Positions 1 through 64,000 of a DNA stretch of 64,000 nucleotides are shown piece by piece. Source of the stretch: Dehalococcoidia bacterium (lineage in GTDB: Bacteria > Chloroflexota > Dehalococcoidia > UBA6926); assembly GCA_963666115.2 (NCBI GenBank), contig CAXXET010000004.1, positions 224,001 to 288,000 of the forward strand, given 5' to 3'. A program made the translations under genes and the position numbers. Each line of letters begins with the position of its first letter. Positions within the stretch are counted from its first letter, which is position 1. The notes beneath the pieces are model-generated. The model ran no database searches. It worked only from the letters and a program-made list of their open reading frames with translations, and was not told the origin of the DNA.

Positions 1-705
1 GTAGACTCCCGCGCCAACCGTTCCGTGCTGCCCGCGAAACACGCCGGCGTCCACCGTCCCGCCAACCTCCACCTGGAGGGTATCGAGGAAGTTGTGGGCA
101 TAGCGGTTGGTGTGGAAGCCCACGAGGTCGTAGCCGACAAGTCCTTCAAGGATTTGCCTGGCCCACGGGAGGATGGAGAAGACCTCGGCGGCGGGAAACG
201 GTGTGTGCAGGAAGAAGCCGATCTTGCCCTGCCACCCCATCCGCCGCAGTTCCGAACCCAGCGGGATGAGGTGATAGTCCTGCACCCAGACCACGTCGCC
301 TCCACTAAGGAGGGGGTAGAGGCCCTCCGCGAAACGGCGGTTGACGCGCCGGTAGCCGCGGTAAGCGTCATGGCGGAGTTGGACGAAGTTGGGGAATGCG
401 TGGAGCAGCGGCCACAGCGTCCGGTTGGCGAAGACCGAATAGAACAGGTTCACCTCGTCCGCAGTGAGGTTGAGCGCGCCAACGTCAATCGCGCCGCTGC
501 GGGTTACTTCCGCTTCCCCGGCAAGGCGTCGCTCGGTGGTGGTTCCGCTCCATCCGAACCAGAGGCCGCCGTGCTGCTCCAGCGCAGCCTGGACGGCTGA
601 GACAAGGCCGCCGACGGGCCGGTTTCGCTGGTCGCGGGAGGCATCCGGTAGCGTTGACGCGGGGAGGCGGTTGGACACGACGACAAGGCGCTGTATCTGT
701 TGCAT
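1..705 (-). CDS. otsA: Trehalose-6-phosphate synthase, 5' part (runs off the window edge)
   Basis: Not in the ORF track. Manual minus-strand translation from ATG 705 gives MQQIQRLVVVSNRLP...GGLVSAV...GGLWFGWSG...LWPLLH...WVQDYHL...GFFLHTPFP, the GT20/OtsA motifs. The + ORF 25..600 is its antisense shadow. Confidence 0.93.
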   Translation of the reverse strand, partial: MQQIQRLVVVSNRLPASTLPDASRDQRNRPVGGLVSAVQAALEQHGGLWFGWSGTTTERRLAGEAEVTRSGAIDVGALNLTADEVNLFYSVFANRTLWPLLHAFPNFVQLRHDAYRGYRRVNRRFAEGLYPLLSGGDVVWVQDYHLIPLGSELRRMGWQGKIGFFLHTPFPAAEVFSILPWARQILEGLVGYDLVGFHTNRYAHNFLDTLQVEVGGTVDAGVFRGQHGTVGAGVY

Positions 706-772
706 CGCCTTGCCCCCTAGCCCCACCCGGAAGACCGGCCCAACGCCGCGATGTACCGCGCGGCGTGCTTTA

Positions 773-801
773 AGGGTAGCCGTCGTGGAATACGGGGTCA
801 A
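773..801 (-). promoter_or_regulatory. Putative sigma70 promoter for otsA
   Basis: TTGACC-N17-TACCCT on the minus strand, about 70 nt upstream of the otsA ATG. Confidence 0.45.
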
Positions 802-820
802 ACGGGGGGGCTTTGGCGGG

Positions 821-849
821 GTTCACCCTTCGACAGGCTCAGGGTGAAC
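821..849 (+). repeat. REP-like palindrome, family A, copy 1
   Basis: GTTCACCCT-TCGACAGGCTC-AGGGTGAAC hairpin; the core recurs at 32194, 33251 and 54448. Confidence 0.85.
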
Positions 850-925
850 GGGATGGGCGTGCTACACTTTGGCATTGGGCGGGACGCAGATGCGGCGGAA
901 TGCTGCGCTTTACGGGGGAAGGGCT

Positions 926-1726
926 ATGCCGGAGAGCAAGTTTGTCGATATCCAAGGCCTCAAGATGCACTATCTTGAATGGGGCGACCCATCCAATCCC
1001 GATCTCCTCCTCGTGCATGGGTGGACGGGACTGGGGGCTTCGTGGGCAGCCGTTGCGGAGGCGTTCCAGGACCGGTATCACGTCATTGCGCCGGACAATC
1101 GTGGGCATGGGCAGACTGACAAGCCGGTGACGGGCTATATGCTGCGCGATTTTGCCACGGACATCGCGGAGTTGATCGACACCCTCGGTCTTGAAAAGCC
1201 CGCGTACGTCGGCCATTCCTGGGGCGGCAACATCGGCACGATCATGGCCTCCGATTTCGCGGACAAGATCTGCTGCGCGTTCCTTGAAGACCCCGTGTAC
1301 TGGAAGATGGTGAACGTCCACGTGACCAGCCTTCAGCAGGCGCTTGCCCGCCACAACAGGCCGGAGGCGGATATCCGGGCCGAGGCCAAAGAGCAGGGCA
1401 TGTCCGAACAAGAAGCCGATGAGCTTGTGTACCGCCACCATCACTTCTCGCCGCACGCGGTCACACGGCTGCTGACCGACAACCGCCAGTGGGCGTTCCG
1501 CTGCGAGGATCATATGCGCCGCATCGCCGTGCCCACTCTGGTGCTGGTGGCGGACATCAACGCGGGCGGCTACATGATGCCGGAGGAGCTTGAGTACTAC
1601 CGCAGCATCGCCACGCCTGACCTGGACTTCCGACTGTGGCCGGACGTGGGGCACGGGATGCGCGCGGCACGCCCTGAGCAATACAACCAAGAGCTTGACG
1701 AGTTCCTCACGAGCTGCGGCGCTTGA
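926..1726 (+). CDS. Alpha/beta fold hydrolase
   Basis: HGW, PDNRGHG, GHSWGG nucleophile elbow and C-terminal GH; start MPESKF after a G-rich RBS. Confidence 0.9.
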   Translation: MPESKFVDIQGLKMHYLEWGDPSNPDLLLVHGWTGLGASWAAVAEAFQDRYHVIAPDNRGHGQTDKPVTGYMLRDFATDIAELIDTLGLEKPAYVGHSWGGNIGTIMASDFADKICCAFLEDPVYWKMVNVHVTSLQQALARHNRPEADIRAEAKEQGMSEQEADELVYRHHHFSPHAVTRLLTDNRQWAFRCEDHMRRIAVPTLVLVADINAGGYMMPEELEYYRSIATPDLDFRLWPDVGHGMRAARPEQYNQELDEFLTSCGA

Positions 1727-2985
1727 GCAGCACGGCGCCATTTTCGATAGCTGAGGACGAAACCGAAGCAACTTCGCGTTTCCGCACGTTCCGCTCGCTC
1801 CGCAACCCGGTCTTCCGCCGCCTCTGGATGGCGGGCTGGGTGTGGTATGTGAACCGCATGATGGAGATGGCGGTTCTGTCATGGCTGGTGTTGGAACTGA
1901 CAGACTCGCCAACACAGGTGGCGCTCGTCGGCGTGTTCCGCATGGCGCCCATGTTCATTCTCGGGCTGGTGGCGGGGAGCGTCTCAGACCGTTTCCCGCG
2001 CAAGTACGTGATGATCTCAACGCAGGTCGTCAACGTGGTGGTCGTTGGCGGGATGCTCGCCGTTCTCCTGGGCGGGGACGTCGAGCCGTGGCACGCATAT
2101 CTCGCGACGTTTCTGACAGGCTCGGCCTGGGCAGTCGATTTCTCGGCGCGGCGCGCCTACTTTGCCGAGATATTCCGGGGCGACGCCCTTACGAACGCGA
2201 TCTCACTGGATGTCGTCGCGTTGACGGGCAGCAGCATCGTCGGGCCGCTGTTCGCAGGGACGATCATCGAACTGGTCGACTTCTCGGGCTCGTATGCGCT
2301 GATGTTGGGACTGTACGCGGCGGCGGGCTGGGTGCTGTTCTTCATCCCGAAAACTGACTCGATGGGCGCGGAAAAGACGCCCGTGCTGCGGCACTTAAAG
2401 GAATCGGTGACGGCGCTGGCAACCAACAGGGCGCTCGTGGCCGCCCTGACCATCACGGTCAGCCTCAACTTCTTCGGATTCCCCTTCCTGACGATGGTGC
2501 CGGTGATCGGGCGCGACGTGCTGGGCGCGAATGCGTTTCTGTACGGGATATTGGCGGGCGCGGCGGGAATCGGCTCGCTGACGGGGGCGATCATCATCGC
2601 GTCGCGCCAGATACGGAGCCATGGGCAGGTCTATTCGCTTGGCTCAGCGTTCATGCTGGGGATGCTGGTGCTGTTCTCGCTTTCCGAGTGGTACGGGGTT
2701 TCCCTTGTTCTGCTGATGGTGGCGGGCCTGGGCATGGCCGGCTTTGCCACGATGCAGCCGACAATCGCCCTCCGTGCCGTCAGCCCTGAAATGCGAGGAC
2801 GCGCCATGGGCGCAATCGCCCTCGGAATAGGCGCAAGCCCCCTGGGAATGCTAACGGTAGGCTGGCTGGCAGAACCCGACCTCCTCGGCCCTCAAATGGC
2901 CCTAGCAGTCCTAACAGGAACAGGCTTCGTCGTAGTAATGATTCTGCGCCTCCTACTGCCGGAACTACGGGCGCAGAGGGGTTAG
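1723..2985 (+). CDS. MFS transporter
   Basis: About 12 hydrophobic segments; GSVSDRFPRK motif A; start overlaps the upstream stop. Confidence 0.88.
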   Translation: MSSTAPFSIAEDETEATSRFRTFRSLRNPVFRRLWMAGWVWYVNRMMEMAVLSWLVLELTDSPTQVALVGVFRMAPMFILGLVAGSVSDRFPRKYVMISTQVVNVVVVGGMLAVLLGGDVEPWHAYLATFLTGSAWAVDFSARRAYFAEIFRGDALTNAISLDVVALTGSSIVGPLFAGTIIELVDFSGSYALMLGLYAAAGWVLFFIPKTDSMGAEKTPVLRHLKESVTALATNRALVAALTITVSLNFFGFPFLTMVPVIGRDVLGANAFLYGILAGAAGIGSLTGAIIIASRQIRSHGQVYSLGSAFMLGMLVLFSLSEWYGVSLVLLMVAGLGMAGFATMQPTIALRAVSPEMRGRAMGAIALGIGASPLGMLTVGWLAEPDLLGPQMALAVLTGTGFVVVMILRLLLPELRAQRG

Positions 2986-4073
2986 CTTTCTCGCGCGCCT
3001 TCTTGGTCAAGGAGACTCTTCTTGCGTTCGGGGCCGAGGGCGTACCCGCCGAGTGTGCCGTCAGTTCGCACGACGCGGTGGCACGGAACGACGATGGGCG
3101 TTGGGTTTTTCGCGCAGGCGTTGGCGACGGCGCGCGTTGCGCTAGGCTCCCCAATCTCTTCCGCAACCTGCGAGTACGTGCGGGTTTCCCCGCGCGGAAT
3201 GCGGCGGAGGGCTTCCCACACGCGGCGCTGGAAAGCCGTGCCGCGCACGTCCAAGGGCAGATCGCCTGCCGTGTCCGGCGTCTCGCCGCAGACAATGTCG
3301 GCGACGACGGCGGCCCACGATGCAATGCGCCCCTCATCCCGCCTAAACGAAGCATTCGGAAACTCCGATGCCAGCGTTGCCTCATGCGCCGCGTCATCAT
3401 CGGCCAGCGAAATCCGACACACCCCCTTCTCCGTCCCCGCCACCAGCAGACGCCCAAGCGGACTGTCAACAATGGCATACGAAATAGAGACCCCTGCCCC
3501 GCCATTGCGGTACTGCCCCGGCGTCATGCCAAGGCGGGCGTCCGAGGATTCATAGAGCCTGCTGGGAGAGCCGAACCCGCTGTCATAGAGCGCGGACGTC
3601 ACGTCATGGCCGTTGCGCGCGCCGTCCTTGAATCGCTCAAGCCGGCGCTGCTCCGCGTACTGGCGCGGGGTGATGCCAACGATCATCTTGAAGGAGCGGC
3701 GGAGGGTGTGGTCGGTGACGCCGACAATGCGGGCAAGCGCGGCAACAGTTAGCGGCTGATCGGGCGGAGCGTCGATAAGTTCGCACGCCCGCGTGACCAC
3801 GGCGACGGCGCGGGTATGGGGGCCGCCCTCATCAGGCCGGCAGCGTTTGCAGGGGCGGTAGCCGGCGGCGCGGGCCTCGGCTATCTCGTCAAAGAACTCG
3901 ATGTTCTTGCGGAGGACGGGCGCTCCCCGACAGGTTGTAAGGCAATAGACGCCCGTCGTCTTGACGCCAAACGTGAACGCGGTCTCATACGCGGGATCGT
4001 GGTTCTGGATGGCCTCCCAGCGTTCGTCCGCGAGCGCGTTCTGTGCTGTGTTGCGTTCGATTGTTGCTGTCAT
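2982..4073 (-). CDS. ada: Bifunctional Ada transcriptional activator / O6-methylguanine-DNA methyltransferase
   Basis: Zn site TTGVYCLTTC...RPCKRC, AraC-type HTH, C-terminal PCHRV active site. Confidence 0.93.
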   Translation of the reverse strand: MTATIERNTAQNALADERWEAIQNHDPAYETAFTFGVKTTGVYCLTTCRGAPVLRKNIEFFDEIAEARAAGYRPCKRCRPDEGGPHTRAVAVVTRACELIDAPPDQPLTVAALARIVGVTDHTLRRSFKMIVGITPRQYAEQRRLERFKDGARNGHDVTSALYDSGFGSPSRLYESSDARLGMTPGQYRNGGAGVSISYAIVDSPLGRLLVAGTEKGVCRISLADDDAAHEATLASEFPNASFRRDEGRIASWAAVVADIVCGETPDTAGDLPLDVRGTAFQRRVWEALRRIPRGETRTYSQVAEEIGEPSATRAVANACAKNPTPIVVPCHRVVRTDGTLGGYALGPERKKSLLDQEGARES

Positions 4074-4167
4074 GTCCCCCGCCCCGTTGGCGTGTAGGTT
4101 TGGTTCAGGGGCATGATGGCAGGCGCTCAACCAGGCCGTCTATCCGATTTCTCTGTGGAGGTCAGAC

Positions 4168-5706
4168 CTACCCCAAACTCTGGTAGTGGTACATCGGCTG
4201 CTCAGGCACACGCCAATCTGCGTAATACTCGCGCAAATACGGCTCCAGCCGCGCCGCGAGGCTTCGGCGGTTGGTAAGGTCATCAGGCGCGGGCGTGCCC
4301 AGTTCCTCGCGGACGGCCTCGATCACATCCTCTGCGGGAATCGTGAGGAGTTTGCGGTCCTGCAGAATGGTCTTGCCCTCGACGATCACGGTCTCAACGT
4401 CCGTGGCGCGGGCGCGTGAGACGAGGACATCCAGCACATCGAGGTTCTCGGCGACGTATGGCGTAGAAATCCGGTCCCAGTCGAGCAAAACCATGTCGGC
4501 GCGCTTGCCAACCTCAAGGGAGCCGATCAATTCCTCGCCGAACGTGGTCTCATACGCGCCGCCCAGCGTGGCCATGTGGAGAACCTGGTGGGACGTGAGG
4601 TGGGGCACGTCAAGGCCGGGGGGACGGTGCAGGCGCGTTGCGAGCGCCATTTCCTGGAAGTGGTCGTCATCATCGTTGATGGACGTGCTGTCCGTGCCGA
4701 GAGCGACGTGTACCCCCTGCCGGTGCATTTCAAGGACGGGCGCGATGCCGCTGCGGAGCCGCAGGTTGGAACTCGGGTTGTGGCTGATGCTGGTCCCGGT
4801 TTCGGCGAGAATCGCGATGTCCTCAGACGTCAGCCAGACACAGTGGGCAAGGGATGTCCTGGGGCCGAGGAATCCAAGCTCGTTGAACCGCTGCACGGGA
4901 GTTTGGCCGTGGAGCCGCTCAGCGTAGAGCCTCTGGTAGTAGCTTTCGACGCAGTGGGTATGGAGGCCGACATTCGCGGCGCGGGCCAGGTCTGCGATTT
5001 GCGCCAGCGTGTCCTCATCCGCCCAGTGGTACGCCTGTGGGCTGTAGAGCAGCCGCACCATGTTGGTGGAATCGGCGGGGTAGTCGCGGATCAGGTCGGC
5101 GGTCATGGCCAGGTAGTCTTCAGTGGACAGGATGGAGCTGTCGATGATGCCGCGGACGCCGCCGGCGAGGTCGTCCGGCATCTTGCTCAGGACATCCTCA
5201 TCGTTGCCGTACACCAGGTAGCACTGGTTCTTGAACGCGAGGGAAAACGCCGTCCGAACACCGGCCTGGGCAAAAGCGCGGAGGTTGGCCTGGGCCTCGT
5301 CCCAGACCATGCGGCGGGCCGTGGCGGACTGGTTGAACATGACGGTGGTGACGCCGGAGCGGACGAGGTTGAGGAGCGTGTAGAGCATCATGTTGAACGG
5401 CTCCACCGCGCGGCGCCCCCACGAGTGGTTGATCCACGTTTCAAGGCCGCCGTCCGGCTGGCCGAGCAGGAGTCCCGAGAGGCCCCGGCCATGGTGGTGG
5501 GCGTTGACCATGCCGGGCATGAGGAACTGGCGGCCGTTGCCGACGACGTCCGCGTCCGGGTACCGGGAACGGAGGCCGTCGTAGGCGCCCACGGCGACAA
5601 TCTCCCCATCCGTCTGCGCCACTGCGCCGTCTGTCAAAAGAACGCTGTCGCCGTCAAGATCGGCGCGGACGAGGACGTGCTTGCCGCGCGTGATGGTGGT
5701 TGTCAT
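4168..5706 (-). CDS. Amidohydrolase family protein (MtaD/AtzA/SsnA-like)
   Basis: PGMVNAHHH, HTHCVE, AHCVW, HNPSSN, LGTD and GKRAD motifs. Confidence 0.9.
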   Translation of the reverse strand: MTTTITRGKHVLVRADLDGDSVLLTDGAVAQTDGEIVAVGAYDGLRSRYPDADVVGNGRQFLMPGMVNAHHHGRGLSGLLLGQPDGGLETWINHSWGRRAVEPFNMMLYTLLNLVRSGVTTVMFNQSATARRMVWDEAQANLRAFAQAGVRTAFSLAFKNQCYLVYGNDEDVLSKMPDDLAGGVRGIIDSSILSTEDYLAMTADLIRDYPADSTNMVRLLYSPQAYHWADEDTLAQIADLARAANVGLHTHCVESYYQRLYAERLHGQTPVQRFNELGFLGPRTSLAHCVWLTSEDIAILAETGTSISHNPSSNLRLRSGIAPVLEMHRQGVHVALGTDSTSINDDDDHFQEMALATRLHRPPGLDVPHLTSHQVLHMATLGGAYETTFGEELIGSLEVGKRADMVLLDWDRISTPYVAENLDVLDVLVSRARATDVETVIVEGKTILQDRKLLTIPAEDVIEAVREELGTPAPDDLTNRRSLAARLEPYLREYYADWRVPEQPMYHYQSLG

Positions 5707-5734
5707 TTTCTCCTCCACTACCCGGCCGTCCGCG

Positions 5735-6190
5735 CTAGCGCCCGATTGTGGCAACAAGCCGCACGAAATCGTGGCGTGTGATGATGCCGATGAGCTTGTC
5801 GTCGCGGACGACGGGAAGCCGCTTGAGCCGCCGCTGGTGCATGATGCGCACGACGTCTTCCACCGCCGTGCCCTCCCTGACGGTCACGACAGGCGTGGAC
5901 ATGACCTGCGAGACAAGCGTGTCGCCCATCGCCGCGTGGAGGTCGCCAATCTCATTTTGATTCCCCACAACGTGGCCGAAAAGCTCAAAAACCGTTCCGT
6001 GCATCCCGGGATCGCGGATGGGCTTCAGGAAGAAGTCCGAGTGGCTCATGATCCCAACGAGATGATCGCGGTCATTCACAACAGGCAGCGCGCTGATGTT
6101 GTGATCGAGCATGATATTGGCGGCATCCACAACCGTCGCGTCGGCCCGAACGGTGTAGACACGGGTTGACATGATTTCTGATGCGTCCAT
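5735..6190 (-). CDS. CBS domain pair protein
   Basis: Two CBS repeats (ISALPVV...LVGIMS; KRLPVVRDDKLIGIITRHD). Confidence 0.88.
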   Translation of the reverse strand: MDASEIMSTRVYTVRADATVVDAANIMLDHNISALPVVNDRDHLVGIMSHSDFFLKPIRDPGMHGTVFELFGHVVGNQNEIGDLHAAMGDTLVSQVMSTPVVTVREGTAVEDVVRIMHQRRLKRLPVVRDDKLIGIITRHDFVRLVATIGR

Positions 6191-6259
6191 TGCCCACTCC
6201 AGTCCCCATCCCCTGCCCTTGCCAGTCAATCATAGCGAATCAATCAGCGGCACGCCCAC

Positions 6260-7057
6260 CTATACACCGGCTATGTCGGTGAGAAACGCGGCGACATCAA
6301 CAGGCGAATCCAGCCGGTACGCTGCCTCAGTATCGTGGTCAGGCCCGCCCACGAAGATTGAGAGGCCGCCTGAGACATTGACTTCCCGAAAGGCGTCTTC
6401 GTCCGTTGTGTCGTCGCCGACGTAGACGGGCAACCGCCGCGCCCCTGACGTTCGCTCCAGTGTTTCCAGGATGAAGCGCAGGGCCGCGCCCTTGTCGCGG
6501 GCGGCGGCCGGTCGGATATCAAGCACCTTCTTGCCCTGCACGACGATGATCTTGCCATCAGCGACTGCGCCTGCGGTCGCGTCGCGGACAACCTGCTGCA
6601 CCTGCGCCTCCAAATCCATCGGCGCCATGCGAAAGTGGACGCTCAAGCTCACGCCCTTGTCTTCGACGAACGCCCCGTCAATCTCACCGACTCCCCCCTC
6701 AAGCCCCCGCCGCAAGTCAGCCATGACCAGCCACGCCCGCTCAGCGACACCATCCTCAATCGCCATGCCGGGCACGTCGATCTCCATTCCGTGATTGCCG
6801 GAATAGATCGCCCCTGGAATCCCTGCCCGCCCCCGAACGTCATCAAGCGCCCGCCCGCTCACAATTGCAACGTCGAATCTTGCCAACTCAGCAAGCCGCC
6901 CAAGCGCGTCCGCGCACGCCGGCAGTATGGAAGCGTCCTCCGGGCGGTCAAAGATTGGCGAAAGCGTCCCGTCAAAATCACACGCAATCAGCACGTGGCT
7001 GGCGGTCTGCAAACGGGTCTTCACCTCCGCCCAGTGCTCGAACAACGGCTCTGCCAT
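6260..7057 (-). CDS. otsB: Trehalose-6-phosphate phosphatase
   Basis: HAD motifs DFDGTL, VSGR, GNHGME, EDKG.S.SVHFR, DKG, GDDTTDEDAF. Confidence 0.93.
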   Translation of the reverse strand: MAEPLFEHWAEVKTRLQTASHVLIACDFDGTLSPIFDRPEDASILPACADALGRLAELARFDVAIVSGRALDDVRGRAGIPGAIYSGNHGMEIDVPGMAIEDGVAERAWLVMADLRRGLEGGVGEIDGAFVEDKGVSLSVHFRMAPMDLEAQVQQVVRDATAGAVADGKIIVVQGKKVLDIRPAAARDKGAALRFILETLERTSGARRLPVYVGDDTTDEDAFREVNVSGGLSIFVGGPDHDTEAAYRLDSPVDVAAFLTDIAGV

Positions 7058-7079
7058 GCGCTTGATCCCGCCTGTCCGA

Positions 7080-8336
7080 CTAGGCAGGCCGCTCCGCCTC
7101 CGGCTCGCCCCCGTCCGCCGACGCCCCCCGCGCAGTATCCTGTTGCGCCTCCATCATCGCCCCGCGCAGACCCACGGATTCCGCCGGTTCGTCCCCCATG
7201 TACAGCGTCCGGTGCGGGAAGGGTATCTCAATGCCCTCCTCATCGAAGGCTTTCTTGATGCGAAGGCGGTACTCGCCGGACACCTCCCATTGGCGGATGG
7301 GCAAGACCTCGCCGAGAACCTTAATCTCGATGGCGGAGTCGCCGAAGCTGTCGATGCGCAGGGCCTTGATGGGCTCAAGGAAAACCGGCCCCCATTCCTC
7401 CTCGTCGGCCATCTCCTGCCCCACCCGGTTCAGCACGGCAAAGGCGTGCTCGATGTCGGTCTTGTACGCGACGCCGATGTTCATGTTCACGCGGGACATG
7501 TCCTTCGTGTAATTGGTGGTCGTGGTGATCGTGCCGTTGGGGATGGTGTGCTGCTTGTAGTCAAGGTCACGGAGAAGCGTGCGGCGGAGATTGATGTCCT
7601 CAACCAGTCCGGCGGTGCCCGCGATGCTGACGACATCGCCGATGCGGTATTGATTTTCGAGCGTGATGAATATCCCGCTGAGAACATCGCGAATCAGGTT
7701 CTGCACCGCAAAGCCGACACCGACGGCAATCGCGCCCGCGGCGACCAGGAGCGGAGCGAGGTCGACGCCGATCTGGCTGAGCGCGAGAAAGACGGTTAGC
7801 AGCACGATGGCGGCGCGGGCCGTTCCGACGACGACGTCTGAGAGCGTGTCAATGTTCTTTTGGATTTCTTCTTCAAGGGTGACGTTGGCGCGTGCCCGGA
7901 TATTGGACTCGACAAGGCGCGGCACGCTGAACGTGACGATGCGCATGGCGATGATGCCGCCGATGACGATGAGGATGACCGGGAGGGCGTTATCGACGGC
8001 GGTCTCCAGCGCCCACTGCCCCACCGCAGACATCGACCCCCTGGCGAGGGAGGAGTAGCCAAGCGCGAACGCAGCGGCTATCTCGATTGTGGCGATGACG
8101 ATGATGAGCCATGCCGCCCGCACCACCATTGAACTCAGATCGGCTTGCAGCCACTCGAATCCGCCGGGGAATACCCGGTCAATGGACCGGAGCAATGCCC
8201 TGATGAGAGGAGGAAGCGCCAGCCAGACGGCCAGCATCAGGGCAACCGCCCCGCCGCCCCAGACAGCGATGAATTGCAGGAACGGCCCGGGGTCGTCTAT
8301 GACAGCCTGGAAGTCGGACAGAATCTCCTCAATCAC
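7080..8336 (-). CDS. Small-conductance mechanosensitive channel (YbiO/MscS family)
   Basis: TM helices followed by GFAVQNLIRDVLSG, ENQYRIGD, IPNG, GIEIPFP. Confidence 0.9.
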   Translation of the reverse strand: MIEEILSDFQAVIDDPGPFLQFIAVWGGGAVALMLAVWLALPPLIRALLRSIDRVFPGGFEWLQADLSSMVVRAAWLIIVIATIEIAAAFALGYSSLARGSMSAVGQWALETAVDNALPVILIVIGGIIAMRIVTFSVPRLVESNIRARANVTLEEEIQKNIDTLSDVVVGTARAAIVLLTVFLALSQIGVDLAPLLVAAGAIAVGVGFAVQNLIRDVLSGIFITLENQYRIGDVVSIAGTAGLVEDINLRRTLLRDLDYKQHTIPNGTITTTTNYTKDMSRVNMNIGVAYKTDIEHAFAVLNRVGQEMADEEEWGPVFLEPIKALRIDSFGDSAIEIKVLGEVLPIRQWEVSGEYRLRIKKAFDEEGIEIPFPHRTLYMGDEPAESVGLRGAMMEAQQDTARGASADGGEPEAERPA

Positions 8337-8458
8337 CCGCGATGATCCTCCTCACGCATCAATGTAAGTACCTTCAATGATAGACGCATGCGCTTGACGC
8401 CCCATTGCGCAGGGCACACGCTAGTCAAACACAGGGAGAAGAGGGGGCGCCACATACC

Positions 8459-9337
8459 ATGCGCATTGGTGTTGAACTCGCGGTCCGCACACCGGTCAAC
8501 GAACTGGTGGACTATATCAAGAATTACGATTCCTACGGCTTTGAGCGGATCTGGGTGCCGGACGCGGCCTTCTCGCAATGGGAGGTGTGGACGACGGCGG
8601 CGCTGGCGGCGATGTACACGACCACGGCGCGCATCGGCGTCGGCGTAATGGCGCCGTACCACCGGAATCCGGCTGTCATTGCCCATGCCGCAGCAACGCT
8701 CGATCAGTTGTCCGGCGGGAGAGTTGACCTGTCGATTGGCCGGGGGTCGCGGCCGTATATCGCAAGCATCGACGCGGATCGGCCGGATGAGGCCGTGACG
8801 GAGGCGATCACGATCATCAACGGCCTGCTTTCGGGCGAGACGGTGAGCATGGAGGGGACGGCGTTCACGTTCAGGGATGTCTCACAGCGTGTTCAGCCGG
8901 TCCAGGACCACGTCTCAATCGCCATCGCGTCCATGAGCCGCTATTGGCTGGATATTGCGCGCGATACGGCGGACGGGGTTCACCTGTACACCAGCAACCC
9001 CACCCTGCTGGCCACGGCACAGGAGACGAAACGCGCAGCAAAGAATCCCGATTTTGAGGTCACAACCACCCTGGGGTACGTGGAGCCGGAAGAGGTGCGC
9101 GAGTGGTGGGTCAACAACTTTGGCCGCAACTTCAACTTGCAGCAGTTGTGCGGTCGTGAGCCAAACACGGCGAGCTACGAGGATCTGGCCGCAGAGCTGG
9201 TCTTCACGGATGCCACAAGCCTGCGAGAGCACTTGCAGCGCATGGAATCATTCGGCGTCGATGAACTGATGATTGCGTACCGCCGCGCAGAAGACCTGCC
9301 CGCTATCGCGGAGATGGTGGCAGCGGCGCGGGCGTAA
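8459..9337 (+). CDS. LLM-class flavin/F420-dependent oxidoreductase
   Basis: GFERIWVPD, TTARIGVGV..PYHRNPAVIAHAAATLDQLSGGRVDLSIGRG. Confidence 0.88.
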   Translation: MRIGVELAVRTPVNELVDYIKNYDSYGFERIWVPDAAFSQWEVWTTAALAAMYTTTARIGVGVMAPYHRNPAVIAHAAATLDQLSGGRVDLSIGRGSRPYIASIDADRPDEAVTEAITIINGLLSGETVSMEGTAFTFRDVSQRVQPVQDHVSIAIASMSRYWLDIARDTADGVHLYTSNPTLLATAQETKRAAKNPDFEVTTTLGYVEPEEVREWWVNNFGRNFNLQQLCGREPNTASYEDLAAELVFTDATSLREHLQRMESFGVDELMIAYRRAEDLPAIAEMVAAARA

Positions 9338-9346
9338 GCGGGAAAC

Positions 9347-10099
9347 CTACTCCGAAACAGGCTCGCGTTCGGCGGTTGATTCACGCGTGAGGAGGCCGTC
9401 GCGGAGTTCGAGGATGCGGTCCGCCGCAGTCATGATTGCGCGGTCGTGTGTCGCGGCGATGATCAGGACTCTCTCCTCTTCGACCAGGCTCCTGAACAGC
9501 GAAAAGATGGTCTGGGCGGATACGGAATCGAGTTCGCCCGTCGGCTCATCGGCCATGAGGACGGAAGGGCGCGATGCGATAGCGCGGGCGATGCCGACGC
9601 GCTGCTGTTCGCCGCCGGAGAGTTCATAGGGGCGGTGCCGCATCCTGTGTACGAGGCCCACGCGATCCATCACTTCCCGGGCGCGCTCTTCACGGTCTCT
9701 GCGAGACCAGCCCGAGATTCGCAGCGGGAGTTCCACGTTTTCCGCCGCCGTCAGCAGCGGCATGAGCGAGGACGACTGAAACACGATGCCGACGTGCTGC
9801 CGCCGGAGCGCGGCGCGGCCTTCTTCCGAGAGTCCGTTCAAACGCTGTCCTGCCAGATACGCCTCCCCGGCGGTGGAGCGGTCAAGCCCGGCAAGGATGT
9901 TGAGGAGGGTGGTCTTGCCGGAGCCGGACCTGCCAATCAGGGCGATGAACTCGCCTGCGGCTCCGCTCATGTCAACGCCGCGCAGGGCGTGCAGCCGTTC
10001 TGCGCCAAGCGTGTACACGCGCTCGACGCCTCGCGCCTCGGCAAGAATCGGCGGCCCTGTGCCGTCGTGCGACGCGGTGGCCATGGCCCTAGAACTCAC
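9347..10099 (-). CDS. ABC transporter ATP-binding protein (LolD/MacB type)
   Basis: GRSGSGKT, LSGGEQQR, ADEPTGELD, THD. Confidence 0.92.
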   Translation of the reverse strand: MSSRAMATASHDGTGPPILAEARGVERVYTLGAERLHALRGVDMSGAAGEFIALIGRSGSGKTTLLNILAGLDRSTAGEAYLAGQRLNGLSEEGRAALRRQHVGIVFQSSSLMPLLTAAENVELPLRISGWSRRDREERAREVMDRVGLVHRMRHRPYELSGGEQQRVGIARAIASRPSVLMADEPTGELDSVSAQTIFSLFRSLVEEERVLIIAATHDRAIMTAADRILELRDGLLTRESTAEREPVSE

Positions 10100-10997
10100 C
10101 GGAATCCGACGGGGTCACGACGACGCGATCGCCGTCAACAGTCACCACCGCCCTCTCGCGCAGGCGAATACGGTCCATCAACTCGCGCGGAAGCTGTAGG
10201 CGCCCCATGCTGTCGACGAGAATATATTCGCGGGGCGGCTCCGATGCGCCGTCCTGTCCCGTCGGCCTGAAAGAATGCAGCGAGACGATCTCCGCGCTTG
10301 CGCGTCCGTCCCGGATGATGATGACGCGGTCGACGAAATTGGAAATCTCCGGGTCGTGGCTCACGATCACAATCGTCGTCCCATAGCGGTCTCGCAAGGA
10401 CTGGAAGAGATTCAAGACTGTTCGCGCCGTGTCCGTATCAAGTTCGCCCGTGGGCTCGTCCGCCAGGAGCAAGTCGGGCTGATTGGCGAGCGCGATGGCG
10501 ATGGCCACGCGCTGCTGTTCGCCCCCGGACAACTCATTGGCGTGGTGCGCGGCCCGTTCGGCAAGGCCTACGGCGTCCAGGAGTTCCTCTGCCCGCGCGC
10601 GCCGCTCTGATCCGCGAACGTTGGCAAGGAGCATGGGAAGTTCCACGTTTTCACGCGCTGTGAGATAGGGAACCAGGTTGCGCCCGGTCTGCTGCCAGAC
10701 GAACCCGACTTCACGGAGACGGTACGACTCCACGGCGCGCCCCCGCATGACGAGCAAGTCACGGTCTCCGACGCGAATATCGCCGGCGGAGGGGGTGTCA
10801 TAGCCCGCGAGGATGTTGAGCAGCGTGGATTTGCCGCTGCCGCTCGCCCCGACGATAGCGACGATTTCGCCGCGCGCCGCCTGGAAATCGAGGCCGCGCA
10901 GGGCGACCACTTCAAGGTCTTGCGCCTTGTAGATCTTGAAAAGGTCTCTGCAGACGATGTGGACGTCGCGGGGACTGTTGTGGTTCGTCATTGCCAT
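10089..10997 (-). CDS. ABC transporter ATP-binding protein with a C-terminal AbrB-like extension
   Basis: GASGSGKS, LSGGEQQR, ADEPTGELD; tail VDSMGRLQLPRE. The start could instead be 11027. Confidence 0.88.
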   Translation of the reverse strand: MAMTNHNSPRDVHIVCRDLFKIYKAQDLEVVALRGLDFQAARGEIVAIVGASGSGKSTLLNILAGYDTPSAGDIRVGDRDLLVMRGRAVESYRLREVGFVWQQTGRNLVPYLTARENVELPMLLANVRGSERRARAEELLDAVGLAERAAHHANELSGGEQQRVAIAIALANQPDLLLADEPTGELDTDTARTVLNLFQSLRDRYGTTIVIVSHDPEISNFVDRVIIIRDGRASAEIVSLHSFRPTGQDGASEPPREYILVDSMGRLQLPRELMDRIRLRERAVVTVDGDRVVVTPSDSGEF

Positions 10998-11013
10998 CAG
11001 TATGACTTGCCGC

Positions 11014-14000
11014 TCAGTCCTCGCCAATGCGCAGGGTCTGGCCCAGGGCGAGCGTATTGTACATGCGGACGACGAATGCCGTGGCGGCGACGAATACGGC
11101 GGCCATGAGCGCGTAGACGATCCCGATGGAAACGGCGCTCGTCTCGATGATGTAGGGCGGCAGCACGGCGACGCCGTCCTGCGTCCGGTCGAGGAACGGC
11201 ATCAGCAGCGCGCCGGTCCTCTGGCCAAGCAGGAATCCCGCCCCGATTCCGATGCCGACGACCAGCATGTGTTCAAACCAGACAACGGCGCGAATCTGCG
11301 GGCCGTTGAGTCCCATCGTGCGCAGCAGTGCGAACTGCCTGCCGCGCTCTCCAACCGTGAGGATGGAATGCGCCACGAAGCACGTGCCGCCGAGGAACAG
11401 AACCGCGCCGTAGGCCACCAGCAGCAGCGCGCCCCACCCTGCCGCGACGAGCGGATCGGCCTGCGAGGCGGCGATCAGGTCCCTGCGGTCGATGATATTG
11501 TTGGCGCCGACGGATTCCATGATGCCCCGGAGCGCCTCGGTTCGCTCGTCGCCCGTCAACCCCTCGTCAAGCCGGTACCAGACCTCGTTGGCCTGCGTTT
11601 CCTGTCCCTGGCCGACGAGATTCTGGTGGCGCAGGAGGCCCTGTATCTCCGTGATGACGTAGCCCGCGCCCTCGGTTAGGTTCATGGTGGGGAAGAAGTC
11701 AACGACATCAACGATTGTGCCGGGAACGCGCGCGCTGCCCACGCCGATATCGAGGATATCGCCGACACGGAGGCCGGAGGAGCGCAGAATGCCGGGGCTG
11801 ACCAGCATGGGCAACTGGTAAACCTGCGGGCCTGCGTAGAAGCCGCGCTGGACGAACGCCGTCGTCGCGCCCCAACTGAACAGGAGCGACGGGCCGCCGT
11901 CGCGCCCCGCGCCGCCAAGCAGTTGGAGAGAATCCGTCCGCGTGAGAGGCCCAATCTGTATGACGGCCAGGTCATCCCTGCCGGTGAACCGGCGGACGGA
12001 AACCGGCTCGGAACCCTCTGCGACCGTTCGCGTCATGATTTCGTCGACGTAGAATGCGCCGCCGGACATGCCCTCCGAGCGGGAGCGCTGCACGATTTGG
12101 AGAGAGACGAGGGTAAAGGGAGCGGCGGGCTGAATCGTGGGAACGGAACGCCCCCACGAACGGCGGCGGATCGGCTCAAGGGCGGCCTCGCGGTAGCTCC
12201 AGTCCGTGCTCTCCAGTGCGCCCAGGAATATGGTGAAGAAACGGCCGTTGCCGTCTTCGATGGTGGCAGTCAGGTTGGAGAGAGGATCGGGCTGCTCGGC
12301 GCTCCGAACCCACAGTCCCATGTGGCGGGCGTCGTCGGGCAGCCGAATGCCCCAATTCTCAATGGATTCACCACCGACGGCGTCCAGTGTTTCGTCGAGG
12401 GAGTTTGAGGCGAAATCGTCACGCCACCACGTCACGTTCTTGAGGGTTGGCGCGTCAACAGCCAGCGCCTCGAACCTGTCGGTGGATGACCCCGCAGCGA
12501 AGCCGGCGGAGGAGCGAAAGACGCGGGCGGCAGCGGCGACTCCATCCGGGGATTCGACGAGCGCTTGCATGTCCTGTGTCGGTCCCTGGCTGTTGGCGAT
12601 GGCGGCGCCGACGATGCGGGCGTCCGCCCCGGCCTCGTACCGCGCGCGCTCCTCATAGCTGCGGTCGAGCGTTCCGCCGAAACTGGCCGCGAAAGCGCCG
12701 AGCCCTGCGGCTAGAACGAGAAGCAGTACCAAACGGGTAACGGACAGCGGATTGCGCCCAACCTGCCAGAGGCCGAGCGCGAGCCACGTTGGGGATACGG
12801 GGGCGGCGATGCGCGCGACGAGGCCGCCGATGAGCGGCAGCACCCGCAGCAGGAGCAGGCCGGCAGAGAGCAGGAACAGCGTGGGGATGAGCAGCAAAAA
12901 CAGGTCCGCCCCCTGCTGGCCGGAGAGGGCGTCCGCGACCAACGATCCTTGCTGGCCGAGCTGCCAGAGGAAGATGAGTCCTGCGACGGCAAGTCCCACG
13001 TCGAGGTAGTAACGCTGGACGAATCCGACCTGGTTGGGTCGGACGATGAGGCGCCGTTCCTCAAGGAGGTTGCGGCGGGCGAGACGGAGGGTCGGGATGA
13101 GAAGGACGGCAAAGGCGAGCAGGCCCCCCACTCCCGCAAGGGCGAACGCTAAGGGGGAGACAGAAACGCGCAGCGGACCGCCGTCGCCAAGCGCAGAGAA
13201 TACGGGCAAGAATCCGATGCTCGCGATCAGTCCGGCCGCAATGAACGGGGCGGCGACGGAGGCGGCGGCAGTGACCAGCAGCCCCTGGACGGCGTAAATC
13301 TGGAGCACCTGCGGGGTTCGCGCGCCGCGGCTGCGGAGGAGGGCAGCATCCGCGCGCTGCCTGTCCGTGACAAGTCCGGCAAGGAACACGATGGCGTACA
13401 GCACCATGGCCGTCACGAGGAAGAGCATGATGGCGATGGGCGCTTCGATGAAGCGGATGCGTGTGTCATAGGTATTCAGCACGTCATCGAGTTCGGTGGT
13501 CTGCCGGTAGCTGTCCACGGAGCCCCCGAGCCCGCCGTTGAGTCCGGCAATGGCTCTGGCAAACCGCTCAGAATCCGCGGCGCGGATGTCATACGGGCTT
13601 GTGTAGTAGCGCGAGTAAAAGGAGCCGTCCGCCTTGAGGAACAGCGAGCCGACAGTGTCAACAAGCGTCTCAGCGGGAACGATCACGGGCAGCGTGCTCA
13701 GGAGCGTTGGTTCTCGCACAAGCCGTTGGAGGGCAGGCGCGTCCCAGTAGTGGGAGTCAGGATCGACGGGAACGGCAAAGCCCGTGATCCGGACGTTGAT
13801 CTTGCTCGTCTTGTCCTCCCAGAAGGGAACGAACGGCACGGTATCGCCGATCTCAAGGCCGAGATACTCCGCGCCCTGCCTCATGGCGACGGCCTCCACG
13901 GTCACGACGCCGTCAACCGTTTCGACCGCGCCCGGCTGCGCCATGCTCTCGATCAGCGCGAGGAGCTTCTGATTCGAATTGAGGACGTGGAACGTGGCAC

Positions 14001-14373
14001 GCGGCGTGGTTTCGAGGTCGATTTCGTCTGAGCCGTCGGTTGGCACGAGGAATGTTGAGGATCGGACAGTCAATACTTCACGCTCGGCCAGGCCGTCAAA
14101 TGCAGACGTGACGCCGGAATGAACGCGGCGCGTTGCGCGTTCATAGACCTCGCGGTCGATGCCCGATGTCTGGAAATGGACTTCGAGATCGAGGGATTCT
14201 TCATCAGCGTTCGTTATGGCGTGCTGGAGGCCAAGGTCGCGGAGCGCCTGGGTGTAGATGACGATGCTGGCCATGGTGGCCGCCGCGACAGTGGCGCCGA
14301 TCAGCACGGGCAGCAAGAGGGGCGCGTACGTGCGCAGCCGGCGCAAGACGAGCGGCAAAAGCCTGATGCCCAC
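11014..14373 (-). CDS. Large FtsX-like ABC permease
   Basis: Two TM clusters with LLRSRGA and LLRTMG motifs separated by large extracytoplasmic domains; GTG start after GGAGG. Confidence 0.85.
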   Translation of the reverse strand: MGIRLLPLVLRRLRTYAPLLLPVLIGATVAAATMASIVIYTQALRDLGLQHAITNADEESLDLEVHFQTSGIDREVYERATRRVHSGVTSAFDGLAEREVLTVRSSTFLVPTDGSDEIDLETTPRATFHVLNSNQKLLALIESMAQPGAVETVDGVVTVEAVAMRQGAEYLGLEIGDTVPFVPFWEDKTSKINVRITGFAVPVDPDSHYWDAPALQRLVREPTLLSTLPVIVPAETLVDTVGSLFLKADGSFYSRYYTSPYDIRAADSERFARAIAGLNGGLGGSVDSYRQTTELDDVLNTYDTRIRFIEAPIAIMLFLVTAMVLYAIVFLAGLVTDRQRADAALLRSRGARTPQVLQIYAVQGLLVTAAASVAAPFIAAGLIASIGFLPVFSALGDGGPLRVSVSPLAFALAGVGGLLAFAVLLIPTLRLARRNLLEERRLIVRPNQVGFVQRYYLDVGLAVAGLIFLWQLGQQGSLVADALSGQQGADLFLLLIPTLFLLSAGLLLLRVLPLIGGLVARIAAPVSPTWLALGLWQVGRNPLSVTRLVLLLVLAAGLGAFAASFGGTLDRSYEERARYEAGADARIVGAAIANSQGPTQDMQALVESPDGVAAAARVFRSSAGFAAGSSTDRFEALAVDAPTLKNVTWWRDDFASNSLDETLDAVGGESIENWGIRLPDDARHMGLWVRSAEQPDPLSNLTATIEDGNGRFFTIFLGALESTDWSYREAALEPIRRRSWGRSVPTIQPAAPFTLVSLQIVQRSRSEGMSGGAFYVDEIMTRTVAEGSEPVSVRRFTGRDDLAVIQIGPLTRTDSLQLLGGAGRDGGPSLLFSWGATTAFVQRGFYAGPQVYQLPMLVSPGILRSSGLRVGDILDIGVGSARVPGTIVDVVDFFPTMNLTEGAGYVITEIQGLLRHQNLVGQGQETQANEVWYRLDEGLTGDERTEALRGIMESVGANNIIDRRDLIAASQADPLVAAGWGALLLVAYGAVLFLGGTCFVAHSILTVGERGRQFALLRTMGLNGPQIRAVVWFEHMLVVGIGIGAGFLLGQRTGALLMPFLDRTQDGVAVLPPYIIETSAVSIGIVYALMAAVFVAATAFVVRMYNTLALGQTLRIGED

Positions 14374-14374
14374 G

Positions 14375-17300
14375 CTACGCCTCCGCCCCGCGCAGAACCC
14401 ACGCGACGGGCTGGGACACGTATGCCCGCCACAGGGTGGCGGCCAGGCCAAGGCCGGTGGCGCATATCAGCCCAATCACCAGCCCCGCCACCTGCCAGTC
14501 CGGCGACAGGATCAGGCTCGGCACAGGTTCGGTTCCGGCGAGACCCTGGAATCGCGGCACGAGAATCCAACTGAGGTAGCCGCCAGCGGCAATTGCGCCC
14601 GCTCCGGCCGGCAGCGCTATCGACACGTATTCAACAGCGAAAGACACCAGCGCGGTGACACGGGCCACGCCAAGCGCGCGCAGTACGGCGTTCTCTCGCG
14701 CGCGGTCAGAGGCTGCGCCTGCGGCATGAGCCGCGACGCCAACGGCCAACGCGCCGATGCCCCCGATCAGGGCAATCAGTGTCATGCCGCGCCACCCGGC
14801 GGACGCGAGCGGGCTTTGCTGTGTCTCTTCCTGGATGGCGATGCGGTCCACGACTTCGCCGGAGTACCTTTCATCGTTCACGATTGCATCCAAGATAGCC
14901 GTTCTTTCGTCAGGCGCGGCGGGCAGAGAGAGAAAGACGCGGTTCGGCCAGAGCTTCTTGGTGACGCTGACTGCGTTGACGTGGTCAATGAGCGACTGGC
15001 CGTTGGCGACAAGGAAGCCTGCCGAGCCGGGCTCAATTGTGGGGAATGCCGCAAGCGAGCCGACGATGCGGATGGGAACGAGCCGGTCTGCCACGTGCAC
15101 CGCCGCCAGGCTTCCCACCTGCCAGCCGCGATTCAGCAGGAGATCGTCGGAGGCGAGCATTGGTATGGAGGATGCGCCGGGGGAGATGTAGATGCCGCGC
15201 ACGCCGTCGCGCGTATCACGACCCCATGCGAACTTGAGCGTGCCTTGCCGTTGGCCTGTGGATGAGCCGGCCTCGATAACGTCGCGGCGTTCTCCGGTCA
15301 GCAGGATCGGCAGCCAATCGGCGGCCTCGTCAAAGTCCTCCACCGGCGTCTGGATGCCTGCGGCATTGATGGCGACAAAGTCGTCAAGCTCAAAGCTGCC
15401 GGGCGTCCCGTTCGCGCCTTCGACAGGTTCGTAGATCATGATGCTGTTGAGGGTGTAGGGGCCGGGGGGAGGCGGTTGGCTGCCGCGGGAAAGCCGCGTT
15501 TCAAGGAACCGCCAGCCCGAAAAGTCCAGCGCGCCGAGGCTGTACGTGTCCGGTCTCCCGAGCCCATCAATGATCTGGAGCCACAGGAAACGGTTGGCCT
15601 GCGCGCGTTCGGGGTTCACCCAGATGCCCACGCGCTGCGTTCCGTCCGGGATGACGCGCGGAGGCGCGAGTGATTCGTTCGTGATCGCAAGCTCAATGAG
15701 AAGCTGCTCCATGGGCACGTCTGCGTAATCGTCCCGGAATTCCAGCAGTCCGCCGATCGTGGACGGATCGACACCAATAAGCGGGACCAGCGTGCCTACC
15801 TGGATGGAGCCGAGACCCGCCTGGCTGGAGTACGCGGCAGAGGCGTCGCGGACACCGTCAAGCGCCCGATACGTCGCCGTCACCTCGTCGAATGACTTGC
15901 CGTCGAACGCCCGGTGGCGGTCGATGCGAACGTCGACGCCCGCCTGGAATGTCGCCTGGTCTGCCGCAGCCCTGTCCAACGTGCCGCCAAATGTAGCGAC
16001 AAAGACTCCGAGGACGCCGAAGAGGAGCAAGAGGCCGGCGAGGGCCGCCGCAGGCGTGGAGGCGCGGTTGACGCGCTCCAACGCCACGTCAACCGGCAAA
16101 CGTCCGAGGGCGCGGGCAACGGCGGCGGCAATCCGTATCCCGAACGGCAGCAGGCGGTAGAGGAGCAGCAGCGCGGCGAGCGTCATGGCAATGGGCACGA
16201 TGAGCACTGTGCGGTCAAGCTGCGCCGTGCCGTCCGTTTGCGCGACGGCGACGCCCTCCTCGACGCCTCGAATCTCCACCTGCCAGAGGATTGCGGCGGC
16301 GATTACGAGGAGAACGACATCAAGGTGCAGGCGGCGGAACCAGGGAAGATTTGTTGGCCGCGACCGCTCGCTCTGGAGCGTTGAGACGGGGACGCGGGAA
16401 GCGCCAATCACCGGTATGGCCATGACGGCAATCGTGAGGGCGACGCCCGCGGCGAGCCACGGCAGAATGGGAACAATTGGGGCGGGCGTAAGACTCGCAC
16501 CGTCGAGGGCAGTTTTCCACGCTCCAAGCTCACCGAGTCCACGAATTGCCCCGTAGGAAATAAGGGGCGCGAGGGCTGCGGAAACTATCGTTGCGCCGAA
16601 AGCCCACGCCAAAATCAGCGCGACGGTTCTCCCTCCTCCCGCTCCCCTGCTCCGCAGCAGGCCGACAATTCCCTCCGTCGTCCGCCCAACAGTGAAAGCA
16701 ATCATCGTCAGCGCGTAGAGCAGGATTGCAGCGACGATAACGAGAACAATAACGAGGGGCATCCGGTTGCGGGCGACCTCATCCCGGAAATCGGGCAGGC
16801 TGTTCGCGAGCAACGATATGAAGAGGCTGCGCGGCGCCTCCGCGGTGATTCGCCCTTGCAGGCTCGCCACAGCCGCGTCGGCATCGGCAAGCCCCATGTC
16901 GAGCAGACGGTCAGGGTTGACGTAGAGGGTGTCCGAGATGCTGCCGAGTAGGGAAGGCGTCTCCGCGCCGATACGGTCAACAAGGGTCTGTTCAGGCAGG
17001 AACAGGCTGACCATCCACAGGCCGGCATCGTTTCGCTCCGCGTCTAGCCGCGCGTAAAACAGTCCGCCAACCTGGAACCAGTAGCGTTCTTCGGGATCGA
17101 CCGGTTCCACGATGCCCACGAGGACAGCGTCATGAGGCGTGGCGGGCGGGGGGAGGCGGGTGTTGAGGCGGAATTGCTGGTCGATTTGGAATCCGGTCTT
17201 CTCTGCGGCAGCCCTGCCAAGCATGACTTCAATGGGGCCGCTTGAGACGAACTGCGCCCGCCGGCCCTCGACAATCTGAACTTTCTCGTCAAAACCCGAG

Positions 17301-17671
17301 CGGGACGTCAGCGTCGCGATTACGTCCGGTTCGTCCGTTCCGGTCAACGCCGTGCGAATGGAATAAGCGGTTGAATAGACCCCGCGCCGATCCAGCGCGT
17401 CGCCAAGCGTGTCCTCGGCGGCGGCGAGTATGACCTGCCGGGCGGCGTTGTATTGCTCCGGCTCGAACGACGAGTAGCTTGTGGAGACGAGGACATCCAG
17501 GTTCCTGGAGTTGCGTTCAAGGTAATCCTGGAAAGCAAGGCGCTCCACGGTGCTGAGATAAAGAGGGCCGAGAACGGAAAGGGTAATCGTCAGCAGGATT
17601 CCAAGGGATGCCACGAGCGCCAGCGCCCTCTTGCCCCTCGTCTGTCTCCACGCCAGCCGCCATGGCGACAC
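14375..17671 (-). CDS. Large FtsX-like ABC permease (paralog)
   Basis: Same architecture (LLRSRGA, AGVDVRI, VLRALG). Confidence 0.85.
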   Translation of the reverse strand: MSPWRLAWRQTRGKRALALVASLGILLTITLSVLGPLYLSTVERLAFQDYLERNSRNLDVLVSTSYSSFEPEQYNAARQVILAAAEDTLGDALDRRGVYSTAYSIRTALTGTDEPDVIATLTSRSGFDEKVQIVEGRRAQFVSSGPIEVMLGRAAAEKTGFQIDQQFRLNTRLPPPATPHDAVLVGIVEPVDPEERYWFQVGGLFYARLDAERNDAGLWMVSLFLPEQTLVDRIGAETPSLLGSISDTLYVNPDRLLDMGLADADAAVASLQGRITAEAPRSLFISLLANSLPDFRDEVARNRMPLVIVLVIVAAILLYALTMIAFTVGRTTEGIVGLLRSRGAGGGRTVALILAWAFGATIVSAALAPLISYGAIRGLGELGAWKTALDGASLTPAPIVPILPWLAAGVALTIAVMAIPVIGASRVPVSTLQSERSRPTNLPWFRRLHLDVVLLVIAAAILWQVEIRGVEEGVAVAQTDGTAQLDRTVLIVPIAMTLAALLLLYRLLPFGIRIAAAVARALGRLPVDVALERVNRASTPAAALAGLLLLFGVLGVFVATFGGTLDRAAADQATFQAGVDVRIDRHRAFDGKSFDEVTATYRALDGVRDASAAYSSQAGLGSIQVGTLVPLIGVDPSTIGGLLEFRDDYADVPMEQLLIELAITNESLAPPRVIPDGTQRVGIWVNPERAQANRFLWLQIIDGLGRPDTYSLGALDFSGWRFLETRLSRGSQPPPPGPYTLNSIMIYEPVEGANGTPGSFELDDFVAINAAGIQTPVEDFDEAADWLPILLTGERRDVIEAGSSTGQRQGTLKFAWGRDTRDGVRGIYISPGASSIPMLASDDLLLNRGWQVGSLAAVHVADRLVPIRIVGSLAAFPTIEPGSAGFLVANGQSLIDHVNAVSVTKKLWPNRVFLSLPAAPDERTAILDAIVNDERYSGEVVDRIAIQEETQQSPLASAGWRGMTLIALIGGIGALAVGVAAHAAGAASDRARENAVLRALGVARVTALVSFAVEYVSIALPAGAGAIAAGGYLSWILVPRFQGLAGTEPVPSLILSPDWQVAGLVIGLICATGLGLAATLWRAYVSQPVAWVLRGAEA

Positions 17672-17737
17672 GCGCCAACCCCTCCCCTCGATTCCCGATT
17701 CAGCGAATTATACTTGTTTACGGGGGAAGTGGGGCTA

Positions 17738-18505
17738 ATGGGGCCATTCATCGATTCACACACGCACATCGACCAGCACGATCCGGACGAATTGCCCGGT
17801 ATCGTGGCGCGCGCCCAGGACGCCGGCGTTGAAGCGATCATCGCGGCGGGCGTGACAATCGAGTCGTCCGAGCGGTGTGTGCAGTTGGCGCGGGAGTATC
17901 CGGACGTCGTGTGGGCGGGCGTCGGCGTCCACCCGATGGACATCTCCGGCCCGCTTTCGGACGGGGACGTCGACCGCCTGCGTGAACTGGCGCGGATGCC
18001 GGGCGTCGTCTGCATCAGCGAGACCGGGCTTGACTGGGAGCCGGGGAGGCCGGACAGGGCGGCGCAGGAACAGGCTTTCCGTGCACAACTGCGGCTTGCG
18101 GTTGAGCTGGATCTGCCCGTGATTTTTCACAACCGTGAGGCGGGCATGGAGCCGCTGGGGGTCATCCGAGAGGAGGTAGGCGATAAGGTTCCTGCCGTGG
18201 CGCACTATTTCCAGGGGCCGCTCGACTACGCTCTCGCCTGCCTCGACCAGGGCGTCTATCTGTCGTTGGCCAAGCCGCTGCTGAGGCTGCCGGACTTGCA
18301 GGACATCGTTGCGAAACATGCGCCTTTGGAGTCCATCGTCCTCGAAACGGACTCCTACCCGCAGCCTTGGAAGAAGCATCGGAGGAACTGGACAGAGCCG
18401 CGCGACGTGCCGACCGTTGCGGCAAAGGTGGCGGAACTCAAGGGCATCACCGTTCAGGAAGTCGCCGAGTCAACGACGGCCAATATGCGCCGCATCATTT
18501 CCTAA
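17738..18505 (+). CDS. tatD: TatD family metal-dependent hydrolase/DNase
   Basis: IDSHTH, GVHP, SETGLD, PVIFHNRE, ETDSYP. Confidence 0.88.
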   Translation: MGPFIDSHTHIDQHDPDELPGIVARAQDAGVEAIIAAGVTIESSERCVQLAREYPDVVWAGVGVHPMDISGPLSDGDVDRLRELARMPGVVCISETGLDWEPGRPDRAAQEQAFRAQLRLAVELDLPVIFHNREAGMEPLGVIREEVGDKVPAVAHYFQGPLDYALACLDQGVYLSLAKPLLRLPDLQDIVAKHAPLESIVLETDSYPQPWKKHRRNWTEPRDVPTVAAKVAELKGITVQEVAESTTANMRRIIS

Positions 18506-19800
18506 ACCCCCACTGCCGCGTCCCGCTCGCCGCTCTCCGATTCCGAACCCAGCAGCTGGTCCGGCATGGCAGTGCTGCGAAGCGACCGGAATATGAGGAG
18601 GATGACGATGACCAAAACGAGGGTGATTGCGCCCATGATCGCCGTGGCGGTCGGCGCCCCCCACTCCTCCGCCAGCCTGCCAATCATCGTGATCCCCACA
18701 GGCGAGGCTCCCCACGTCGTCGTGCGGATTGCGGACAGCCGCCCTCGCATGGAATCGCTGATGAGGAGTTGCGCCCGCGCGGTGGTGGCCACGAGGCAGG
18801 ACTGGAAGCCGAGACCGGCGAGATAGGCAAAGAGCAGGCTCAACGTCAGTATCTCGGAGAAGCTGAAAGCAATGAGGGCGAGCGAGAAGCCGATCCCGCC
18901 GAACACAATTAGGTTGCGGATGGCGCGGGGGCTGCTAAACGTTGCGAGGACAATGGACCCGGTCATGGAGCCTGCCCCCGCCGCCGCGCCGAGATCACCC
19001 GCCGCCGTCGCGCCCTGGTTGAGGACGTCACGCGCGAAGACGACAAGCTGGGTCTGGTAGGGCGAACCAAAGATGATCGCAGCGCCCGCAACCGTCATCA
19101 GGCCGAGGATGACCTTGTGGCGCCAAATGAAGAGGGCGCCTTCAACCGTGTCCTTCCAGACGATCGCCAGTGTCTTGTTTCCCTCGCGCGAGCCCTGGCG
19201 GATGTCGACGGGCAGGAGGAAGAAGATGGACACGATTGAGAGGCCGGCGGCAGCGCCGAATGCCGCCGCCCCGCCGAATTCGTCAAAGATGCGCCCGCCA
19301 ATGAAGCTGCCGACGAGCATCCCGCCGCTGAACATGATGGAGGACAGCGCGATGCCGTTGGCCATGTTGTCGCGGCTCACGAGGTTCGGCACCACGGCCA
19401 TACGCGACGGGAGAGCAACGGCGAATGCGATGCCAGCGATTACGCTCAGCACGAAGATGCTCCATAGCTCTATTTGGTCGATGGCAAGCAGGACGACGAA
19501 TCCCAGCAAAGCGAGGATCGTTATTATCTCCGTGACAATGAGTATCCACTTGCGGCTGAACCGGTCTGCCAGGACGCCGCCGAAGAGGGAAATCAATGAC
19601 GGCAGCTCGCCCGCAGTCCAGGCGGCGGCGACAAGTTCCGGGGAGTCTGTCATTTCAAGCACGACCCACCCCCGGAAGAGAAGGAGCATCATGTGGGACA
19701 TGATCGCGGCGACGGACGACAGCCAGAACAGGGTATAGTCGCCTGACCGGAAGGATCGCAGCGGGCCGCGGCCAAAGAGGGCTTGCAACAAGAAGACCAT
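18502..19800 (-). CDS. MFS transporter
   Basis: GGVLADRFSRK motif A; about 12 TM segments. Confidence 0.88.
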   Translation of the reverse strand: MVFLLQALFGRGPLRSFRSGDYTLFWLSSVAAIMSHMMLLLFRGWVVLEMTDSPELVAAAWTAGELPSLISLFGGVLADRFSRKWILIVTEIITILALLGFVVLLAIDQIELWSIFVLSVIAGIAFAVALPSRMAVVPNLVSRDNMANGIALSSIMFSGGMLVGSFIGGRIFDEFGGAAAFGAAAGLSIVSIFFLLPVDIRQGSREGNKTLAIVWKDTVEGALFIWRHKVILGLMTVAGAAIIFGSPYQTQLVVFARDVLNQGATAAGDLGAAAGAGSMTGSIVLATFSSPRAIRNLIVFGGIGFSLALIAFSFSEILTLSLLFAYLAGLGFQSCLVATTARAQLLISDSMRGRLSAIRTTTWGASPVGITMIGRLAEEWGAPTATAIMGAITLVLVIVILLIFRSLRSTAMPDQLLGSESESGERDAAVGV

Positions 19801-19860
19801 TACACCCTCTACAATACGGCATGATAGAGGGGTGGACGGCAGGGAGGCTGAAAGGAGCGG

Positions 19861-20658
19861 ATGGCAATGACAGGTTCATCGGATGTTGTCCTGTACGAGA
19901 AGCGGGATCGAATCGCGTACGTGACGTTGAATCGACCGGAGGCGATGAACGCGCTGAACTCAGCGGTGGGGGCGCGGCTCTATGAAATCTGGAGCGATTT
20001 CCGCGACGATGACGACCTGCTCGTCGCGATTATCACGGGAGAGGGCGGACGGGCGTTTTCCGCCGGCGCAGACCTGAAAGAGGTGAGCGGCAGGCAGGCT
20101 GAGGGGAAATCTCAATTCGAGGAGCGGGGGCCCGGCTCTCGATTCATTCCCGATCTCAATGTCTGGAAGCCGATCATCGCGGCCATTGACGGCTATTGCG
20201 TGGCAGGCGGCCTGGAACTGGCGATGCAATGCGATATCCGCCTCGCAACGGAGAAGTCGCAGTTCGGCCTGCCGGAGCCGCGCTGGAGCATCATGCCCGC
20301 CTACGGCCTGCACCACATGATGCGGATGGTTCCAACAGGCGACGCGCTGCGGATGATGCTCACGGGCAGCCGCATCACGTCCGATAACGCGCTGCGGATC
20401 GGCCTCATCCAGGAGGTGCATCCGGACCGCGACGCGCTGATGGAGGCGGCCCAGGGAATCGCGGAAGAGGTCAAGCTCTGCGCGCCGATGGCCGTGCAGG
20501 CGATCAAGCAGATCGCGTACGTTGGCCGCAGTATGGCGCCGGAGTACTCATACCGGTTCGCGCAGGAGTTGAGCGCGAAGGTGCTGGGCAGCGAGGACGC
20601 GGCGGTTGGGCCTGCGGCGTTCGCGGAGCGGCGCACGCCGGAGTGGAAGGGGCGGTAG
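19861..20658 (+). CDS. Enoyl-CoA hydratase/isomerase family protein
   Basis: LNRPEAMNAL, FSAGADL, GYCVAGGLELAMQCDIR, FGLPE. Confidence 0.92.
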   Translation: MAMTGSSDVVLYEKRDRIAYVTLNRPEAMNALNSAVGARLYEIWSDFRDDDDLLVAIITGEGGRAFSAGADLKEVSGRQAEGKSQFEERGPGSRFIPDLNVWKPIIAAIDGYCVAGGLELAMQCDIRLATEKSQFGLPEPRWSIMPAYGLHHMMRMVPTGDALRMMLTGSRITSDNALRIGLIQEVHPDRDALMEAAQGIAEEVKLCAPMAVQAIKQIAYVGRSMAPEYSYRFAQELSAKVLGSEDAAVGPAAFAERRTPEWKGR

Positions 20659-20660
20659 CC

Positions 20661-21971
20661 CTAACCGGTTCGGCGCGAGGGGTGGGATTCCGGCAGGAGG
20701 ATGCCGATTAGTCCTACTGTGACTGAGACGGGCAGGACGATGAAGAGGGCTGTTGCGAGCGAGCCTGTCCCCTCTTGCAGCACGCCCGCAAGAATCGGGC
20801 CGATGGTGGAGCCGAGAGGGGTGATCGTCCGGATAAGCCCAACCGCCACCGCAACTTCGCGCGGGCGGAACTGCATGTCGAACGGCACTGTCATGATCAT
20901 CGGCACCACCGAGGACGTCATCATCCCTTGCAAGACCAGGAACGGCAACAGCGCCAGCGTCCATGAATCGCCCGACAGGAAACTATCGGGCAGCCACGCT
21001 ATCAGGGGGTTGTCGGGGCCCATTGACAGGATGGTCAGGTAGAGGACGGGCATGATGAATCCCTGGATGAAGATGAACGGCTTTCGCCGCCGCACCCAGT
21101 TGGATAACGGCCCGACGCTGAGCGAGCCAATCGTGCCGCCGATTGGGAACGCGGAGAACAGCAGGCCCACCGTGATCAGCGACAGCCCATGCTCCTCCTG
21201 CGCAAACGTCGGGAAGAACGTCACGAACGTCGCCCACGCCATCGCGCCGCCGAACTGTGTTGAGGCAATGACGAAGAGAATTGGATGCCGCTTGAGCACG
21301 CCCGCCGGGCCGCCCGGCGTCCCGTCGGCCCGCAGCGCGGCGGGCGGCATCTCCGTTGCCGAAGATTGGTACGGACGCTCGCGCCCAACGATGAACCACA
21401 CGATTGCGACGCCGGCATAGACGACAGCAAGAAGCAGGTGGATACCCCGCCACCCGCCAACGTGGGGCATGAGTATCGGCACAAGCCCGATGGCGGCCAA
21501 TTGGCCGATTCCGAAACTCGCGACCGTAATGGAATTGAGCGTGGCGATGCGCGGTCCGCTGAACCACTGCTGGATCAACATCACCTCCGCCTGCGTCCTG
21601 GACACAAGCGCGTACATGAACATCAGCCTCGCCGCCAGCAGTATCCAGTAGTTCGGCGCGATGCCCTGCAAGACCGCGGTAATCGTCATGCCGATAAGCG
21701 CCAGCAAGGTCACGAGGCGCGGGCTGAACCGCGACATCCAGATCGCGGACGGCAGGGAGAGGGTGGTCAGCGCGACGAAGAATGCAGACCCCAGGTAGCC
21801 CTCCTCGACGGGCGTGATGTTGAACTCTTCGCGGATCTCCGGCAGGGTCAGCCCGATCAGGAAGATCATCACCGTGGACGTGCCGTCCACCGCCCACAGG
21901 GCGGACATGACGACCCACCCGGTGCGACGGGTGTAAGCCGGAGACTGTGCGGCGGCCCCGAGGCCGCTCAT
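20661..21971 (-). CDS. MFS transporter
   Basis: About 12 TM segments with MFS-like spacing; last gene of the thiolase-DUF35 operon. Confidence 0.85.
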   Translation of the reverse strand: MSGLGAAAQSPAYTRRTGWVVMSALWAVDGTSTVMIFLIGLTLPEIREEFNITPVEEGYLGSAFFVALTTLSLPSAIWMSRFSPRLVTLLALIGMTITAVLQGIAPNYWILLAARLMFMYALVSRTQAEVMLIQQWFSGPRIATLNSITVASFGIGQLAAIGLVPILMPHVGGWRGIHLLLAVVYAGVAIVWFIVGRERPYQSSATEMPPAALRADGTPGGPAGVLKRHPILFVIASTQFGGAMAWATFVTFFPTFAQEEHGLSLITVGLLFSAFPIGGTIGSLSVGPLSNWVRRRKPFIFIQGFIMPVLYLTILSMGPDNPLIAWLPDSFLSGDSWTLALLPFLVLQGMMTSSVVPMIMTVPFDMQFRPREVAVAVGLIRTITPLGSTIGPILAGVLQEGTGSLATALFIVLPVSVTVGLIGILLPESHPSRRTG

Positions 21972-21978
21972 CGATGAA

Positions 21979-22413
21979 TCACGCAGGCTTGAACTTCACC
22001 AGCGTCCACTCGGGCGTGATGTCGTCATACACCGCGACGACGGGCATGTTCACCTCAACGTCGTGCGGCTCAATGCCGATCACGTTGGAGATCATCCGCG
22101 CCCCCTCGTCCAATTGGATGATCGCGTACACATACGGCACGTCCTCGTTGAACCGCGGATCATTCGGCTGGTAGACGATGGTAAAGGCGTGGACGCGCCC
22201 GCGCCCAGAAACCGGCGCCCATTCAAGGTCGTCGGACAGGCAGGCGGGGCAAAGCTCGCGCGGGTAGAAGAAGAACCTGTCGCACATGCGGCATCGTTGG
22301 ATCACCAGCTCGTGCCGCTTCGTCGCCTCCCAGAACGGCTTGGTGAAGTCCCCCAGCGTTGTGCCGTGCAACCCACCCGGAATCGGCAGCGGCTTTGTAT
22401 ACTCAGTCGTCAT
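21979..22413 (-). CDS. Zn-ribbon/OB-fold protein (DUF35 family), thiolase partner
   Basis: PFWEA..RHELVIQRCRMC...YPRELCPAC, SGRG, PYV.AIIQLDEG.RMISN. Confidence 0.92.
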   Translation of the reverse strand: MTTEYTKPLPIPGGLHGTTLGDFTKPFWEATKRHELVIQRCRMCDRFFFYPRELCPACLSDDLEWAPVSGRGRVHAFTIVYQPNDPRFNEDVPYVYAIIQLDEGARMISNVIGIEPHDVEVNMPVVAVYDDITPEWTLVKFKPA

Positions 22414-22422
22414 CGTTTCATC

Positions 22423-23580
22423 CTAGAGCGCGGCCTCGGACCCGAGGACCAGGGTGGCCATACTGGACACCGTGCCGCCTCAACCGTTCACCAAACACAG
22501 GTCGTTCCGCTCAACCTGCCGAACGCCGCCCCGCCCCATGATCTGCCGCGTCGCCTCGATCACGTGGCGGAACCCGCCCGCGTCGCCGGGCTGCCCGCAT
22601 GAGAGCTGGCCGCCGTCCGTGTTGATCGGAAACTCGCCCTTGTACGTCGTATCCGTTGACGCGAAGAACGGGCCGATGTCGCCCTTGGGCACAAGCCCCG
22701 CGTCCTCAAGGCACACGGCATGAAGGATGGTGTAGCAATCGTAGAACTGCGCGAACTCGATGTCGGACGGCCCGTACCCCGCCATGCCGAGCGCGATGGG
22801 CGCGGAGCGCGTCACCACCGAGCGCGTTAGTCGTTCCCGCTGCCAACCCGACAGCGGGTCGCACGCGATGCCCGCGCCCAGGATGTACACAGGCTTGTTC
22901 TTGAGCGATTTCGCTCTCTCGGCGGACGTGAGAATGATGGCCGACCCGCCCGCGCACGGCATCACGGACTCCAGCAGCCGGATCGGATAGTTGATATACC
23001 GCGAATTGAGCACGTCCTCGATGGTCAGCGGCTGCCCGCGAAACACCGCGTTCTCATTCTCCAGCGCGTTGAAGCGTTGGTTCACGGAGATATTGGCCAA
23101 CTGCTCCTGCGTGGTGCCGTATTCGGCCATGTGGCGGGAGTACATGAGGCCGTAGCCGGTGTTCGCCGCGACGGCGGGGCCGTAAGGGTCTTCAAATTCG
23201 GTTCGCAGCCCCGGCGTGGCAGGACTGCCCCACGGGCTGCCCGCCTGCCGCGCCTCCGACAGCGTGACGAGGACGGTGGTGGCGAGCCCCGAGTAGATGG
23301 CCATCGCCGCGACGGACGTCGCCGTTGCCCCGCTCGCGCCCATCGTGCTGACGCCGGTTACGAAGTTGGGGTTGAGGCCCATGTATTCGCCGATGGGAGC
23401 GGGATAGAAGCTGCCGCCCTCAACGACGAGCCCGTCGATTTCCTCCTTGCGGATGCCCGCGTCGACAATCGCGTCGCGCGTCGCCTCCGCCATCAGCCCC
23501 AGGGCGGTGCGCCCCTCATAGGTGCGGCGCGTCGGCATCTCCGCGAAGCCCACAATCGCCGCTGCGCCTCGCATCGTCAT
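22423..23580 (-). CDS. SCP2/Ltp2-type thiolase-fold protein, 385 aa with an in-frame TGA at 22480-22482 (candidate selenocysteine)
   Basis: Family motifs YDCYT and INTDGGQLS. The frame continues after TGA as GGTVSSMATLVLGSEAAL-TAG, the expected final beta-strand, and ends 9 nt before the DUF35 ATG. Confidence 0.85.
22453..22471 (-). promoter_or_regulatory. Candidate bacterial SECIS element of the thiolase gene
   Basis: GGUG-U-CCA-GUA-UGG-C-CACC hairpin starting 9 nt after UGA; loop G at +17. Confidence 0.55.
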
Positions 23581-23689
23581 GACTCACCCCCAATCCACAT
23601 GATACTCACCATGCGCGTTGATGAGACTAGAGTTTACACTGAATAGGGATGCTTGTGCGCCCACATTTCTGTTCACCCGGGTGAGGGAC

Positions 23690-25402
23690 ATGACTCCGTC
23701 TGCCGAATTCGTTGACCTGATCCAGATTCTCGGTGTCGCCACCGTTGCGGCCGTTGCCGCGACGCTGCTGCGACAGCCGATTGTCGTCGCGTTTATCTTT
23801 GTCGGCGTCTTCGTCGGCCCGGCCGGCATCGACATGGTGCCTGCGGATTCTGAGTTCGTTGACCTGTTCGGGCGCGTGGGAATTGCACTGCTGCTCTTCG
23901 TCGTCGGCCTGAAGCTCGATCCCGCGCTCATCCGCACAGCCGGTTTCGTTGCCGTCGTCTCCGGCCTTGGACAAGTGATCATCACGACCATCATCGGTTT
24001 CCTGATTACGTTCATCTTTGGGGTCGATCTCCTGTCGGCGCTTTACATCTCGCTTGCGCTAACGTTCTCGAGCACAGTCATCATCGTGAAGGTTCTCTCC
24101 GACCGGCGCGAGATCGACTCACTCCATGGGCGCATCGCGCTCGGCATCCTGATCGTGCAGGACATTGTCGTCATCGTTGCCCTCACCCTGCTGTCCGGCC
24201 TCGAAGGGGCGGAGAGCGCCGAGTCGACCCTCCAGCAGTTGGGGCTGAGCGTGCTGCGCGGGGCGGCGCTTGTCGCAGCCATGATCATCATGGCGCGATT
24301 CCTTCTCCCGCTCATCGAGCCGCGCCTGCTCACAACGCCTGAAGTGCTGGTTCTGGGCGGCATCGCGTGGGCCGTGCTCATGGCGGCAGGCGCAACGTGG
24401 GCGGGATTCAGCCCAGAGATGGGCGCGTTCGTCGCAGGCATCGTGCTAGCGACCAAGAGGCCGCGCCAACTGGTGGCCGCCCGCCTCACCACCGTTCGAG
24501 ACTTCCTCCTGCTCTTCTTCTTCGTGAGCCTGGGAGTTCACCTACACCTTTCCGATTTGCAGGACCAACTCCTGGGCGCGATTGGGCTTTCACTCTTCGT
24601 GCTGGTGGGCAACCCGCTTATCGTCATGGGCATCGCCATTGCAATGGGTTTCCGCGCCCGCACGGGCCTAGTTGCCGGAATGGCGCTCGCCCAGATCAGC
24701 GAATTCTCCTTCATCCTGATGGCGCTGGGGTTGGATCTGGGCCACGTGGACGAATCCAGCCTTGCCCTCGTCACGCTGGTCGGGCTGATCACGTTCGCCG
24801 CGTCCACGTACATGATCACGTACGCCAACCAGATATACAGGTTCTTGCAGCCCGTGATGAGCAAAATCGAACGCCCCGTCGCGCATCGGGAAGATGAAAT
24901 CATCGATGAGGCGGATCAGCCCGTCCAGGTTCTTGTTTTCGGAACGGGGAGGCTGGGCACCGTCATCCTCTCGCGGCTGCGCGAGATTGGCGTTGAGGCG
25001 ATGGGCGTCGATTTCGACCCCGTCGCCGTGCGGCGTCTACAGGAACTCGGATTCCACATGAGATTCGCGGATGTTGAAGCCCCGGAATTCCTGCAAGGGC
25101 TGCCCCTGTCGTCGGCGCAGATGGCGGTGTCAACTATTCGCGCGCCCGATATCGAGGTGGGACTCGTCGAGGCGCTGCGGGACAACAACTTCCGCCGCCC
25201 CGTCCTCCTGACCAGCCAATCGGCCGCGACGGCCCATCGCCTTGAAGACCTGGGCGCGACGCTTGTGCTGCTGCCGTTTGAAGCCGCGGGCGAGCGGGCA
25301 TCGGAGATGATCGAGGAAACGCTGCGCGATCCGACGTACCTGGAACGCGCCCGCTCCAGCCCGCGCGCTCCGGTGGAGGATGAGTCGCTGGAGGAGCAGT
25401 AG
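23690..25402 (+). CDS. Cation:proton antiporter (CPA2/KefC-like) with TrkA-N domain
   Basis: LLFVVGLKLD, FSSTVIIVKVL, LIVQD, QISEFSFI; VFGTGRLG Rossmann domain. Confidence 0.92.
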   Translation: MTPSAEFVDLIQILGVATVAAVAATLLRQPIVVAFIFVGVFVGPAGIDMVPADSEFVDLFGRVGIALLLFVVGLKLDPALIRTAGFVAVVSGLGQVIITTIIGFLITFIFGVDLLSALYISLALTFSSTVIIVKVLSDRREIDSLHGRIALGILIVQDIVVIVALTLLSGLEGAESAESTLQQLGLSVLRGAALVAAMIIMARFLLPLIEPRLLTTPEVLVLGGIAWAVLMAAGATWAGFSPEMGAFVAGIVLATKRPRQLVAARLTTVRDFLLLFFFVSLGVHLHLSDLQDQLLGAIGLSLFVLVGNPLIVMGIAIAMGFRARTGLVAGMALAQISEFSFILMALGLDLGHVDESSLALVTLVGLITFAASTYMITYANQIYRFLQPVMSKIERPVAHREDEIIDEADQPVQVLVFGTGRLGTVILSRLREIGVEAMGVDFDPVAVRRLQELGFHMRFADVEAPEFLQGLPLSSAQMAVSTIRAPDIEVGLVEALRDNNFRRPVLLTSQSAATAHRLEDLGATLVLLPFEAAGERASEMIEETLRDPTYLERARSSPRAPVEDESLEEQ

Positions 25403-25409
25403 CTGCCGT

Positions 25410-26012
25410 CTAGTCGATGACGCCGATGCGCGGGCGCAGGCCGCGCTCCCGGCGTGTCAGCCGGAATCCGGCGCGGGACTCCGTTCGGTCGCGCTGTTTC
25501 GCGGCATCCGCCCACCCCTCATGGGCGAGGAGGCGTTCCTTGACGGCCAGCCCGCCGCCGAATCCGGTAAGGGCGCCGTCCGCGCCCACGACGCGATGTC
25601 AAGGGACGACGACGCCGAGCGGGTTGGCGCCAACCGCCTGCCCGATGGCGCGCGCCGCCTTTGGCCTGCCGATGGCGTGCGCCACGTCACCGTATGTCCA
25701 CACCTTGCCGGCGGGAATCTCGGTGAGGGTCTGCCAAACGGCGCGCTGGAAGTCCGTTCCGCCGTCCATGTCCAGCGGGCCCGAGAGATCCATCTCCTCC
25801 CCGTTCGTGTAGCGCGCCAGCGCGTCCGCCCAGTGGTTGAGAACCTCATTGGCAGGATCGTCATGGAGGAGGCCGGGGATGTCCGCGCGCTCCTGCTCGA
25901 TGAGCGCCCGATCATCATGCGGCCCCAGGACGGCTTTCAGACCCTTTGGCGAGGCGATAAGGCCGAGGAATCCGAGCGGCGTCGAAATAACCCTGTGACC
26001 GTTAGCGTGCAT
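25410..26012 (-). CDS. ogt: Methylated-DNA--protein-cysteine methyltransferase (Ogt/MGMT), 200 aa with an in-frame TGA at 25599-25601 at the catalytic position (candidate selenocysteine)
   Basis: [15 protein letters not shown]...TYG...AARAIG.A.GANP..VVVP-[TGA][28 protein letters not shown]...TAG; homology continues in frame across the TGA. Confidence 0.9.
25571..25587 (-). promoter_or_regulatory. Candidate bacterial SECIS element of ogt
   Basis: After UGA and an 11-nt spacer: perfect hairpin GGGCGC-GGACG-GCGCCC with the loop starting at G (+18). Confidence 0.7.
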
Positions 26013-28341
26013 CTGCGGTTCTCCTTCTCACCCTGGCGCGTCCCCTCGGCACGAATCTCAGCAGCGTCAACGCCAGCAGGCCGAATACGATCGCGCGCCA
26101 TGAGAACGGCCTGTCCGGCGCGGCGTCCTTATCAGGACCATACAGGACATGGTCGTACCATTGCACCACGCCGTACAGCGCCCACGTTGCGCGAGGCCAT
26201 GCGGCGGACAGGCGGCTGATGTACTCCGCCGGCGTCTCATCGGGCCTGGTCTTGACCCCCGCCAGCCGTCCAAGCCGGACGGTTCGCGCGTATGCCCGCC
26301 CGGCGGTGCGCGGCCGCGCCAATGCCTGCCACCAGAAGAACACGAGGATTGAGAGGCCAACGACGCCAAGAATTGCGCCCGCTCCGTACCAGACCCTCGG
26401 ATCGATCCCCACGTCCGGCAAAATCCCGGCGCCGGCATCGTCAAACTCCTGGTCGGCGGCGTCGAGGAAGCTGTCCTCCTGCAGCAGGTCTGCTTCCTCA
26501 AATGCGAACGCGCCGAGATCGCCCGCAAGCTCAAGGTCAACGTCGGGAACGAGCGCGGAGAACGTCCCCGTTGGCCCGCCGGGCGCGTCCGGCTCAACGT
26601 TCGGCGTCGGCTCAAACGGAATCCACCCGTACCCGGGGAAATAGGCTTCCGCCCACGAATGGAGATCGGTCTCGCGAACGACGAACGCGCCCAACTCGTC
26701 GTTGTACTCGCCGGGCAGATAGCCGACTGCCAGCCGGGCGGGGACCCCCACCGCGCGCAGCATCACCGTCATGGCGGAACCGAAGTACTCGCTGTAGCCT
26801 GCCTTTTCGCGGAAGAGGAAGTGTTCAAGGCCGTCAACGCCCGGGGGCGGGGCGTTGATGTTTTGGGAGTATTCGAGCTTGCGCAAGTATTCACGGATGG
26901 TGACGGCCTTGAGGTACGGCGTATCGGCGTCTTCGGCCCAGGTTTCCGCCAACTTGCGGACGCTCGGCGGCAAGTCGTCCGGCAACTGCAGATACCTCTC
27001 TGCCACCCAGTTTTTGTATTGGGGAGTGAGCGTGGTGATGTCCTCGACCGTTACCTGCGGGACGTAGGTTTGGACGGTATACCGCTGGTTGGGCTGCAAC
27101 ACGTCCGGGCTTTCCAGCTTGACCAGCCGATGGCCCTCATCGACGTCAATGTTGGTGAATTGGGCCTCGACGGGCAGGGTTGTGCGGAGAGGGGTGGCGG
27201 CGGTAAAGACGGTGGTCGCGGGGGCCTTGAGTTCAAAGGTCACGTTCCGAACACACTCCGGGCAGTTCGTGTAGCTGCTCCCCGCAATGTCCTCCAGTCC
27301 TCGCCGCTCATCGACGACCATCGGGCTGTTGCTCCAACCCCAGCCCGCGTAGCGGTCATAGGTCCGCGCGCGCCAGTACAGCCGCTCATCGCTCTCGACA
27401 TGCATCAAAATATCGGAGGGGAGGTTGATGTTGCCCCTGAACGGCAGCTCATCCGTGAAGCCGGACAGCCCCATCGACCGGCGCGCGGGCAGCGAGGCGA
27501 AGATGCGCGTGAACGTGCCTTCGGCGTTGCCGATGGGAGACCGCACTTCCGCCCAAAATGAGCGGACGACGCGCGGGCCTGAGCCAAGCGACGGCGTCAC
27601 TGTCACGACGAGGAACACGATCAGCGCAAACCAGATGCCGGCGTGCATGACGTGGGCAGGCAGCCAGGACCCCTGCGCGGCTGTCTGCTCATCCCATTTG
27701 CGGCTGCGTTCAAGATGGACGAGGCGGACGATGAGCAGGGCGGAGGCGAGCAGGAACGCCATGAAGAACGGGAGGGAGCTTGGCGGCAGGTAGGTCAGGT
27801 TGGTGACGATGGCGAACCCTGCCGGCAGCGTGGCCCAGATGTTGCGCAGCCGCAGCGTCAGGTAGACAGTCACGTAGGCAACGGCCCATGCGCCCAGCAG
27901 GAGCAGGAAGACGAACGTCAGCCTGTCCGTGCTTGCGCCGCCCTCCAACAACGCCTGCGCCCACAGCGTCATGCGGTAGACCGCGCTCAGCGCCCTGCCC
28001 TCCAGACTAGCCCCGGCCACGACCGTCAGCGTTTGCGCGAACGCCTGCGCCAGCGCGATGAACAGGGCAACCGCGTGCTGGACGACATGACTGCGGCGAT
28101 GCTTCGCGTTGATCAGCCCCGCCGCGCCCCCGATGAGCACCGCAAACGCCACCCCCGGAATCACGGGAACCCAGTGGGCATCCTCAACGCTCCAAACAAC
28201 GATCGCGGCGACCATAAACGCCAAGCCAACCGTCAGCCATCCCGTGTCCGGGTACGCCGCCGCCCGATGCCACGAGCGCGTCAGCCACGGCGGCACGTCG
28301 ACGGGCTGGGCGGGCGGCATCCGCTGCTCTGCCGTGCTCAC
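26002..28341 (-). CDS. Membrane transglutaminase-like protein (TgpA/DUF3488 plus DUF4129)
   Basis: N-terminal TMs, YWRARTYDRY, GYSEYFGSAMTVMLRAVGVPARLAVGY, HSWAEAYFPGYGWIPFEPTP. Confidence 0.88.
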   Translation of the reverse strand: MSTAEQRMPPAQPVDVPPWLTRSWHRAAAYPDTGWLTVGLAFMVAAIVVWSVEDAHWVPVIPGVAFAVLIGGAAGLINAKHRRSHVVQHAVALFIALAQAFAQTLTVVAGASLEGRALSAVYRMTLWAQALLEGGASTDRLTFVFLLLLGAWAVAYVTVYLTLRLRNIWATLPAGFAIVTNLTYLPPSSLPFFMAFLLASALLIVRLVHLERSRKWDEQTAAQGSWLPAHVMHAGIWFALIVFLVVTVTPSLGSGPRVVRSFWAEVRSPIGNAEGTFTRIFASLPARRSMGLSGFTDELPFRGNINLPSDILMHVESDERLYWRARTYDRYAGWGWSNSPMVVDERRGLEDIAGSSYTNCPECVRNVTFELKAPATTVFTAATPLRTTLPVEAQFTNIDVDEGHRLVKLESPDVLQPNQRYTVQTYVPQVTVEDITTLTPQYKNWVAERYLQLPDDLPPSVRKLAETWAEDADTPYLKAVTIREYLRKLEYSQNINAPPPGVDGLEHFLFREKAGYSEYFGSAMTVMLRAVGVPARLAVGYLPGEYNDELGAFVVRETDLHSWAEAYFPGYGWIPFEPTPNVEPDAPGGPTGTFSALVPDVDLELAGDLGAFAFEEADLLQEDSFLDAADQEFDDAGAGILPDVGIDPRVWYGAGAILGVVGLSILVFFWWQALARPRTAGRAYARTVRLGRLAGVKTRPDETPAEYISRLSAAWPRATWALYGVVQWYDHVLYGPDKDAAPDRPFSWRAIVFGLLALTLLRFVPRGRARVRRRTADAR

Positions 28342-29594
28342 GCTCCCCACCTCTCGGGCCGCGTGAAGCTGCGGCGGTTGCCCGGCTGCATGGCAATCGG
28401 GCCCAGCGCGTTGAAGCTCAGGGCGCGCCCGATGTCATCGCCGAGCCGCACGATATACGCCGCGACGCCCATCGAATACAGGCTCGCAAGTTCGGCGGAG
28501 TGGTCGCCGGACGCGCCGAAACTCGTCGGCTCCAGCAGGATGACCGCCCCGGGCGAGTTCCGCTCTTGCAGGATGGACGCGGCGGCGATGGCGTCTTGCA
28601 CAGACGGGGTGATGGCGATGACGCCGGTTCGACGGCTGAATTGCGCCTCGTGGATGCCGAGCAGTTCACCCAGGCTGACCCTGCCCTCCGCCCGGCACAG
28701 CGCTAACGCTTCCAGGATGCGCCACAGGTGCTTGTCGCCGGTTCCGTTGGGGATGGTGTATTCGGAATCGCCGATGGCGGAGAAGCCCACGCCGTTGTCG
28801 AACTCCAGCAGGTAGCGCGCGATGGAGGCGGCAACCGTGACGCTAACCTCTTCCGTGCCGCTCAGGCCCTCGCCCACCTGCACAGCCGCGTTGAGGTCGA
28901 GGAGTATCGAGAGATCGGACTGCACCTCCGTCTCGAACTCCTTGACCATGAGGCGGTTGAGCTTCGCGCTGCTCTTCCAATGGATGCGGTTGAGGCTGTC
29001 GCCAACGGTGTAGCGTCGAACGGATACGACGTTGGGCGTGAACTGGGACGTTGCGCGGTAGTCCGGCGCGTCGCCCGTCTCCTCCGCGCTGGAGATCACG
29101 AAGTCGTCAAGCGGGAACGGGGCCGGATAGACGACCAGTTCGCGCCGCTCGCCGATGACTCGCGTCGTCTCGAAAAGGCCGAACGGGTCGGACGCCGTGA
29201 CGCGCAGCGGCCCCCAGTGAAAGCGGCCGCGCTTGTCCGCGCGCGTTCCCAGTTTCGTCCAGTTGCGCGAGCCGCGCGTGGGCACGCCCATGACCTCGGA
29301 CGCAAGCGCAGGAACGTCGCCGATGTCCTCGATATGCAGCCAGGGGCGCGGCAGGAGGGAGGTATTTTCCAGCCACACGGACTCCTCCACGCGCTCCCCC
29401 ACCTGCGCCAGCGACGGCTGATCGTCCGCGCCCGCGCTGATTCCGCGCAGGCTCAGCTTCGTCCACAGCCACGCCAGGATGAACACGGCGATGACGGCGC
29501 TGAGCAGATAGGACATGACGTAGAATCCCGACCCAAGGGTCAGGAAGAGCGCCATCAGGATCAGCGCGCCCAGATAGACGCGGCGACTCCGCAC
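28338..29594 (-). CDS. DUF58 domain protein
   Basis: RG...GP....SDPFGLF, VRRY.GD.L.RIHWKSSAK, LMVKEFE. Confidence 0.9.
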   Translation of the reverse strand: MRSRRVYLGALILMALFLTLGSGFYVMSYLLSAVIAVFILAWLWTKLSLRGISAGADDQPSLAQVGERVEESVWLENTSLLPRPWLHIEDIGDVPALASEVMGVPTRGSRNWTKLGTRADKRGRFHWGPLRVTASDPFGLFETTRVIGERRELVVYPAPFPLDDFVISSAEETGDAPDYRATSQFTPNVVSVRRYTVGDSLNRIHWKSSAKLNRLMVKEFETEVQSDLSILLDLNAAVQVGEGLSGTEEVSVTVAASIARYLLEFDNGVGFSAIGDSEYTIPNGTGDKHLWRILEALALCRAEGRVSLGELLGIHEAQFSRRTGVIAITPSVQDAIAAASILQERNSPGAVILLEPTSFGASGDHSAELASLYSMGVAAYIVRLGDDIGRALSFNALGPIAMQPGNRRSFTRPERWGA

Positions 29595-29603
29595 GCTGCC
29601 CCC

Positions 29604-30578
29604 TCAGTTCCGCAGCCACCCTCGCGGCACGGCTCCCGGCACAGGCACGCGCTCCAGCACCTGCGCCAGCACGTCGTCGGTCGTGACGCCCTGCATCCGC
29701 GCGTTCGGGTTGAGGATGATGCGATGCCCCAGGATCGGGCCGACCAGCCGCTTGATGTCGTCCGGGAGCACGTAATCACGGCCGTCCATCACCGCGCGGG
29801 CCTGCCCCCCGCGAAAGAGTGTCAGCGCCCCCCGCGGCGATGCACCCACGTAGACGGAGCCGTGCTCGCGCGTGCCGTCCACGATGTCCACGATGTACCG
29901 CTTGATCAAATCGTCCACGTACACCTGCCGCACCGCCTGTTGGAGGTCCAGCGCCTCCTCCGTCGACGTGACCGGCTCGATGGAGTCTATCGGGTGTTCG
30001 AGGCGCGTTCGATCCATGATTTCCATTTCGGAATCGATCGTCGGATAACCCAGCGAGAGGCGCAGGAAAAAGCGGTCGCGCTGCGCTTCCGGCAGCAGGA
30101 ACGTCCCCTCATGCTCCAGCGGGTTCTGCGTGGCGATCACGTGGAACGGCTGCGGCAGCGGGTGCGTCACGCCATCCACCGTCACCTGCCCCTCCTCCAT
30201 CGCCTCCAGCAGCGCGGATTGGGTCTTCGGCGTGCCGCGGTTGATCTCATCGGCAAGGAGGACGTGCGCGAGAACGGGGCCTGCGCGGAACTCAAACTCG
30301 CCGGTGCGCTGGTTGTAGAGGTTGACGCCAATGACGTCCGTGGGCAGCAGATCGGGGGTGAACTGGACGCGCTTGAATGACGCGCCGAGGGAGACGGCAA
30401 CGCTGCGGGCCAGCATCGTCTTGCCGACGCCAGGCACGTCCTCGATCAGGAAGTGGCCGCCGCCCAACACGGCCGTCAGCGCAAGCTCCGCCGCCGCGCG
30501 CTTGCCCACGATGACCCGTTCGACGTTTTCCAACGTCTTGTCCACAACCTCGCGCGCGCGGTCAACCGTCGCTGCCAC
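29604..30578 (-). CDS. moxR: MoxR family AAA+ ATPase
   Basis: EDVPGVGKT, RVQFTPDLLPTD, DEINR, ATQNPLE.EGT..LPEAQ.DRF, SPR. Confidence 0.93.
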   Translation of the reverse strand: MAATVDRAREVVDKTLENVERVIVGKRAAAELALTAVLGGGHFLIEDVPGVGKTMLARSVAVSLGASFKRVQFTPDLLPTDVIGVNLYNQRTGEFEFRAGPVLAHVLLADEINRGTPKTQSALLEAMEEGQVTVDGVTHPLPQPFHVIATQNPLEHEGTFLLPEAQRDRFFLRLSLGYPTIDSEMEIMDRTRLEHPIDSIEPVTSTEEALDLQQAVRQVYVDDLIKRYIVDIVDGTREHGSVYVGASPRGALTLFRGGQARAVMDGRDYVLPDDIKRLVGPILGHRIILNPNARMQGVTTDDVLAQVLERVPVPGAVPRGWLRN

Positions 30579-30637
30579 TATCTACCCCCCGGCCCGCCGA
30601 CTGCCCTACAATCAACCGACAATACCACAGCGAGCCA

Positions 30638-31333
30638 ATGAGCACCCACGATTCACACCCCAACAACCACCTGACCGCCTGCATTGTGGCGGGAGGCGAC
30701 GTTACGCCCGGCGAGCGCGTCATGGCGGTGCTGCGGGAGAGCGGCATCATCATCGCCGCCGATCGCGGGCTGAATACGTGCCTGGAGCTGGGCGTCACGC
30801 CGACGCTGTGCATCGGGGATTTCGATTCCGCGTCAGAGGATGCCATTCGGACGGCGCGTGAGCGTGGGTGGGTATTGCTGGAGTACCCATCGGAGAAGGC
30901 AGCGACGGACGGGGAACTGGCGCTGGATGAGGCAATCGCGAGGGGCGCGACGAAGATTCGGATACTGGGCGCGTTGACCGGTTCGGATCGGATGGATCAC
31001 GGGGCGGCGAACCTGCTGTTGTTGGCGCGGCCGGATTTAAGGGGAATCGACATCCGGCTGATGGATGAGAACCGGGAGGCGTTCGTTCTTGGGAAGGGCG
31101 AATCGGCGTCCGTCTCAGGCCAGCGCGGGGATTACGTGACGCTGCTGCCGCTCTCGGAGACGGGCGCGACGGTGACGACGTGGGGGCTGAAGTACGATCT
31201 GCTCGGCATCACGCTCCAGTACGGCGCGACGCGCGGGGTCAGCAATGAGCTGGTGTGGGCGGATGCGAATATCACGGTGGAGGAGGGGCGGGCGCTGGCG
31301 GTGCAGGAGCGGGTGCTGCAAACGGGAATCTAA
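30638..31333 (+). CDS. thiN: Thiamine pyrophosphokinase
   Basis: IAADRG, GDFDS, EK.ATDGELAL, R.DH..AN, GLKY.L, GVSNE. Confidence 0.9.
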   Translation: MSTHDSHPNNHLTACIVAGGDVTPGERVMAVLRESGIIIAADRGLNTCLELGVTPTLCIGDFDSASEDAIRTARERGWVLLEYPSEKAATDGELALDEAIARGATKIRILGALTGSDRMDHGAANLLLLARPDLRGIDIRLMDENREAFVLGKGESASVSGQRGDYVTLLPLSETGATVTTWGLKYDLLGITLQYGATRGVSNELVWADANITVEEGRALAVQERVLQTGI

Positions 31334-31343
31334 CGGTTCCGGG

Positions 31344-31547
31344 TTATGCGCGGGGCGTAGCGGTCGGGGCCGTGTCCTGCGGGTGGCGCTGTGCCGGTTT
31401 GTCGCCTTGCAGGCCAGCGAGCCAATCCTGAACCGTGCGCCCTTCCAGGCTACGCAGATGCGCCCCGAGTCGACGGATATCGTACCCGTGCTCGCGGGCG
31501 ATCTCGTCCTTAACTCTCCAGAGTTCTTCGATGATTTCATCAGCCAT
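31344..31547 (-). CDS. Small putative antitoxin-like protein
   Basis: DEIIEELWRVKDEIAREHGYDI resembles short partners encoded downstream of PIN toxins; its start overlaps the upstream PIN remnant. Confidence 0.55.
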   Translation of the reverse strand: MADEIIEELWRVKDEIAREHGYDIRRLGAHLRSLEGRTVQDWLAGLQGDKPAQRHPQDTAPTATPRA

Positions 31548-31644
31548 CGGCGATCTCTCCCATCAATTCCCTTGGCAATCGCGCCGTTAAATAGGAAACG
31601 ACCGACGTTTCGATGTAGACCGTGCCTGCACTTTCAGGTGTCAT
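31540..31644 (-). pseudogene. Internally deleted PIN/VapC toxin remnant (34 aa)
   Basis: MTPESAGTVYIETSVVSYLTAR (PIN N-terminus) joined directly to LPRELMGEIADG (PIN-like C-terminus). Confidence 0.65.
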
Positions 31645-31797
31645 CAACCTGCGGCTCGAATATTGCCTTTATTCCCGTTGCTGCTCTCCCATGCTATTTC
31701 GCTCCGCCATTATAGTAGGGCGTCGCACTGACTGGTGGGCGGCGGGACGCGGTGGGGATTCTTCGTCCTGGTGGTATAGTGCTTGTAGGAGAAACCG

Positions 31798-32187
31798 ATG
31801 ACTGCTGTTGAGTCCGATGCCGCGCACATATTCGCAGATGCCCGCTTCATGCGGGACGCCGCGCTTGAGCGCATGGCCGCGGGAGACATCAGGGACGCGG
31901 CTGAGAAGGCGTGGTGCGCCACCATGCGCGCAGCGGAGGCCCTCGTGCTTGCCCGGACAGGCGAGGAGCCCCGGACATCCACAGTCGCAAATCGAAGGCT
32001 GCGGGCCATTGCCGCCGAAGACGGTTCCGTTCGGAACCTTGCACACCTTTACTCCTACCGTCAGGACGTCCTGCACGGCGAGTGCTTCTACCACGAATAC
32101 TGCCAGCCTGAGGTGACGGAGCAACTCATCAACGAGACATTGGACTACATACAGGACGCTGAGCGGTTGGCTTCGCCCTCCTCGTAG
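31798..32187 (+). CDS. PaREP1/HEPN-like protein
   Basis: GDIRDAAEKAWCA and RQDVLH (R-x4-H) followed by CFY. Confidence 0.7.
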   Translation: MTAVESDAAHIFADARFMRDAALERMAAGDIRDAAEKAWCATMRAAEALVLARTGEEPRTSTVANRRLRAIAAEDGSVRNLAHLYSYRQDVLHGECFYHEYCQPEVTEQLINETLDYIQDAERLASPSS

Positions 32188-32193
32188 GGAAGT

Positions 32194-32218
32194 CCCGTTC
32201 ACCCTGAGCCTGTCGAGG
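32194..32218 (-). repeat. REP-like family A, copy 2 (partial)
   Basis: cccgttcaccctgagcctgtcga is the reverse complement of the copy 1 core. Confidence 0.8.
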
Positions 32219-32226
32219 AGACGGAC

Positions 32227-32439
32227 ATGCCAACCGCAGTTGAGGTTCAGAAGGCGATAACCGACCTTCCAAAGGCGGAGTATGACAAGCTGATCCATTG
32301 GCTCCAGGACTATGACTGGGACGTGTGGGACCGGGAGCTTGAAGAGGACGCAGAGGCCGGGAGGCTGAGGTTGGTGGCGGGCAAGGCCCTTGACAACCGT
32401 GCCGCTTATCGCAATCCTGATGGAAAGGTTCCTCCCTGA
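32227..32439 (+). CDS. Small putative antitoxin (orphan)
   Basis: VEVQKAITDLP...WDRELEEDAEAGRL resembles short antitoxins usually followed by a RelE/ParE-like toxin; GAGGAG RBS. Confidence 0.55.
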   Translation: MPTAVEVQKAITDLPKAEYDKLIHWLQDYDWDVWDRELEEDAEAGRLRLVAGKALDNRAAYRNPDGKVPP

Positions 32440-32487
32440 TGACAAGAGCCCAAGGGGCTCTCTCCGGAAACGGAGTAGTCGGGGAGG
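32431..32487. ncRNA. Candidate structured RNA adjacent to the DUF3800 3' end
   Basis: CCTCCC/GGGAGG outer stem, GAC/GTC, and two inner hairpins AGAGCCC-AAG-GGGCTCT and CTCCG-GAAA-CGGAG. Confidence 0.55.
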
Positions 32488-32503
32488 TCATTTTTAATCG
32501 CGC

Positions 32504-33166
32504 TCAGTAGTAGCGCCGTGTACCGTCGCGGAAGATGTCAGACTCGGTGCGGATGGCGGAATTGATCCGGTTGTAGGCAGTCTCGTCTCCTCTCTCGTGC
32601 TTGCGGAAGACAGCCCAGCAACAGTAGTCGGCAATTTGGAGGCCATAATGGGAGCGCGAATCATGGTGCGCTATGCGATAGCGCGTTCCTTCCGGCAACA
32701 TGTTTGCCAAGGTGACCTTAATCGCCTTTTCGACGGCCCGGCGCCTCTTCTGCACGGGAAGACTGTCAGTAATAATGATGACCTCATCGGTGTCAGGATG
32801 CGATGACCTTGCGAGCAAGTCCCCAAGCAAATGCCCCAGCATCTGCGGGTAAAAGCGCCCATCGGCTCTGAGAGCCGGCTCTGTCTTGCTCTTCTCCACA
32901 ATGACGCTGTCCACGTGTATGCCAGCCAAGCCGTTTGAGATGATGTCAAACACGTGCCCACGCACACGAGGGTTGTCCTCTGAACAGTGAAAGTACTCCT
33001 GTTCCACACCTTGCTCAAGAAGATCATACTTGTACGAATCGAGCGTCTCATTCAATCGAAATGGCCTCCGCATGCTGACACCGGTTAGCGCGAAGAAGCG
33101 TGTGCCGCTCACGCTAAAGTCCAGATTGCCGGATTCGTCAAGGAATACGTACAGCGCCTCGTTCAA
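32504..33166 (-). CDS. DUF3800 domain protein
   Basis: YVFLDESG N-terminal motif, FH, GLQIADYCCWA C-terminal motif. Confidence 0.88.
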   Translation of the reverse strand: MNEALYVFLDESGNLDFSVSGTRFFALTGVSMRRPFRLNETLDSYKYDLLEQGVEQEYFHCSEDNPRVRGHVFDIISNGLAGIHVDSVIVEKSKTEPALRADGRFYPQMLGHLLGDLLARSSHPDTDEVIIITDSLPVQKRRRAVEKAIKVTLANMLPEGTRYRIAHHDSRSHYGLQIADYCCWAVFRKHERGDETAYNRINSAIRTESDIFRDGTRRYY

Positions 33167-33250
33167 GAGATTGCCGCCCCCTCAGCCGCCCAATTGCCGC
33201 ATGGTTCACCCGCTTCCTGGGCGAGTATAGCAATCCCCAGCCCTCAGCCC

Positions 33251-33347
33251 CCCGCTCACCCTGAGCCTGTCGAAGGGCGAACCCGCCCGCACCGTCTTTC
33301 CCGCGAACGCGGGAATCCAGCCCCCGCCCTCTCATTCCGGCGAAAGA
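33251..33347. repeat. REP cluster: family A copy 3 plus family B copies
   Basis: cccgctcaccctgagcctgtcgaagggcga; ccgtctttcccgcgaacgcgggaatccag; partial tcattccggcgaaag. Confidence 0.8.
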
Positions 33348-33398
33348 CCACAGAGGGCGACGATTTGACACATCTGCTCTACAGACAGCATAGTACAC

Positions 33399-33596
33399 AT
33401 GAGCGCAGTACTTCGGAAGCCTTACGGAGGTTCGGAAATGATGGTGGGAATGATGGTCTCGCTGGGAATTCTTGGCCTGGGGTTGCTCCTAATCCTCGTC
33501 GGACTCAACAGCCCCCTCTCGCTAATTCAGGTTGGTATCGGCATCTTCTTGGCAGTGCTTGGAGCAGCGGGATTTCTCTTATCGCTGAAGAGATAA
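33399..33596 (+). CDS. Small two-TM membrane protein
   Basis: Two hydrophobic helices; lower GC than the backbone; the start may be a later ATG after GGAGG. Confidence 0.5.
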   Translation: MSAVLRKPYGGSEMMVGMMVSLGILGLGLLLILVGLNSPLSLIQVGIGIFLAVLGAAGFLLSLKR

Positions 33597-33632
33597 TATG
33601 CCAGCCGCCAGCTATATGTTCCAATCCCGTCC

Positions 33633-33661
33633 CCGTCATTCCCGTGACAACGGGAATCCAG
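33633..33661 (+). repeat. REP-like family B
   Basis: ccgtcattcccg-tgacaa-cgggaatccag palindrome. Confidence 0.8.
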
Positions 33662-33837
33662 CCCGGCTCCCGTCCACGCAGGGCGAGCCACAATTCCCTC
33701 CTCCATTTCAGCGCGGTGGGCCACAATGGTGTCACGCTTGCAAACGCAGAACGTCGGAGCTATCATATGCTTTCTAGGACGACTACATCGGGGTTTCCAC
33801 CCGTGGTCAAATCGACGCCGCAACGGCAAGGGGGGCA

Positions 33838-34149
33838 GTGATGATTATTGTGCACTTAGCGATTCTGGCGCTGGGAGCCGTACTTGGCTTCCGAGCGCAC
33901 TTGCTGGCAGCAGTGCTGTCGGCGGCATACATCATGATGTGGTACGTTGCGATTGAGCCGTGGATCCAAGGGCTTGGCGGTAACACGGTATCACTTGTGT
34001 CATTGCTATTGGCCGTACCTACCGCCTTGCTGGCAGTCCTAACCGTCGTCGCGTGGTGGCTGGCCGCAGGCATCATAGTGGGGTTCGCGCTAAGGTGCCT
34101 TACAGTTGGCACGCTCCACCTTCTGGGAAACCTCGGAGGTGGGCGCTAA
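33838..34149 (+). CDS. Small membrane protein
   Basis: Hydrophobic 103-aa ORF with a G-rich RBS. Confidence 0.5.
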   Translation: MMIIVHLAILALGAVLGFRAHLLAAVLSAAYIMMWYVAIEPWIQGLGGNTVSLVSLLLAVPTALLAVLTVVAWWLAAGIIVGFALRCLTVGTLHLLGNLGGGR

Positions 34150-34209
34150 GGCTGGTGGGCTAAACTTCCTGAACCGGAAGTTGCTTCTTTGGGGTAACCT
34201 GCCGTCCCC

Positions 34210-37200
34210 CTACCCCCGCCCACCTCTGGTGCCTGCGCGCGTGTGGCGGAACTCCACCCGTTCAATCAGGAGCGACCGTATCTCATCAAGTTTGTCCGCA
34301 AAGCCGAATTGCTTGCCGACGATTTCGTCAATGCGGAGATGGTGCTCAGTTTTTAGCTCCTCTGTGACGGGCAATGGCGATCTGTCCGCGACGCTCTTGA
34401 ACAGGGCACGCGCCTCATCGCCAAAGTCGAAATCAAAGTGGACAGGAAAGGGCTTCATGTCCGTGGCCTCCGCCTTCAGCAACCCACCTCCCAAGTTGGC
34501 CCTACCCGTGAGCTCTCTGTAGAGCCAGGCAAATGACGAGTTCATGTAGAGCCACAGGCAGTAATGCAGATCGGATTCCCAACGCCCGTCAGGCAAGTAA
34601 AGCTCTACACCACTGAATGAAAAGGCTTTGCTCTGGTTTAGGGCGCAGTAATGTCTGGTGCCGATGCCTCTAGGCATCAGGAGCGCCGGAACTTTGGAAA
34701 GCCGCGAATCGGACACATCATCTTTACGGACGTGCGCGTCCGGCTCATTGCAGCCAAACTCTGGCACGTCCACCACAACACCAATTGTGGCACCAGCTAC
34801 ATTGTGCAACTTCTTTGAGACATTGATGCCTTGCCCAAACTCAATGGTTGGCTTCTGCGGGCGTTTTTCTGAAACGGATACGTCAGCCAAGATAGCCCGG
34901 AACCAGTCGGGCATCGCAAAAAGGTGACCCCACTTCATGCCCGAGGTTATATCGATTGACCGCGTATCGGTCTGTGCCATGCTCTCATTGACGACGTGAT
35001 AGTCAATCGGCGTGTCCCTGTAGTTGCCGAAGGTGCAGACTATGGCGTTGATGTTGGGCCCGGATGCGTCAGAGAAGAACCGTGCCGAAGTATCAACGAT
35101 GCTGCGGAAGGAGAATCGCCCCTTTGTGAACTTCTGGAATACCTGACCATAATCCGAGGTAAGCCAACCGTTCTGAGTTACGAACGAAGCCGTTCCGTGA
35201 TTCGCCAAGAGTTTCGCCGCTCGCGCGAAGAAATAGATGAGGAGGTCACTGCCCCCAGCCACTGTCTCGCCCCAGTCCTTTTGTACAACACTCCTGTAAC
35301 TCTCTTTGGCGTCCTGTGCAAACAAGCTATTGCGTGCTTCAAGGTACGGCGGGTTCGCGATCACGATGTCAAAGCCGTCGCGGACTCCGAACATGAACTC
35401 CGGATCGAACCAGTCTGCCGCGTCCTGTGAGTCGGCCAGCACGCTCTGCTCCATCGGGTCCCAGTTAGCAATCTTCGATGCGCCGTCCGTTGGGAAGTCC
35501 GCCTGCATCAGGTATTGGGCAAGCAGGCCGCGGAGACGGCGATCCTCGTCGCGCAGCCGGCGCTTCTCCTGTCGCGCCGCGCCTGCGTGGAAGAATCGTT
35601 CCCGGTTGTCCAGGAGTTGCTGCTGCGTGCGGCGGACGTTCTCATCCTGGTCGCCGAACGAAAGCTGCTCGGGGCGGTCTAGGCCCAGCAGCGTATCCGC
35701 CGTGACGAACCGCGTTTCAAGGTTTGGCAGTGGGCGGATGCCGAAGTTGTCCGCCGGATCATCATTGGAGTCCTGCTCGATAGCGAGGGAGATGAAGAAG
35801 CGCAGCTTGGCGATTTCCCCCGCGTTTGGGTCGATGTCAACGCCGTAGATGCTGTTCTGGATCAGGTAGAGTTTGCGCCCAAAGTTGGACTCCTTGTACC
35901 GTTCGAACGTCCCGCTAATCTGATTCAGCGCGGCGTCCCTGTCCTGTATCTCGGATATCCAGAAGGCTTGGTCGGCCCGCGCGGACGCGATTTCACGCTG
36001 CGTTTGCTCCCATAGGGCATTGTCCGGATCCAAGCGGCGCAAAGCCAGGGTGAGCTTATGGAGGACGCCCATGGGGAACGCGCCCGAACCGACGGCGGGA
36101 TCGAGAACGCGCAGGGCCGCAATTGCGCGGACAATGCGCTCTTTCTCCGCGTCCTCAAACAACTCCCCGCCTTGCGCGTAATCGAACAGGAAGTGAAGCC
36201 GCTCCGCCCACCAGTCGTTCGGATCACCGTCCGGCGCGAGCTTGGTGAGCAGGGCGGCGACGAGGGCCTCATCCGCCATGTAATCGACGACGGGGCGGGG
36301 CGTGTAGTAGGAGCCGGCCTGCTTGCGGGCACTCTCGCCGGTCTCCGCGTTGATGGACGCCAGCAGGTTCTCAAACACTTTGCCCAACAACTCCGGGTCT
36401 AGCGCGACCTCCATATCCGTCGGTGTATTCTCCTCGACGGTGAACTTGTAGTGGTTGAAGAGCGTGATCAGCCCCTTGTCATCAAAGAAGAGGCGGTTGG
36501 GCCATGAAAGTTTGCCGTGCTCATCCGTGCCCTTTCTGAGCATGTTGTCGCTGAAGTAGTCGATGCGGTAGCCGCCGTCTCCGGCCGCCTCAAAGCTGTC
36601 CAGGCAGTCGAACAAGCCGCCGTTGATGAACGGCGTCCGGTCGAATAGCGCCCGCAGACGCGTCGGATCCGCCATCTCTTTCTCATAGCGGTACAGCGAG
36701 GTCAGGCGATGGGTCTTGTTCGCGCGGCTGCTAAAGCCGCGGTCAGCGATGCCCGTGTTCAGCGTGGCGAAGAACAGGTTCTGCAGGACGGCGCGATAGT
36801 ACGAATCGCCCTCAGCGGCGTCATAGCTCTTGAGCAGGTCCTTGATCTGGTTCTCGATGAACAGGTCCTCCGCGACGAGGCGCTTTTCCTTGATGAACCA
36901 CACGAAGAGGAGGCGTGTGATGAGTCGCAGAGTGTGCCGCTCTTTCGGCTGCTCTCTCGGCACCCCCACCGGGAACTTTGCCTCATCGATAGCGCGGTCG
37001 AACCACGCTTTGAGTTCGCTGTAGAACTTCCTGTTCAACTCCTCCGTGTCCAACTCGTCAAGCCACGCCGCAAGCAGGCCCTCAAAGTTGGGTTGCTTGC
37101 GCTCCTTATCCATCCAGTCCAGGCGCTTATCAAGCGATAGTTCGCTGATGATGTCCACGTGGGCGCGATGGGGCTTCACCGGATCAATCTCGCGGATTAG

Positions 37201-37780
37201 GGAGACTGCGCCCAGGACGTCTCGATCCGGGTTCCGTATGTTGGGGCGGCGGTGGACGAATGAGACGGTGAGGTGGCCCGTCGCTGTCCGGAAGAGGACG
37301 ACGGCGGGGATGGCGGGGAAGCGGCGGTTGACCTCCCGCGTCATGGCGGCGTAGGCGCCCCGGCGGTATTCGTCGCTCGTGAGTTCCGCAGCGACGAAGA
37401 GGAAGCTGCGTATCGAGTTGACGTCAAAGGCTGCGCCGTCCGAGAGTTTGAGACGCTGCTGCCCGCGCTCCGCGTTGATCTCCGCATCCGTGAGTTGGAA
37501 GAGCACGTGGAGGGATGAGGCATTGTTGCGCAAGAGGGTTTCATCCGCCGTCGGCGGCGTATCGGGCGGGAAGGGTTTGCCATCCGGCTTGAGGCGAGGA
37601 TACGCGGACAGGAACGCGCCCAGATCGCCCGTCTGACCCGGCGGCGTCCGGTCGCTCTTGTAGCCGAGCGTGTCCAGGAGCGCCGCCGCGCCATCGGCAA
37701 AAATCACCCTGCGATGCGTCGCGGAGCGCGTTTTGGATGGGCTGCCTCGCGGCAACCGTGTCTACTTGATTACCAGCCAT
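34210..37780 (-). CDS. Eco57I-like/type IIG N6-adenine DNA methyltransferase with target recognition domain; probable frameshift at 37699-37703
   Basis: FINGGLF, DPELLGKVFE, GSYYTP, VLDPAVGSGAF, PLPNLE, NPPY. The natural-looking N-terminus lies in another frame from ATG 37780. Confidence 0.85.
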
Positions 37781-40700
37781 GTGACAAGCTCGAAGTCTTC
37801 CTGTGTGGCGGGCGTTTCGCCGGCCCTGGGCAGGGTGAAGCCCCTGCCGCCTGTGCTGAGGCCCTGGGCGACGGCGGTTGCGCTGCTCTGCCGGATGTGG
37901 GCGATGACGGCTTCCACGAGGTCATTGTAGTGCGACATGTCCTGGCCCTGCTGCGTTTCGCGCGTGAACTCGTCAGAGAGCGCCGTGATGGGATCGGTCT
38001 TGCCGGCGGTCGCCGCGTCAAAGGCCTCCAGCGCCTGCCGCGCGTTGGCGCACCCGAACCGGATCGTGCCGTTGTCGCCGATGTAGACGAGGTAATAGGG
38101 GTGGACGGGGCTTGCGGGGCGTGAGCCGGGCGCGGGCCTGCCGGCGTTGCGCTGCTTGAGGAGGAAGATGACGCCGGGGCCGTGGGCGTCTTTGGGCGGT
38201 TCCGGGGTGACGGCGTACGCGCCGAACGGCATGTTTTCCAGCATGTCACGGTTCTTTTCCAGGAACTTCCGGAGTTGGACGAGGAAGTAGTCCATTGAGA
38301 AATCGCTCAGCACGACGCCGTCGCCCAGGTCGTCAATGTCCAGGATTTCGTCGCGCATTCGCCGCAGCTGCTCATCGCGGAACGTCAACTCCATCTGCGC
38401 GCCCTCCGCGAGCCCGGCTTCGGTGAAGAGTTCCTCGCCGCCGCCGGTGGTGTCCACGAGGGCCATGCGGGCCATGACGCGGTTCTCCAGGTCAAGGTAT
38501 TCCTGCATATTCGGCGTGGGCCAGTAGTTGATCATCCTGACGGAGGCGCTGCGGCTGCCGATGCGGTCAATGCGGCCAAAGCGCTGGATGAGGCGGACGG
38601 GGTTCCAGTGGATGTCATAGTTGACGACGGTATCGCAGTCCTGGAGGTTCTGGCCTTCCGAGATGCAGTCCGTGGCGATGAGGATATCGATGTCCTGCGC
38701 GATCGTGCCGTCGTCACGGCGGTTGCGGGCGACGGGCGCGAAGTCCGTGAGAATCTCCTGAAAGCGAGTTTCGTACCGCCCGCCGGCGTCCGACGGGGGC
38801 GCGGTGTCCCGCGTTTCGTCGCCGGCGACCATGGCCATGCGGACGCCGCGCGCCTCGGCCTCTTGCCGGAGGTTTTCGTAGAGGTAGAGGGCGGTGTCTT
38901 TAAAGGTGGTGAAGGCGAGCAGTTTGCGGTTCTCCTTACCGTCGTTGTCCGTGGTGGGTGATTCGATGCGCCGGCGGATTTGCGCCTGCAGGTCCTGGAG
39001 CTTGCCGTCGCGTTCGGGGGTGATGGCGGCGACGCGCTCACGGACGGCGTCCAACGTTTCACGATCACGCATGATATCCGCCCGCCAGCGGTCACGGTCA
39101 AGCTCATCAAGTCGGTATGGGCGGCGGGCGTGGTTGATGAGGAAGTCATCGTCGTCGCCGACGTCTTCTTCGTCCGGGGTTTCACCGGCGAGTTCCGCAG
39201 TGTTCTCAAAGCGGTCCATGCGCTCCAGCAGGTTGTCCATCTTGGCGATGGTGCGCTCCAGGGTGAGGGCGAGGGAGTGGGGTGAGCTTTCGAGGCGTTT
39301 GAGGAAGTTGACGCGGAGCATGGCGACCAGGTAGTGCTCGCGGTCACGCTGGTTGAAGTTGAATTTCGATTTCTCATCCTCCAGCTGCTGCCGGCGGTTC
39401 GGGTCATGGAGGTACGCGGACGGCTGGTAGATGGAGAGGGCGAATTGGCCGATGCGGTCTGAGAGGTCTTTGTAGGAGACGGGCTGTTGGGTGTCCGCCT
39501 CCGGGTAGGCATTGACGGGTTTTTCATGTGTGGGGAACTGCCCGATGCGCTCCATCTCTTCGGCGTAGGACTGCTGGATTTGGCGGCGGGAGCGGGCGAT
39601 GGAGACGGTACTGAGCAGGCGCTGGAACTCCGGCCCGAACTTTGCCATGAGCCCCGATTTGTCGCGGCGGACGCCGGCCTTCTTCGAGTCCTCCTCCCAC
39701 GACTTGAACTCGGCCTGGGCAGCGGCCATCACCGTGTTGAGGTTGGCGATGCTTTCCGTTTCCAGGAAATGGTCGGCACGCCCCTGCGTCATCAAGTGGA
39801 TCTGGTTGCGAAGATCGATGAGCGACGTGTTGACGGGGGTGGCGGACAGCATGAGAACCTGCGTCTGCGCCCCGTCTTTGATGATCTCCTCGAAGAGTTT
39901 CTTGTAACGCTTGCCGCCGTCGTTGCGGAAGTTGTGGGACTCGTCGATGACGACGAGGTCGTATGCACCCCAGTTGAAATCGCCGAGATCGATGTTGCCG
40001 GACCTGCCGCCATCACGGGACAGGTCTGTGTGGGCGAGCACGGTGTAGCCGAACTGATCATCCCGGAAGGGGTTGTTGAGGCGGTTGTTGTACCGGGGAT
40101 AGAGCGCCCAGTTTTCCCTGAGCTTGTTGGGACAGAGGACGAGGACGCTCTTGTTGCGGAGTTCGTAGTACTTGATAACGGCGAGGGCGGTGTACGTTTT
40201 GCCAAGGCCGACGCTGTCCGCGAGGATGCAGCCGTTGTTCCGCTGAAGTTGGCGGATAATGCTGCGCGCGCCTTCACGCTGGAATTCGTAGAGGTCCTGC
40301 CAGATGCGCTTTTCAGAGAGGCGGGTCTGCCGCGCGGCGTCCGCTTCCCTTTCCATGTCCGCGATCCTGTCCTTGAACATCTCGTACAGCGTCTTGAAGT
40401 ACACGATCTCCGGGGAGTAGTCGCGGCTGATGCGGCCCAGCGCGTCCAGCACCTCCTGCTTGACGTCGTAGGTGCGCGCCTCGTCGTTCCAGAGGTTGTC
40501 GAACCACTCGCGCAGTTCGTCGCGGAGGGCGGGATCGGGCATATCGACGTTGATTTCCAGGTTGGGGCGGGCGCTGCCACCCAGGCCGCTCCTGGTGAAG
40601 TTGGAACTGCCAACGATGGCGGCGTCATCCGTGATATACATCTTGCCGTGCAGGAAGTTGGCCTGGCGGATGGAGCGGATGTCCACCGCGCCGGCGGCGA

Positions 40701-41010
40701 CCCATTCCGCGCAGCGGCGGGCCAATTCCTTTTGATGGAGGATTTGGGTGGGCGCCAAGCCGCTGTCGGTCAGCCTGAAGTTCCGCCCCTCCGTCCGGCC
40801 GGGGTCCACGTCTTCGATGGACGTGGGATCGCCGAAGAGGAATCGCGTTTGGCCGACGTTGGCGAGCAGGTCAGCCAGCAATTCATAGCCGTAGATGCTG
40901 AAGTAGGCGGAGACGACGTCAAAGTTCGCCGCCGCGTCAAGATGGGTTCGCAGGCGATCCACCACGCGGCGGTCGGGGGTGTTATCCAGCAGGTAGTTGG
41001 GGTTGGACAC
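37762..41010 (-). CDS. PLD-nuclease/SNF2-type helicase fusion
   Basis: FLHGKMYI...GSSN (HKD-like), ADSVGLGKT, DESH, SATP, ISEGQNLQ, HWNP..LIQRFGRIDRIG. Confidence 0.9.
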   Translation of the reverse strand: MSNPNYLLDNTPDRRVVDRLRTHLDAAANFDVVSAYFSIYGYELLADLLANVGQTRFLFGDPTSIEDVDPGRTEGRNFRLTDSGLAPTQILHQKELARRCAEWVAAGAVDIRSIRQANFLHGKMYITDDAAIVGSSNFTRSGLGGSARPNLEINVDMPDPALRDELREWFDNLWNDEARTYDVKQEVLDALGRISRDYSPEIVYFKTLYEMFKDRIADMEREADAARQTRLSEKRIWQDLYEFQREGARSIIRQLQRNNGCILADSVGLGKTYTALAVIKYYELRNKSVLVLCPNKLRENWALYPRYNNRLNNPFRDDQFGYTVLAHTDLSRDGGRSGNIDLGDFNWGAYDLVVIDESHNFRNDGGKRYKKLFEEIIKDGAQTQVLMLSATPVNTSLIDLRNQIHLMTQGRADHFLETESIANLNTVMAAAQAEFKSWEEDSKKAGVRRDKSGLMAKFGPEFQRLLSTVSIARSRRQIQQSYAEEMERIGQFPTHEKPVNAYPEADTQQPVSYKDLSDRIGQFALSIYQPSAYLHDPNRRQQLEDEKSKFNFNQRDREHYLVAMLRVNFLKRLESSPHSLALTLERTIAKMDNLLERMDRFENTAELAGETPDEEDVGDDDDFLINHARRPYRLDELDRDRWRADIMRDRETLDAVRERVAAITPERDGKLQDLQAQIRRRIESPTTDNDGKENRKLLAFTTFKDTALYLYENLRQEAEARGVRMAMVAGDETRDTAPPSDAGGRYETRFQEILTDFAPVARNRRDDGTIAQDIDILIATDCISEGQNLQDCDTVVNYDIHWNPVRLIQRFGRIDRIGSRSASVRMINYWPTPNMQEYLDLENRVMARMALVDTTGGGEELFTEAGLAEGAQMELTFRDEQLRRMRDEILDIDDLGDGVVLSDFSMDYFLVQLRKFLEKNRDMLENMPFGAYAVTPEPPKDAHGPGVIFLLKQRNAGRPAPGSRPASPVHPYYLVYIGDNGTIRFGCANARQALEAFDAATAGKTDPITALSDEFTRETQQGQDMSHYNDLVEAVIAHIRQSSATAVAQGLSTGGRGFTLPRAGETPATQEDFELVTWLVIK

Positions 41011-41039
41011 GCTTTGGGTTCCTCTTGCGCCGGAGAGGG

Positions 41040-42119
41040 TTACTCAAGCCAGTTTAGCAGGCGGGTTTGGGGCCAATCTATTGTGATTTGGGTGGTTGTG
41101 TTTGGGTGGGGGCGTGTGGTGGCGGTTGTGATGGGGGCGCGGGCGTGGAGGGTTTCGCCTTGGACGTCCAGCGTTACGTCGTACATGCCGCCCTGGAGGG
41201 TTACTTCGACGATTGTTGCCGATAGCGCGGGGGGGTCATCGTTGGCGGCGGTGTGGGTGTCGGGCTGGTGGAGGGTTGCGGCCTCCGGGGGGATTAGGGC
41301 TGTGCATTGGGGGGTGGCGGGGATTTCTGCGGGGCGCCAGACGCCAAGGGCGCAGCGGGCTTCGTTCGTGCCGTCCTCGCGGGTTGAGAGTTCGCAGGGG
41401 AAGAGGTTTTCGTGGCCGAGGAATCTTGCGACGAAGGGGGTGGCGGGGTTGAGCCAGACTTCTTCCGGGGGGCCGTGCTGGACGGCTTTGCCTTGCTCCA
41501 AGACGAGGATGTCGTCGGCGACGGCGAATGCTTCATCGTGGTCGTGGGTGACGTAGATGAGGGTCACGCCCTCGTGGTCGCGGATATGGCGGACCTCCTG
41601 CGCCAGCTCCTCGCGGAGGCGGCGGTCTAGCGCGCCGAGCGGCTCATCGAGCATCAGGAGGCGGGGACGGGGGGCCAAGGAGCGGGCAAGGGCGACGCGC
41701 TGCTGCTCACCGCCAGAAATGGCATCGACGGAGCGGCCGGCAAGCGGCGCAATTCGCATCAGTTCCAGCAGCTCATCGACGCGTCGTTCGATTTGCCCGG
41801 CCTCCCATCGTTGGCTGCGCAGGCCGAACGCGATGTTGTCGCGGACGTTGAGGTGCGGGAAGAGGGCGAGGTCCTGGTGCATGAGGCCGAAGCCGCGGCG
41901 ATGAGGCGGGATGCCGTTCAGCGATTCGCCGTTCATGGCGGCCTCCCCGCCGTCAGGGGTTTCAAGCCCGGCGATGAGGCGGAGGAGGGTGCTTTTGCCG
42001 CAGCCGCTGGGGCCGAGGACTGCGAGAGATTTGCCTTCGTCCAGGTTGAAGGAGACATCCGCCAGGGCGAGAGAGGCGCCGGCGTCATAACTCTTGGTGA
42101 GGGCGGTTATTTGCAGCAC
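41040..42119 (-). CDS. thiQ: Thiamine ABC transporter ATP-binding protein
   Basis: GPSGCGKS, ISGGEQQR, LDEP, VTHD; third gene after the TPP riboswitch. Confidence 0.8.
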   Translation of the reverse strand: MLQITALTKSYDAGASLALADVSFNLDEGKSLAVLGPSGCGKSTLLRLIAGLETPDGGEAAMNGESLNGIPPHRRGFGLMHQDLALFPHLNVRDNIAFGLRSQRWEAGQIERRVDELLELMRIAPLAGRSVDAISGGEQQRVALARSLAPRPRLLMLDEPLGALDRRLREELAQEVRHIRDHEGVTLIYVTHDHDEAFAVADDILVLEQGKAVQHGPPEEVWLNPATPFVARFLGHENLFPCELSTREDGTNEARCALGVWRPAEIPATPQCTALIPPEAATLHQPDTHTAANDDPPALSATIVEVTLQGGMYDVTLDVQGETLHARAPITTATTRPHPNTTTQITIDWPQTRLLNWLE

Positions 42120-42144
42120 GTGGGCTCCTGGTAATGAGTTTTTG

Positions 42145-42192
42145 GATTCTTCGCTGCGCTCAGAATGACATGTGGGGCGCTCAGAATGACAT
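42145..42192 (+). repeat. REP-like family C with a tandem partial copy
   Basis: gattct-tcgctgcgctc-agaatgacat followed by a second gcgctcagaatgacat. Confidence 0.75.
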
Positions 42193-42196
42193 TTCT

Positions 42197-43861
42197 CTAG
42201 AACTCTCCCCAGCCTCGGTAGCGGGCGCGCTCGATTAGGAAGAATCCGGCGCCGGCGACCACCATCAGCACTGTGCTCATGGCGAGGGCGCTGGCGAGAT
42301 TGGCCGCTCCCGGACGCGTCAGGTAATTCAGGATGGCGACGGGCATGGTGGTGTATTCGGGGCGATTCAGGAGGAGGGTCGCGCCGAACTCGCCGAGGGA
42401 GACGGCGAAGGCGAAGACGCTTGCGACGAGGATGGCGCGGGACAGGATGGGGAGGTCAACGCGGGCGGCGGCGGCGAGAGGGCTTGCGCCAAGCATCCAC
42501 GCGGCCTCACGCAGATGGGGGCGGATGGCTCGCATCGTCGACAACACCACCCGTATGACGAACGGGTACGCGATGAGGGTGTGGGCGAGGATGATGGGGA
42601 CGACCGTGGTTCGCACGTCGAACGCGCCGATCCTCAGGCTGAGCAGGTAGCCGAGGCCGAGCGTGACGGCGGAGACGCCGAGCGGCAGCATGTACAGGGC
42701 GTCCAGCGGGTTGCGCCACCACGCGCGGGGGTTTCTCAAGCCGTACGCGGCAAGGACGCCGAGCGGGACGGCGAGAACGACGGTCACGGCGGCAAACGCA
42801 AGCGAGTTCCTTATAGCGTTGACCGGCGAGATGTAGAAATACTCGTTGCGGTCGTTGGACATGATGGCCGTGTAGCCGTCCAGCCCAAGCCCGTCCGGCG
42901 TGATGAATGAGCGCAGGAGCAGGGCGAGCGGCGGCGACAGGACGAGGAACACGGAGGCCAGCGCGCCAAGCCGGATGATGTAGTCCGCCGGGGAACGGCT
43001 CGCGGACGCAGTTGCGCCCTGGGCGCGGAGTCGAATGCGGGTCACAGCCGCCGACTGGAGCTTGACGTACGCCCACAACATGCCGAACGTCGCAATGAGT
43101 TGGGTGAGGGCGAGGGCGGCGGCAATGTGGGGCCTGAACAGCTTTGTCATGAGTGTGTAGATTTCCACTTCCAGCGTTGCGTGCTCAGGCGCGCCGAGGA
43201 TCAGGATGATACCAAAGCTCGTGAAGGTGAACAGGAAGATGAGCGCGGATGCGGCCGCCACCGCAGGCAGCAAAAGCGGCAGTGTCACGGTGAAAAAAAC
43301 GCGGCGGGGCGACGCGCCCAACATGGCGGCGGCCTCCTGCACCGCCGGATCCATGTTCGCCCAGAACGTGGAGAGGAGGCGCACGACGATGGCGTACTCA
43401 TAGACCACGTGGGCGATGAGGATAATCGCGAACGTGTTAAGGAGGTTGACGGGAGGCGCGTCGAATCCGAACAGGCCCGTCAGCGCGTCGTTGAGCAGGC
43501 CCGACGGGCCGAGGAGGGAGAGCAAACCAAGCGCCATGACGATGGGGGGGAGGATGAACGGAATGGTGATCGCGGCAAGGAGCGCGCTCCGGCCCCGGAA
43601 CCGGTGGCGCGCGAAGACGTAGGCGGACGGCAGGCCGAAAGCGAGAGCGAGGACGGTCGATAGAGCCGCCTGCCCTACCGTAAAGGCGAAGCGGCCCCGG
43701 AGGTAGGGATCGCTCGCGGCGTCGACGAACGGCGCGAGTATGCCCTGCCCGTCCCACCCGAGGCCGACACGCATGACGCTGACAAGCGGCCACGCGAACG
43801 CCACCAGCAGGAATCCCAGGGGCAGGCCAATCCGCGCAATGCGCCACACGCCCGCCATCAT
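42197..43861 (-). CDS. thiP: Thiamine ABC transporter permease
   Basis: Two EAA loops (QEAAAMLGA, REAAWMLGA); FTSFG and SLGEFGA. Confidence 0.85.
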   Translation of the reverse strand: MMAGVWRIARIGLPLGFLLVAFAWPLVSVMRVGLGWDGQGILAPFVDAASDPYLRGRFAFTVGQAALSTVLALAFGLPSAYVFARHRFRGRSALLAAITIPFILPPIVMALGLLSLLGPSGLLNDALTGLFGFDAPPVNLLNTFAIILIAHVVYEYAIVVRLLSTFWANMDPAVQEAAAMLGASPRRVFFTVTLPLLLPAVAAASALIFLFTFTSFGIILILGAPEHATLEVEIYTLMTKLFRPHIAAALALTQLIATFGMLWAYVKLQSAAVTRIRLRAQGATASASRSPADYIIRLGALASVFLVLSPPLALLLRSFITPDGLGLDGYTAIMSNDRNEYFYISPVNAIRNSLAFAAVTVVLAVPLGVLAAYGLRNPRAWWRNPLDALYMLPLGVSAVTLGLGYLLSLRIGAFDVRTTVVPIILAHTLIAYPFVIRVVLSTMRAIRPHLREAAWMLGASPLAAAARVDLPILSRAILVASVFAFAVSLGEFGATLLLNRPEYTTMPVAILNYLTRPGAANLASALAMSTVLMVVAGAGFFLIERARYRGWGEF

Positions 43862-43869
43862 GTGGCCGC

Positions 43870-44937
43870 CTATCCGCGCATTAGCGCAGTCCATTCATCG
43901 ATCCAGCGTTCACGCCCCTCCGCAATCGTCCTTGGGCTAAGCTGCGCCGGGTCATCGGGGATAGGAGCGAAGTCGAATACGTCCGGCAATTCCGCCTGCT
44001 CGTTCACCGGATAGACCCACATCAGGGTGGGAAAGTGCTCCTGGAACCGGCGGTCCATCATGAAGTCCACGAATTGCTGCGCGAGCTCCTCGTTGCGGAC
44101 GCCCTCCAGGATGCCGATGCCCTCGATCTGCATGAACGCGGAGTTGTCGCCCAACACGTTGGCCGTTGGCGGCTCCGTCAGCGCGCCCTCCGAGTAAAAC
44201 ACCTCTGCCGCCGGGCTGCTCGTATAGCTGACGACGATGGGACGGTCGCCCTCATACAACGAAAAGGCCGTGTAATAGGCATCCGTCCATCCGTCCGTGA
44301 CGAGAACCTCGTTGTCATGCAGGTCCGTCCAGTAGTCCTGCCACGTATAGTCCCCGTCCTCGCCAAATGCGGCGACAGTCGCAAGCAGGAACGCAAGGCC
44401 GGGCGATGACGTGGCGGGATTCTGCACGACGGTCAGGCCACTGTAGGTTTCCTCGGTCAGGGAGCCCAAATCCGTTGGCGGGGCGACGCCGTTCTCCTCG
44501 AACCACGCGATGTCGTAGTTCAGGGCGACGAAGCCAAAGTCGACGGGCATGACGTGGTTGGAGGAGTCAAGACGGTATTTGCCGGGCACCTTTTCAAGCA
44601 TCGGCGACTCATACTCGATGAATATCTCCTCGTCCAACGCCCTGCCAAGGAATGTGTTGTCGATGCCGTAGAGCAGGTCCGCAATCGGCGCGTCCTTGGC
44701 CAGGATGGCCTTGGTGAGGGCCTCGCCGGCATCGCCGGACTTGAGGATTGTGATTGTGGCGTCATGCTCAGCTTCGAACTCCGCGATGACATCTTCACCG
44801 ACATTGAAGCTGTCGTGCGACATTATGATCAGGTCACGCGGCGGCGGTTCCGTGTTGATGCTGACATTGAAGTTGTCACAGGCCGCGGCCGCCGCCGCCA
44901 GCATGATGATGAGTGCGATTGCCATTACACGATCCAT
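43870..44937 (-). CDS. thiB: Thiamine ABC transporter substrate-binding lipoprotein
   Basis: AAAC lipobox, HDSF, GDAG, GIDNT, PATSSPGLAF, GW..AY, VVSY.SSP. Confidence 0.9.
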   Translation of the reverse strand: MDRVMAIALIIMLAAAAAACDNFNVSINTEPPPRDLIIMSHDSFNVGEDVIAEFEAEHDATITILKSGDAGEALTKAILAKDAPIADLLYGIDNTFLGRALDEEIFIEYESPMLEKVPGKYRLDSSNHVMPVDFGFVALNYDIAWFEENGVAPPTDLGSLTEETYSGLTVVQNPATSSPGLAFLLATVAAFGEDGDYTWQDYWTDLHDNEVLVTDGWTDAYYTAFSLYEGDRPIVVSYTSSPAAEVFYSEGALTEPPTANVLGDNSAFMQIEGIGILEGVRNEELAQQFVDFMMDRRFQEHFPTLMWVYPVNEQAELPDVFDFAPIPDDPAQLSPRTIAEGRERWIDEWTALMRG

Positions 44938-44961
44938 GATTTGCCCTCCATGACCCTCATC

Positions 44962-44993
44962 AAAAAAACAAAGCCGCTGAACATGTCAGCGGC
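44962..44993 (-). terminator. Intrinsic terminator in the riboswitch expression platform
   Basis: GCCGCTGA-CATGT-TCAGCGGC followed by TTTGTTTTTTT. Confidence 0.85.
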
Positions 44994-45031
44994 GCTCATT
45001 GCAATCCGGAAACGCCGGGGCGTTTCCGCAG

Positions 45032-45131
45032 CCTCTTCCCTCCGCTGGCATTACCCAGCTCAGGTTCCGACGGTCGCCCCGATTCATGTGTCGGGGCCTC
45101 TCAGCCGGGCTCACCCAGCTCCCGCAAGACC
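45032..45131 (-). promoter_or_regulatory. TPP riboswitch
   Basis: GGGAGC...GGCTGAGAGG...GACCG..GAACCTGA.CTGGGTAATGCCAGCGGAGGGA consensus upstream of thiB. Confidence 0.95.
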
Positions 45132-45273
45132 CTATTCAGTTGTTACTGGCGACCAGTTTACCTGCCAAGGCGCGCACTGTCCATCAACCCTGACGCGCCA
45201 TTCGTTCGCCAAATCGTTAGAATATGTCGCAATGGACGGAACGCGCGTGACCATGCCGTATGCGGTCTAGGAC

Positions 45274-46215
45274 ATGTTAAAGGGAGCACGACCAACCGAT
45301 ATTGCCGGCCTGCTCGGGCTGGCGTCCCGCCCCACCATGAACCACGCCTACCCGTATACGCGGCTGGGGCAGGAGGCGGGCGTGGAGCGATCCGTCGCGC
45401 GGGTGGTGGGCGCGGCGTCCCTTCCCAGGAAAGGCGAAACGCTCGCAGTCGTCCTCAAGGACGGCGACGGGCCGGGCGGGCTGGCCATCGTCCGGGGCGC
45501 GCAGGGCGGAACGTCGTGGGAAATCGAGCACCTGCTGGTTCCGCCGGACGCGGAAGGGCTGTGCGCCGAACTGCTGCCGCAGCTCGACAGGATGCTACGC
45601 CCAAAGAAAGGGACGACCATTTTTCTCCGCGTGTCGGACGATAGCCCGCTGTCCGAGACGGCAGGCAGCGCCGGATTCCGCAGCTACGCGGAGGAAGAGC
45701 TGTACGTGCGGCCCGCCGGGGACCGCGCGCCGCGTGAGATGCCCGCCGATATCAGCATCAGGGTTCTTACCGAACCTGCGGATTTCCGGTTATTCCGTCT
45801 CCACACGTCGTGGGCCCCCGTTGACATGCGCGCGGCGGACGGGATGACGGCGCCAGAGTGGGAGGCGTCGTTGGCGACGCGGTGGATCGACGTGCGAAAG
45901 ACGACGGATATTGTGGCGTCCGTGAAGGGCGGGGATGCCGGCTGGGTGAGGTTTGGGCAGGCAGGCTCCAACGCCGTGATAGCCCGATGCGCCGCGTTAG
46001 CCCATCAGCCGGAGGCCGTTGAGGCGCTCATTGAATTCGTCATCCAGTCATCGGGGCGGTCACGCACAATCATGTTCCTGACGCCAACTCACGATGGGGC
46101 CACGTCCCGCGCATTGACGCTGCGTGGATTCCGAGTAGAGGCGGCATACAAGAGCTTTGCCTGCCAAATGGGGCAGCGCGTCGTAGAGGGCGCATTCGCC
46201 CCCGTCGGTCTCTAG
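45274..46215 (+). CDS. Hypothetical protein, possible tandem GNAT-like fold
   Basis: WEIEHLL, GFRSY and RGF patterns; no firm family. Confidence 0.6.
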   Translation: MLKGARPTDIAGLLGLASRPTMNHAYPYTRLGQEAGVERSVARVVGAASLPRKGETLAVVLKDGDGPGGLAIVRGAQGGTSWEIEHLLVPPDAEGLCAELLPQLDRMLRPKKGTTIFLRVSDDSPLSETAGSAGFRSYAEEELYVRPAGDRAPREMPADISIRVLTEPADFRLFRLHTSWAPVDMRAADGMTAPEWEASLATRWIDVRKTTDIVASVKGGDAGWVRFGQAGSNAVIARCAALAHQPEAVEALIEFVIQSSGRSRTIMFLTPTHDGATSRALTLRGFRVEAAYKSFACQMGQRVVEGAFAPVGL

Positions 46216-46264
46216 CGCATGGCAGAATTAATGGCGTGTGCGGTAAGCTCAAAGCAGGGTATTC

Positions 46265-47887
46265 ATGGTCGAAAGGGGTACACGTTTGGAGCAGCAGGTC
46301 TACGTTGCCAGCGAGTCGGATTCCGACGATATGGAGGCGCTGTACTCCGCGCTGCCGCCGCGCATCTCCATGCCGCTTCGCGCCCACGGCAACGCGGACC
46401 AGCTCCTTGAGATCGTCCTGGACCTTGGCCGCAAGCCCGAGGCCCGCTTCCTCGACGCCGAGATTGAGTTGAACGACGCGGAGATCACGTCGGAGGACCT
46501 CGACTACATCGTCGGGCGCGTCGGCGAGTTCAACGACGACAACCGCGCGGGAATCGAGCGCACGCTGCACCGCATCTCCGCGATCAAGAACCGGCAGGGG
46601 CGCGTCGTGGGAATCACGTGCCGCGTGGGTCGGGCAATCTTCGGAACGATCACGATCATCGAAGACCTCATCACGGAGGGCGGCAATATCCTGCTGCTTG
46701 GGCGTCCGGGCATCGGCAAGACGACGATGCTCCGCGAAGTGGCGCGCGTCCTGGCGGACGATGCGCTGCGCCGCGTAATCATCGTCGACACGTCCAATGA
46801 GATTGCCGGGGACGGCGACATTCCGCATCCCTCGTTGGGTCATGCCCGGCGTATGCAGGTGCCGCAGCCGCACCAGCAGCACCGGGTGATGATCGAGGCC
46901 GTGGAGAACCACATGCCGGAGGTCATCATCATCGATGAAATCGGCACGGAAGCGGAGGCTGCCGCGGCGCGCACCATAGCGGAACGCGGCGTCCAGCTCA
47001 TCGGCACGGCGCACGGCAACCGCCTGGACAACCTGGTTCAGAACCCGACCCTCGCCGATCTTGTGGGCGGCATACAGGCCGTGACGTTGGGCGATGAGGA
47101 GGCGCGGCGGCGCCGCACACGCAAGACGGTGCTCGAGCGGAAAGCGCCGCCAACGTTCAACGTTGTGGTAGAGATTCGCAGCCGCACTGAGGTTGCCGTT
47201 CACGCCGACGTGGCGCGGACGGTGGACATGATGCTGCGCGGCGCGCCGCCGCGTCCGCAGGCCAGAAAGATCAGCGACGAAGGAGCGGTTGAGGAAACCG
47301 AGGGCGACCAGGAGTCTTTTGAGTCGATCGGCCCGGCTCGCCCGGCCTACCAGATGGACGAGGAGCGGGAACTGGATGAGACGCGCGAGGCGGACTACCG
47401 GCGAACGTCTGCCGACGTCTTTGCGCACGGCATCGGGCGGGGAAAGCTGGAGGAGACGCTGTACACGCTCAGCCTGCCGTTCCGCGTGGTGGATTCCATC
47501 AGTTCCGCAGACGTGATGCTGACGACAAAGCAACTGTACCGGCGGCGCACACCGGCGGTGAGGACGGCGGAGGAGAACCACGTTCCCGTGTACGTTCTTC
47601 GCAAGAACACGCCGATACAGCTTGAGCAGGCGCTCCAGGCCATCGCGCACTCACGCGGCATGGCGGAGGACATCGAGTCCGTCCTGGAGGACACGGAGGA
47701 ATCGCTGCAGCGGGTTGTGGCAGGGGACGTGGATGAGATCGAATTGAGGCCGCAGAACGCGTACATCCGCAGGCTCCAGCACCAGATGGCGCAGGAGGCA
47801 AGCCTGCAATCGCATTCAAACGGGCGGGAACCGAACCGGCGCGTCCGGGTCTACCGGGCAAGCGAAGCCATCGGGGCCGGGCGTTAG
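46265..47887 (+). CDS. Ycf45/SpoIIIAA-like AAA ATPase with R3H domain
   Basis: LDLGRKP, RTLHRIS, GRPGIGKTT, DTSNEIAGDG, DEIG, TAHG; C-terminal RRLQH. Confidence 0.9.
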   Translation: MVERGTRLEQQVYVASESDSDDMEALYSALPPRISMPLRAHGNADQLLEIVLDLGRKPEARFLDAEIELNDAEITSEDLDYIVGRVGEFNDDNRAGIERTLHRISAIKNRQGRVVGITCRVGRAIFGTITIIEDLITEGGNILLLGRPGIGKTTMLREVARVLADDALRRVIIVDTSNEIAGDGDIPHPSLGHARRMQVPQPHQQHRVMIEAVENHMPEVIIIDEIGTEAEAAAARTIAERGVQLIGTAHGNRLDNLVQNPTLADLVGGIQAVTLGDEEARRRRTRKTVLERKAPPTFNVVVEIRSRTEVAVHADVARTVDMMLRGAPPRPQARKISDEGAVEETEGDQESFESIGPARPAYQMDEERELDETREADYRRTSADVFAHGIGRGKLEETLYTLSLPFRVVDSISSADVMLTTKQLYRRRTPAVRTAEENHVPVYVLRKNTPIQLEQALQAIAHSRGMAEDIESVLEDTEESLQRVVAGDVDEIELRPQNAYIRRLQHQMAQEASLQSHSNGREPNRRVRVYRASEAIGAGR

Positions 47888-47894
47888 CGCAGCC

Positions 47895-48593
47895 GTGGGC
47901 ATCTTCATCACGTTCGAGGGGTGCGACGGCGCCGGCAAGACGACGCAGGCCGCCCTGCTTGCCGAACGGCTTGCGGGACGCGAGGCGGTTATGATGCTGC
48001 GCGAACCGGGAGGCACGGAACTGGGTGATTTCATCTACTCTTACGTGCGGCACCAGAGCGACCACCCCGCGCAGCAGGGCTTCTTCCCGGAGCTTGGCAG
48101 CCCCGGCTTCCCCGGCAAGGTTGCGCCGATAGCCGAGTTGTTCCTCTTCGCCGCGGCGCGCGCCCAACTCGTCATCCAGGTTGTGCAGCCCGCGCTGGAG
48201 CGGGGAGAGGTCATCATCTGCGACCGCTTTGCGGACTCAACGACCGCGTACCAAGGCTATGGGCGGGGACTGGCCCGCGACCAGGTGGACCAGATCAACG
48301 CGATTGCCACACGCGGCGTACGGCCGGGCCTGACGATTCTGTTGGACATCGATCCTGACGAAGGGCTGTCCCGCGTTCCCCGGAAGCGCGACCGCATGGA
48401 AGAAGAGTTGAGCAGGTTCAACAATCGCGTGCGAGACGGCTACCTGGAAATCGCGGACGCCGAGCCGGATCGGTTCCTCGTGCTGGACGCGGCGCGGCCC
48501 GAACAGGAACTGCATGAACTGATCTGGGAGCGCGTGTGCCTGCTGCTCAATATCGACTCCCCCGCCGCGCAGCCCGCCCAGATGCTGCTGTAG
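47895..48593 (+). CDS. tmk: Thymidylate kinase
   Basis: [40 protein letters not shown]. Confidence 0.95.
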
Positions 48594-48609
48594 CGCCCCC
48601 AAAAACGCC

Positions 48610-50082
48610 ATGACAACCGACGACGCTCTCTACCACCTGCCCGCCCATGAGGCCTCGCGCCTATTGGCCGCAGGCGAGATCAGCGCGATTGAGTTGACCG
48701 AGGCGGCGCTGGGCCGCATCGAGGCGGTCGAACCGCAGATTCGCGGCCTCGTCACGGTAACTGCGGAGCAGGCGCGCGCAGCAGCGCAGCAGGCGGATCA
48801 ACGCATCCGAGACGGCAGCGCAACGCCCCTAACCGGCATCCCGCTCGTGCTCAAGGACAACATGTGCACGGAGGGCATCCTTACGACGTGCTCCTCCCAC
48901 ATGCTGGAGAACTTCGTGCCGCCCTACACTGCGACGGCGGCGCAGAAACTGCTTGACGCCGGAGCGGTCATGGTCGGCAAGTCCAACATGGACGAGTTCG
49001 CGATGGGGTCGTCCACCGAGAACTCCGCGTTTTTCCCCACGCGCAATCCCTGGGCCGCGGACCGCGTGCCGGGGGGGTCATCGGGAGGGTCGGCGGCAGC
49101 GGTGGCGGCGGGCGAGACCCTCATCGCGCTCGGCTCAGACACCGGCGGCTCAATCAGGCAGCCGGCGTCATTCTGCGGGGTGGTCGGCATCAAGCCGACC
49201 TATGGTACGGTGAGCCGTCTCGGGCTGATCGCCTTTGCATCGTCGCTCGATCAGATTGGCCCGCTGGCGTCGAACGTGACGGACGCGGCCCTGACCCTGA
49301 ACGCCATCACGGGCTACGACTCAATGGATTCAACGTCCATACGGCGGGAGGCGCCGGACTACACGCAGGCGCTGGTCCCCGACGTGCGCGGCATGAAGAT
49401 CGGCGTCGTCAAGGAGATGTTCCGGGAGGGCGTGGAGCCGCAGGTGCGCGACACCGTGCTGGCTGCCGCGCGGGCGCTGGAAGAGGCAGGCGCGATAGTG
49501 GACTGGGAGGTCTCGCTGCCGTTGACGCAGTACGCGCTGCCCGTCTACTACATCCTCGCGCCGTCCGAGGCATCGTCCAACCTTGCGCGGTACGACGGCG
49601 TCAAGTACGGCTATTCGTGGGACGGCGCGGCGGACATGTGGGAAGGGATGGAGCGGACGCGGCAGCACGGCTTTGGACCTGAGGTGAAGCGGCGCATCCT
49701 GCTGGGCGCCTACGCGCTCTCGTCCGGGTATTACGATGCCTACTACCGCAAGGCGCAGCAGGTGCGGACGCTGATTCGCCGCGAGTACGAGGACGCTTTC
49801 ACGCGGTTTGACGTGCTGTTGACGCCAACGTCGCCGACGCTGCCGTTTGGCCTGGGGGAGCGGACGAACGACCCTCTCGCAATGTACCTGGCGGATATCT
49901 GCACGATTCCAGTGAACATCGCGGGCGTGCCGGCGATCAGTTTGCCGTGCGGGTTTGTGGACGGGCTGCCGGTGGGCTTGCAGCTCATTGGGCCGTCTCT
50001 GGGGGAGGAGGCGATACTGCGGGCGGCTTACACTTATGAGCAGGCGACGGGGTGGCATGGGATGCGGGCGGAGGTGGGATAG
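48610..50082 (+). CDS. gatA: Asp/Glu-tRNA amidotransferase subunit A
   Basis: [55 protein letters not shown]. Confidence 0.96.
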
Positions 50083-50125
50083 CGGGTTCCCGCTCATAGT
50101 CGCGCAAGAGGCGAGTTAGCAGGCG

Positions 50126-50150
50126 TATAATCTAGACAGACTGGCTAGAT
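50126..50150 (+). promoter_or_regulatory. -10 box and palindromic operator of the TA operon
   Basis: TATAAT overlapping ATCTAG-A-CAG-A-CTG-G-CTAGAT, just before the GGGAGG RBS. Confidence 0.6.
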
Positions 50151-50162
50151 GGGAGGGTGAGC

Positions 50163-50408
50163 ATGGGCGAGTGGAAACTCCAAGACGCCAAGAACCAGTT
50201 CAGTGCAGTCGTGGATGCCGCAGTGGGCGGCGAACCTCAGCAGGTGACGCGGCGCGGAAAGCCGGCGGTCGTCGTCCTTTCGTGCGACGACTACGAGCGA
50301 CTTAAGAGGATGGAGAACAAGCGCTTCGTTGAACTCCTCTTGTCCATGCCCCAGGACGATGGAGAATTCGAGCGCATACCCGTAGAACCTCGGGACGTCG
50401 AGTTCTGA
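50163..50408 (+). CDS. Phd/YefM family antitoxin
   Basis: WKLQDAKNQFSAVV...PQ.VTRRGKPAVVV. Confidence 0.9.
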   Translation: MGEWKLQDAKNQFSAVVDAAVGGEPQQVTRRGKPAVVVLSCDDYERLKRMENKRFVELLLSMPQDDGEFERIPVEPRDVEF

Positions 50409-50815
50409 TGTATCTGTTGGACACGGACGTGCTCTCAGCTCTGAGACGCCGTCAACGAAATCCGGCCGTTGAAGAATGGTACACGCGGCAGAGCAGTTCC
50501 GATCTGCACATAAGCGTCATCACTCTCGGCGAGGTCCAAAGGGGTGTTTCACAGGAGGCGCGGCGCAATTCCGAGTTCGCGGACGATCTTGCCAAATGGT
50601 TCCAGCGAGTTGTCACAGAGTTTGGCGATCGAGTCCTGCCGGTTGATTTGGGGGTGGCACAGTGCTGGGGGCAGTTGACTATCGATATCGGCAACAGGAA
50701 CCCTGACTTGCTGATAGCCGCGACGGCGTTGGAGCGCGGCCTGACCATCGTCACCCGCAATGTCCGCCACTTTGTGCCAACCGGCGTAAGGATCGTCAAC
50801 CCGTTCGAAGCCTAA
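50408..50815 (+). CDS. vapC: VapC/PIN toxin
   Basis: MYLLDTDVLS, TLGE, DLLIAATA, TRNVRHF. Confidence 0.92.
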   Translation: MYLLDTDVLSALRRRQRNPAVEEWYTRQSSSDLHISVITLGEVQRGVSQEARRNSEFADDLAKWFQRVVTEFGDRVLPVDLGVAQCWGQLTIDIGNRNPDLLIAATALERGLTIVTRNVRHFVPTGVRIVNPFEA

Positions 50816-50875
50816 CCGCAGTTCGGCCCGCCCCTGCCCTGACGTTGTTTGCATAGAATCGGTATGATTCTATGC

Positions 50876-51358
50876 ATGGATGATATTCTTCGGATTCTTG
50901 AGCAGGATGCGCGGACGCCGCCGGAACGCATTGCGGAGATGACGGGGCGGTCCGTTGAGGACGTGCGCGCCGCTATCGCGGAGGCGGAACAGAACAGCGT
51001 CATCCTGTCGTACCGTTCCCAGGTCAACTGGGACGTGGTCGGCAGCGGCGGCGTTCATGCCCTCATCGAGGTGAAAGTCGCGCCGCAGCGGGACGTCGGT
51101 TTCGATTCCGTTGCGACGCGCATCGCCCGGTTCCCGGAGGTGCGCTCCATGCACCTGGTCTCCGGCGATTTCGATCTCGCAGTCCAGGTAACCGGAGAGA
51201 GCATCTACGCCGTATCCAACTTCGTGACGAACAAGCTGGCCGTGCTCGATGCCGTGCAGGGAACGGTGACCCACTTCATCCTCAAGCGGTACAAGGAAGA
51301 CGGCACGCTGTTTGACACCCGCGACGATGGGCCGCAGCGCCTGCCGGTTTCGATGTAG
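50876..51358 (+). CDS. Lrp/AsnC family regulator
   Basis: HTH followed by RFPEV....VSGDFDL...THFILKRYK; paired with an aminotransferase. Confidence 0.88.
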   Translation: MDDILRILEQDARTPPERIAEMTGRSVEDVRAAIAEAEQNSVILSYRSQVNWDVVGSGGVHALIEVKVAPQRDVGFDSVATRIARFPEVRSMHLVSGDFDLAVQVTGESIYAVSNFVTNKLAVLDAVQGTVTHFILKRYKEDGTLFDTRDDGPQRLPVSM

Positions 51359-51364
51359 GCGCTG

Positions 51365-52564
51365 ATGATGCTGTCCACCAACAACACGGCCGCGACGTCG
51401 CGGCGCCGCATCGCGCAGCGCGTGGAGGACATCCCGCCGTCCGGCATCCGCAAGTTCTTCGACCTGATCGCCGGGCAGGAGGGGATTATCTCGCTCGGCG
51501 TCGGCGAGCCGGATTTCGTTACGCCGTGGCATATCCGCGAGGCGGCGATTGATTCACTGGAACGCGGCCACACGCATTACACGTCCAACTACGGCACGCC
51601 TGAACTGCGCACGGAACTCGCCGCCTACCTTGAACGACTCTACGGCGCGCGGTTTGATCCGCAGTCGGAGTTGCTGATAACAGTGGGGGTGTCGGAGGCG
51701 TTGGACCTCGCGCTGCGGGCGACGCTCGACCCGGGCGACGAGGTGATCACGGGCGACCCGTGTTACGTGGCGTATTTCCCCGTTGTGCATATGGCGGGCG
51801 GGGCCTTGATCACCGCGCCAACGACGATGGAGGATGAGTTCCAACTGCGGGCATCCGAGGTTGAGAAACTCATCACGCCGCGCACGCGGGCGCTGCTGAT
51901 CAACAACCCGTCCAACCCGACCGGCGCGGTGCTGGACAGGGCGACGGTTGAGGAGCTGTCCGAGATGGCCACGCGCCATGATCTGTTGGTGGTTGCGGAC
52001 GAAATCTATGACCGGCTCGTCTATTCGCCTGATGAGCCGTTTACGTCGTTTGCCTCGTCAGAGGGGGCGCGGGATCGGACGCTCGTTCTCGGCGGATTCT
52101 CAAAGTCGTTTGCCATGACGGGCTGGCGCGTCGGTTATGCGGCCGGCCCTGCGGACATCATCGCGGCCATGATGAAAGTCCACCAGTACACGATGATGTC
52201 CGCGCCAACGTCGGCGCAGGCAGCGGCGCTGGAGGCGCTGCGCGACGGCGACCGCGACGTCAGCGAAATGCGCGAGGCATACGATCAGCGGCGGCGACTG
52301 CTGGTTGAAGGGCTGCGTCGCATCGGCCTGCCCTGCGTGGAGCCGCGCGGCGCGTTCTACGCATTCCCGTCCATCATGCCGACGGGCATGTCGTCAGAGG
52401 AGTTCGCGGAGAATCTGCTCAAGGAAGAGGGTGTCGCCGTCGTGCCGGGCAGCGCGTTCGGGCCGTCCGGCGAGGGCTTCGTCCGGTGCTGCTACGCTGC
52501 CAGCGTCGAGGACATCGAAGAGGCGCTCACCCGCATGGGGCGGTTCGTGGAGCGGCACGCGTGA
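51365..52564 (+). CDS. Class I/II PLP-dependent aminotransferase
   Basis: SLGVGEPDF, NNPSNPTG, DEIY, GFSKSFAMTGWRVG. Confidence 0.93.
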   Translation: MMLSTNNTAATSRRRIAQRVEDIPPSGIRKFFDLIAGQEGIISLGVGEPDFVTPWHIREAAIDSLERGHTHYTSNYGTPELRTELAAYLERLYGARFDPQSELLITVGVSEALDLALRATLDPGDEVITGDPCYVAYFPVVHMAGGALITAPTTMEDEFQLRASEVEKLITPRTRALLINNPSNPTGAVLDRATVEELSEMATRHDLLVVADEIYDRLVYSPDEPFTSFASSEGARDRTLVLGGFSKSFAMTGWRVGYAAGPADIIAAMMKVHQYTMMSAPTSAQAAALEALRDGDRDVSEMREAYDQRRRLLVEGLRRIGLPCVEPRGAFYAFPSIMPTGMSSEEFAENLLKEEGVAVVPGSAFGPSGEGFVRCCYAASVEDIEEALTRMGRFVERHA

Positions 52565-52601
52565 GAGACGCAGCATAAGCCGATATAGGAAACACGCCCG
52601 A

Positions 52602-52629
52602 TGGATTCCGGCTTTCGCCGGAATGACGG
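52602..52629 (-). repeat. REP-like family B
   Basis: tggattccggc-tttc-gccggaatgacgg, the reverse complement of the family B core. Confidence 0.8.
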
Positions 52630-52664
52630 AAAAGCACCCAGGCGGAGGGAAGGTGGGCTGAGCG

Positions 52665-53393
52665 ATGGTCGAGCAGGGATCGAACGGCCACGGGAATCCG
52701 CCGACGGCGAACGGGCCGGGCGAGCCGCCGCAGGACGATGATCTCGTCGTCACATTCACCGGCGTCTCGGCCAAGCCGAATGAAGACGGCACTATCGATC
52801 TCATCATCGGCACGAACCGCGGCGAGATCCAGGCGATTCTGCACCCGAAAGAGGGGCAGGACGGGGCGGTCATCTTCGTGGGCGGCGGGCGCGAACTGAA
52901 GGGGCCGGCGGACGGCATCTACGAGGAACTGGCCGGAACCCTTACCGACAAGGGCGTGACATCGCTGAGGTTGGGGCAGCGGAGGCCGGAGGTGTTCATC
53001 GAGGCCGTCGCGGACGTGCTGGCGGGAATCTCATTCATGCGGGGCATCGGCGCGCGGCGGCTGGCCCTCGTGGGCCATTCGTCCAACGGCGCGGTGGCCA
53101 TAAAGTCCGCGGCGTTCTCGCCGGATGTCGTGGCCGTGGCATCGCTGTCTGGCCAGACGTTTGGCGCGCAGGACGTGGCGGAGATCGCGCCGCGCCGCCT
53201 GCTTGTGGTGCATGGGCAGGACGATGACGTGCTGCCGTATTCGGACGCAGAACGCATCTACGAGTGGGCGGGGGAGCCGAAGGAGTTGATCCTGTATCCG
53301 GGCGCGAACCATGGGCTGAGGGAGGCGGGGGCGGAGTTAAGGGAGAAGCTGGGGGAGTGGATCGCGGAGGTTGTGGGGCCGGCGGCGGGTTAG
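52665..53393 (+). CDS. Small alpha/beta hydrolase
   Basis: LVGHS, LVVHG.DD.VLP, YPGANHG. Confidence 0.82.
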   Translation: MVEQGSNGHGNPPTANGPGEPPQDDDLVVTFTGVSAKPNEDGTIDLIIGTNRGEIQAILHPKEGQDGAVIFVGGGRELKGPADGIYEELAGTLTDKGVTSLRLGQRRPEVFIEAVADVLAGISFMRGIGARRLALVGHSSNGAVAIKSAAFSPDVVAVASLSGQTFGAQDVAEIAPRRLLVVHGQDDDVLPYSDAERIYEWAGEPKELILYPGANHGLREAGAELREKLGEWIAEVVGPAAG

Positions 53394-53719
53394 GGTTCGG
53401 TTTCGTCTTCGCCGAAGACGTAGCGGACGCGGACGTAGCCCTCCTGGGCGGCGGGGGCGTTGGACAGCATCTCATCCCGGCCGTATGACTCGCGGTCCGA
53501 GTCTTCCCGGTAGACGTTGGTGACGTCGATGGCGTGGCCTGTCGGCTCGACGCCCTCGGTGTCGACTTCCTGCAGCGCGGACACGCTCTCGATGATGGCG
53601 TCAAGCTGGCCGCCGAACGACTCGATTTCCTCTTCGGTCATGCCGACGCGGCTCAACTCCGCCAGCGAGCGCGCAAGCTCCGGGCCGGAGCGGGCGTTTT
53701 CCCTCTCGTCCTGGTTCAT
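53390..53719 (-). CDS. gatC: Asp/Glu-tRNA amidotransferase subunit C
   Basis: LAELSR...QL..I.....L.EVDTEGVEPT.H...NVYRED...L.NAP...GY.RV. Confidence 0.88.
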   Translation of the reverse strand: MNQDERENARSGPELARSLAELSRVGMTEEEIESFGGQLDAIIESVSALQEVDTEGVEPTGHAIDVTNVYREDSDRESYGRDEMLSNAPAAQEGYVRVRYVFGEDETEP

Positions 53720-53823
53720 TCTCAGGATGCTCCGCACGATTTCACTGATGGTCAGCGGTTATTGTACTCCGATTGGGGCGGGGTCTGTCTCCTTTCGGTT
53801 TGGGGCTTTCTGCCTGGTCTTGG

Positions 53824-54307
53824 AGGGAACGCATCGCTGCCGGTTCCTGGCTGTTCGTCGGTTCGGGCCGGTGGCGCGCTTGGGTCGCAGCCAGGGGACG
53901 CCTGACGCTGGGCGGGTCTGCTGCGCCTGCAGTTTCCTCGCCCCATGTTGGGTGGACACGGGCCTTTCGATGGCGTTGGCCGTGTCCGCCTCCCGCCAGG
54001 CGATCACGTCGCCGGACGGGAAGTTCGTCCCTCGCGCGCAACACGCGGTTAACGTGAGCGGCGGCGGTCCATCCTCGCACAGCCGCGATGCCACTTCACG
54101 GATGTACGGCATGCCCCTAACGCAAATGCCGATGGCACTTGACCCGCGTCGGACGTTGCGCAGGGCGGCCCGCCAGGGTCATGGCATGTTTTGGGCCGCT
54201 ACGCGCTCCCGTCAGCCCACCGTCACTGATCGCCCGTGGCCACGAGCAAACCCGTCGTGGTTTCCTGGCCGGGTATGTTGAGGAACCTTGGCAGCGATGC
54301 GTTCTCT
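53824..54307. ncRNA. Candidate large structured non-coding element closed by ~25-bp imperfect terminal inverted repeats
   Basis: 53824-53848 pairs with 54281-54307, with nested helices inside; no credible ORF. Confidence 0.5.
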
Positions 54308-54408
54308 TTTCCCGTGCAGGGGGCGCCCTCCTGTGCGCTCCCGGGGATGGTGGTGGCGGCGGGGTTGTCGACGTTTCCCGCCACTGGGGGTATGGCTCGA
54401 CGTGGATG

Positions 54409-54438
54409 ACTTTAGGACAGGTGTTTGGGGCGCGTCAA
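54409..54438 (-). promoter_or_regulatory. Putative sigma70 promoter pointing into the structured element and gatC
   Basis: TTGACG-N18-TAAAGT. Confidence 0.35.
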
Positions 54439-54447
54439 ATGGGGGTG

Positions 54448-54474
54448 TCACCCTTCGACAGGCTCAGGGTGAAC
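54448..54474 (+). repeat. REP-like family A, copy 4
   Basis: tcacccttcgacaggctcagggtgaac, identical core to copy 1. Confidence 0.85.
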
Positions 54475-54487
54475 TGGGGGGCATCTC

Positions 54488-57400
54488 TTACCTGTCCGCC
54501 CGCTTTTGTGTCCCTTCCCCGTCCGGCTCCAGGAAGACAACGCGCGTTTTCTTGCCGCCGTGAATCTGCGGCTCACGGGCCAGCTTGCGCCTCAGCAAGT
54601 CAATTGGCCCACCGTCGTCGCACAGGCTTTCCGGCAACCCAAGCACGTCAACCAACAAGCGGCGATCCAACTCCGCCCGCGCTGGGTCCTCATCGATCTG
54701 GTCGAACGGCAGAAAGCGGCGGTCTTGCAGAGATTCAAACGCATCTTTGGCGGCTGCAACCTGCTCTGCTGAAAGTTTCGTCGCGTCAAGTGTGGGGATG
54801 TTGGGGATGCCGGTGACCGTTGTTGTGCCACGGCCCGATTGCGTCTTGTTTGACACCCACCAGTGCAGGAGGAGGCCAAGCGTCGAGTTGCACCACAAGG
54901 CGAACGCGTACTCATGATCACGGTTTTCGAAGATTACCGACGGCCAGGCGCGGCCACCGATGGCGGGTCGTTCGGTCATGGCAACGATGAGGGATTGGGA
55001 GTTGAATCGCAGATCGCGGTTGTAATGCGCGCGGGTCGCTGTGCCCCAAATGCGGGCAGCCCGATTTCTGAGTTCATCTTCGGTCACTCCGCCAGCAGCG
55101 CGCTTGATCCTGGCTTCAGAATCGGGAACGATGACCAGGTTGCGCTCTTCCCTGGCCTCGTGCGCCCAGAGCATCGGATACGTCGGCACCGGCGTGGCAG
55201 CGGGCTTGATCAATTCGAACGGGCCGCGCGGCGTTCCATCGCGAGTCTGTTCCGTAATGTCCCGGTCAACGGGGCCGCGGTTCGCGATTTCGCCCAATGT
55301 ACTGATGGGCAGCTGAAGACCCTCTGCAAGTGACTGCCCACCCTGGATTAGCGTGCCTTGCCTCAAGCGCATTGCAGCCTTCGCCAATTCCACGTCGACG
55401 ATGCCTGCCAGTAGCCACGGGCCTGACTCCGGCAAGGGCGCATCGACCACCACACCAAATGAACTTTCGCCCAACTGAATGTCGGTTACACCATTGGCTT
55501 CCTCAAACCGCCGAACGAGGCCTGCCTCCAGCAGCCGCCTGACTTCCGTTCCAAGCAAGTCTCCCGCTGCGGCGGACTGAACTTGCCGGTTCAGTACCAC
55601 GAAGGCGGCCCGTTTCTCATTGCTAGCGCACGACGCGGACTCCGTTTCCGAAGCGCGCCTTGCCACCAGCAGACATTCGGCCATGCCCGTGCTTGCCGAG
55701 AACGATGACGCATAGCTGCCCGGACTCGCGACCGTGACGACGATGATGTCCTCATATTCTTCGCGCCACCGGGCGCGGATTGCATTCCATGAACTGCCGC
55801 TCAGGGCGCTGAGAGGCAGCACCATGGCAACCGTTCCGTCGTCGCGAACCTTGCGATGGGCCAGTTCGACGAACTCGGATGCCTCGCCGGCATTGCCGTG
55901 CGACGGCGCTCCCCTGGTCAACTCCCTGACGCGGGCTGACATCGCTTCCTGTTGCTCCGGAGTCGTCTCGAAGGCGGCGAACGAGGGTATGGGCACGTCG
56001 GCGTGACCGGCCTCATGGTTGGTGGGGCGGGTAAAGGGAGGGTTCATGATCACGAGATCGAACTTGCCGTGACCGACCCGCGACACCAGGTTCCGGACTT
56101 CCTGGGGCGCGCGCCCTCCTGCTGAAACGGCGGCGGCGGTGTCCATCAACGACCATTGCACCGGCTCCTCCAGCAGGTCCAGGGAGCCGACGGCGATCTT
56201 GTGGTTCTCCTCTTGACCGTTGGAAATATCGCCGTTGCTGCGCCTGCCGTTGGACGGGTCACCATTATTCATGTAGCCGTAGGGCATGGTCAGGAGGCAC
56301 TCGCCGTCGAATGGCGTATCAGGGTGACTGCCCGCCAGCATCGCCGCAGTCAGGTGAACGGCAATGTTGACCACATCCAGCCCAACCAGACCGTGACGCA
56401 TCATGGGGCCGTGCAGCGTGCGCGGATCCCCGCCGTGCAGTTCGTGCAATAGCGACATCCGCTGGTAGGCCGTGGAGAGCAGGGTTCCGGTGCCGCAGGC
56501 AAAATCGCCGATCTGGGCGCCGGCCAGGGTGTCGCCGTCGCCCCAGTCCGCGCCGCCGAGCGGTTTATGCGCGGGGAGAGCGAGCGACGCAAGCAAAGCC
56601 GCCGACTCGGGCCGCGTGTAGTACGTCGCGAGGAACTGCCGGTCGGCTATGAGTTTCTGGAACACGATGCCTGTCAGGTCATGGGAACGGGTGACGCCGC
56701 CGGCGACCAGCGCCCGCGCTGTTTTCCACAGATAGTCGAGAACGTCGTGCGCCGTTGCCGTCGCCATACTGCGCACGATCTCCCGCGCCGACCAGAATAT
56801 CGGCCAGTAATTGACTTTGAGAATACGCTCCCATTCGTCGCACAGGTCGCCGTGCGCAAAGAGGCCTTGCCAACGGAACGTTTCGACATCACGCACCCTG
56901 CGCTCCGTCCCTCCATCCCGTTCCCGCACCGTGAAACCGGATTCGGACAACGCTTCATGGAAGACGAGCGCGTTCGCAATGACCGTCATGGCCATCCGGC
57001 GCGTCTGTCCATCCGTGTCGTCTGATTGGCCCAGGACGTCTGCTATGCGTTCTCCCAGTTCGGCGCCGAATGCGTGGCGGCGCGTCAAGCGTTCGGCAGC
57101 TACCCGAACGCCATTCTCCAGCTCGGTAGCCAATGCCTCGATTCGTGGGGGCGGGACGGCGGCGCGATGCACGAGCATGGCCAGATCACGGACGCCGCCG
57201 CGAATCCACCCCGCTGACGGCAGGCGGTCAGGCGGACCGTCGAGCTGGTGAGTGTATAAAGCGTATTCCAGGTCACGCGTGGTATCGATGGCGTCGCGCA
57301 GCATGGGGCCGTCCAGATTGTGGATGGCGTTCGGATAGACGAGGGCAATCGCGGTCTCGATATGCCGGCCCGTGCCGGCGACGGTCTGGCCAAGGCGGTT

Positions 57401-57613
57401 CACCGCGTCGAGTTCGGCGCTCAGATGGTTGCTGCGCTCGGCCTCGATGACGACAGGCCAGCCACTGGCTTCTTCGATGAGAATGTCCGGGCGGCCACCC
57501 TCCTCCAGGACGTTGCCCGTGCGCTCAGTGCGCGTCGTCCAACTCCGGCGCAGCCCGTCCAGCACCTCGCCAAGGGCGACGTTCAGCGTGTGTTCATGTG
57601 TGGCGGTAGTCAT
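54488..57613 (-). CDS. Single-chain type II (IIG/IIL-like) restriction-modification fusion
   Basis: N-terminal RPDILI...IEAE nuclease-like motif; YYT.P, DFACGTGTLL, MNPPF; C-terminal TRD-like region. Confidence 0.8.
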   Translation of the reverse strand: MTTATHEHTLNVALGEVLDGLRRSWTTRTERTGNVLEEGGRPDILIEEASGWPVVIEAERSNHLSAELDAVNRLGQTVAGTGRHIETAIALVYPNAIHNLDGPMLRDAIDTTRDLEYALYTHQLDGPPDRLPSAGWIRGGVRDLAMLVHRAAVPPPRIEALATELENGVRVAAERLTRRHAFGAELGERIADVLGQSDDTDGQTRRMAMTVIANALVFHEALSESGFTVRERDGGTERRVRDVETFRWQGLFAHGDLCDEWERILKVNYWPIFWSAREIVRSMATATAHDVLDYLWKTARALVAGGVTRSHDLTGIVFQKLIADRQFLATYYTRPESAALLASLALPAHKPLGGADWGDGDTLAGAQIGDFACGTGTLLSTAYQRMSLLHELHGGDPRTLHGPMMRHGLVGLDVVNIAVHLTAAMLAGSHPDTPFDGECLLTMPYGYMNNGDPSNGRRSNGDISNGQEENHKIAVGSLDLLEEPVQWSLMDTAAAVSAGGRAPQEVRNLVSRVGHGKFDLVIMNPPFTRPTNHEAGHADVPIPSFAAFETTPEQQEAMSARVRELTRGAPSHGNAGEASEFVELAHRKVRDDGTVAMVLPLSALSGSSWNAIRARWREEYEDIIVVTVASPGSYASSFSASTGMAECLLVARRASETESASCASNEKRAAFVVLNRQVQSAAAGDLLGTEVRRLLEAGLVRRFEEANGVTDIQLGESSFGVVVDAPLPESGPWLLAGIVDVELAKAAMRLRQGTLIQGGQSLAEGLQLPISTLGEIANRGPVDRDITEQTRDGTPRGPFELIKPAATPVPTYPMLWAHEAREERNLVIVPDSEARIKRAAGGVTEDELRNRAARIWGTATRAHYNRDLRFNSQSLIVAMTERPAIGGRAWPSVIFENRDHEYAFALWCNSTLGLLLHWWVSNKTQSGRGTTTVTGIPNIPTLDATKLSAEQVAAAKDAFESLQDRRFLPFDQIDEDPARAELDRRLLVDVLGLPESLCDDGGPIDLLRRKLAREPQIHGGKKTRVVFLEPDGEGTQKRADR

Positions 57614-57679
57614 AGCAAGTCTGCTTAGAGACTACACCAGAAACGAAGGTCGCCCCGGCACTCCCAGAGAGTGGGGGGA

Positions 57680-59056
57680 TTACTCTTTCTGTTGGCGGCG
57701 GATGGCCTCGTCGTGCTCGATGCGGGTTTTGATTTCGGCTTCGAGGCCTTGGTCTGTCGGTTCGAAGTAGCGATGGCCCTGAACCGGGTCAGGCCGCATC
57801 TGCTGGTCAACGACGTGGCCTGGGTAGTCATGGGGGTACTTGTAGCCATTGGCGTAACCCATGCGGCTCATCAGCGGGTGGGGGGCGTTGCGCAGGTGGA
57901 GCGGCACGGGCAGCGCGCCAGTGTTGCGGACATCCTGCTGCGCGGCAAGGTAGGCCTTGTAGGCGGAGTTGCTCTTGGGCGCGGCGGCGAGGTAGAGGCA
58001 TGCCTCTGACATGGGCAGGTAGCCCTCCGGCATGCCGACAAAGTGGACGGCCTGCTGGCAGGCGGTGGCGACGCTGAGCGCCATCGGGTCGGCCAGCCCG
58101 ATGTCCTCTGCCGCAAAGATCACCATGCGCCGCACGATGAACAGCGGGTCTTCTCCGCCCTCCAGCATTCGCGCCATCCAGTAAAGGGCGGCGTCCGGAT
58201 CGGAGGCGCGCATCGACTTGATGAACGCGGAGATGATGTTGTAGTGCTCCTCGCCGCCCTTGTCGTAGCGGACGGCACGGTGCTGCATGGCGTCCTCAAT
58301 GGTGGGGAGGTCAATGACGCGGCTGCCGTCAGGCTCCGGCAGCGTGGCGCTGACGGCCACTTCGAGGGCAGTGAGAGCCGCGCGGGCGTCGCCATCCGCC
58401 ATGGAAATCAGGGCGCTTTCCGCATTGTCGTCCAGCCGCGCGTTCAAGTGGCCGAGACCCTGCTCTTCATTGGTCAGAGCGCGGTCGACGAGTTCTCGTA
58501 TCTCATCTTCGGTCAGGGCATTGAGGGTGTAGACGCGCGAACGGGAGAGGAGGGGCGCGACGATCTCAAACGAGGGGTTCTCCGTCGTTGCGCCGATGAG
58601 GGTGACGGAGCCGTCCTCGACGTGCGGCAAGACGACGTCCTGCTGCGACTTGTTGAACCGGTGGATTTCATCGATAAACAAGATGGTGCGCTGGCCGGTG
58701 AGGCCGCGGCGCTGGCGGGCGTCGGCGAGGACGCGACGCAGGTCCGCGACGCCGGATTCGACGGCGCTGACAGGCTCAAAGTGGGACTGGGTCATGTGGG
58801 CGATGATTTGCGCGAGCGTGGTTTTGCCGGTGCCCGGCGGGCCCCACAGGACAATCGAGGGAACCTGATCGGCCTCTATCGAGCGGCGGAGGACATGGCC
58901 TTCGCCGACGATGTGCTGCTGGCCGACGAATTCATCGAGGGTTGTGGGGCGCATACGGGCGGCGAGCGGCGCCTCACGGGACAGGTGGTCTTCCCGCTGC
59001 TGCTCGAACATGTCGGGCTTGACTGCGGGGGAGGGCTTTGGGGTTCGCCTTGCCAT
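57680..59056 (-). CDS. rarA: Replication-associated recombination protein A
   Basis: PLAARMRP, WGPPGTGKT, DEIHRFNKSQQD, TTENP, SAFIKSMR.SD, EDIGLADP, VPLHLRNAP. Confidence 0.95.
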   Translation of the reverse strand: MARRTPKPSPAVKPDMFEQQREDHLSREAPLAARMRPTTLDEFVGQQHIVGEGHVLRRSIEADQVPSIVLWGPPGTGKTTLAQIIAHMTQSHFEPVSAVESGVADLRRVLADARQRRGLTGQRTILFIDEIHRFNKSQQDVVLPHVEDGSVTLIGATTENPSFEIVAPLLSRSRVYTLNALTEDEIRELVDRALTNEEQGLGHLNARLDDNAESALISMADGDARAALTALEVAVSATLPEPDGSRVIDLPTIEDAMQHRAVRYDKGGEEHYNIISAFIKSMRASDPDAALYWMARMLEGGEDPLFIVRRMVIFAAEDIGLADPMALSVATACQQAVHFVGMPEGYLPMSEACLYLAAAPKSNSAYKAYLAAQQDVRNTGALPVPLHLRNAPHPLMSRMGYANGYKYPHDYPGHVVDQQMRPDPVQGHRYFEPTDQGLEAEIKTRIEHDEAIRRQQKE

Positions 59057-59079
59057 TTCGTTGCCGCCTTTGGGAATCA

Positions 59080-59931
59080 TTATAGTGGGGAAGCGGGCGG
59101 CGGCATGGAGTCCAGGTTGTTTTGGACTAGTTGGGTGGCGGGGTGGGCTTCGCCGCGGGTCTGCTCCAAGATGCGGCTTGCTCGCTCAAAGAGTTCTCGC
59201 GCGCCCTCCATATCACCCATGTATTGCAGGATTCCCGCAAGGTTGTTGGCGCGGATGGCGACTAGCGGGTGGTCTGCGCCGTAGGCCGCCTCGTCGATGT
59301 CCATGGCCCGCTGATAGCCCTCACGCGCTCCTTCAAGATCACCCAAGTCTCGCAGCACTCCGGCAATGTTGTTGACCTCGGCGGCAACGACGGGATCGTT
59401 CGGGCCGCGCTGTTGCTCATCGATGGCCAATGCACGCTCGTAGTACTCCTTCGCGCCGTCCAGGTCGCCGGACTCATGCGCGAGGCCGCCGAGGTTGTTG
59501 ATGATGGAGGCCACGAGCGGATGGTCGTCGCCGTGGATATCAACCAATATGTTCAGCGCCGTCTCCAAGTGACCTTTCGCGTCGTTGAAGTGTCCGAGTT
59601 CCTGCAGGACGCCGCCGAGGTTGTTGTGGACAATTGCGACGGCCTCATCTTTCTCGCCGTAGTGTTGGCGAGCGCGGTCAAGCGCCTGCTCATAGTGCTG
59701 GCGCGCGCCGCCCATGTCTCCCAGCTCCTGGAATACGGTCGCAAGATTGTTGAGGTCCTGGATGACGTTGGGGTGGGTCTCGCCGTGATCGTGGCGGTCG
59801 ATTTCGAGAGCCTTCTGCAGATGTTCCCAAGCCGTAAGAGGTTTGTCCTGCTCACGCGCCGACTGCGCCATGGCGCGGAGTTCGTCGGTTGAGAGGTCCT
59901 CGCCCTGCCCGTTCGTCACGTCGTCCGCCAT
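59080..59931 (-). CDS. Tetratricopeptide repeat protein (42-aa, kinesin-light-chain-like repeats)
   Basis: About five repeats of HP.VA...NNL..V.Q.LGD..GA...Y.RAL.I. Confidence 0.9.
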   Translation of the reverse strand: MADDVTNGQGEDLSTDELRAMAQSAREQDKPLTAWEHLQKALEIDRHDHGETHPNVIQDLNNLATVFQELGDMGGARQHYEQALDRARQHYGEKDEAVAIVHNNLGGVLQELGHFNDAKGHLETALNILVDIHGDDHPLVASIINNLGGLAHESGDLDGAKEYYERALAIDEQQRGPNDPVVAAEVNNIAGVLRDLGDLEGAREGYQRAMDIDEAAYGADHPLVAIRANNLAGILQYMGDMEGARELFERASRILEQTRGEAHPATQLVQNNLDSMPPPASPL

Positions 59932-60713
59932 GTGAGAGTCATTCCGCCGTCGACGACGATGGTCTGGCCAACGATCATCTCGGACTCCGGCAAACAGAGG
60001 AACGCCACGGCGCGGGCGATGTCCTCCGGCTCAACCATGCGGCCGGCAGGAGTTTCCTGGGTGGCCTTGGCAATCATGTTCTCCCGATCCTCAAAGTGGT
60101 CGAGCGCGTCGGTCTTGACGAGTCCGCCGGAGACCGTGTTCACGCGGATGCCCTGCGGCGCGAGTTCGACGGCGAGATAGCGGGTGAGGGATTCAAGCGC
60201 CGCCTTGGAGACGCCAACGCTGGTGTAGTCGGCCATGACGCGCGTAGAGCCAACGCTGGAGATATTGATGATTGAGCCGCCTCCCTGGGCAATCATGTGG
60301 GGGGCGGCCAGCTTCGCGGCGAGCCAGGGAGCGCGCGCGTTGATGCCCATCGTCCAGTCCCAGTGCTTTGGCTCCAGCTCCGTCGCGGCGCGCTGGATGC
60401 CGGAGGCGGCGTTGTTGATCAGGATGTCAAGCCGCCCAAAGGACTCGATGACATTGGAGATTAGCTCTTCAACCTGATCCGGTTCGCCAACATGGGCCTT
60501 GAATGATTCGGCGCGGACGCCGTACCGTTCCGTGACGCTCTCGACGGTTTCCGTCGCTTGTTTGGGATTGCGGAAGAAGTTGACGGCAACGTTCGCGCCC
60601 AAAGAGGCGAGTTCACGAGTGATGGCGCGGCCGATGCCGCGGGAGCCGCCGGTTATGAGGGCGACTGTGCCATCCAAGGGCTTGCCGGAGTTTGCGTCGC
60701 TGCGTTGCGTCAT
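59916..60713 (-). CDS. SDR oxidoreductase, FabL-like enoyl-ACP reductase
   Basis: [36 protein letters not shown] (YxxxxxxK spacing typical of FabL). Confidence 0.82.
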
Positions 60714-61516
60714 GATGACTGCATTGTATCGCGGAGCATGGCGGTCTTTTGGGCGGTGATGAGCTTGGTGATGCCCTGCTGGGCGAGGTTGAGGACGGAA
60801 TCGAGTTGGGGGCGGGTGTAGGTTGAGCCCTCAGCCGTGCCCTGCACTTCCACGAGGCGGCCGGATTCTGTGGCGACGATATTGAAATCCGCTCCAGCCT
60901 CGGAGTCTTCTTCGTAGCAGAGGTCGAGGAGCATTTGCTCGTGAGATGCGCCGGCCAGAATGCCGACGGAAACGGCGGCGACAGCCTCCTTTAAGGGGAA
61001 GCTCGGGAAGGGGTCTTCGTCGCCGGCTTCCATTGCTGCGCGCTGCGCCCACTGTAGGGCCTGATAGAGCGCGACATAGGCGCCGGTGATGGCGGCGGTG
61101 CGGGTTCCCCCATCGGCCTGGATGACATCGCAGTCGACGGTGATGCTGCGCTCTCCAAGCGCGCCAAGGTCAGTGACGGCGCGGAGCGAGCGGCCAATCA
61201 GCCTCTGGATCTCTTGCGAACGCCCAACGTCCCTGCCCTGCGCCCTCGCCCGGGCCGTGCGCGTGTGGGTGGCGCGGGGAAGCATGGCGTATTCCGCCGT
61301 AACCCACCCCCGCTGCTGGCCCCGGAGCCAACCCGGCACTCGCTCTTCAATGGAGGCGGCGCAGAGCACCCGTGTATTGCCCTGCACGATGAGCGCCGAT
61401 CCCTCGGCGTGGTCAAGGTAGCCGGGGGTTATGGAGACGGGACGCAGTTCATCTGCGGCGCGGCCATCGGGGCGCTTCATCAATGTCATCCTGTCAAAGG
61501 TATCAACGTCTGTCAT
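60710..61516 (-). CDS. rph: Ribonuclease PH
   Basis: RPDGR...[45 protein letters not shown]. Confidence 0.96.
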
Positions 61517-61550
61517 ACAGGACTATACTGTGGCGAACGGGAGGCGAACA

Positions 61551-61778
61551 ATGACGACAGAGGAGCGGCTCGACAGTCTGGAAGACGCGGTCAAGAGGTT
61601 GGTTGTGTTGAACGGGGATGTTGTGGCGATGCTGAAAGCGCACGTTGAAACGTTGAAGATGCACGAGGAGCTAATCGCCGAGGTCCGGCGAGACGCGCGC
61701 TTCACGCAGAAGATCTGGGTGGCTTTCGCACAGCACTTTGGACTGCCGCCGGAGATGTGGCAGGACGATCTCCCCTAG
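61551..61778 (+). CDS. Small coiled-coil hypothetical protein
   Basis: GGGAGG RBS; MTTEERLDSLEDAVKRL heptad pattern. Confidence 0.6.
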   Translation: MTTEERLDSLEDAVKRLVVLNGDVVAMLKAHVETLKMHEELIAEVRRDARFTQKIWVAFAQHFGLPPEMWQDDLP

Positions 61779-61796
61779 CCGCGAGGGTCTGGACGA

Positions 61797-62777
61797 TTGG
61801 ATAGGCGCTCCTCTGTTGATGCACCGGTAACTGCTGAAGAATCTCGTTCACTGCGGCTTAGGCCGCTCCTTGCGGCAGCGCTTCTGATAGTCGTTGCAGC
61901 CGCATTCACAATCCTGATTGTCCGAGAGTGGGCGCTTGCGCCCGCCCCCGTTGAGATACAACTTCCGCCGCCCGGGCCGGCGACAGACGAGGTTACGGTG
62001 CACATTGGGGGCGCAGTGATGACGCCCGGCGTGTATTCCCTCCCCACACGTTCGCGAGTTGCGGATGCGGTCGAAGAGGCCGGAGGAATGATCGAGGGCG
62101 CGGATGCAGACGCCGTGAACATGGCGGAGCTGCTGGAGGACGGCAGCAGCTACATCGTTCCACCAGGGGAGAACGTCCCGCCCGATGACGGCATGGTGGT
62201 TGTGCATGTTTGGGGCGAAGTTGAAAAACCCGGACTCTATGAATTGCCTTCCGGATCGCGCGTCACGACGGCATTGACCGTAGCGGGAGGCTCAACCGAG
62301 CGGGCCGATCTGTCCGGCCTGAACCTTGCCGAAGTCCTCGAAGACGGCGCGCGTTACGACGTGCCGATCCTGGCTGTCGCGGAGAGCGAAGCCGTCGGGG
62401 ACGTAACGGTTCACATGGCCGGCGCGGTGGTCACGCCGGGGATCTACACGCTGCCAAACGGCACGCGGGTCATCGACGCGATCGAGGCCGCCGGGGGCAC
62501 GCTTTCAACGGCGGACATTCATACTCTGAACCTGGCGGAACCGGTACGCGACGGGGCGCGGTACGCGATTCCCGTCTTGCGGGCCACCGTGAACGTGAAC
62601 ATCGCGGGCATGGGCGAACTGGAATCTGTGCCGGGCATCAGCCGAACCATTGCGGAGGCGATCATGAATTACCGGGAGGCGGCCGGGGCGTTCATGGCCG
62701 TGGATGACCTGCTGGACGTTCCGGGCATCGGCCCGTCCACGCTGGCGGCCATACGTCCATTCGTTTCAGTGGGCTAG
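61797..62777 (+). CDS. comEA: ComEA family DNA receptor with three SLBB domains and an HhH domain
   Basis: N-terminal TM; three V.VH..G.V..PG.Y.LP...RV repeats; VPGIG HhH; start uncertain. Confidence 0.88.
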   Translation: MDRRSSVDAPVTAEESRSLRLRPLLAAALLIVVAAAFTILIVREWALAPAPVEIQLPPPGPATDEVTVHIGGAVMTPGVYSLPTRSRVADAVEEAGGMIEGADADAVNMAELLEDGSSYIVPPGENVPPDDGMVVVHVWGEVEKPGLYELPSGSRVTTALTVAGGSTERADLSGLNLAEVLEDGARYDVPILAVAESEAVGDVTVHMAGAVVTPGIYTLPNGTRVIDAIEAAGGTLSTADIHTLNLAEPVRDGARYAIPVLRATVNVNIAGMGELESVPGISRTIAEAIMNYREAAGAFMAVDDLLDVPGIGPSTLAAIRPFVSVG

Positions 62778-62783
62778 CTGGCG

Positions 62784-64000
62784 ATGCGCCCGCTTGCGCT
62801 GGCCGCCGGAACGCTCTGCGGCCTAGCACTGTCGCCTGTTGTTCATCTGCCGCTCCTGATCGTCGTTTCACTCGCGGGATTGGCCGCCGCAGCCTCCTTG
62901 CTGTCACGCCGGGGCGGCCTGCTGTTGGCGTGCCTATTCGTCCTAGGAGTTCTGGCGGGAACGGCGCGGGGGGCCTTGCCGGACACGAATCCCACTTCGA
63001 TTCCCGTGGGGAGCCTCGTGGGCAGAGAGACGGCGCTGGAGAGCGTCGTGCGGGATGCTCCGTCGCGCCGCGGACAGCTAACGCGCGTCCGCGTGACGCT
63101 TCGGAGCGCGGAACTGCTTGACCAAAGGGATATTGGGGCGTTTGGCGTGGACGGGGACGCAATCGCCTGGGTGTATCCGCCGCGGTATGAACTCAGCCCC
63201 GGCGATCGCGTGCTGTTGACAGGCATCCCGGATCGTCCCGTGCCGGACAATGATGACGGGGACGGTGAGGCAGAGGCGCAAGAGACCGGGGCGTCGTGGC
63301 CGGACGATCTTGTTTTACTGATGCGGCCCAGTCTGCGGCTCGTCGAGCGCGCGCCCCCGCCAATGAGGGCGCTCAATTCCGCGCGCAGCCGCCTCAGCGC
63401 ATCACTTGAGCGGAACCTGCCGTCGCCCCAGGCCGAACTTGCGCAGGCACTGCTCCTGGGGCAGCGGGACAGCTTGCCTGCCGAACTCACCGATGCGTGG
63501 CAACGCGCGGGAACGGCGCATCTGCTGGCGATTTCCGGCCTGCACGTGAGCGTTGTGCTGGGAGTGGCTCTGGTGGCAGGCACGATGGCCTTTGGCCGGC
63601 GGCGCGGCCTATACGTGCTGCTGCCGCTGATGCTCGTCTGGGCGTACGCGATTCTTTCAGGACTGAATCCCCCTGTTGTTCGAGCGGCAATCATGGGAAG
63701 CGTGTACCTGGGCGCCATTGTCGCCGGACGGCAGCCGAGCGGCGGCTTGGCCCTGGTTCTCGCCGCAACGGCCATCGCCTTATGGAACCCTCAGGTAATA
63801 GCCACTGCATCATTCCAGATGACTGTTGCCGCGATGGCCGGGATCGTCTTCCTCACAGACCCGCTGAGACGGCTCATGCAGGCGCCGTTCGGCGGACGCG
63901 CCACCGACGCGGGCGCAAGTCTGACAGGCGGGTGGCGGCAAGTCGGGGTGGCAGGAATCTCGGCGTCATTGGGCGCGGTGATCGGGATCAAGCCGCTGCT
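62784..64000 (+). CDS. comEC: ComEC/Rec2 competence channel, 5' part (runs off the window edge)
   Basis: Not in the ORF track. Frame from ATG 62784 contains ALLLG.R, AGTAHLLAISGLHV, PPVVRAAIMG, SFQMT. Confidence 0.92.
   Translation, partial: MRPLALAAGTLCGLALSPVVHLPLLIVVSLAGLAAAASLLSRRGGLLLACLFVLGVLAGTARGALPDTNPTSIPVGSLVGRETALESVVRDAPSRRGQLTRVRVTLRSAELLDQRDIGAFGVDGDAIAWVYPPRYELSPGDRVLLTGIPDRPVPDNDDGDGEAEAQETGASWPDDLVLLMRPSLRLVERAPPPMRALNSARSRLSASLERNLPSPQAELAQALLLGQRDSLPAELTDAWQRAGTAHLLAISGLHVSVVLGVALVAGTMAFGRRRGLYVLLPLMLVWAYAILSGLNPPVVRAAIMGSVYLGAIVAGRQPSGGLALVLAATAIALWNPQVIATASFQMTVAAMAGIVFLTDPLRRLMQAPFGGRATDAGASLTGGWRQVGVAGISASLGAVIGIKPL

Follow-up and report, generated by a model that had tools for sequence, protein, structure and literature searches.

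The locus lies within a window of 64,000 nucleotides, the whole stretch of DNA that was analysed. On the minus strand, positions 22423–23580 hold a read-through gene for a thiolase-fold, Sal-like protein, as judged from its translation and from Pfam, PDB, and Foldseek matches. The open reading frame begins with an ATG at 23580 and first ends at CLVNG-TGA, the TGA occupying 22482–22480. Beyond this codon the same frame reads GGTVSSMATLVLGSEAAL and terminates at a TAG at 22425–22423, giving a gene of 385 codons in which the TGA is codon 367. The in-frame TGA (22480–22482, minus strand) is predicted to encode selenocysteine, Sec367, on the strength of its conservation at a single alignment column and of the Sec machinery in the genome. 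The tail of 18 codons that follows (22426–22479, minus strand) is assigned to an oxyanion-hole loop and the last beta-strand from codon-position variation and a structure model. A candidate SECIS hairpin, GGUG-U-CCA-[GUA]-UGG-C-CACC, is found at 22453–22471 of the same strand, supported by the MFE fold and by pairing across clades. The gene coordinates, the position of the TGA, and the continuing frame had all been proposed from sequence alone, and they held on translation of the window; the proposed gap of 9 nt to the ATG of a DUF35 gene (at 22413) also held.

The DUF35 partner gene (21979–22413, minus strand) encodes a Cys4 zinc ribbon and an OB fold, matched by Pfam zf-ChsH2 and OB_ChsH2_C. 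A DUF35 homologue is located immediately downstream of 41 of the 43 unique Sec-type genes; this count comes from tblastn, a pattern match to the zinc ribbon having proved too stringent (11/35). The predicted partnering with DUF35 is thus upheld as a conserved adjacency. The protein very probably binds the adjacent DUF35 product, as CtSal and Ltp2 do, although this is argued by analogy and there are no binding data. Next on the same strand is an MFS transporter gene (20661–21971; Pfam MFS_1, E 1.9e-40), which might belong to the same operon, co-transcription being inferred. A convergent gene on the plus strand (19861–20658; Pfam ECH_1, E 2.4e-50) encodes an enoyl-CoA hydratase (crotonase). It could conceivably supply a beta-hydroxyacyl-CoA substrate; this functional link is inferred only.

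Does the TGA terminate translation, or is it recoded? TGA is present at the same alignment column in 30/30 orthologue and paralogue loci first examined (paralogues within the genome were picked by phmmer), and in total at 45 sites (43 unique) with identity down to 49%, which is far beyond chance. All genomes of the same genus (22/22) have exactly one TGA in the orthologue, and a listed TGA-containing match was found in 28/28 genomes of the same family and in 3/33 from other families of the class. The TGA is intact in contigs from the independent public runs X1 and X4, and none of the 37 listed differences (38 in total) in a contig from run X2 hits it; the run X3 contig does not cover the TGA.

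The 18 tail codons evolve as coding sequence. Among 25 orthologue sequences, the variable columns at the three codon positions number 7/2/15, and 40 of the 43 unique sequences have a tail of exactly 18 codons. The tail is modelled with a pLDDT of 81–94 as the terminal strand (residues 373–380), and Sec367 is the first residue past the penultimate beta-strand (361–366). The structure model therefore bears out the earlier reading of the tail as a terminal glycine loop plus the final beta-strand. It is very likely that UGA367 is recoded and does not terminate translation, and that a large family shares this conserved recoding. Evidence for it at the level of protein or RNA is lacking, and no RNA runs containing the stretch were found among public runs.

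The best 120 protein clusters in the database give a similar picture: 96 end at column 367 and 7 at the FYD column, so that 103 of 120 are cut short at one of two TGA columns. Column 367 is occupied by Asn in 12, Cys in one (P0089), and Ser in one of the full-length, sense-codon proteins among these clusters, while the 14 sense-codon loci mostly have Thr (7/14) or Asn (6/14, all AAC). The second TGA is at codon 282, where some relatives (L044–L046 and 5 paralogue rows) read FYD-U-YT and where Cys and Sec alternate (FYD-C/U-YT). Sec282 is found only in proteins that also have Sec367 (8 sequences). The tree places Asn-type paralogues without either residue in nested positions, with N367 paired with A282. 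The expected alternation of TGA with Cys is thus weak at column 367, where Cys occurs once, but clear at column 282. Such rarity of Cys is atypical for selenoproteins, and the role of Sec367 is consequently left open.

The genome encodes the machinery for selenocysteine. A tRNA-Sec (68 bits; called by ARAGORN as SeC, anticodon tca), selA (539 bits), selB (330 bits), and selD (387 bits) all exceed the family cut-offs, and the genome's own selD contains an in-frame TGA and is itself Sec-containing. Across genomes, selA was detected in 29 of the 31 that have TGA-type genes, and the two misses are genomes only 69% and 71% complete. Conversely, seven genomes have a completeness of 90% or more yet no selA, and a TGA-type match is listed for none of them (0/7). 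A change of genetic code, with TGA read as Gly or Trp, was considered and rejected, since 653 of the 1489 long open frames in this genome have TGA as their stop. The DUF35 gene itself terminates in TGA.

How good is the evidence for a SECIS element? The criteria of bSECISearch are a hairpin just 3' of the UGA whose loop lies about 16–37 nt away and has a G near its start. The candidate hairpin belongs to the MFE fold and its loop G is the 17th nucleotide after the UGA; by comparison, the loop in the genome's selD hairpin begins at nucleotide 16. The original prediction of a hairpin with its loop G at +17 therefore held as a structure, but the energy is unremarkable. Compared with shuffled sequences the hairpin has z = +0.80, with 164 of 200 shuffles folding at least equally well, and single-sequence fold energy was dropped as an uninformative SECIS test. 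The hairpin of the window is also ordinary with respect to synonymous recodings (z = +0.38). When synonymous recoding was applied family-wide, the mean z was -0.96 for 43 Sec-type sequences versus -0.07 for 14 sense-codon homologues. An Rfam scan of 22380–22520 with E up to 10 returned three chance-level matches and no SECIS family.

Support for the hairpin comes from conservation and compensatory changes, and not from energy. A hairpin 3' of the TGA occurs in every clade, with differing sequences. Across 13 orthologue sequences, the paired cells amount to 87.9%, versus at most 49.5% in slid controls, and there are 2 compensatory pairs. A single consensus structure for all clades was rejected on inspection of alignment A1 by eye, the register i + j being 48, 50, 52, or 54. 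Because the pairing register varies between clades, two subsets were tested separately; these have 88–89% paired cells, versus at most 67% in slid controls, and 2 compensatory pairs per subset. For this purpose 25 of the 31 rows of A1 were counted, and L048, L067b, L063a, L063b, L072, and L070, which have other registers, were excluded.

The original prediction had also named observations that would refute it, among them a sense codon in independent sequence, close orthologues without TGA, a genome devoid of Sec machinery, and a hairpin that is not conserved. Most of these were checked, and none of those checked was met: TGA was confirmed in independent contigs and in all close orthologues, tRNA-Sec, selA, selB, and selD are present, and a hairpin recurs at this place from clade to clade. 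It is very likely that TGA367 encodes selenocysteine in an active-site loop, although selenium incorporation remains an inference.

What kind of enzyme carries this residue? The protein matches Pfam Thiolase_C_1 with an E value of 7e-43 (146.2 bits, the cut-off being 28). The structure model has a pTM of 0.85, and its Foldseek matches are all thiolase-fold. The top PDB match, 9myr_A (E 1.3e-78; Foldseek TM 0.88, 40% identity), belongs to CtSal-ShyDUF35 (PDB 9MYR; PMC12329534), a retro-aldolase from Comamonas testosteroni that acts on the side chain of bile acids; this is the nearest solved relative. TcLtp2 (6OK1) is matched with E 1.7e-33 and a TM of 0.86. The thiolase/lipid-transfer models of NCBIfam (PRK06158 and others) all scored below their cut-offs; the best gave 284.5 bits versus 421, and the BbsB model 105 versus 750.

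The active-site residues point in the same direction. Gly81 (23338–23340, minus strand), invariant across alignment A4, takes the position of the nucleophile Cys ('AACASGG' in the Pyrococcus thiolase 7yvy versus 'TMGASGA' here), and in the same alignment Gln330 stands in for the GHP histidine of thiolases. The earlier observations that the nucleophile region reads STMGASG and that GHP reads GQP were thus correct. With neither a CxS nucleophile Cys nor a GHP His, the protein fails these two tests of a true Claisen thiolase. Y280-D-C282-Y283 (22732–22743, minus strand) aligns with the catalytic Y302-D-C304-Y of CtSal in the 9myr alignment, and Q325 and Q330 within GGQLSCGQP (22591–22608, minus strand) correspond, in the 9myr and 7yvy alignments, to Gln347 and Gln352 of CtSal, which stabilise the thiolate there (PMC12329534). 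Gly369 corresponds to the oxyanion-hole Gly391 of CtSal and lies two residues downstream of Sec367. However, the equivalent of the CtSal oxyanion-hole residue Gln161 is Ala here according to the 9myr alignment, which rules out an exact copy of the Sal mechanism. The protein is likely to be a thiolase-fold enzyme of the Sal/Ltp2 aldolase-like branch, with its activity inferred.

The strand register and the equivalence with CtSal Gly391 place Sec367-G-G at the position of the CxG cysteine of classical thiolases (PMC12329534, PMC3406046), but sequence-only aligners disagree. When the protein is aligned with the classical thiolase of the same genome, hhalign and MAFFT set Cys362, not U367, opposite the CxG cysteine. 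The hhalign probability for this alignment is only 9.7%, and the alignment was not relied on. In many Sec-type paralogues, Gly or Ala takes the place of Cys362. The proposal that the TGA falls in the loop of the second catalytic Cys therefore held only in part, given the other register preferred by the aligners.

CtSal and this protein are alike in having Gly at the nucleophile position, the Tyr and Cys of YDCY, both Gln residues, and a DUF35 partner. They differ in that Thr389 of CtSal is replaced by Sec367, and in where the DUF35 domain resides: the one that partners CtSal forms the C-terminal portion of the hydratase Shy, while here it is a separate protein of 144 residues. Moreover, a steroid aldolase of the Sal type carries out the retro-aldol cleavage of a 22-hydroxy bile-acid CoA ester, and nothing in this locus points to steroids. 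TcLtp2-ChsH2DUF35 (PDB 6OK1) likewise shares the thiolase fold, the absence of the nucleophile Cys, and the DUF35 partner. However, Ltp2 has YDHF with Tyr294 and Tyr344 (PMC12329534), while this protein has YDCY and, at the position of Tyr344, Gln330. Classical thiolases of the Zoogloea ramigera type (CxS, NEAF, GHP, CxG) have the same fold; YDCY occupies the place of their NEAF fingerprint and of HDCF in SCP2-thiolases (PMC3406046, PMC7682436). In thiolases, one of two positions, CxG or HDCF, holds a catalytic cysteine, in contrast to this protein, which has a chalcogen at both.

Is there a precedent for such a selenoprotein? The selD of this genome has the same arrangement of an in-frame UGA followed by a hairpin with its loop 16–17 nt on, and it too needs selA, selB, and selC. 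Most selenoproteins in the catalogues are oxidoreductases of the thiol type that have Cys homologues (PMC9312934). By contrast, the present family has a C-C lyase/transferase fold, and its usual replacement for Sec is Asn. Standard searches for Sec/Cys pairs would tend to miss it, because most relatives have Asn. A thiolase of Clostridium kluyveri is reported to contain selenium (Hartmanis and Stadtman 1982); reportedly, this is selenomethionine, incorporated non-specifically, rather than genetically encoded Sec. No thiolase-type selenoprotein was found in the literature searched, although the supplementary tables of the catalogues, which were outside the search, could list one. The word 'thiolase' is absent from the main texts of PMC13188914, PMC12013277, PMC2398784, and PMC9312934, and in PMC5109826 'selenocysteine' and 'thiolase' appear only in unrelated passages.

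The reading that best accommodates these data is a 385-residue, Sal-like Sec enzyme with a Cys282/Sec367 relay. This is likely as a whole, with the chemistry inferred. From established Sec biology, SelB carrying Sec-tRNA(Sec) would bind the intra-ORF hairpin 11–30 nt downstream of the UGA and insert selenocysteine. The enzyme would then convert a beta-hydroxyacyl-CoA made by a hydratase, or a related CoA ester, into a carbonyl compound and a short acyl-CoA. In this scheme, Tyr280 would be the base, and the Cys282/Sec367 pair would act as a relay of low pKa that passes a proton to the enolate carbon. The original prediction allowed for either a C-C cleaving or an acyl-transfer enzyme; of the two, a Sal-type retro-aldol cleavage is favoured over thiolysis, again by inference.

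The most serious alternative is a redox role, in which a selenenylsulfide between Sec367 and Cys282 (or a diselenide in two-Sec paralogues) acts as a switch or a redox-coupled step. This is possible. Columns 282 and 367 change together, Sec282 occurring only with Sec367 and the Asn-type having N367 with A282, and the two residues should be near in space because both give the same catalytic cysteine function across thiolase classes (PMC7682436). Furthermore, most known selenoproteins are redox enzymes (PMC9312934). On the other hand, many Asn367 homologues retain Cys282, which must therefore work without a chalcogen partner, and the Pfam search found neither a redox domain nor a cofactor site. 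It is less probable, and indeed unlikely, that Sec367 forms an acyl-selenoester in place of the N-terminal Cys, which would turn the protein into a genuine thiolase or acyltransferase. Selenolates are excellent both as nucleophiles and as leaving groups, and the canonical nucleophile site is Gly81. Nevertheless, Sec367 is at the acid/base (CxG) position, across the substrate from the nucleophile site, the His of GHP that the Claisen reaction requires is replaced by Gln, and the nearest characterised relatives, CtSal and TcLtp2, are aldolases that form no covalent intermediate (PMC12329534).

Two further explanations dispense with selenium. Read-through by a near-cognate tRNA (Trp, Cys, Arg) or through a non-SECIS recoding signal would fit a thermodynamically ordinary hairpin, and Sec incorporation is itself inferred. 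Such read-through is nonetheless very unlikely: the full Sec machinery is encoded and TGA-type genes track selA, Cys and the second TGA replace each other at a position where the cysteine is proven to be catalytic (PMC12329534), and TGA has been kept over about 50% protein divergence although a sense codon would be simpler. The remaining possibility is a true stop, with a 366-residue product and a downstream frame left over as a remnant or pseudogene tail, or produced by a sequencing error. Gene callers annotate the gene in this way, with 96 of the 120 best clusters ending there. However, the 18-codon tail is present in 40/43 unique sequences with variation biased to third positions, both the glycine of the oxyanion hole and the final core beta-strand lie within it, and independent assemblies also show the TGA. 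A true stop is all but excluded.

The favoured reading of a Sal-like Sec enzyme can be extended to its relatives, which would form a family of selenium-dependent enzymes, common among marine Chloroflexota, that probably cleave C-C bonds; both the cleavage and the catalytic role of Sec are inferred. A bolder version holds that the lineage re-installed a chalcogen, as Sec, at a CxG position where it had been lost earlier (the ancestor having Asn or Thr), giving a Tyr-Cys-Sec site, or in some paralogues a Tyr-Sec-Sec site, for non-redox cleavage of C-C bonds in CoA esters. The balance of evidence tips slightly against this version. Were it true, this would be the first selenium-dependent aldolase/lyase of the thiolase fold.

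If a selenium-dependent enzyme is indeed encoded here, Sec gains a use beyond redox chemistry, and the breakdown of CoA esters by bacteria abundant in the ocean and in sponges becomes tied to the availability of selenium. Marine and sponge-associated SAR202/Dehalococcoidia carry multiple copies of the family; under the bolder version, the supply of selenium would thus gate part of organic-acid breakdown in these organisms. The natural U, C, S, and N variants would offer a means of probing what selenium contributes to acid/base catalysis. Hundreds of Chloroflexota gene models would also need correction: as they stand, the truncated models (103/120 best clusters) drop the oxyanion-hole loop and a core strand.

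The thiolase-fold gene reads on the minus strand from an ATG at 23580 through ...NDLCLVNG to an in-frame TGA at 22482..22480, after which the frame continues as GGTVSSMATLVLGSEAAL up to a TAG at 22425..22423. By the ORF reading, the next gene on that strand, the DUF35 gene, starts at 22413, nine bases past the TAG. The minimum-energy fold contains a hairpin, GGUG-U-CCA-[GUA]-UGG-C-CACC (22471..22453, minus strand), with its loop from the 17th base after the UGA. The original prediction had described the ORF, TGA, continued frame, 9-nt gap and hairpin from the sequence alone; all of these details are correct and held in full. Its reading as a selenocysteine (Sec) gene is strongly supported by TGA conservation, translated-tail evidence and the Sec genes in the genome. 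Checks along the lines it proposed, on the TGA codon across Chloroflexota relatives, the TGA in contigs of public runs, covariation and conservation of the hairpin, and selA/selB/selC/selD, had the outcomes given here. We conclude that the gene almost certainly encodes a true selenoprotein, one that seems to be undescribed in print.

How widely is the TGA kept? The search set comprised 61 genomes, the window's own and 60 relatives of the same class; counts of matches are lower bounds. The orthologue has exactly one in-frame TGA in 22/22 genus genomes (89-100% identity). A match carrying an in-frame TGA occurs at least once in 28/28 family genomes and in at least 3/33 genomes of other families (G044, G051 and G058). 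Read-through translations place the TGA in the identical column, VNG-U-GG, at all 30 of 30 loci; adding further paralogues gives 45 TGA sites, 43 unique at the DNA level, with protein identity down to 49%. Recoding of UGA367 is conserved. The TGA is also unchanged in contigs from two public sequencing runs: X1, which may be the source sample, and X4, a sponge metagenome. For a third contig, from the marine metagenome X2 (97% identical), 37 of its 38 differences were located and none falls on the TGA.

The sequence beyond the TGA behaves as coding sequence. Across 25 orthologue sequences, the 54 bases after the TGA have 7, 2 and 15 variable columns at codon positions 1, 2 and 3, respectively. 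The extension is exactly 18 codons long in 40/43 unique sequences and is closed by TAG or TAA in 38 of these 40, with TGA in only two. In an AlphaFold2 model built from a 19-row alignment (mean pLDDT 79.7, pTM 0.85), residues 361-366 and 373-380 form the last two strands and the tail has pLDDT 81-94; a product stopping at Gly366 is predicted by the model to be without a core strand.

The window's own genome (2.07 Mb) encodes selA, selB and selD, which score 539, 330 and 387 bits, together with a tRNA-Sec that scores 68 bits (cut-off 47) and that ARAGORN calls SeC, anticodon tca. In the 61-genome set, selA is present in 29/31 genomes holding TGA-type genes, the two exceptions being 69% and 71% complete, and, among the matches examined, a TGA-type one is found in 0/7 genomes that lack selA and are at least 90% complete. 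As kin genomes are not independent, this is consistency and not a statistical test. The selD gene itself (G000:C6:419476-423399) has an in-frame TGA, in the context HCAG-U-AAKLGP, and a 6-bp hairpin with its loop from base 16 after the UGA; from these, selD is a selenoprotein gene too.

Could the TGA have another explanation? Because the TGA is kept across relatives and intact in public-run contigs, it can be neither an error of sequencing nor a nonsense mutation confined to one strain. A changed genetic code is also excluded, since TGA is an ordinary stop elsewhere: of the 1489 open frames in the own genome with 300 codons or more, it closes 653, and the adjacent DUF35 gene stops with it.

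Support for the hairpin as a SECIS element is comparative only, because its single-sequence energy is unremarkable: the window hairpin has a z-score of +0.80 (164/200 shuffles fold as well or better) and is not stabler than synonymous recodings (z = +0.38). An Rfam scan of the hairpin region matched no family. A hairpin centred 18-22 bases past the UGA is nevertheless kept in every clade, with differing sequences and pairing registers. Among 12 paralogue sequences, paired cells make up 89.3%, slid controls give no more than 66.7%, and 1/500 shuffles reach the observed pairing. For 13 orthologue sequences the corresponding values are 87.9%, no more than 49.5% and 0/500. These counts omit 6 of the 31 rows of alignment A1, which use other registers. 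Each subset has two pairs changed on both sides, and synonymous substitutions in the Val and Ala codons turn one orthologue pair from G-C into A-U. Against synonymous recoding, the mean z is -0.96 for the 43 Sec-type sequences versus -0.07 for 14 sense-codon homologues. The hairpin is probably a SECIS element, though this is not proven.

What kind of enzyme is encoded? Pfam matched only Thiolase_C_1 (E 7e-43), and the NCBIfam thiolase, lipid-transfer and BbsB models all fell below their cut-offs. In the partner protein Pfam finds zf-ChsH2 and OB_ChsH2_C, jointly DUF35, and 41/43 unique Sec-type genes are immediately followed by a DUF35 homologue. In the window's gene the spacer after the TAG is 9 nt (22414-22422); in same-genus orthologues (L022-L042) the DUF35 match starts some 40-50 nt farther on. 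The top solved relative is 9MYR (sequence E 1.3e-78; fold TM 0.88, 40% identity), a complex of CtSal, which is a retro-aldolase of bile-acid side chains from Comamonas testosteroni, with the hydratase Shy's DUF35 domain; 4U4E, the Ltp2-ChsH2(DUF35) aldolase 6OK1 and archaeal thiolases follow. In CtSal the base Tyr302 and the acid Cys304 lie in a YDCY motif, Gln347 and Gln352 stabilise the thiolate, the Gly391 backbone and Gln161 form the oxyanion hole, and Gly occupies the thiolase nucleophile position (PMC12329534). Residues were mapped through the 9MYR alignment (chain index = residue number + 24, verified on Gln347 and Gln352). Y280-D-C282-Y283 corresponds to the catalytic Y302-D-C304-Y motif, Q325 and Q330 to Gln347 and Gln352, G81 to the Gly at the nucleophile position, G369 to Gly391, an Ala to Gln161 and Sec367 to Thr389. 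Sal-like active-site residues are therefore present.

Sec367 is the first residue past the penultimate strand, two residues ahead of the oxyanion-hole glycine. Classical thiolases have their CxG fingerprint there (residues 378-380 in Zoogloea ramigera), with its Cys as catalytic base, and a structure-based alignment gives the thiolase-like MsTLP1 N-G-G at this fingerprint (PMC3406046), as in Asn-type relatives of the window protein. SCP2-type thiolases have no CxG Cys, the HDCF Cys serving instead (PMC7682436); YDCY of the window protein occupies that fingerprint. With Sec367 likely at CxG and YDCY at HDCF, the Sec-type family would have a chalcogen at both positions. Against the own-genome classical thiolase, hhalign (probability 9.7%) and MAFFT instead pair Cys362 with the CxG Cys. 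The structure-based register, in which Sec367 takes the CxG position, is preferred because many Sec-type paralogues have Gly or Ala in place of Cys362 and because the Cys362 pairing would give the last strand no counterpart; this placement is likely, although no distances were measured.

The original prediction named TGA alternating with Cys at the Sec column as support. Such alternation is clear at column 282, the experimentally proven catalytic cysteine: the window's gene has Cys there, whereas sister-genus orthologues (L044-L046) and five paralogue rows, one of them in the own genome (C6:336594-337748), have TGA. No protein has Sec at 282 without also having Sec367. At column 367 itself, 14 sense-codon loci have Asn (6, always AAC), Thr (7) or Val (1). 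Of the 120 top-ranking database clusters, 96 stop at column 367 and seven at the FYD column, three are partial or odd, and the full-length proteins have Asn (12), Cys (1, P0089) or Ser (1, P0109). All five of the codons TGA, TGC, AGC, AAC and ACC are seen, each a single base change from the next, and from this a mutational path among them is inferred. In a quick maximum-likelihood tree (53 rows, rooted on one Thr-type row, truncated database proteins omitted), Sec-type sequences form one well-supported group (SH-aLRT 97) that encloses Asn-type groups, and 10 state changes are needed. The deepest-nested Asn-type group also lacks Cys282 (FYDAYT).

The own genome has such an Asn-type gene tandem beside a two-Sec paralogue, each with its own DUF35 gene (G000:C6:335594-340510; genes at approximately 1001-2158, 2195-2730, 2766-3920 and 3930-4394 of this locus). 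In-frame TGAs occur twice in the first thiolase-like gene, at FYD-U-YT and at VNG-U-GG; the other thiolase-like gene, with Asn at 367 and Ala at 282, has lost both chalcogen positions and might be an inactive or scaffolding subunit. A further paralogue of 49% identity (G000:C6:411157-412311, minus) reads VNT-U-RGY, with a strong 7-bp hairpin past the TGA; the 1400 nt downstream of it yielded no DUF35 homologue, in contrast to 41/43 Sec-type sites.

Taken as one claim, Sec decoding of UGA367 and a Sal-like identity are likely; the specific catalytic role of Sec367 is held with clearly lower confidence. Sec would be inserted at UGA367 under the direction of SelB and the SECIS, and the protein, in a heterocomplex with its DUF35 partner, would carry out a retro-aldol-type cleavage of a beta-hydroxyacyl-CoA. 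We propose that Tyr280 may act as the base, with Cys282 and Sec367 relaying a proton to the enolate. Two other roles are not excluded: Sec367 could be a redox switch, forming a selenenylsulfide with residue 282, or an acyl-selenoester nucleophile.

Relatives in the databases, from Chloroflexota, SAR202 and Dehalococcoidia, are named 'thiolase family protein' or 'acetyl-CoA acetyltransferase' and are truncated; the Sec-type family is large and systematically mis-annotated. No Sec thiolase was found in the literature searched, mostly at the level of abstracts; passages in PMC5109826 proved unrelated. The word 'thiolase' is absent from the main texts of two prokaryotic selenoprotein reviews (2022, 2026) and the deep-Sep and GOS selenoproteome papers, supplements not being covered. 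A selenoprotein family table does include another CoA-ester enzyme with Sec (PMC9312934).

Neighbouring genes are a convergent crotonase gene (19861..20658), which has no in-frame TGA, and two MFS transporter genes (18502..19800 and 20661..21971). Judged on the window's own gene order only, they fit CoA-ester catabolism without identifying the substrate. Elsewhere on the minus strand, 26002-30578 holds a row of MoxR-type AAA ATPase, DUF58 and transglutaminase-like TgpA proteins, a common gene trio with no relation to the Sec finding. Two adjoining very large minus-strand ORFs (11014-17671; 1145 and 1098 residues) have a C-terminal FtsX-like permease domain as their sole Pfam match.

Follow-up and report, generated by a model that had tools for sequence, protein, structure and literature searches.

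Conserved in-frame UGA codons in a Sal-like thiolase-superfamily gene and an MGMT gene of a Dehalococcoidia bacterium: candidate selenocysteine sites

A 64,000-nucleotide stretch of a Dehalococcoidia bacterium contig (CAXXET010000004.1, positions 224,001 to 288,000; hereafter the window, numbered from its first letter) carries on its minus strand two genes with an in-frame TGA codon each. Gene 1, a Sal-like thiolase-superfamily gene of 385 codons, extends from 23580 to 22426 and is closed by a TAG terminator (22425..22423); translation placed its sole in-frame TGA at codon 367 (22482..22480), in the context VNG-U-GGTVSSMATLVLGSEAAL*. Gene 2, identified by translation and Pfam, encodes an O6-alkylguanine-DNA alkyltransferase (Ogt/MGMT) of 200 codons (26012..25412, terminator TAG at 25411..25409), and its one in-frame TGA is codon 138 (25601..25599), at the alkyl-acceptor position of the P-C-H-R motif, 3.1 kb from the TGA of gene 1. 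The initial annotation of this DNA had reported two genes with one in-frame TGA each; both were present, and homology and Pfam domains run through the two codons. In gene 1, the Thiolase_C_1 match (PF22691) covers residues 243-380 with the TGA inside, and in MGMT the PF01035 match covers residues 87-166 (E 2.4e-35), accompanied by a TIGR00589 match.

Gene 1 is followed after 12 nt by a gene for a DUF35 partner (21979..22413, minus strand; Pfam zf-ChsH2 and OB_ChsH2_C), which comprises a Cys4 zinc ribbon and an OB fold, and 7 nt further downstream on the same strand by an MFS transporter gene (20661..21971; Pfam MFS_1). DUF35 was the only neighbour retained in all four other loci examined. The MFS gene was not conserved beside the Sal-like/DUF35 pair in these four loci, and is likely an operon member in this clade only. 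Steroid-catabolic neighbours were found neither in the window nor in the four other loci. The other genes in the window had full-length Pfam matches. As had been stated initially, TGA serves as an ordinary stop for the MoxR, DUF58, RNase PH, and DUF35 genes, whose in-frame extensions are short or low in GC3. The MoxR gene is an exception in that its in-frame extension is the next gene, DUF58, which lies in the same frame.

To judge the two codons beyond the window, related loci were compared. Codon 367 was TGA in 78 of 78 related loci and the MGMT codon was TGA in 14 of 14 syntenic relatives, where 62 conserved residues follow; these counts come from related sequences and hence do not represent independent events. 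Throughout the 78 loci, in-frame stops occurred at codons 367 and 282 of the gene 1 family only, and the true terminator was TAA or TAG in 77. Downstream of TGA367, the entropies of the three codon positions were 0.43, 0.30, and 0.89. By sequence comparison, conservation as TGA (78/78 and 14/14) is decisive for regarding the two codons as more than chance. The proposal that recoding is site specific and not genome wide was likewise upheld, as the TGA is conserved and never replaced by TAA or TAG, the downstream frame is constrained, and a hairpin follows. Gene decay, the condition named initially as speaking against recoding, is contradicted, given that codon 282 is the only in-frame stop beside 367 and that the TGA is conserved.

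The expectation that standard annotation would truncate such genes proved correct. Among the best 120 protein clusters for gene 1, 97 stop at codon 367 and another 7 at codon 282, and the named clusters ending at 367 are labelled "thiolase family protein" or "acetyl-CoA acetyltransferase"; among the best 120 MGMT clusters, 39 end at the TGA site and 79 have PCHR. In public annotation, gene 1 products are cut to a length of 366 or about 281 residues and the MGMT product to 137, and therefore metabolic reconstructions of these abundant bacteria carry broken gene models.

We then examined the RNA downstream of the UGAs, against the bacterial SECIS (bSECIS) criteria given in section 5 of PMC13188914, namely, a stem-loop 16-37 nt after UGA with an energy not above -7.5 kcal/mol, a loop of 3-9 nt, and a G among the first two bases of the loop. 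Two hairpins follow TGA367 on the minus strand. H1 (22453..22471; RNA positions 12-30, with the U of UGA as 1) has a stem of 4+3 bp, its upper stem having 3 bp only, an energy of -7.7 kcal/mol, and a GUA loop at positions 20-22, whose G is the 17th base after UGA. At the same place, the hairpin of other clades reaches up to 9 bp and has a different pairing register, and 78.1% of cells are paired. H2 (22432..22449; RNA positions 34-51), absent from the initial annotation, has a GGUC loop 37 nt after UGA, which is the outer limit of the allowed spacing; in the window it agrees with the bSECIS criteria at -10.6 kcal/mol. Across 68 distinct sequences, 95.6% of H2 cells are paired, and pair 36-49 is compensatory, being UA in 31, CG in 30, and UG in 4. 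At site 367, 74 of 78 sequences passed the bSECIS criteria versus 19.2% of 24,179 control positions, and the mean synonymous-shuffle z was -2.66 versus -0.26 in control windows. Site 367 differs from the bacterial SECIS consensus in having two conserved hairpins, not one.

Similarly, the MGMT TGA is followed by a SECIS-like hairpin (25571..25587, minus strand; GGGCGC / GGACG / GCGCCC) with a 6-bp G+C stem and a spacing of 17 nt, the first G of its GGACG loop being the 18th base after UGA. The loop G positions given initially, +17 and +18, were therefore confirmed for gene 1 and MGMT, respectively. The bSECIS criteria were passed by 15 of 15 MGMT sequences, with energies of -12.7 to -19.0 kcal/mol, versus 17.5% of other codon positions. 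An Ada paralogue also lies in the window; it has a TGC codon and lacks such a hairpin. In Rfam, no SECIS model was matched at gathering score. The window's own hairpins were no more stable than shuffles (z of -0.8 and -1.1; synonymous-shuffle z of -0.79), and it is therefore conservation in relatives that carries the case.

A second position of gene 1 behaves differently. Codon 282 (22735..22737, minus strand), TGC in the window and the Cys of a YDCY motif, is TGA in 37, TGC in 36, and TGT in 5 of the 78 loci, with at least eight switches between TGA and a Cys codon on the tree. In 37 of 78 loci both codons are TGA, and thus a pair of selenocysteines (Sec) at 282 and 367 is predicted there. 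The hairpin that follows codon 282 is 82.1% paired where this codon is TGA and 64.5% paired where it encodes Cys; its pair 16-30 reads GC in 17 and CG in 12, and 32 of 32 TGA forms have a G as the second base of the loop. The stem is mostly mismatched and so falls below the 4-bp rule, and the formal bSECIS criteria were passed by 13 of 37 TGA forms versus 8 of 41 Cys forms. As for codon 367, the stop-free full-length homologues among the best 120 clusters have Asn (12 clusters), Cys (1), or Ser (1) at this residue, and Cys is absent from the commonest residues among 150 representatives. Such near absence of Cys homologues is atypical for a selenoprotein, and Sec/Cys pairing at this position is weak.

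The closest solved relative of gene 1 is CtSal (9myr_A; E 1.3e-78 over residues 2-379), which the available text of PMC12329534 describes as the Comamonas testosteroni retro-aldolase for bile-acid side chains (PDB 9MYR), solved with the DUF35 domain of Shy, and as using a Tyr/Cys catalytic dyad whose Cys thiol is indispensable by mutagenesis. Residues were mapped by structure-chain alignments together with the numbering in that text. Tyr302 and Cys304 of CtSal correspond to Tyr280 and Cys282 of the YDCY motif, Gln347 and Gln352, which flank the thiolate, to Gln325 and Gln330, the oxyanion-hole Gly391 to Gly369, and the Gly at the nucleophile place to Gly81. Residue 367 aligns with Thr389, two residues before Gly391, so that Thr389 is replaced by the predicted Sec in gene 1, and Cys304 by Sec in 37 of 78 relatives. 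Gln161, half of the CtSal oxyanion hole, is Ala139 in gene 1, unlike in Sal, and this Ala is nearly invariant in the family alignment (A1), in which F279, Y280, and D281 are invariant. DUF35 also differs, being a separate small gene here and fused to a MaoC hydratase in the CtSal system.

A true thiolytic thiolase was considered and rejected. The position of the nucleophilic Cys, aligned with the Cys of 7yvy, is Gly81, and the GHP motif of 7yvy reads GQP here; Gly81 is invariant in the family alignment, and 130 of 150 representatives have Gly at this position. With neither the Cys nucleophile nor the catalytic His, the gene 1 product is not a true thiolase. For CtSal, which likewise has Gly at the nucleophile place and GQP, the available text of PMC12329534 states that thiolytic cleavage is impossible. 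The acyl transfer that was proposed initially was abandoned for gene 1, in view of the invariant Gly81, the GQP, and a retro-aldolase as the closest solved relative. The steroid aldolase TcLtp2-ChsH2(DUF35) (PDB 6OK1) shares with gene 1 the fold, the DUF35 partner, and the catalytic Tyr of Y-D-x-F/Y; it is a weaker match (E 1.7e-33), with YDHF and a second catalytic Tyr344 where gene 1 has YDCY and Gln330. True thiolases, of both the SCP2 type and the classical type, share the superfamily and the C-terminal domain (PF22691), and the Cys of their HDCF loop is common to the YDCY loop. By its register to the oxyanion Gly, the U-G-G at 367 presumably stands where classical thiolases have the cysteine of their C-x-G motif. 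From these alignments we tentatively read the gene 1 product as a nucleophile-less thiolase-superfamily member nearest to the beta-hydroxyacyl-CoA retro-aldolase Sal, a functional reading that we place somewhat below even odds. Gene 1 seems to encode a relative of a steroid side-chain aldolase that contains selenium and has yet to be catalogued.

We consider it quite probable that both UGAs are genuine conserved recoding sites of the selenocysteine type. Each UGA would be read by tRNA-Sec and SelB, presumably steered by the hairpin 3' of the codon. In gene 1, Sec367 is predicted to belong to the oxyanion-hole loop (U-G-G) and to lie next to the catalytic dyad of Tyr280 and Cys282, the latter of which may itself be Sec in many relatives. 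The enzyme would work with its DUF35 partner, and its selenol or selenolate may act as an acid/base or as a nucleophile on an acyl-CoA enolate or thioester in C-C bond cleavage. Gene 2 would be the Sec form of a suicide DNA-repair protein, Ogt/MGMT, with Sec in place of the alkyl-accepting Cys. Searching the window and the fetched loci (about 1.3 Mb of flanks, with the tRNA scan covering the loci other than L061-L078) detected no selA, selB, selD, or tRNA-Sec, and no further selenoprotein candidate appeared among 1272 crudely called genes. As regards the lineage, tRNA-Sec is reported in Chloroflexi in the available text of PMC5389517, and section 11 of PMC13326102 reports 46 and 49 selenoprotein genes in Dehalococcoidia MAGs.

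Could the UGAs be decoded otherwise, or not at all? Insertion of Cys by an opal tRNA-Sec-like tRNA-Cys with a SelB-like factor (selC*/SelB*) is a system described in PMC5389517, and it would suit both the free interchange of TGA with TGC and TGT at codon 282 and the machinery results given above. Cys decoding, however, predicts drift to Cys codons, whereas all 78 loci have TGA, never TGC or TGT, at codon 367, and all 14 relatives have TGA at the MGMT codon. In addition, Sec-MGMT is a listed selenoprotein family, and the available account in PMC5389517 places selC* in Firmicutes, Thermodesulfobacteria, Nitrospirae, and delta-proteobacteria, with tRNA-Sec instead in Chloroflexi; we thus regard Cys insertion as improbable. 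The codons might also be leaky or true stops that give truncated products or low-level near-cognate read-through, the hairpins merely modulating termination, which would agree with TGA being a normal stop elsewhere in the window and with the lack of significance of the window hairpins taken alone. Yet truncation would cost MGMT its acceptor residue and the remaining PF01035 domain, and Gln325, Gln330, and Gly369 would be lost with a stop at codon 282. Protein-level constraint persists in the downstream sequence, codon 367 is never TAA or TAG, and codon 282 alternates with Cys codons only, all of which makes termination very improbable. That the TGAs are nonsense mutations or sequencing or assembly errors in decaying genes is hardly credible. 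One base change does turn TGC or TGT into TGA, but the codon recurs in relatives that were assembled independently (78/78 and 14/14), the best 120 clusters end at the two sites in 97 and 39 cases, other in-frame stops are absent from these genes, and the other genes of the window are full length by Pfam.

A different question is what selenium would do in gene 1. Residues 282 and 367 might form a redox-active selenenylsulfide or diselenide, as a switch or a reductive centre, making this a redox selenoprotein. Both loops line the active site of CtSal, both residues are predicted to be Sec in 37 of 78 loci, and known selenoproteins are mostly redox proteins according to section 7 of PMC13188914. 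The unqualified "non-redox" of the initial annotation did not hold for the thiolase-like enzyme, whose active site would combine Cys with Sec or hold two Sec residues. Against a redox pair, the protein is without a thioredoxin-like fold and without a CxxU or UxxC motif, and the CtSal catalytic set is retained. Furthermore, full-length Asn367 homologues retain Cys282, and therefore this Cys would work without a partner. A redox role is thus rather unlikely in our estimation. A bolder reading, to which we assign a probability of roughly 0.5, is a widespread and uncatalogued thiolase-superfamily selenoenzyme of marine Dehalococcoidia/SAR202 with one or two active-site Sec residues, of which 282 would stand at the catalytic Cys established by experiment for Sal-type aldolases and 367 would have been gained at an Asn/Thr position, selenium serving CoA-thioester C-C cleavage and not thiol-disulfide redox chemistry. 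The selenoprotein family list of PMC13188914, in its available part, contains no thiolase-like protein.

If the selenoenzyme reading is true, the redox-dominated list of selenoproteins would gain a C-C lyase-type enzyme from the thiolase-like family, and Sec would replace a catalytic acid/base Cys whose thiol is indispensable in the solved relative. It would also offer a natural series for selenium in non-redox catalysis, with Asn, Ser, Cys, or Sec at 367, Cys or Sec at 282, and at least eight switches. Pipelines seeking only Sec/Cys pairs in known families would then miss the thiolase-like family.

The MGMT half is already known and adds a new clade only. Sec-containing methylated-DNA-protein-cysteine methyltransferase is a listed selenoprotein in Table 1 of PMC13188914 and in tables of PMC2398784 and PMC1976440, and these sources in the parts available also place Sec-MGMT in the GOS and Olavius-symbiont data sets. 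The listed family (representative ABB14497.1) and gene 2 each have PF01035 and one Sec; the Sec site of the former is assumed to be identical to the PCHR acceptor here. The acceptor motif of gene 2 reads P-U-H-R, and in the solved chains 4bhc and 4wxc the residue aligned with the TGA is the active-site Cys. The gene 2 clade differs from the listed Sec-MGMT in belonging to Dehalococcoidia MAGs and in having a conserved basic C-terminal tail of about 35 residues, which is common to its Cys-form sisters.

Translation of the minus strand of the window yielded two genes that are each interrupted by a single in-frame TGA. The thiolase-like gene (385 codons, 23580..22426, stop TAG) carried it at codon 367 (22482..22480), in the context VNG-U-GGTVSSMATLVLGSEAAL, and the gene for an Ogt-type O6-alkylguanine-DNA alkyltransferase (MGMT; 200 codons, 26012..25412, stop TAG) carried it at codon 138 (25601..25599). 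Pfam domains spanned both stops, Thiolase_C_1 covering residues 243-380 of the former product and the MGMT DNA-binding domain residues 87-166 of the latter, and in alignments with solved Ogt proteins the MGMT TGA fell exactly on the PCHR active-site Cys; apart from its TGA, this gene is an ordinary Ogt/MGMT. Translation, the domains running across the stops, and RNA folding confirmed the observation of the initial annotation that each gene has an in-frame TGA followed by a hairpin. TGA also terminated genes of the window normally, among them those for MoxR, DUF58, RNase PH, and DUF35, and the in-frame extensions past the TGA of such genes were short or low in GC3, except that of MoxR, which is the next gene, DUF58, in the same frame. 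Because of these ordinary TGA terminators, genome-wide reassignment of TGA was rejected. Among the heuristically called ORFs of the window (64% G+C), TAG was the commonest terminator (29 TAG, 12 TGA, and 10 TAA).

Both UGAs are conserved in relatives, and translation runs on past them. When the read-through thiolase-like protein was used as the query of a protein search, 97 of the best 120 clusters stopped immediately before codon 367 (...VNG), 7 stopped immediately before codon 282 (...FYD), and 2 were fragments; at position 367, the 14 full-length clusters carried Asn in 12 cases and Cys and Ser in one each. A scan of a species-representative genome collection with the family alignment gave 299 confirmed places, of which the best 80, making up 78 loci (L001-L078), were kept. 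All but one of these loci lie in MAGs titled Dehalococcoidia, SAR202, or Chloroflexota/Chloroflexi/Chloroflexia (77/78), the remaining one being a 1.5-kb contig labelled Rhodospirillaceae. Among these best 80 of 299 places, codon 367 was TGA in 78/78 loci, and the true terminator was TAA or TAG in 77/78. The 18 codons 3' of TGA367 varied mostly at the third position (entropy 0.43, 0.30, and 0.89 at positions 1, 2, and 3), indicating that they are translated. For MGMT, 39 of the best 120 clusters were 137-138 residues long and ended at ...VP, and 79 contained PCHR. Of the 78 loci, 14 had the MGMT gene upstream of the thiolase-like one, and the TGA and the 62 residues after it were kept in all 14. 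Window MGMT has its C-terminal tail in common with Cys-form relatives that are 49-59% identical to it; the last ~33 MGMT codons (25412-25510, minus strand) encode a conserved basic tail past the usual end of the MGMT domain.

The initial annotation had itself named decay or poor sequence quality, marked by many random nonsense codons, as the reading that would count against recoding. At the level of sequence comparison, the conservation in relatives settles this question for both genes: TGA persisted at both sites in every locus compared, and the only other in-frame stop of the thiolase-like gene across the 78 loci fell on codon 282, the Cys codon of the YDCY motif (TGA in 37, TGC in 36, and TGT in 5). 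At this codon, at least 8 Sec/Cys switches are needed (FastTree, 93 rows, the two codons masked), and Sec/Cys alternation was seen at 2 of the 3 Sec-type sites.

The hairpins of the window are real but were not better than dinucleotide shuffles, and synonymous shuffles of its own hairpin gave a nonsignificant z of -0.79. Across relatives, two hairpins were conserved in the region after TGA367. The apex of the first falls on bases 20-24 after the U of UGA, and this hairpin was 78.1% paired, its register varying by clade; the second occupies bases 34-51, has the loop GGUC or GUUC, and was 95.6% paired. Among 68 distinct sequences, its pair 36-49 was UA in 31, CG in 30, and UG in 4. Using bacterial SECIS criteria coded from PMC13188914, we found conforming hairpins at site 367 in 74/78 sequences versus 19.2% of 24,179 other codon positions in the same genes, and synonymous-codon shuffles at this site gave a mean z of -2.66, with 68% below -2, versus -0.26 in control windows. 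The MGMT hairpin conformed in 15/15 sequences versus a 17.5% background, all 15 having 17-nt spacing, the loop GGACG, and a 6-bp stem. Site 282 served as an internal control, and its counts were taken on related sequences and hence are not independent events: formal SECIS criteria fitted 13/37 TGA forms and 8/41 Cys-codon forms, and the same 11 candidate pairs were 82.1% paired in TGA forms versus 64.5% in Cys-codon forms. Pair 15-31 was formed in 94% versus 22% and pair 16-30 (GC 17, CG 12) in 100% versus 38%, respectively, and the second loop base was G in 32/32 TGA forms. Hairpins thus stand at SECIS distance and decay where the codon turns into a Cys codon. At the Rfam gathering score, no SECIS family was found in the window, a TPP riboswitch being the sole match. 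The window also encodes an Ada-type MGMT paralogue (2982-4130, minus strand) with an Ada zinc domain, an AraC HTH, and an MGMT domain, in which the PCHR site is TGC and no such hairpin follows; the genome therefore keeps Cys and Sec forms together.

UGA conservation, translation past the UGA, and the hairpins together support well the interpretation of both UGAs as sites of site-specific recoding, as the initial annotation had proposed. The UGAs would be decoded by tRNA-Sec and SelB. Insertion of Cys in place of Sec, which the initial annotation had also offered, is less likely, because codon 367 stays TGA in the 78 loci and never drifts to a Cys codon, and because in the accessible part of PMC5389517 tRNA-Sec is reported from Chloroflexi but the tRNA-Cys(UCA) system is not. 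ARAGORN found no tRNA gene in the window and no tRNA-Sec in the window or loci L001-L060. E. coli SelA, SelB, and SelD had no tblastn matches in the window or in the 78 loci, but this search covers gene flanks only and is hence uninformative. With Sec decoded at its UGA, MGMT would use this residue as the alkyl acceptor.

The product of the thiolase-like gene is not a true thiolase: Gly81, invariant in the family alignment, stands at the position of the nucleophilic Cys, and the His of G-H-P is Gln. The acyl-transfer thiolase of the initial annotation is not supported as stated. The closest solved relative of the protein was 9MYR (E 1.3e-78), which is CtSal, a retro-aldolase that acts on steroid side chains as beta-hydroxyacyl-CoA. 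According to the available text of PMC12329534, CtSal works with a DUF35 partner and has Gly at the thiolase nucleophile place; Tyr302 and Cys304 of its YDCY motif are catalytic, the thiol of Cys304 being indispensable, Gln347 and Gln352 flank the thiolate, and Gln161 and the amide of Gly391 form the oxyanion hole. A HMMER alignment, offset by 24 residues and reproducing four of that paper's residue numbers, placed Tyr280, Cys282, Gln325, Gln330, and Gly369 of the window protein on Tyr302, Cys304, Gln347, Gln352, and Gly391. The window protein thus resembles CtSal in the Tyr/Cys of YDCY, both Gln, the oxyanion Gly, the Gly at the nucleophile place, and the DUF35 partner, but has Sec367 and Ala139 where CtSal has Thr389 and Gln161. 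Since Cys282 maps to Cys304, codon 282, which is TGA in nearly half of the loci, is that of the Cys with the indispensable thiol.

Among 150 representatives at 50% identity, position 282 was Cys in 58. Position 367 differed widely: Asn (26) and Thr (18) led, ahead of Val, Gln, Phe, and Ser, and Cys did not rank with the most frequent residues, which makes Sec367 a gain specific to this clade at a position that is not a Cys site. The oxyanion-hole Gly lies two residues after codon 367, and by this register we take codon 367 to correspond to the C-x-G cysteine in classical thiolases. In the Sal-like enzyme, a selenol(ate) beside the Tyr/Cys dyad may act as an acid/base or nucleophile when a C-C bond of a CoA thioester is cleaved. 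A live alternative to such a non-redox role is that this enzyme has a redox-active pair, Se-S or Se-Se.

The DUF35 gene was the only neighbour of the thiolase-like gene kept in all 4 other loci examined. Some genomes carry a tandem pair of two-Sec copies, with a separate DUF35 gene after each. In L023-L028 and L062-L068, the order at ~11760-12915 (locus coordinates) is two-Sec thiolase-like gene, DUF35, and second two-Sec copy, and L026 has another DUF35 gene after the latter. Tandem-bearing genomes also contain the one-Sec copy at another place, so that a single genome has up to five Sec codons in this family.

A crude scan of 1272 called genes (window and flanks) for C- and N-terminal extensions, with a home-made codon score that would miss weak cases, recovered both families and the tandem second copy of the thiolase-like gene and nothing further convincing; the expanded selenoproteome suggested initially was not supported as stated. 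The accessible part of the BSepDB paper (PMC13326102) counts 49 and 46 selenoprotein genes in Dehalococcoidia MAGs, so that a large selenoproteome in Dehalococcoidia is not new. The MGMT half of the finding is already known: Sec-MGMT appears in the accessible parts of a table from 2026 that covers 119 selenoprotein families and subfamilies (PMC13188914), and the GOS and Olavius-symbiont papers (PMC2398784, PMC1976440) also tabulate it. The thiolase-like gene most likely represents a new selenoprotein family. No thiolase, aldolase, or lipid-transfer entry occurs in parts 1 and 2 of 3 of the 119-family table, the words "thiolase" and "acetyltransferase" are absent from the main text of PMC13188914, and the main text of the BSepDB paper contains neither "thiolase" nor "aldolase". 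No selenoprotein model in NCBIfam release 20 matches the thiolase-like protein, and no description of a thiolase, aldolase, or SAR202 selenoprotein was found in literature outside subscription journals.

Elsewhere in the window, the TPP riboswitch (58.2 bits; 45019-45135, minus strand) is located upstream of an ABC transporter operon (41040-44937) for a solute-binding protein, a permease, and an ATPase, and a thiamine pyrophosphokinase gene is found at 30638-31333. At 34210-41010 (minus strand), an Eco57I-type restriction-modification methylase (1181 aa) adjoins a SNF2/PLD-domain helicase (1082 aa), a pair resembling a defence module; no high-GC3 ORF is present in the preceding 2 kb (32.2-34.2 kb), and in L056 a similar SNF2/PLD gene adjoins the thiolase-like gene. 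A 1041-codon ORF that is high in GC3 and matches no Pfam family at E 1e-5 occupies 54488-57613 (minus strand), and a Phd/YefM antitoxin and PIN-domain toxin pair, whose genes overlap by one base, occurs at 50157-50815 (plus strand).

Follow-up and report, generated by a model that had tools for sequence, protein, structure and literature searches.

The gene at 25410..26012 of the window (the whole stretch of 64,000 nucleotides of Dehalococcoidia DNA that was analysed) very probably codes for a true selenoprotein, an Ogt/MGMT-type O6-alkylguanine-DNA alkyltransferase with selenocysteine (Sec) as predicted alkyl acceptor; its probability is put at roughly nine in ten. The gene carries a recoding signature, composed of a conserved UGA, a conserved SECIS-like hairpin and a translated downstream part, in a genome with the complete Sec machinery. 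A preliminary description made from the sequence alone had proposed a seleno-MGMT, and this reading is sustained by a TGA common to all orthologues of the genus, low dN/dS downstream of it, frozen synonymous sites in the hairpin and the presence of the machinery. The Sec-MGMT family is not new. The novelty lies in a genus-wide Sec form whose positional orthologues in the sister genera are Cys forms, with a Cys-type Ada encoded 21 kb away.

The alkyltransferase gene and its surroundings

The open reading frame (26012..25410 on the reverse strand) starts with ATG at 26012 and runs over 200 sense codons to a TAG stop at 25412..25410, interrupted by one single in-frame TGA, codon 138 (U138), in the context VVVP-TGA-HRVV (Table 1). 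The limits first given for the frame were correct, and the ORF, its translation and the PF01035 match agree with the initial view that TGA takes the place of the PCHR Cys while the rest of the domain stays in frame (200 aa). The PF01035 match extends across the TGA (residues 87-166, E 2.4e-35, 120.7 bits with a cut-off of 27) and covers positions 1-80 of the 81 in the profile. The TIGR00589 score is 115.8 bits (cut-off 46.4).

Table 1. Features of the predicted Sec-MGMT gene and its surroundings in the window
Feature	Position	Strand	Evidence or content
Sec-containing O6-alkylguanine-DNA alkyltransferase CDS (Ogt/MGMT type), predicted	25410..26012	-	ORF, translation, PF01035, TIGR00589
In-frame UGA at alkyl-acceptor position (P-U-H-R), read as Sec	25599..25601	-	Orthologue comparison
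Spacer from UGA to hairpin, 11 nt, codons H-R-V and part of V	25588..25598	-	Synonymous variation only
Bacterial SECIS-type hairpin GGGCGC-GGACG-GCGCCC	25571..25587	-	Conservation; agrees with published consensus
Basic C-terminal extension, residues 167-200, past the Pfam domain	25413..25514	-	Conserved; dN/dS 0.081
Shine-Dalgarno-like AAGGAG	26021..26026	-	8 nt 5' of ATG, read from sequence
TgpA-like transglutaminase membrane protein gene, upstream	26002..28350	-	PF01841, PF11992, PF13559
Full-length Ada, Cys-type paralogue, 21 kb from MGMT gene	2982..4130	-	Pfam domains, VVPCHRVV

The best PDB matches are solved structures of the MGMT/Ada-C type, in which the TGA column falls on the PCHR Cys. 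They include the Cys-type Ogt/Ada-C proteins and human MGMT (4bhc_A, 4wxc_A, 1sfe_A and 1eh6_A; E 7.9e-29 to 2e-19), and the P-x-H-R-V motif, the N-P hinge, the RAVG helix and the H/L-E motif all align. Residues N130, H139, E165 and R-A-I-G 122-125 of the window protein align with their counterparts in 4bhc_A; the corresponding supporting residues of the human enzyme are N137, H146 and E172 in the hAGT numbering of PMC4150793. The active-site Asn and His and the recognition helix are invariant across the 21 orthologues of the genus, and the remainder of the P-x-H-R-V motif around the UGA that replaces Cys is whole in all of them. Stoichiometric alkyl transfer from O6-alkylguanine would be the expected activity of such a protein.

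Two traits set the window protein apart from the solved Cys-type enzymes, namely the predicted Sec for Cys and an additional conserved basic tail. The tail (residues 167-200), which gave no Pfam match, is kept in both Sec and Cys orthologues within the family and is found also in L139, a Cys form of another family. As the extension lies downstream of the UGA, it is translated only when the UGA is read through.

The upstream TgpA-like gene ends 11 nt inside the MGMT gene, and the two are therefore probably co-transcribed. This neighbour is kept at the 20 other loci of the genus and at 6 of 6 loci of the sister genera, three of which have a Kef-like gene downstream of MGMT. The Ada paralogue combines the Zn methyl-phosphotriester, AraC HTH and PCHR-bearing MGMT domains (PF02805, 90.3 bits; PF12833; PF02870; PF01035, 121 bits).

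Sec and Cys forms among relatives and selection past the UGA

The genus sample comprises 22 genomes, and an orthologue is present in 21, namely the window genome and 20 other species-level genomes. TGA occupies the acceptor column in 21 of 21, at 66-88% protein identity. In the 22nd genome (G001; 230 contigs, 90% complete) the Ada paralogue alone was seen and no orthologue. The acceptor codon is TGC or TGT in the six syntenic orthologues from two sister genera, TGT or TGC in three of three further class-level orthologues, and TGY in all 18 further class-level matches inspected. A scan of a collection of genome contigs gave distant Cys homologues only, the best from Sphingobium (52%) and a Dehalococcoidia MAG (46%). 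The TGA/TGC interchange recommended as a check is found between positional orthologues (TGA 21/21 versus TGY 6/6). Judged by synteny, the predicted Sec form of the genus is the positional orthologue of the Cys forms in its sister genera, and Cys would have been replaced by Sec on the stem lineage of the genus. By an AU test, one origin of all Sec-MGMTs in a single clade is not rejected (p = 0.109), so the claim is limited to a local Sec/Cys switch at the orthologous locus.

A single TGC>TGA change would suffice to give the pattern in one genome, whether as a nonsense mutation in a decaying pseudogene or as a base-call error in the window assembly. Other assemblies share the TGA: it recurs in the 20 other, independently assembled genomes and in the metagenome contig L158 of the genus, and mutation or error was rejected on these grounds. 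A marine-metagenome contig covers the whole stretch at ~94% identity; 40 differences are listed, beside 27 others, and none of those listed is within 25534..25610. As far as the listed differences go, the related contigs match the window at TGA and hairpin. Selection is purifying before as well as after the TGA, and an accident of mutation or sequencing is hardly credible.

The downstream decay that would have spoken against a selenoprotein was looked for, and the opposite was found. Mean pairwise dN/dS is 0.076 on the 3' side of the TGA (68 alignment columns) and 0.126 in the 5' part (148 columns), and every one of the 21 orthologues has an open frame over the 62 codons that follow the UGA, up to a conserved stop. 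These values bear directly on termination at the UGA, which would yield a 137-aa product with the N-terminal domain and part of the DNA-binding domain, devoid of an active site, that might act in damage binding or regulation. Such a product has exactly the length reported by gene callers: all close relatives listed from the public protein collection are 137-138 aa long (some 40 clusters within the best 120 matches). The codons past the UGA complete the Pfam domain and are more constrained than those before it, which makes a terminated product very improbable as the purpose of the gene. The public entries for the clade are fragments ending at the UGA, and this storage of close relatives as shortened products reveals a practical annotation problem.

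A split enzyme has also to be considered, with a stop at the UGA, a restart at a GTG four codons further on and assembly of the two pieces. An in-frame GTG-initiated ORF of 59 codons does exist (25589..25410). Neither piece would contain the acceptor residue or the H-R-V-V motif, whose codons are nevertheless invariant at the amino acid level. Those that precede the earliest possible restart codon, H-R-V, change only synonymously: the spacer CATCGCGTCGT (25598..25588) varies among the 21 orthologues as CAT/CAC, CGC/CGT/CGA and GTC/GTT. Since the restart GTG is in addition part of the conserved hairpin, there is next to no likelihood that the enzyme is made in two pieces.

The hairpin and the selenocysteine machinery

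The preliminary description likened the element to the minimal SECIS of E. coli fdhF; here it was compared with the published bacterial consensus. In the window gene, the 11-nt spacer followed by a perfect 17-nt hairpin was found as originally reported, at 25598..25588 and 25587..25571. The stem is a perfect 6-bp helix (GGGCGC/GCGCCC), and the 5-nt apical loop GGACG (25581..25577) begins 17 nt after the UGA; the whole structure is embedded in the codons V-G-A-D-G-A-L. Folding energy is -12.5 kcal/mol, calculated for the identical copy in L158. The bSECIS consensus in Fig. 2A of PMC13188914 has a loop of 3-9 nt, a stem of 4-16 bp, a G in the first two loop positions, a loop 16-37 nt from the UGA and an MFE <= -7.5 kcal/mol, and the window hairpin agrees with that figure in all these respects (5 nt, 6 bp, GG, 17 nt and -12.5). 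It resembles the bSECISearch model of the same source in its small GG loop and 6-bp upper stem, and differs in having no evident bulged U or long lower stem.

The hairpin is identical in 18 of the 21 orthologues; the other three have a single C>T that turns a G-C pair into G-U, the sole stem change. Five of its seven codons are the same in all 21 sequences, while this is true for only 3 of 92 amino-acid-invariant degenerate columns elsewhere (Fisher one-sided p = 1.6e-5, a value overstated because the sequences are related). By energy alone the hairpin appears unremarkable: the 49 nt after the UGA show no excess folding relative to dinucleotide shuffles, of which 58 in 200 do equally well (z = -0.52). 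RNAalifold keeps the helix, with compensatory changes at 0 of 14 predicted pairs and a weak lower helix. The search of Rfam gave no SECIS family match and one sub-threshold GA-cis match only, which is regarded as chance; the absent SECIS match is expected for short bacterial elements and gives no support.

The amino acid motif G-A-D-G-A-L, written in GC-rich codons, accounts in part for the hairpin, and a similar partial hairpin is seen in some Cys forms (L098, L108 and L049, for example). When the same simple criteria were applied after the acceptor codon, 60 of 79 metagenomic Sec-MGMTs had a hairpin versus 9 of 105 Cys-MGMTs, in sets where the Cys forms are the more GC-rich (0.70 versus 0.61). 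The support for the predicted element is comparative, as is the signal above chance, which resides in the retention of TGA and hairpin by all 21 orthologues, whose proteins diverge by up to 34%.

A lack of tRNA-Sec or SelB would have told against Sec; tRNA-Sec, SelA, SelB and SelD were all found. The tRNA-Sec was detected by ARAGORN and by Rfam (68 bits, gathering score 47), and SelB (329.8 bits), SelA (539.2 bits) and SelD (386.6 bits) are above their curated cut-offs. The machinery is kept in all 22 genomes of the genus, and SelA exceeds its cut-off in 27 of the 28 family genomes. The selD gene has itself an in-frame TGA, and at least three other selenoprotein genes have a Pfam domain across the TGA, coding for GrdB, a DUF3179 protein and a DsbA-like protein with UPWC. 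TGA is also an ordinary stop, ending 331 of 795 long open frames, with RF2 present, and the only tRNA with anticodon UCA identified by ARAGORN is tRNA-Sec.

A GC3-based genome scan for in-frame TGAs gave 141 candidates, 12 of them with a SECIS-like hairpin. Eight candidates were checked against Pfam: four have a domain across the TGA and three no domain, while L269 was rejected as a selenoprotein, being two adjacent genes. The scan missed SelD, and the selenoproteome that it delivers is therefore incomplete.

Decoding of the UGA by a near-cognate tRNA for Trp, Cys or Arg is compatible with part of these results, as conservation downstream establishes read-through and not which residue is inserted, and the hairpin, lacking covariation and partly set by the peptide motif, might only slow the ribosome or reflect codon bias. 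ATL (alkyltransferase-like) proteins have a PWHR motif, with Trp or Ala as the residue at the acceptor position, and Trp at 138 would make the window protein a non-catalytic damage sensor of this type. The sensor was not adopted because every one of the 21 orthologues has TGA as the codon, and neither TGG nor GCN occurs. The persistence of TGA in 21 of 21 species, though TGG or TGC, one step away, would fix the residue efficiently, argues against near-cognate decoding in general. So do the Sec machinery kept throughout the genus, the agreement of the hairpin, by its GG loop and the 17-nt distance of that loop from the UGA, with the SECIS consensus, and the synonymous sites frozen in the hairpin and not in neighbouring conserved codons. 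Near-cognate decoding is accordingly considered improbable, and Sec insertion remains the preferred reading.

Relation to reported Sec-MGMTs, proposed mechanism and significance

The remark in the preliminary description that Sec forms of this family had been predicted is right. A Sec-containing MGMT was reported in 2005 in Carboxydothermus hydrogenoformans (CHY0809, ABB14497.1; PMC1287953), and the selenoprotein family figures in PMC1976440, PMC2398784, PMC9312934 and PMC13188914, among them reviews up to 2026. The window gene shares with CHY0809, as described in the 2005 paper, the PF01035 domain, a UGA at the active-site Cys column with a stem-loop directly after it, prediction by Sec/Cys homology and a genome with selA, selB, selD and tRNA-Sec. 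According to that paper a single organism has the Sec form, whereas here it is fixed genus-wide. Going by the descriptions, the window protein is further set apart by its 34-aa basic tail and as positional orthologue of Cys forms of its own family. The supplementary tables of selenoproteome papers may hold further Sec-MGMT lineages, possibly including that of the window.

In metagenomes, Sec-MGMTs were found on at least 120 contigs, in 16 clusters, and the window protein has at most 50% identity to the 72 others compared. They appear far commoner there than suggested by the counts of one or two sequences given in surveys of 2007-2008. The sequencing runs that contain the window stretch hold it as small-share DNA contigs from sponge and marine metagenomes; no RNA run was among the matches listed.

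The literature searched contained no biochemically characterised natural Sec-MGMT, only predictions and an engineered human enzyme. The latter, AGT-U145, has the same Cys to Sec exchange in the same fold, is active and protects E. coli against MNNG (PMC4150793). It is artificial, its Sec being UAG-encoded and EF-Tu-delivered in a SECIS-free manner according to that paper, while the window gene is predicted to use a natural UGA, a SECIS-type hairpin and SelB. The Asn137 side chain is reported there as dispensable in hAGT-U145, in contrast to N130 of the window protein (GANP), which is invariant in 21 of 21 orthologues.

A mechanism can be outlined from the standard bacterial Sec pathway. During translation of the mRNA a SelB-GTP-Sec-tRNA(Sec) complex would bind the hairpin and decode UGA-138 as Sec in competition with RF2, leading to insertion of Se into the protein. 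The UGA is always followed by C, as the next codon is for His, and termination at UGA-C is weak. Once completed, the 200-aa protein would flip out the O6-alkylguanine, and its selenolate would attack the alkyl carbon to give Se-alkyl-Sec. This adduct would be left on the protein, and one protein molecule and one Sec would therefore be spent per lesion. The Sec side chain, with a pKa of ~5.5 compared to 8.6 for Cys (PMC4150793), is ionised from the outset and should need no activation by the Asn/His/Glu network. Sec may give the window MGMT a kinetic advantage. The Cys-type Ada of the same genome could provide repair cover when selenium is scarce.

Two extensions of this scheme are improbable. 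In the first, Sec would alter the chemistry as well as the rate, and the Se-alkyl adduct would be resolved by a thiol, a corrinoid acceptor or another route, with turnover of the protein. In a weaker variant, selenium limitation would lead at the UGA to a product that is shortened, or contains Trp and resembles an ATL, and that serves separately in sensing.

MGMT is the textbook single-turnover ('suicide') repair protein. A natural MGMT that spends one co-translationally inserted Sec per lesion would represent an extreme investment of an expensive residue. The genus offers a clean natural experiment, in which the same locus has a predicted Sec form in one genus and Cys forms in its sisters, with a Cys-type Ada in the genome and the SECIS-type element placed inside a strongly conserved peptide motif. 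Turnover of the Se-alkyl adduct, if true, would define the first catalytic, non-suicidal O6-alkylguanine alkyltransferase, and would explain why a whole genus bears the cost of Sec in a single-use protein next to a Cys-type Ada.

Reading frame and translation past the TGA

The TGA of the O6-alkylguanine-DNA alkyltransferase (MGMT) gene occupies the column of the PCHR Cys in an alignment with the solved structures of MGMT, Ogt and Ada-C. The read-through protein matches TIGR00589 and also PF01035, the DNA-binding/active-site domain, which spans the TGA (residues 87-166, E 2.4e-35). ORF calling with translation table 11 gives two pieces, a 137-aa product ending in ...GVVVP and an in-frame 59-codon ORF starting with GTG. 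Residues Asn N130, His139 and Glu165 are all kept, so that the activation network of the selenocysteine form (Sec-MGMT) displays no visible relaxation. Re-reading of the window found the ORF, TGA, spacer and hairpin correct in every detail of the preliminary description.

Coordinates of the Sec-MGMT locus and of other genes discussed (G000, genome containing the window; C, its contigs; L, individual loci)
Feature	Position	Strand	Remarks
Sec-MGMT ORF	window 26012..25410	-	ATG 26012 to TAG 25412..25410; 200 sense codons
AAGGAG			8 nt upstream of the MGMT ATG
In-frame TGA	window 25601..25599	-	codon 138; the only one in the ORF
Hairpin	window 25587..25571	-	GGGCGC-GGACG-GCGCCC; 11 nt after TGA
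Arg-rich C-terminal tail (Q-R...)	window 25413-25514	-	residues 167-200; outside the Pfam domain
TgpA-like stop/MGMT start overlap	window 26002-26012		11 nt
Cys-type Ada	window 2982-4130	-	full length; 21 kb from Sec-MGMT
RF2 (prfB)	G000:C6:396681-397710	-	match split across two frames
SelD	L010 = G000:C6:420976-421899		one in-frame TGA
GrdB	L262 = G000:C3:23461-24825		PF07355, 427.8 bits; one in-frame TGA
DUF3179	L264 = G000:C7:152292-153440		305.8 bits; U-P-L-C; one in-frame TGA
DsbA-like	L265 = G000:C3:8782-9453		U-P-W-C; one in-frame TGA
CoA-transferase-like ORF	L263 = G000:C4:503886-504791	+	outside window; PF01144 at residues 26-239

Orthologues were searched for in 61 related genomes. 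Apart from G000 itself, 20 of the genus's 21 other genomes yielded an orthologue (66-88% protein identity) that, like the G000 gene, is full length and contains just one in-frame TGA; G001 (230 contigs, 90% complete) yielded the paralogue only. All 21 genus orthologues feature VP-TGA-HRVV. A Cys/Sec interchange at the acceptor column was found, with TGA in 21/21 genus genes versus TGT or TGC in 6/6 orthologues from the family's two sister genera; the genus-type hairpin is absent from these six. A TgpA-like transglutaminase gene lies upstream of MGMT at 20/20 other genus loci and 6/6 sister-genus loci, and a Kef-like antiporter gene downstream at 20/20 and 3/6, respectively. The sister-genus Cys forms are positional orthologues of Sec-MGMT. 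The TgpA-MGMT pairing, overlapping in the window, is kept family-wide and in two class-level relatives (L041 and L042).

Mean pairwise dN/dS among the 21 Sec-type genes is 0.126 upstream of the TGA (148 alignment columns) and 0.076 downstream (68 columns), the latter region comprising the rest of the domain (0.072; 32 columns) and the basic tail (0.081; 36 columns). Purifying selection extends past the TGA, and the comparative data indicate that this region is translated. A split protein made by stop and restart is excluded because the TGA and the earliest codon at which translation could resume are separated by H, R and V codons that show synonymous variation alone. The C-terminal tail is also found in L139, a Cys form from another family; non-specific DNA binding by this basic segment is a guess.

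The candidate SECIS, the selenium machinery and proposed function

Taken alone, the hairpin is not beyond chance: for the 49 nt downstream of the UGA, folding is no stronger than in dinucleotide-shuffled controls (z = -0.52), with 58 of 200 shuffles folding equally well. The hairpin is present in 21/21 genus orthologues and identical in 18; the other three have a single C>T change, by which G-C pairing becomes G-U. Codon use was compared at 99 degenerate columns whose amino acid is invariant across the 21 genes. A single codon is used in eight of them, 5/7 within the hairpin versus 3/92 elsewhere (Fisher one-sided p = 1.6e-5, overstated since the sequences are related); one of the latter three is the CCT directly before the TGA. 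The hairpin thus appears to be under selection as RNA. RNAalifold keeps the 6-bp helix with compensatory changes in 0/14 predicted pairs, so that support for the hairpin comes from conservation and not from covariation. For TGA and hairpin together, the comparative evidence that they exceed chance can be considered decisive.

The bacterial SECIS consensus, as worded in the Fig. 2A legend of PMC13188914, accommodates the hairpin on every point: apical loop of 5 nt (consensus 3-9 nt), upper stem of 6 bp (4-16 bp), GG at the first two loop positions (one G required), UGA-to-loop distance of 17 nt (16-37 nt) and MFE of -12.5 kcal/mol (-7.5 kcal/mol or lower). Simplified criteria, with a contiguous stem only, were applied behind the acceptor codon as a control and were satisfied by 60/79 metagenomic Sec-MGMTs versus 9/105 Cys-MGMTs, the Cys set having the higher G+C content (0.70 against 0.61). 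Most of the hairpin (e.g. GGCGC-GGACG-GCGCC) is also present in a few GC-rich Cys genes that encode the peptide G-A-D-G-A-L, such as L098, L108 and L049, so that encoding this motif brings a predisposition to the structure. Such predisposition suggests a few-step route from a Cys to a Sec form; these hairpins are possibly pre-adapted SECIS elements, in which a single TGC>TGA change would then give Sec insertion.

G000 (2.07 Mb, 9 contigs, about 63% G+C) encodes tRNA-Sec (ARAGORN; Rfam 68 bits vs a gathering score of 47), SelA (539.2 bits), SelB (329.8 bits) and SelD (386.6 bits). SelA exceeds the cut-off in 27/28 family genomes, the sole miss being a 69%-complete MAG; the Cys-bearing sister genera are thus also Sec users and the difference is specific to the MGMT gene. 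The organism otherwise reads TGA as stop: TGA terminates 331 of 795 long open frames, RF2 is present and the anticodon UCA occurs in tRNA-Sec only. The RF2 match is split near profile positions 302-311, a position different from the usual N-terminal programmed frameshift site, and the split is either a possible genuine shift or a possible fault of the assembly.

The selenoprotein reading of the preliminary description is supported by the conserved TGA, dN/dS, hairpin and Sec machinery, and the window gene is very probably a genuine Sec-MGMT (probability about 0.92). The recoding signature, the Sec machinery and the orthology with Cys forms are documented here; in the proposed working, SelB with Sec-tRNA(Sec) would bind the hairpin for decoding of UGA-138, and the selenolate would accept the alkyl group of O6-alkylguanine in a single turnover. 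According to PMC4150793, a human AGT whose catalytic residue is Sec confers protection against MNNG on E. coli and can dispense with Asn137, which the authors credit to the low pKa of Sec, whereas the counterpart N130 is kept in the window's protein. That Sec makes MGMT recyclable is hypothetical and very improbable.

The Cys-type Ada combines Ada_Zn_binding, AraC HTH and MGMT N- and C-domains with a PCHR motif. A second MGMT match of Ada type occurs in 21/21 genus genomes with the Sec gene, and the same query gives only one MGMT match in 5/6 sister-genus genomes. Having a Cys enzyme to fall back on may have made the change to Sec easier, although what is observed is a correlation among relatives.

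A rough scan of G000 for further in-frame TGAs found a Pfam domain across the TGA in a GrdB homologue, a DUF3179 protein, a DsbA-like protein and a CoA-transferase-like protein. Their predicted loops begin 18-23 nt after the UGA, two of the four being GGC loops, reminiscent of the MGMT element. GrdB, DUF3179, DsbA-like and SelD are selenoprotein genes of known families. The CoA-transferase-like ORF has its TGA at residue 121 (…ALDST-U-PVTL…), followed by the hairpin GGCUCCA-GGC-UGGAGCC with the loop 23 nt after the TGA. Its family does not appear in the published selenoprotein-table passages compared; the ORF may encode a selenoprotein missing from such lists, or the hit may be spurious.

Distribution of Sec-MGMTs and the Cys/Sec switch

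Among the best 120 of 6,232 public protein matches, about 40 clusters (P0002-P0032 and others) at 58-94% identity and 69% query coverage are all 137-138 aa long, unnamed and cut at the UGA; full-length matches, at 54-59% identity, are Cys forms. Within these 120, public collections systematically miss the clade's full-length Sec-MGMT. Sec-MGMTs are common in metagenome assemblies, where the restrictive pattern P-TGA-H-R-V-[VI]-x3-G-x-L-x-G-[FY] matches at least 120 contigs. All 80 contigs among the matches listed (L141-L220) encode an MGMT domain with TGA at the Cys column. Among these matches and the genus genes, 16 clusters form at 60% identity, the window's clade shares at most 50% identity with the others, and the hairpins, located over identical codon positions, differ from clade to clade. 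In the largest clade (…PUHRVISSAGTLGGFSGG…), the hairpin is GCUCAGC-AGGUAC-GCUGGGC, whose AGGUAC loop lies 20 nt downstream of the UGA. Related sequence was found in contigs of sponge- and marine-metagenome runs, which hints at the habitat; one marine contig covers the 801-nt stretch from end to end and differs from it at 49 positions. Of the differences, 40 were listed, all of them outside 25534 to 25610, with 27 more beyond the listing.

A catalytic-domain tree (quick IQ-TREE, LG+G4) was built from an alignment of 117 columns and 199 sequences, 94 of them Sec and 105 Cys; one further Cys sequence and seven short metagenome sequences were omitted. The genus clade with L158, a metagenome contig of the genus (SH-aLRT 88), is nested among Cys forms. 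Closest to it is one of the two sister genera (support 73), followed outward by L139, the other sister genus (90) and class-level Cys forms (89). The free tree implies at least 11 Sec/Cys changes, only two forced by well-supported branches, and a tree uniting all Sec forms is not rejected (AU test, p = 0.109); multiple origins across all Sec-MGMTs are accordingly likely, yet unproven with this short alignment. The local switch stands on better evidence, namely shared synteny, the basic tail common to the family's Sec and Cys orthologues, and Cys in L041 and L042, which have the same TgpA neighbour. A class sample of 401 genomes gave 288 with a match at E <= 1e-25; among the matches listed, with 183 weaker ones outside, TGA at the Cys column occurs only in the window's genus, and 18/18 other class matches checked, 16 flagged with an internal stop, have TGY.

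The Sec-MGMT family is not new, having been predicted since 2005. Published accounts describe a stem-loop after the UGA in C. hydrogenoformans, whose Sec-MGMT was termed unique among the organisms studied (PMC1287953), two Sec sequences from the metagenome of Olavius symbionts (PMC1976440), a GOS count of one Sec sequence versus 2,879 homologues with Cys (PMC2398784), and the family's listing with the example ABB14497.1 in reviews of 2022 and 2026 (PMC9312934, PMC13188914). Within the full-text literature library searched, no study of natural Sec-MGMT biochemistry was found. The window gene is a new lineage of this family, of moderate interest given the earlier prediction and not the discovery of a kind. 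What the window adds is a Sec form fixed in one genus, with Cys-bearing positional orthologues in its sister genera, together with the evidence that public collections miss it and the wider metagenomic picture given above.
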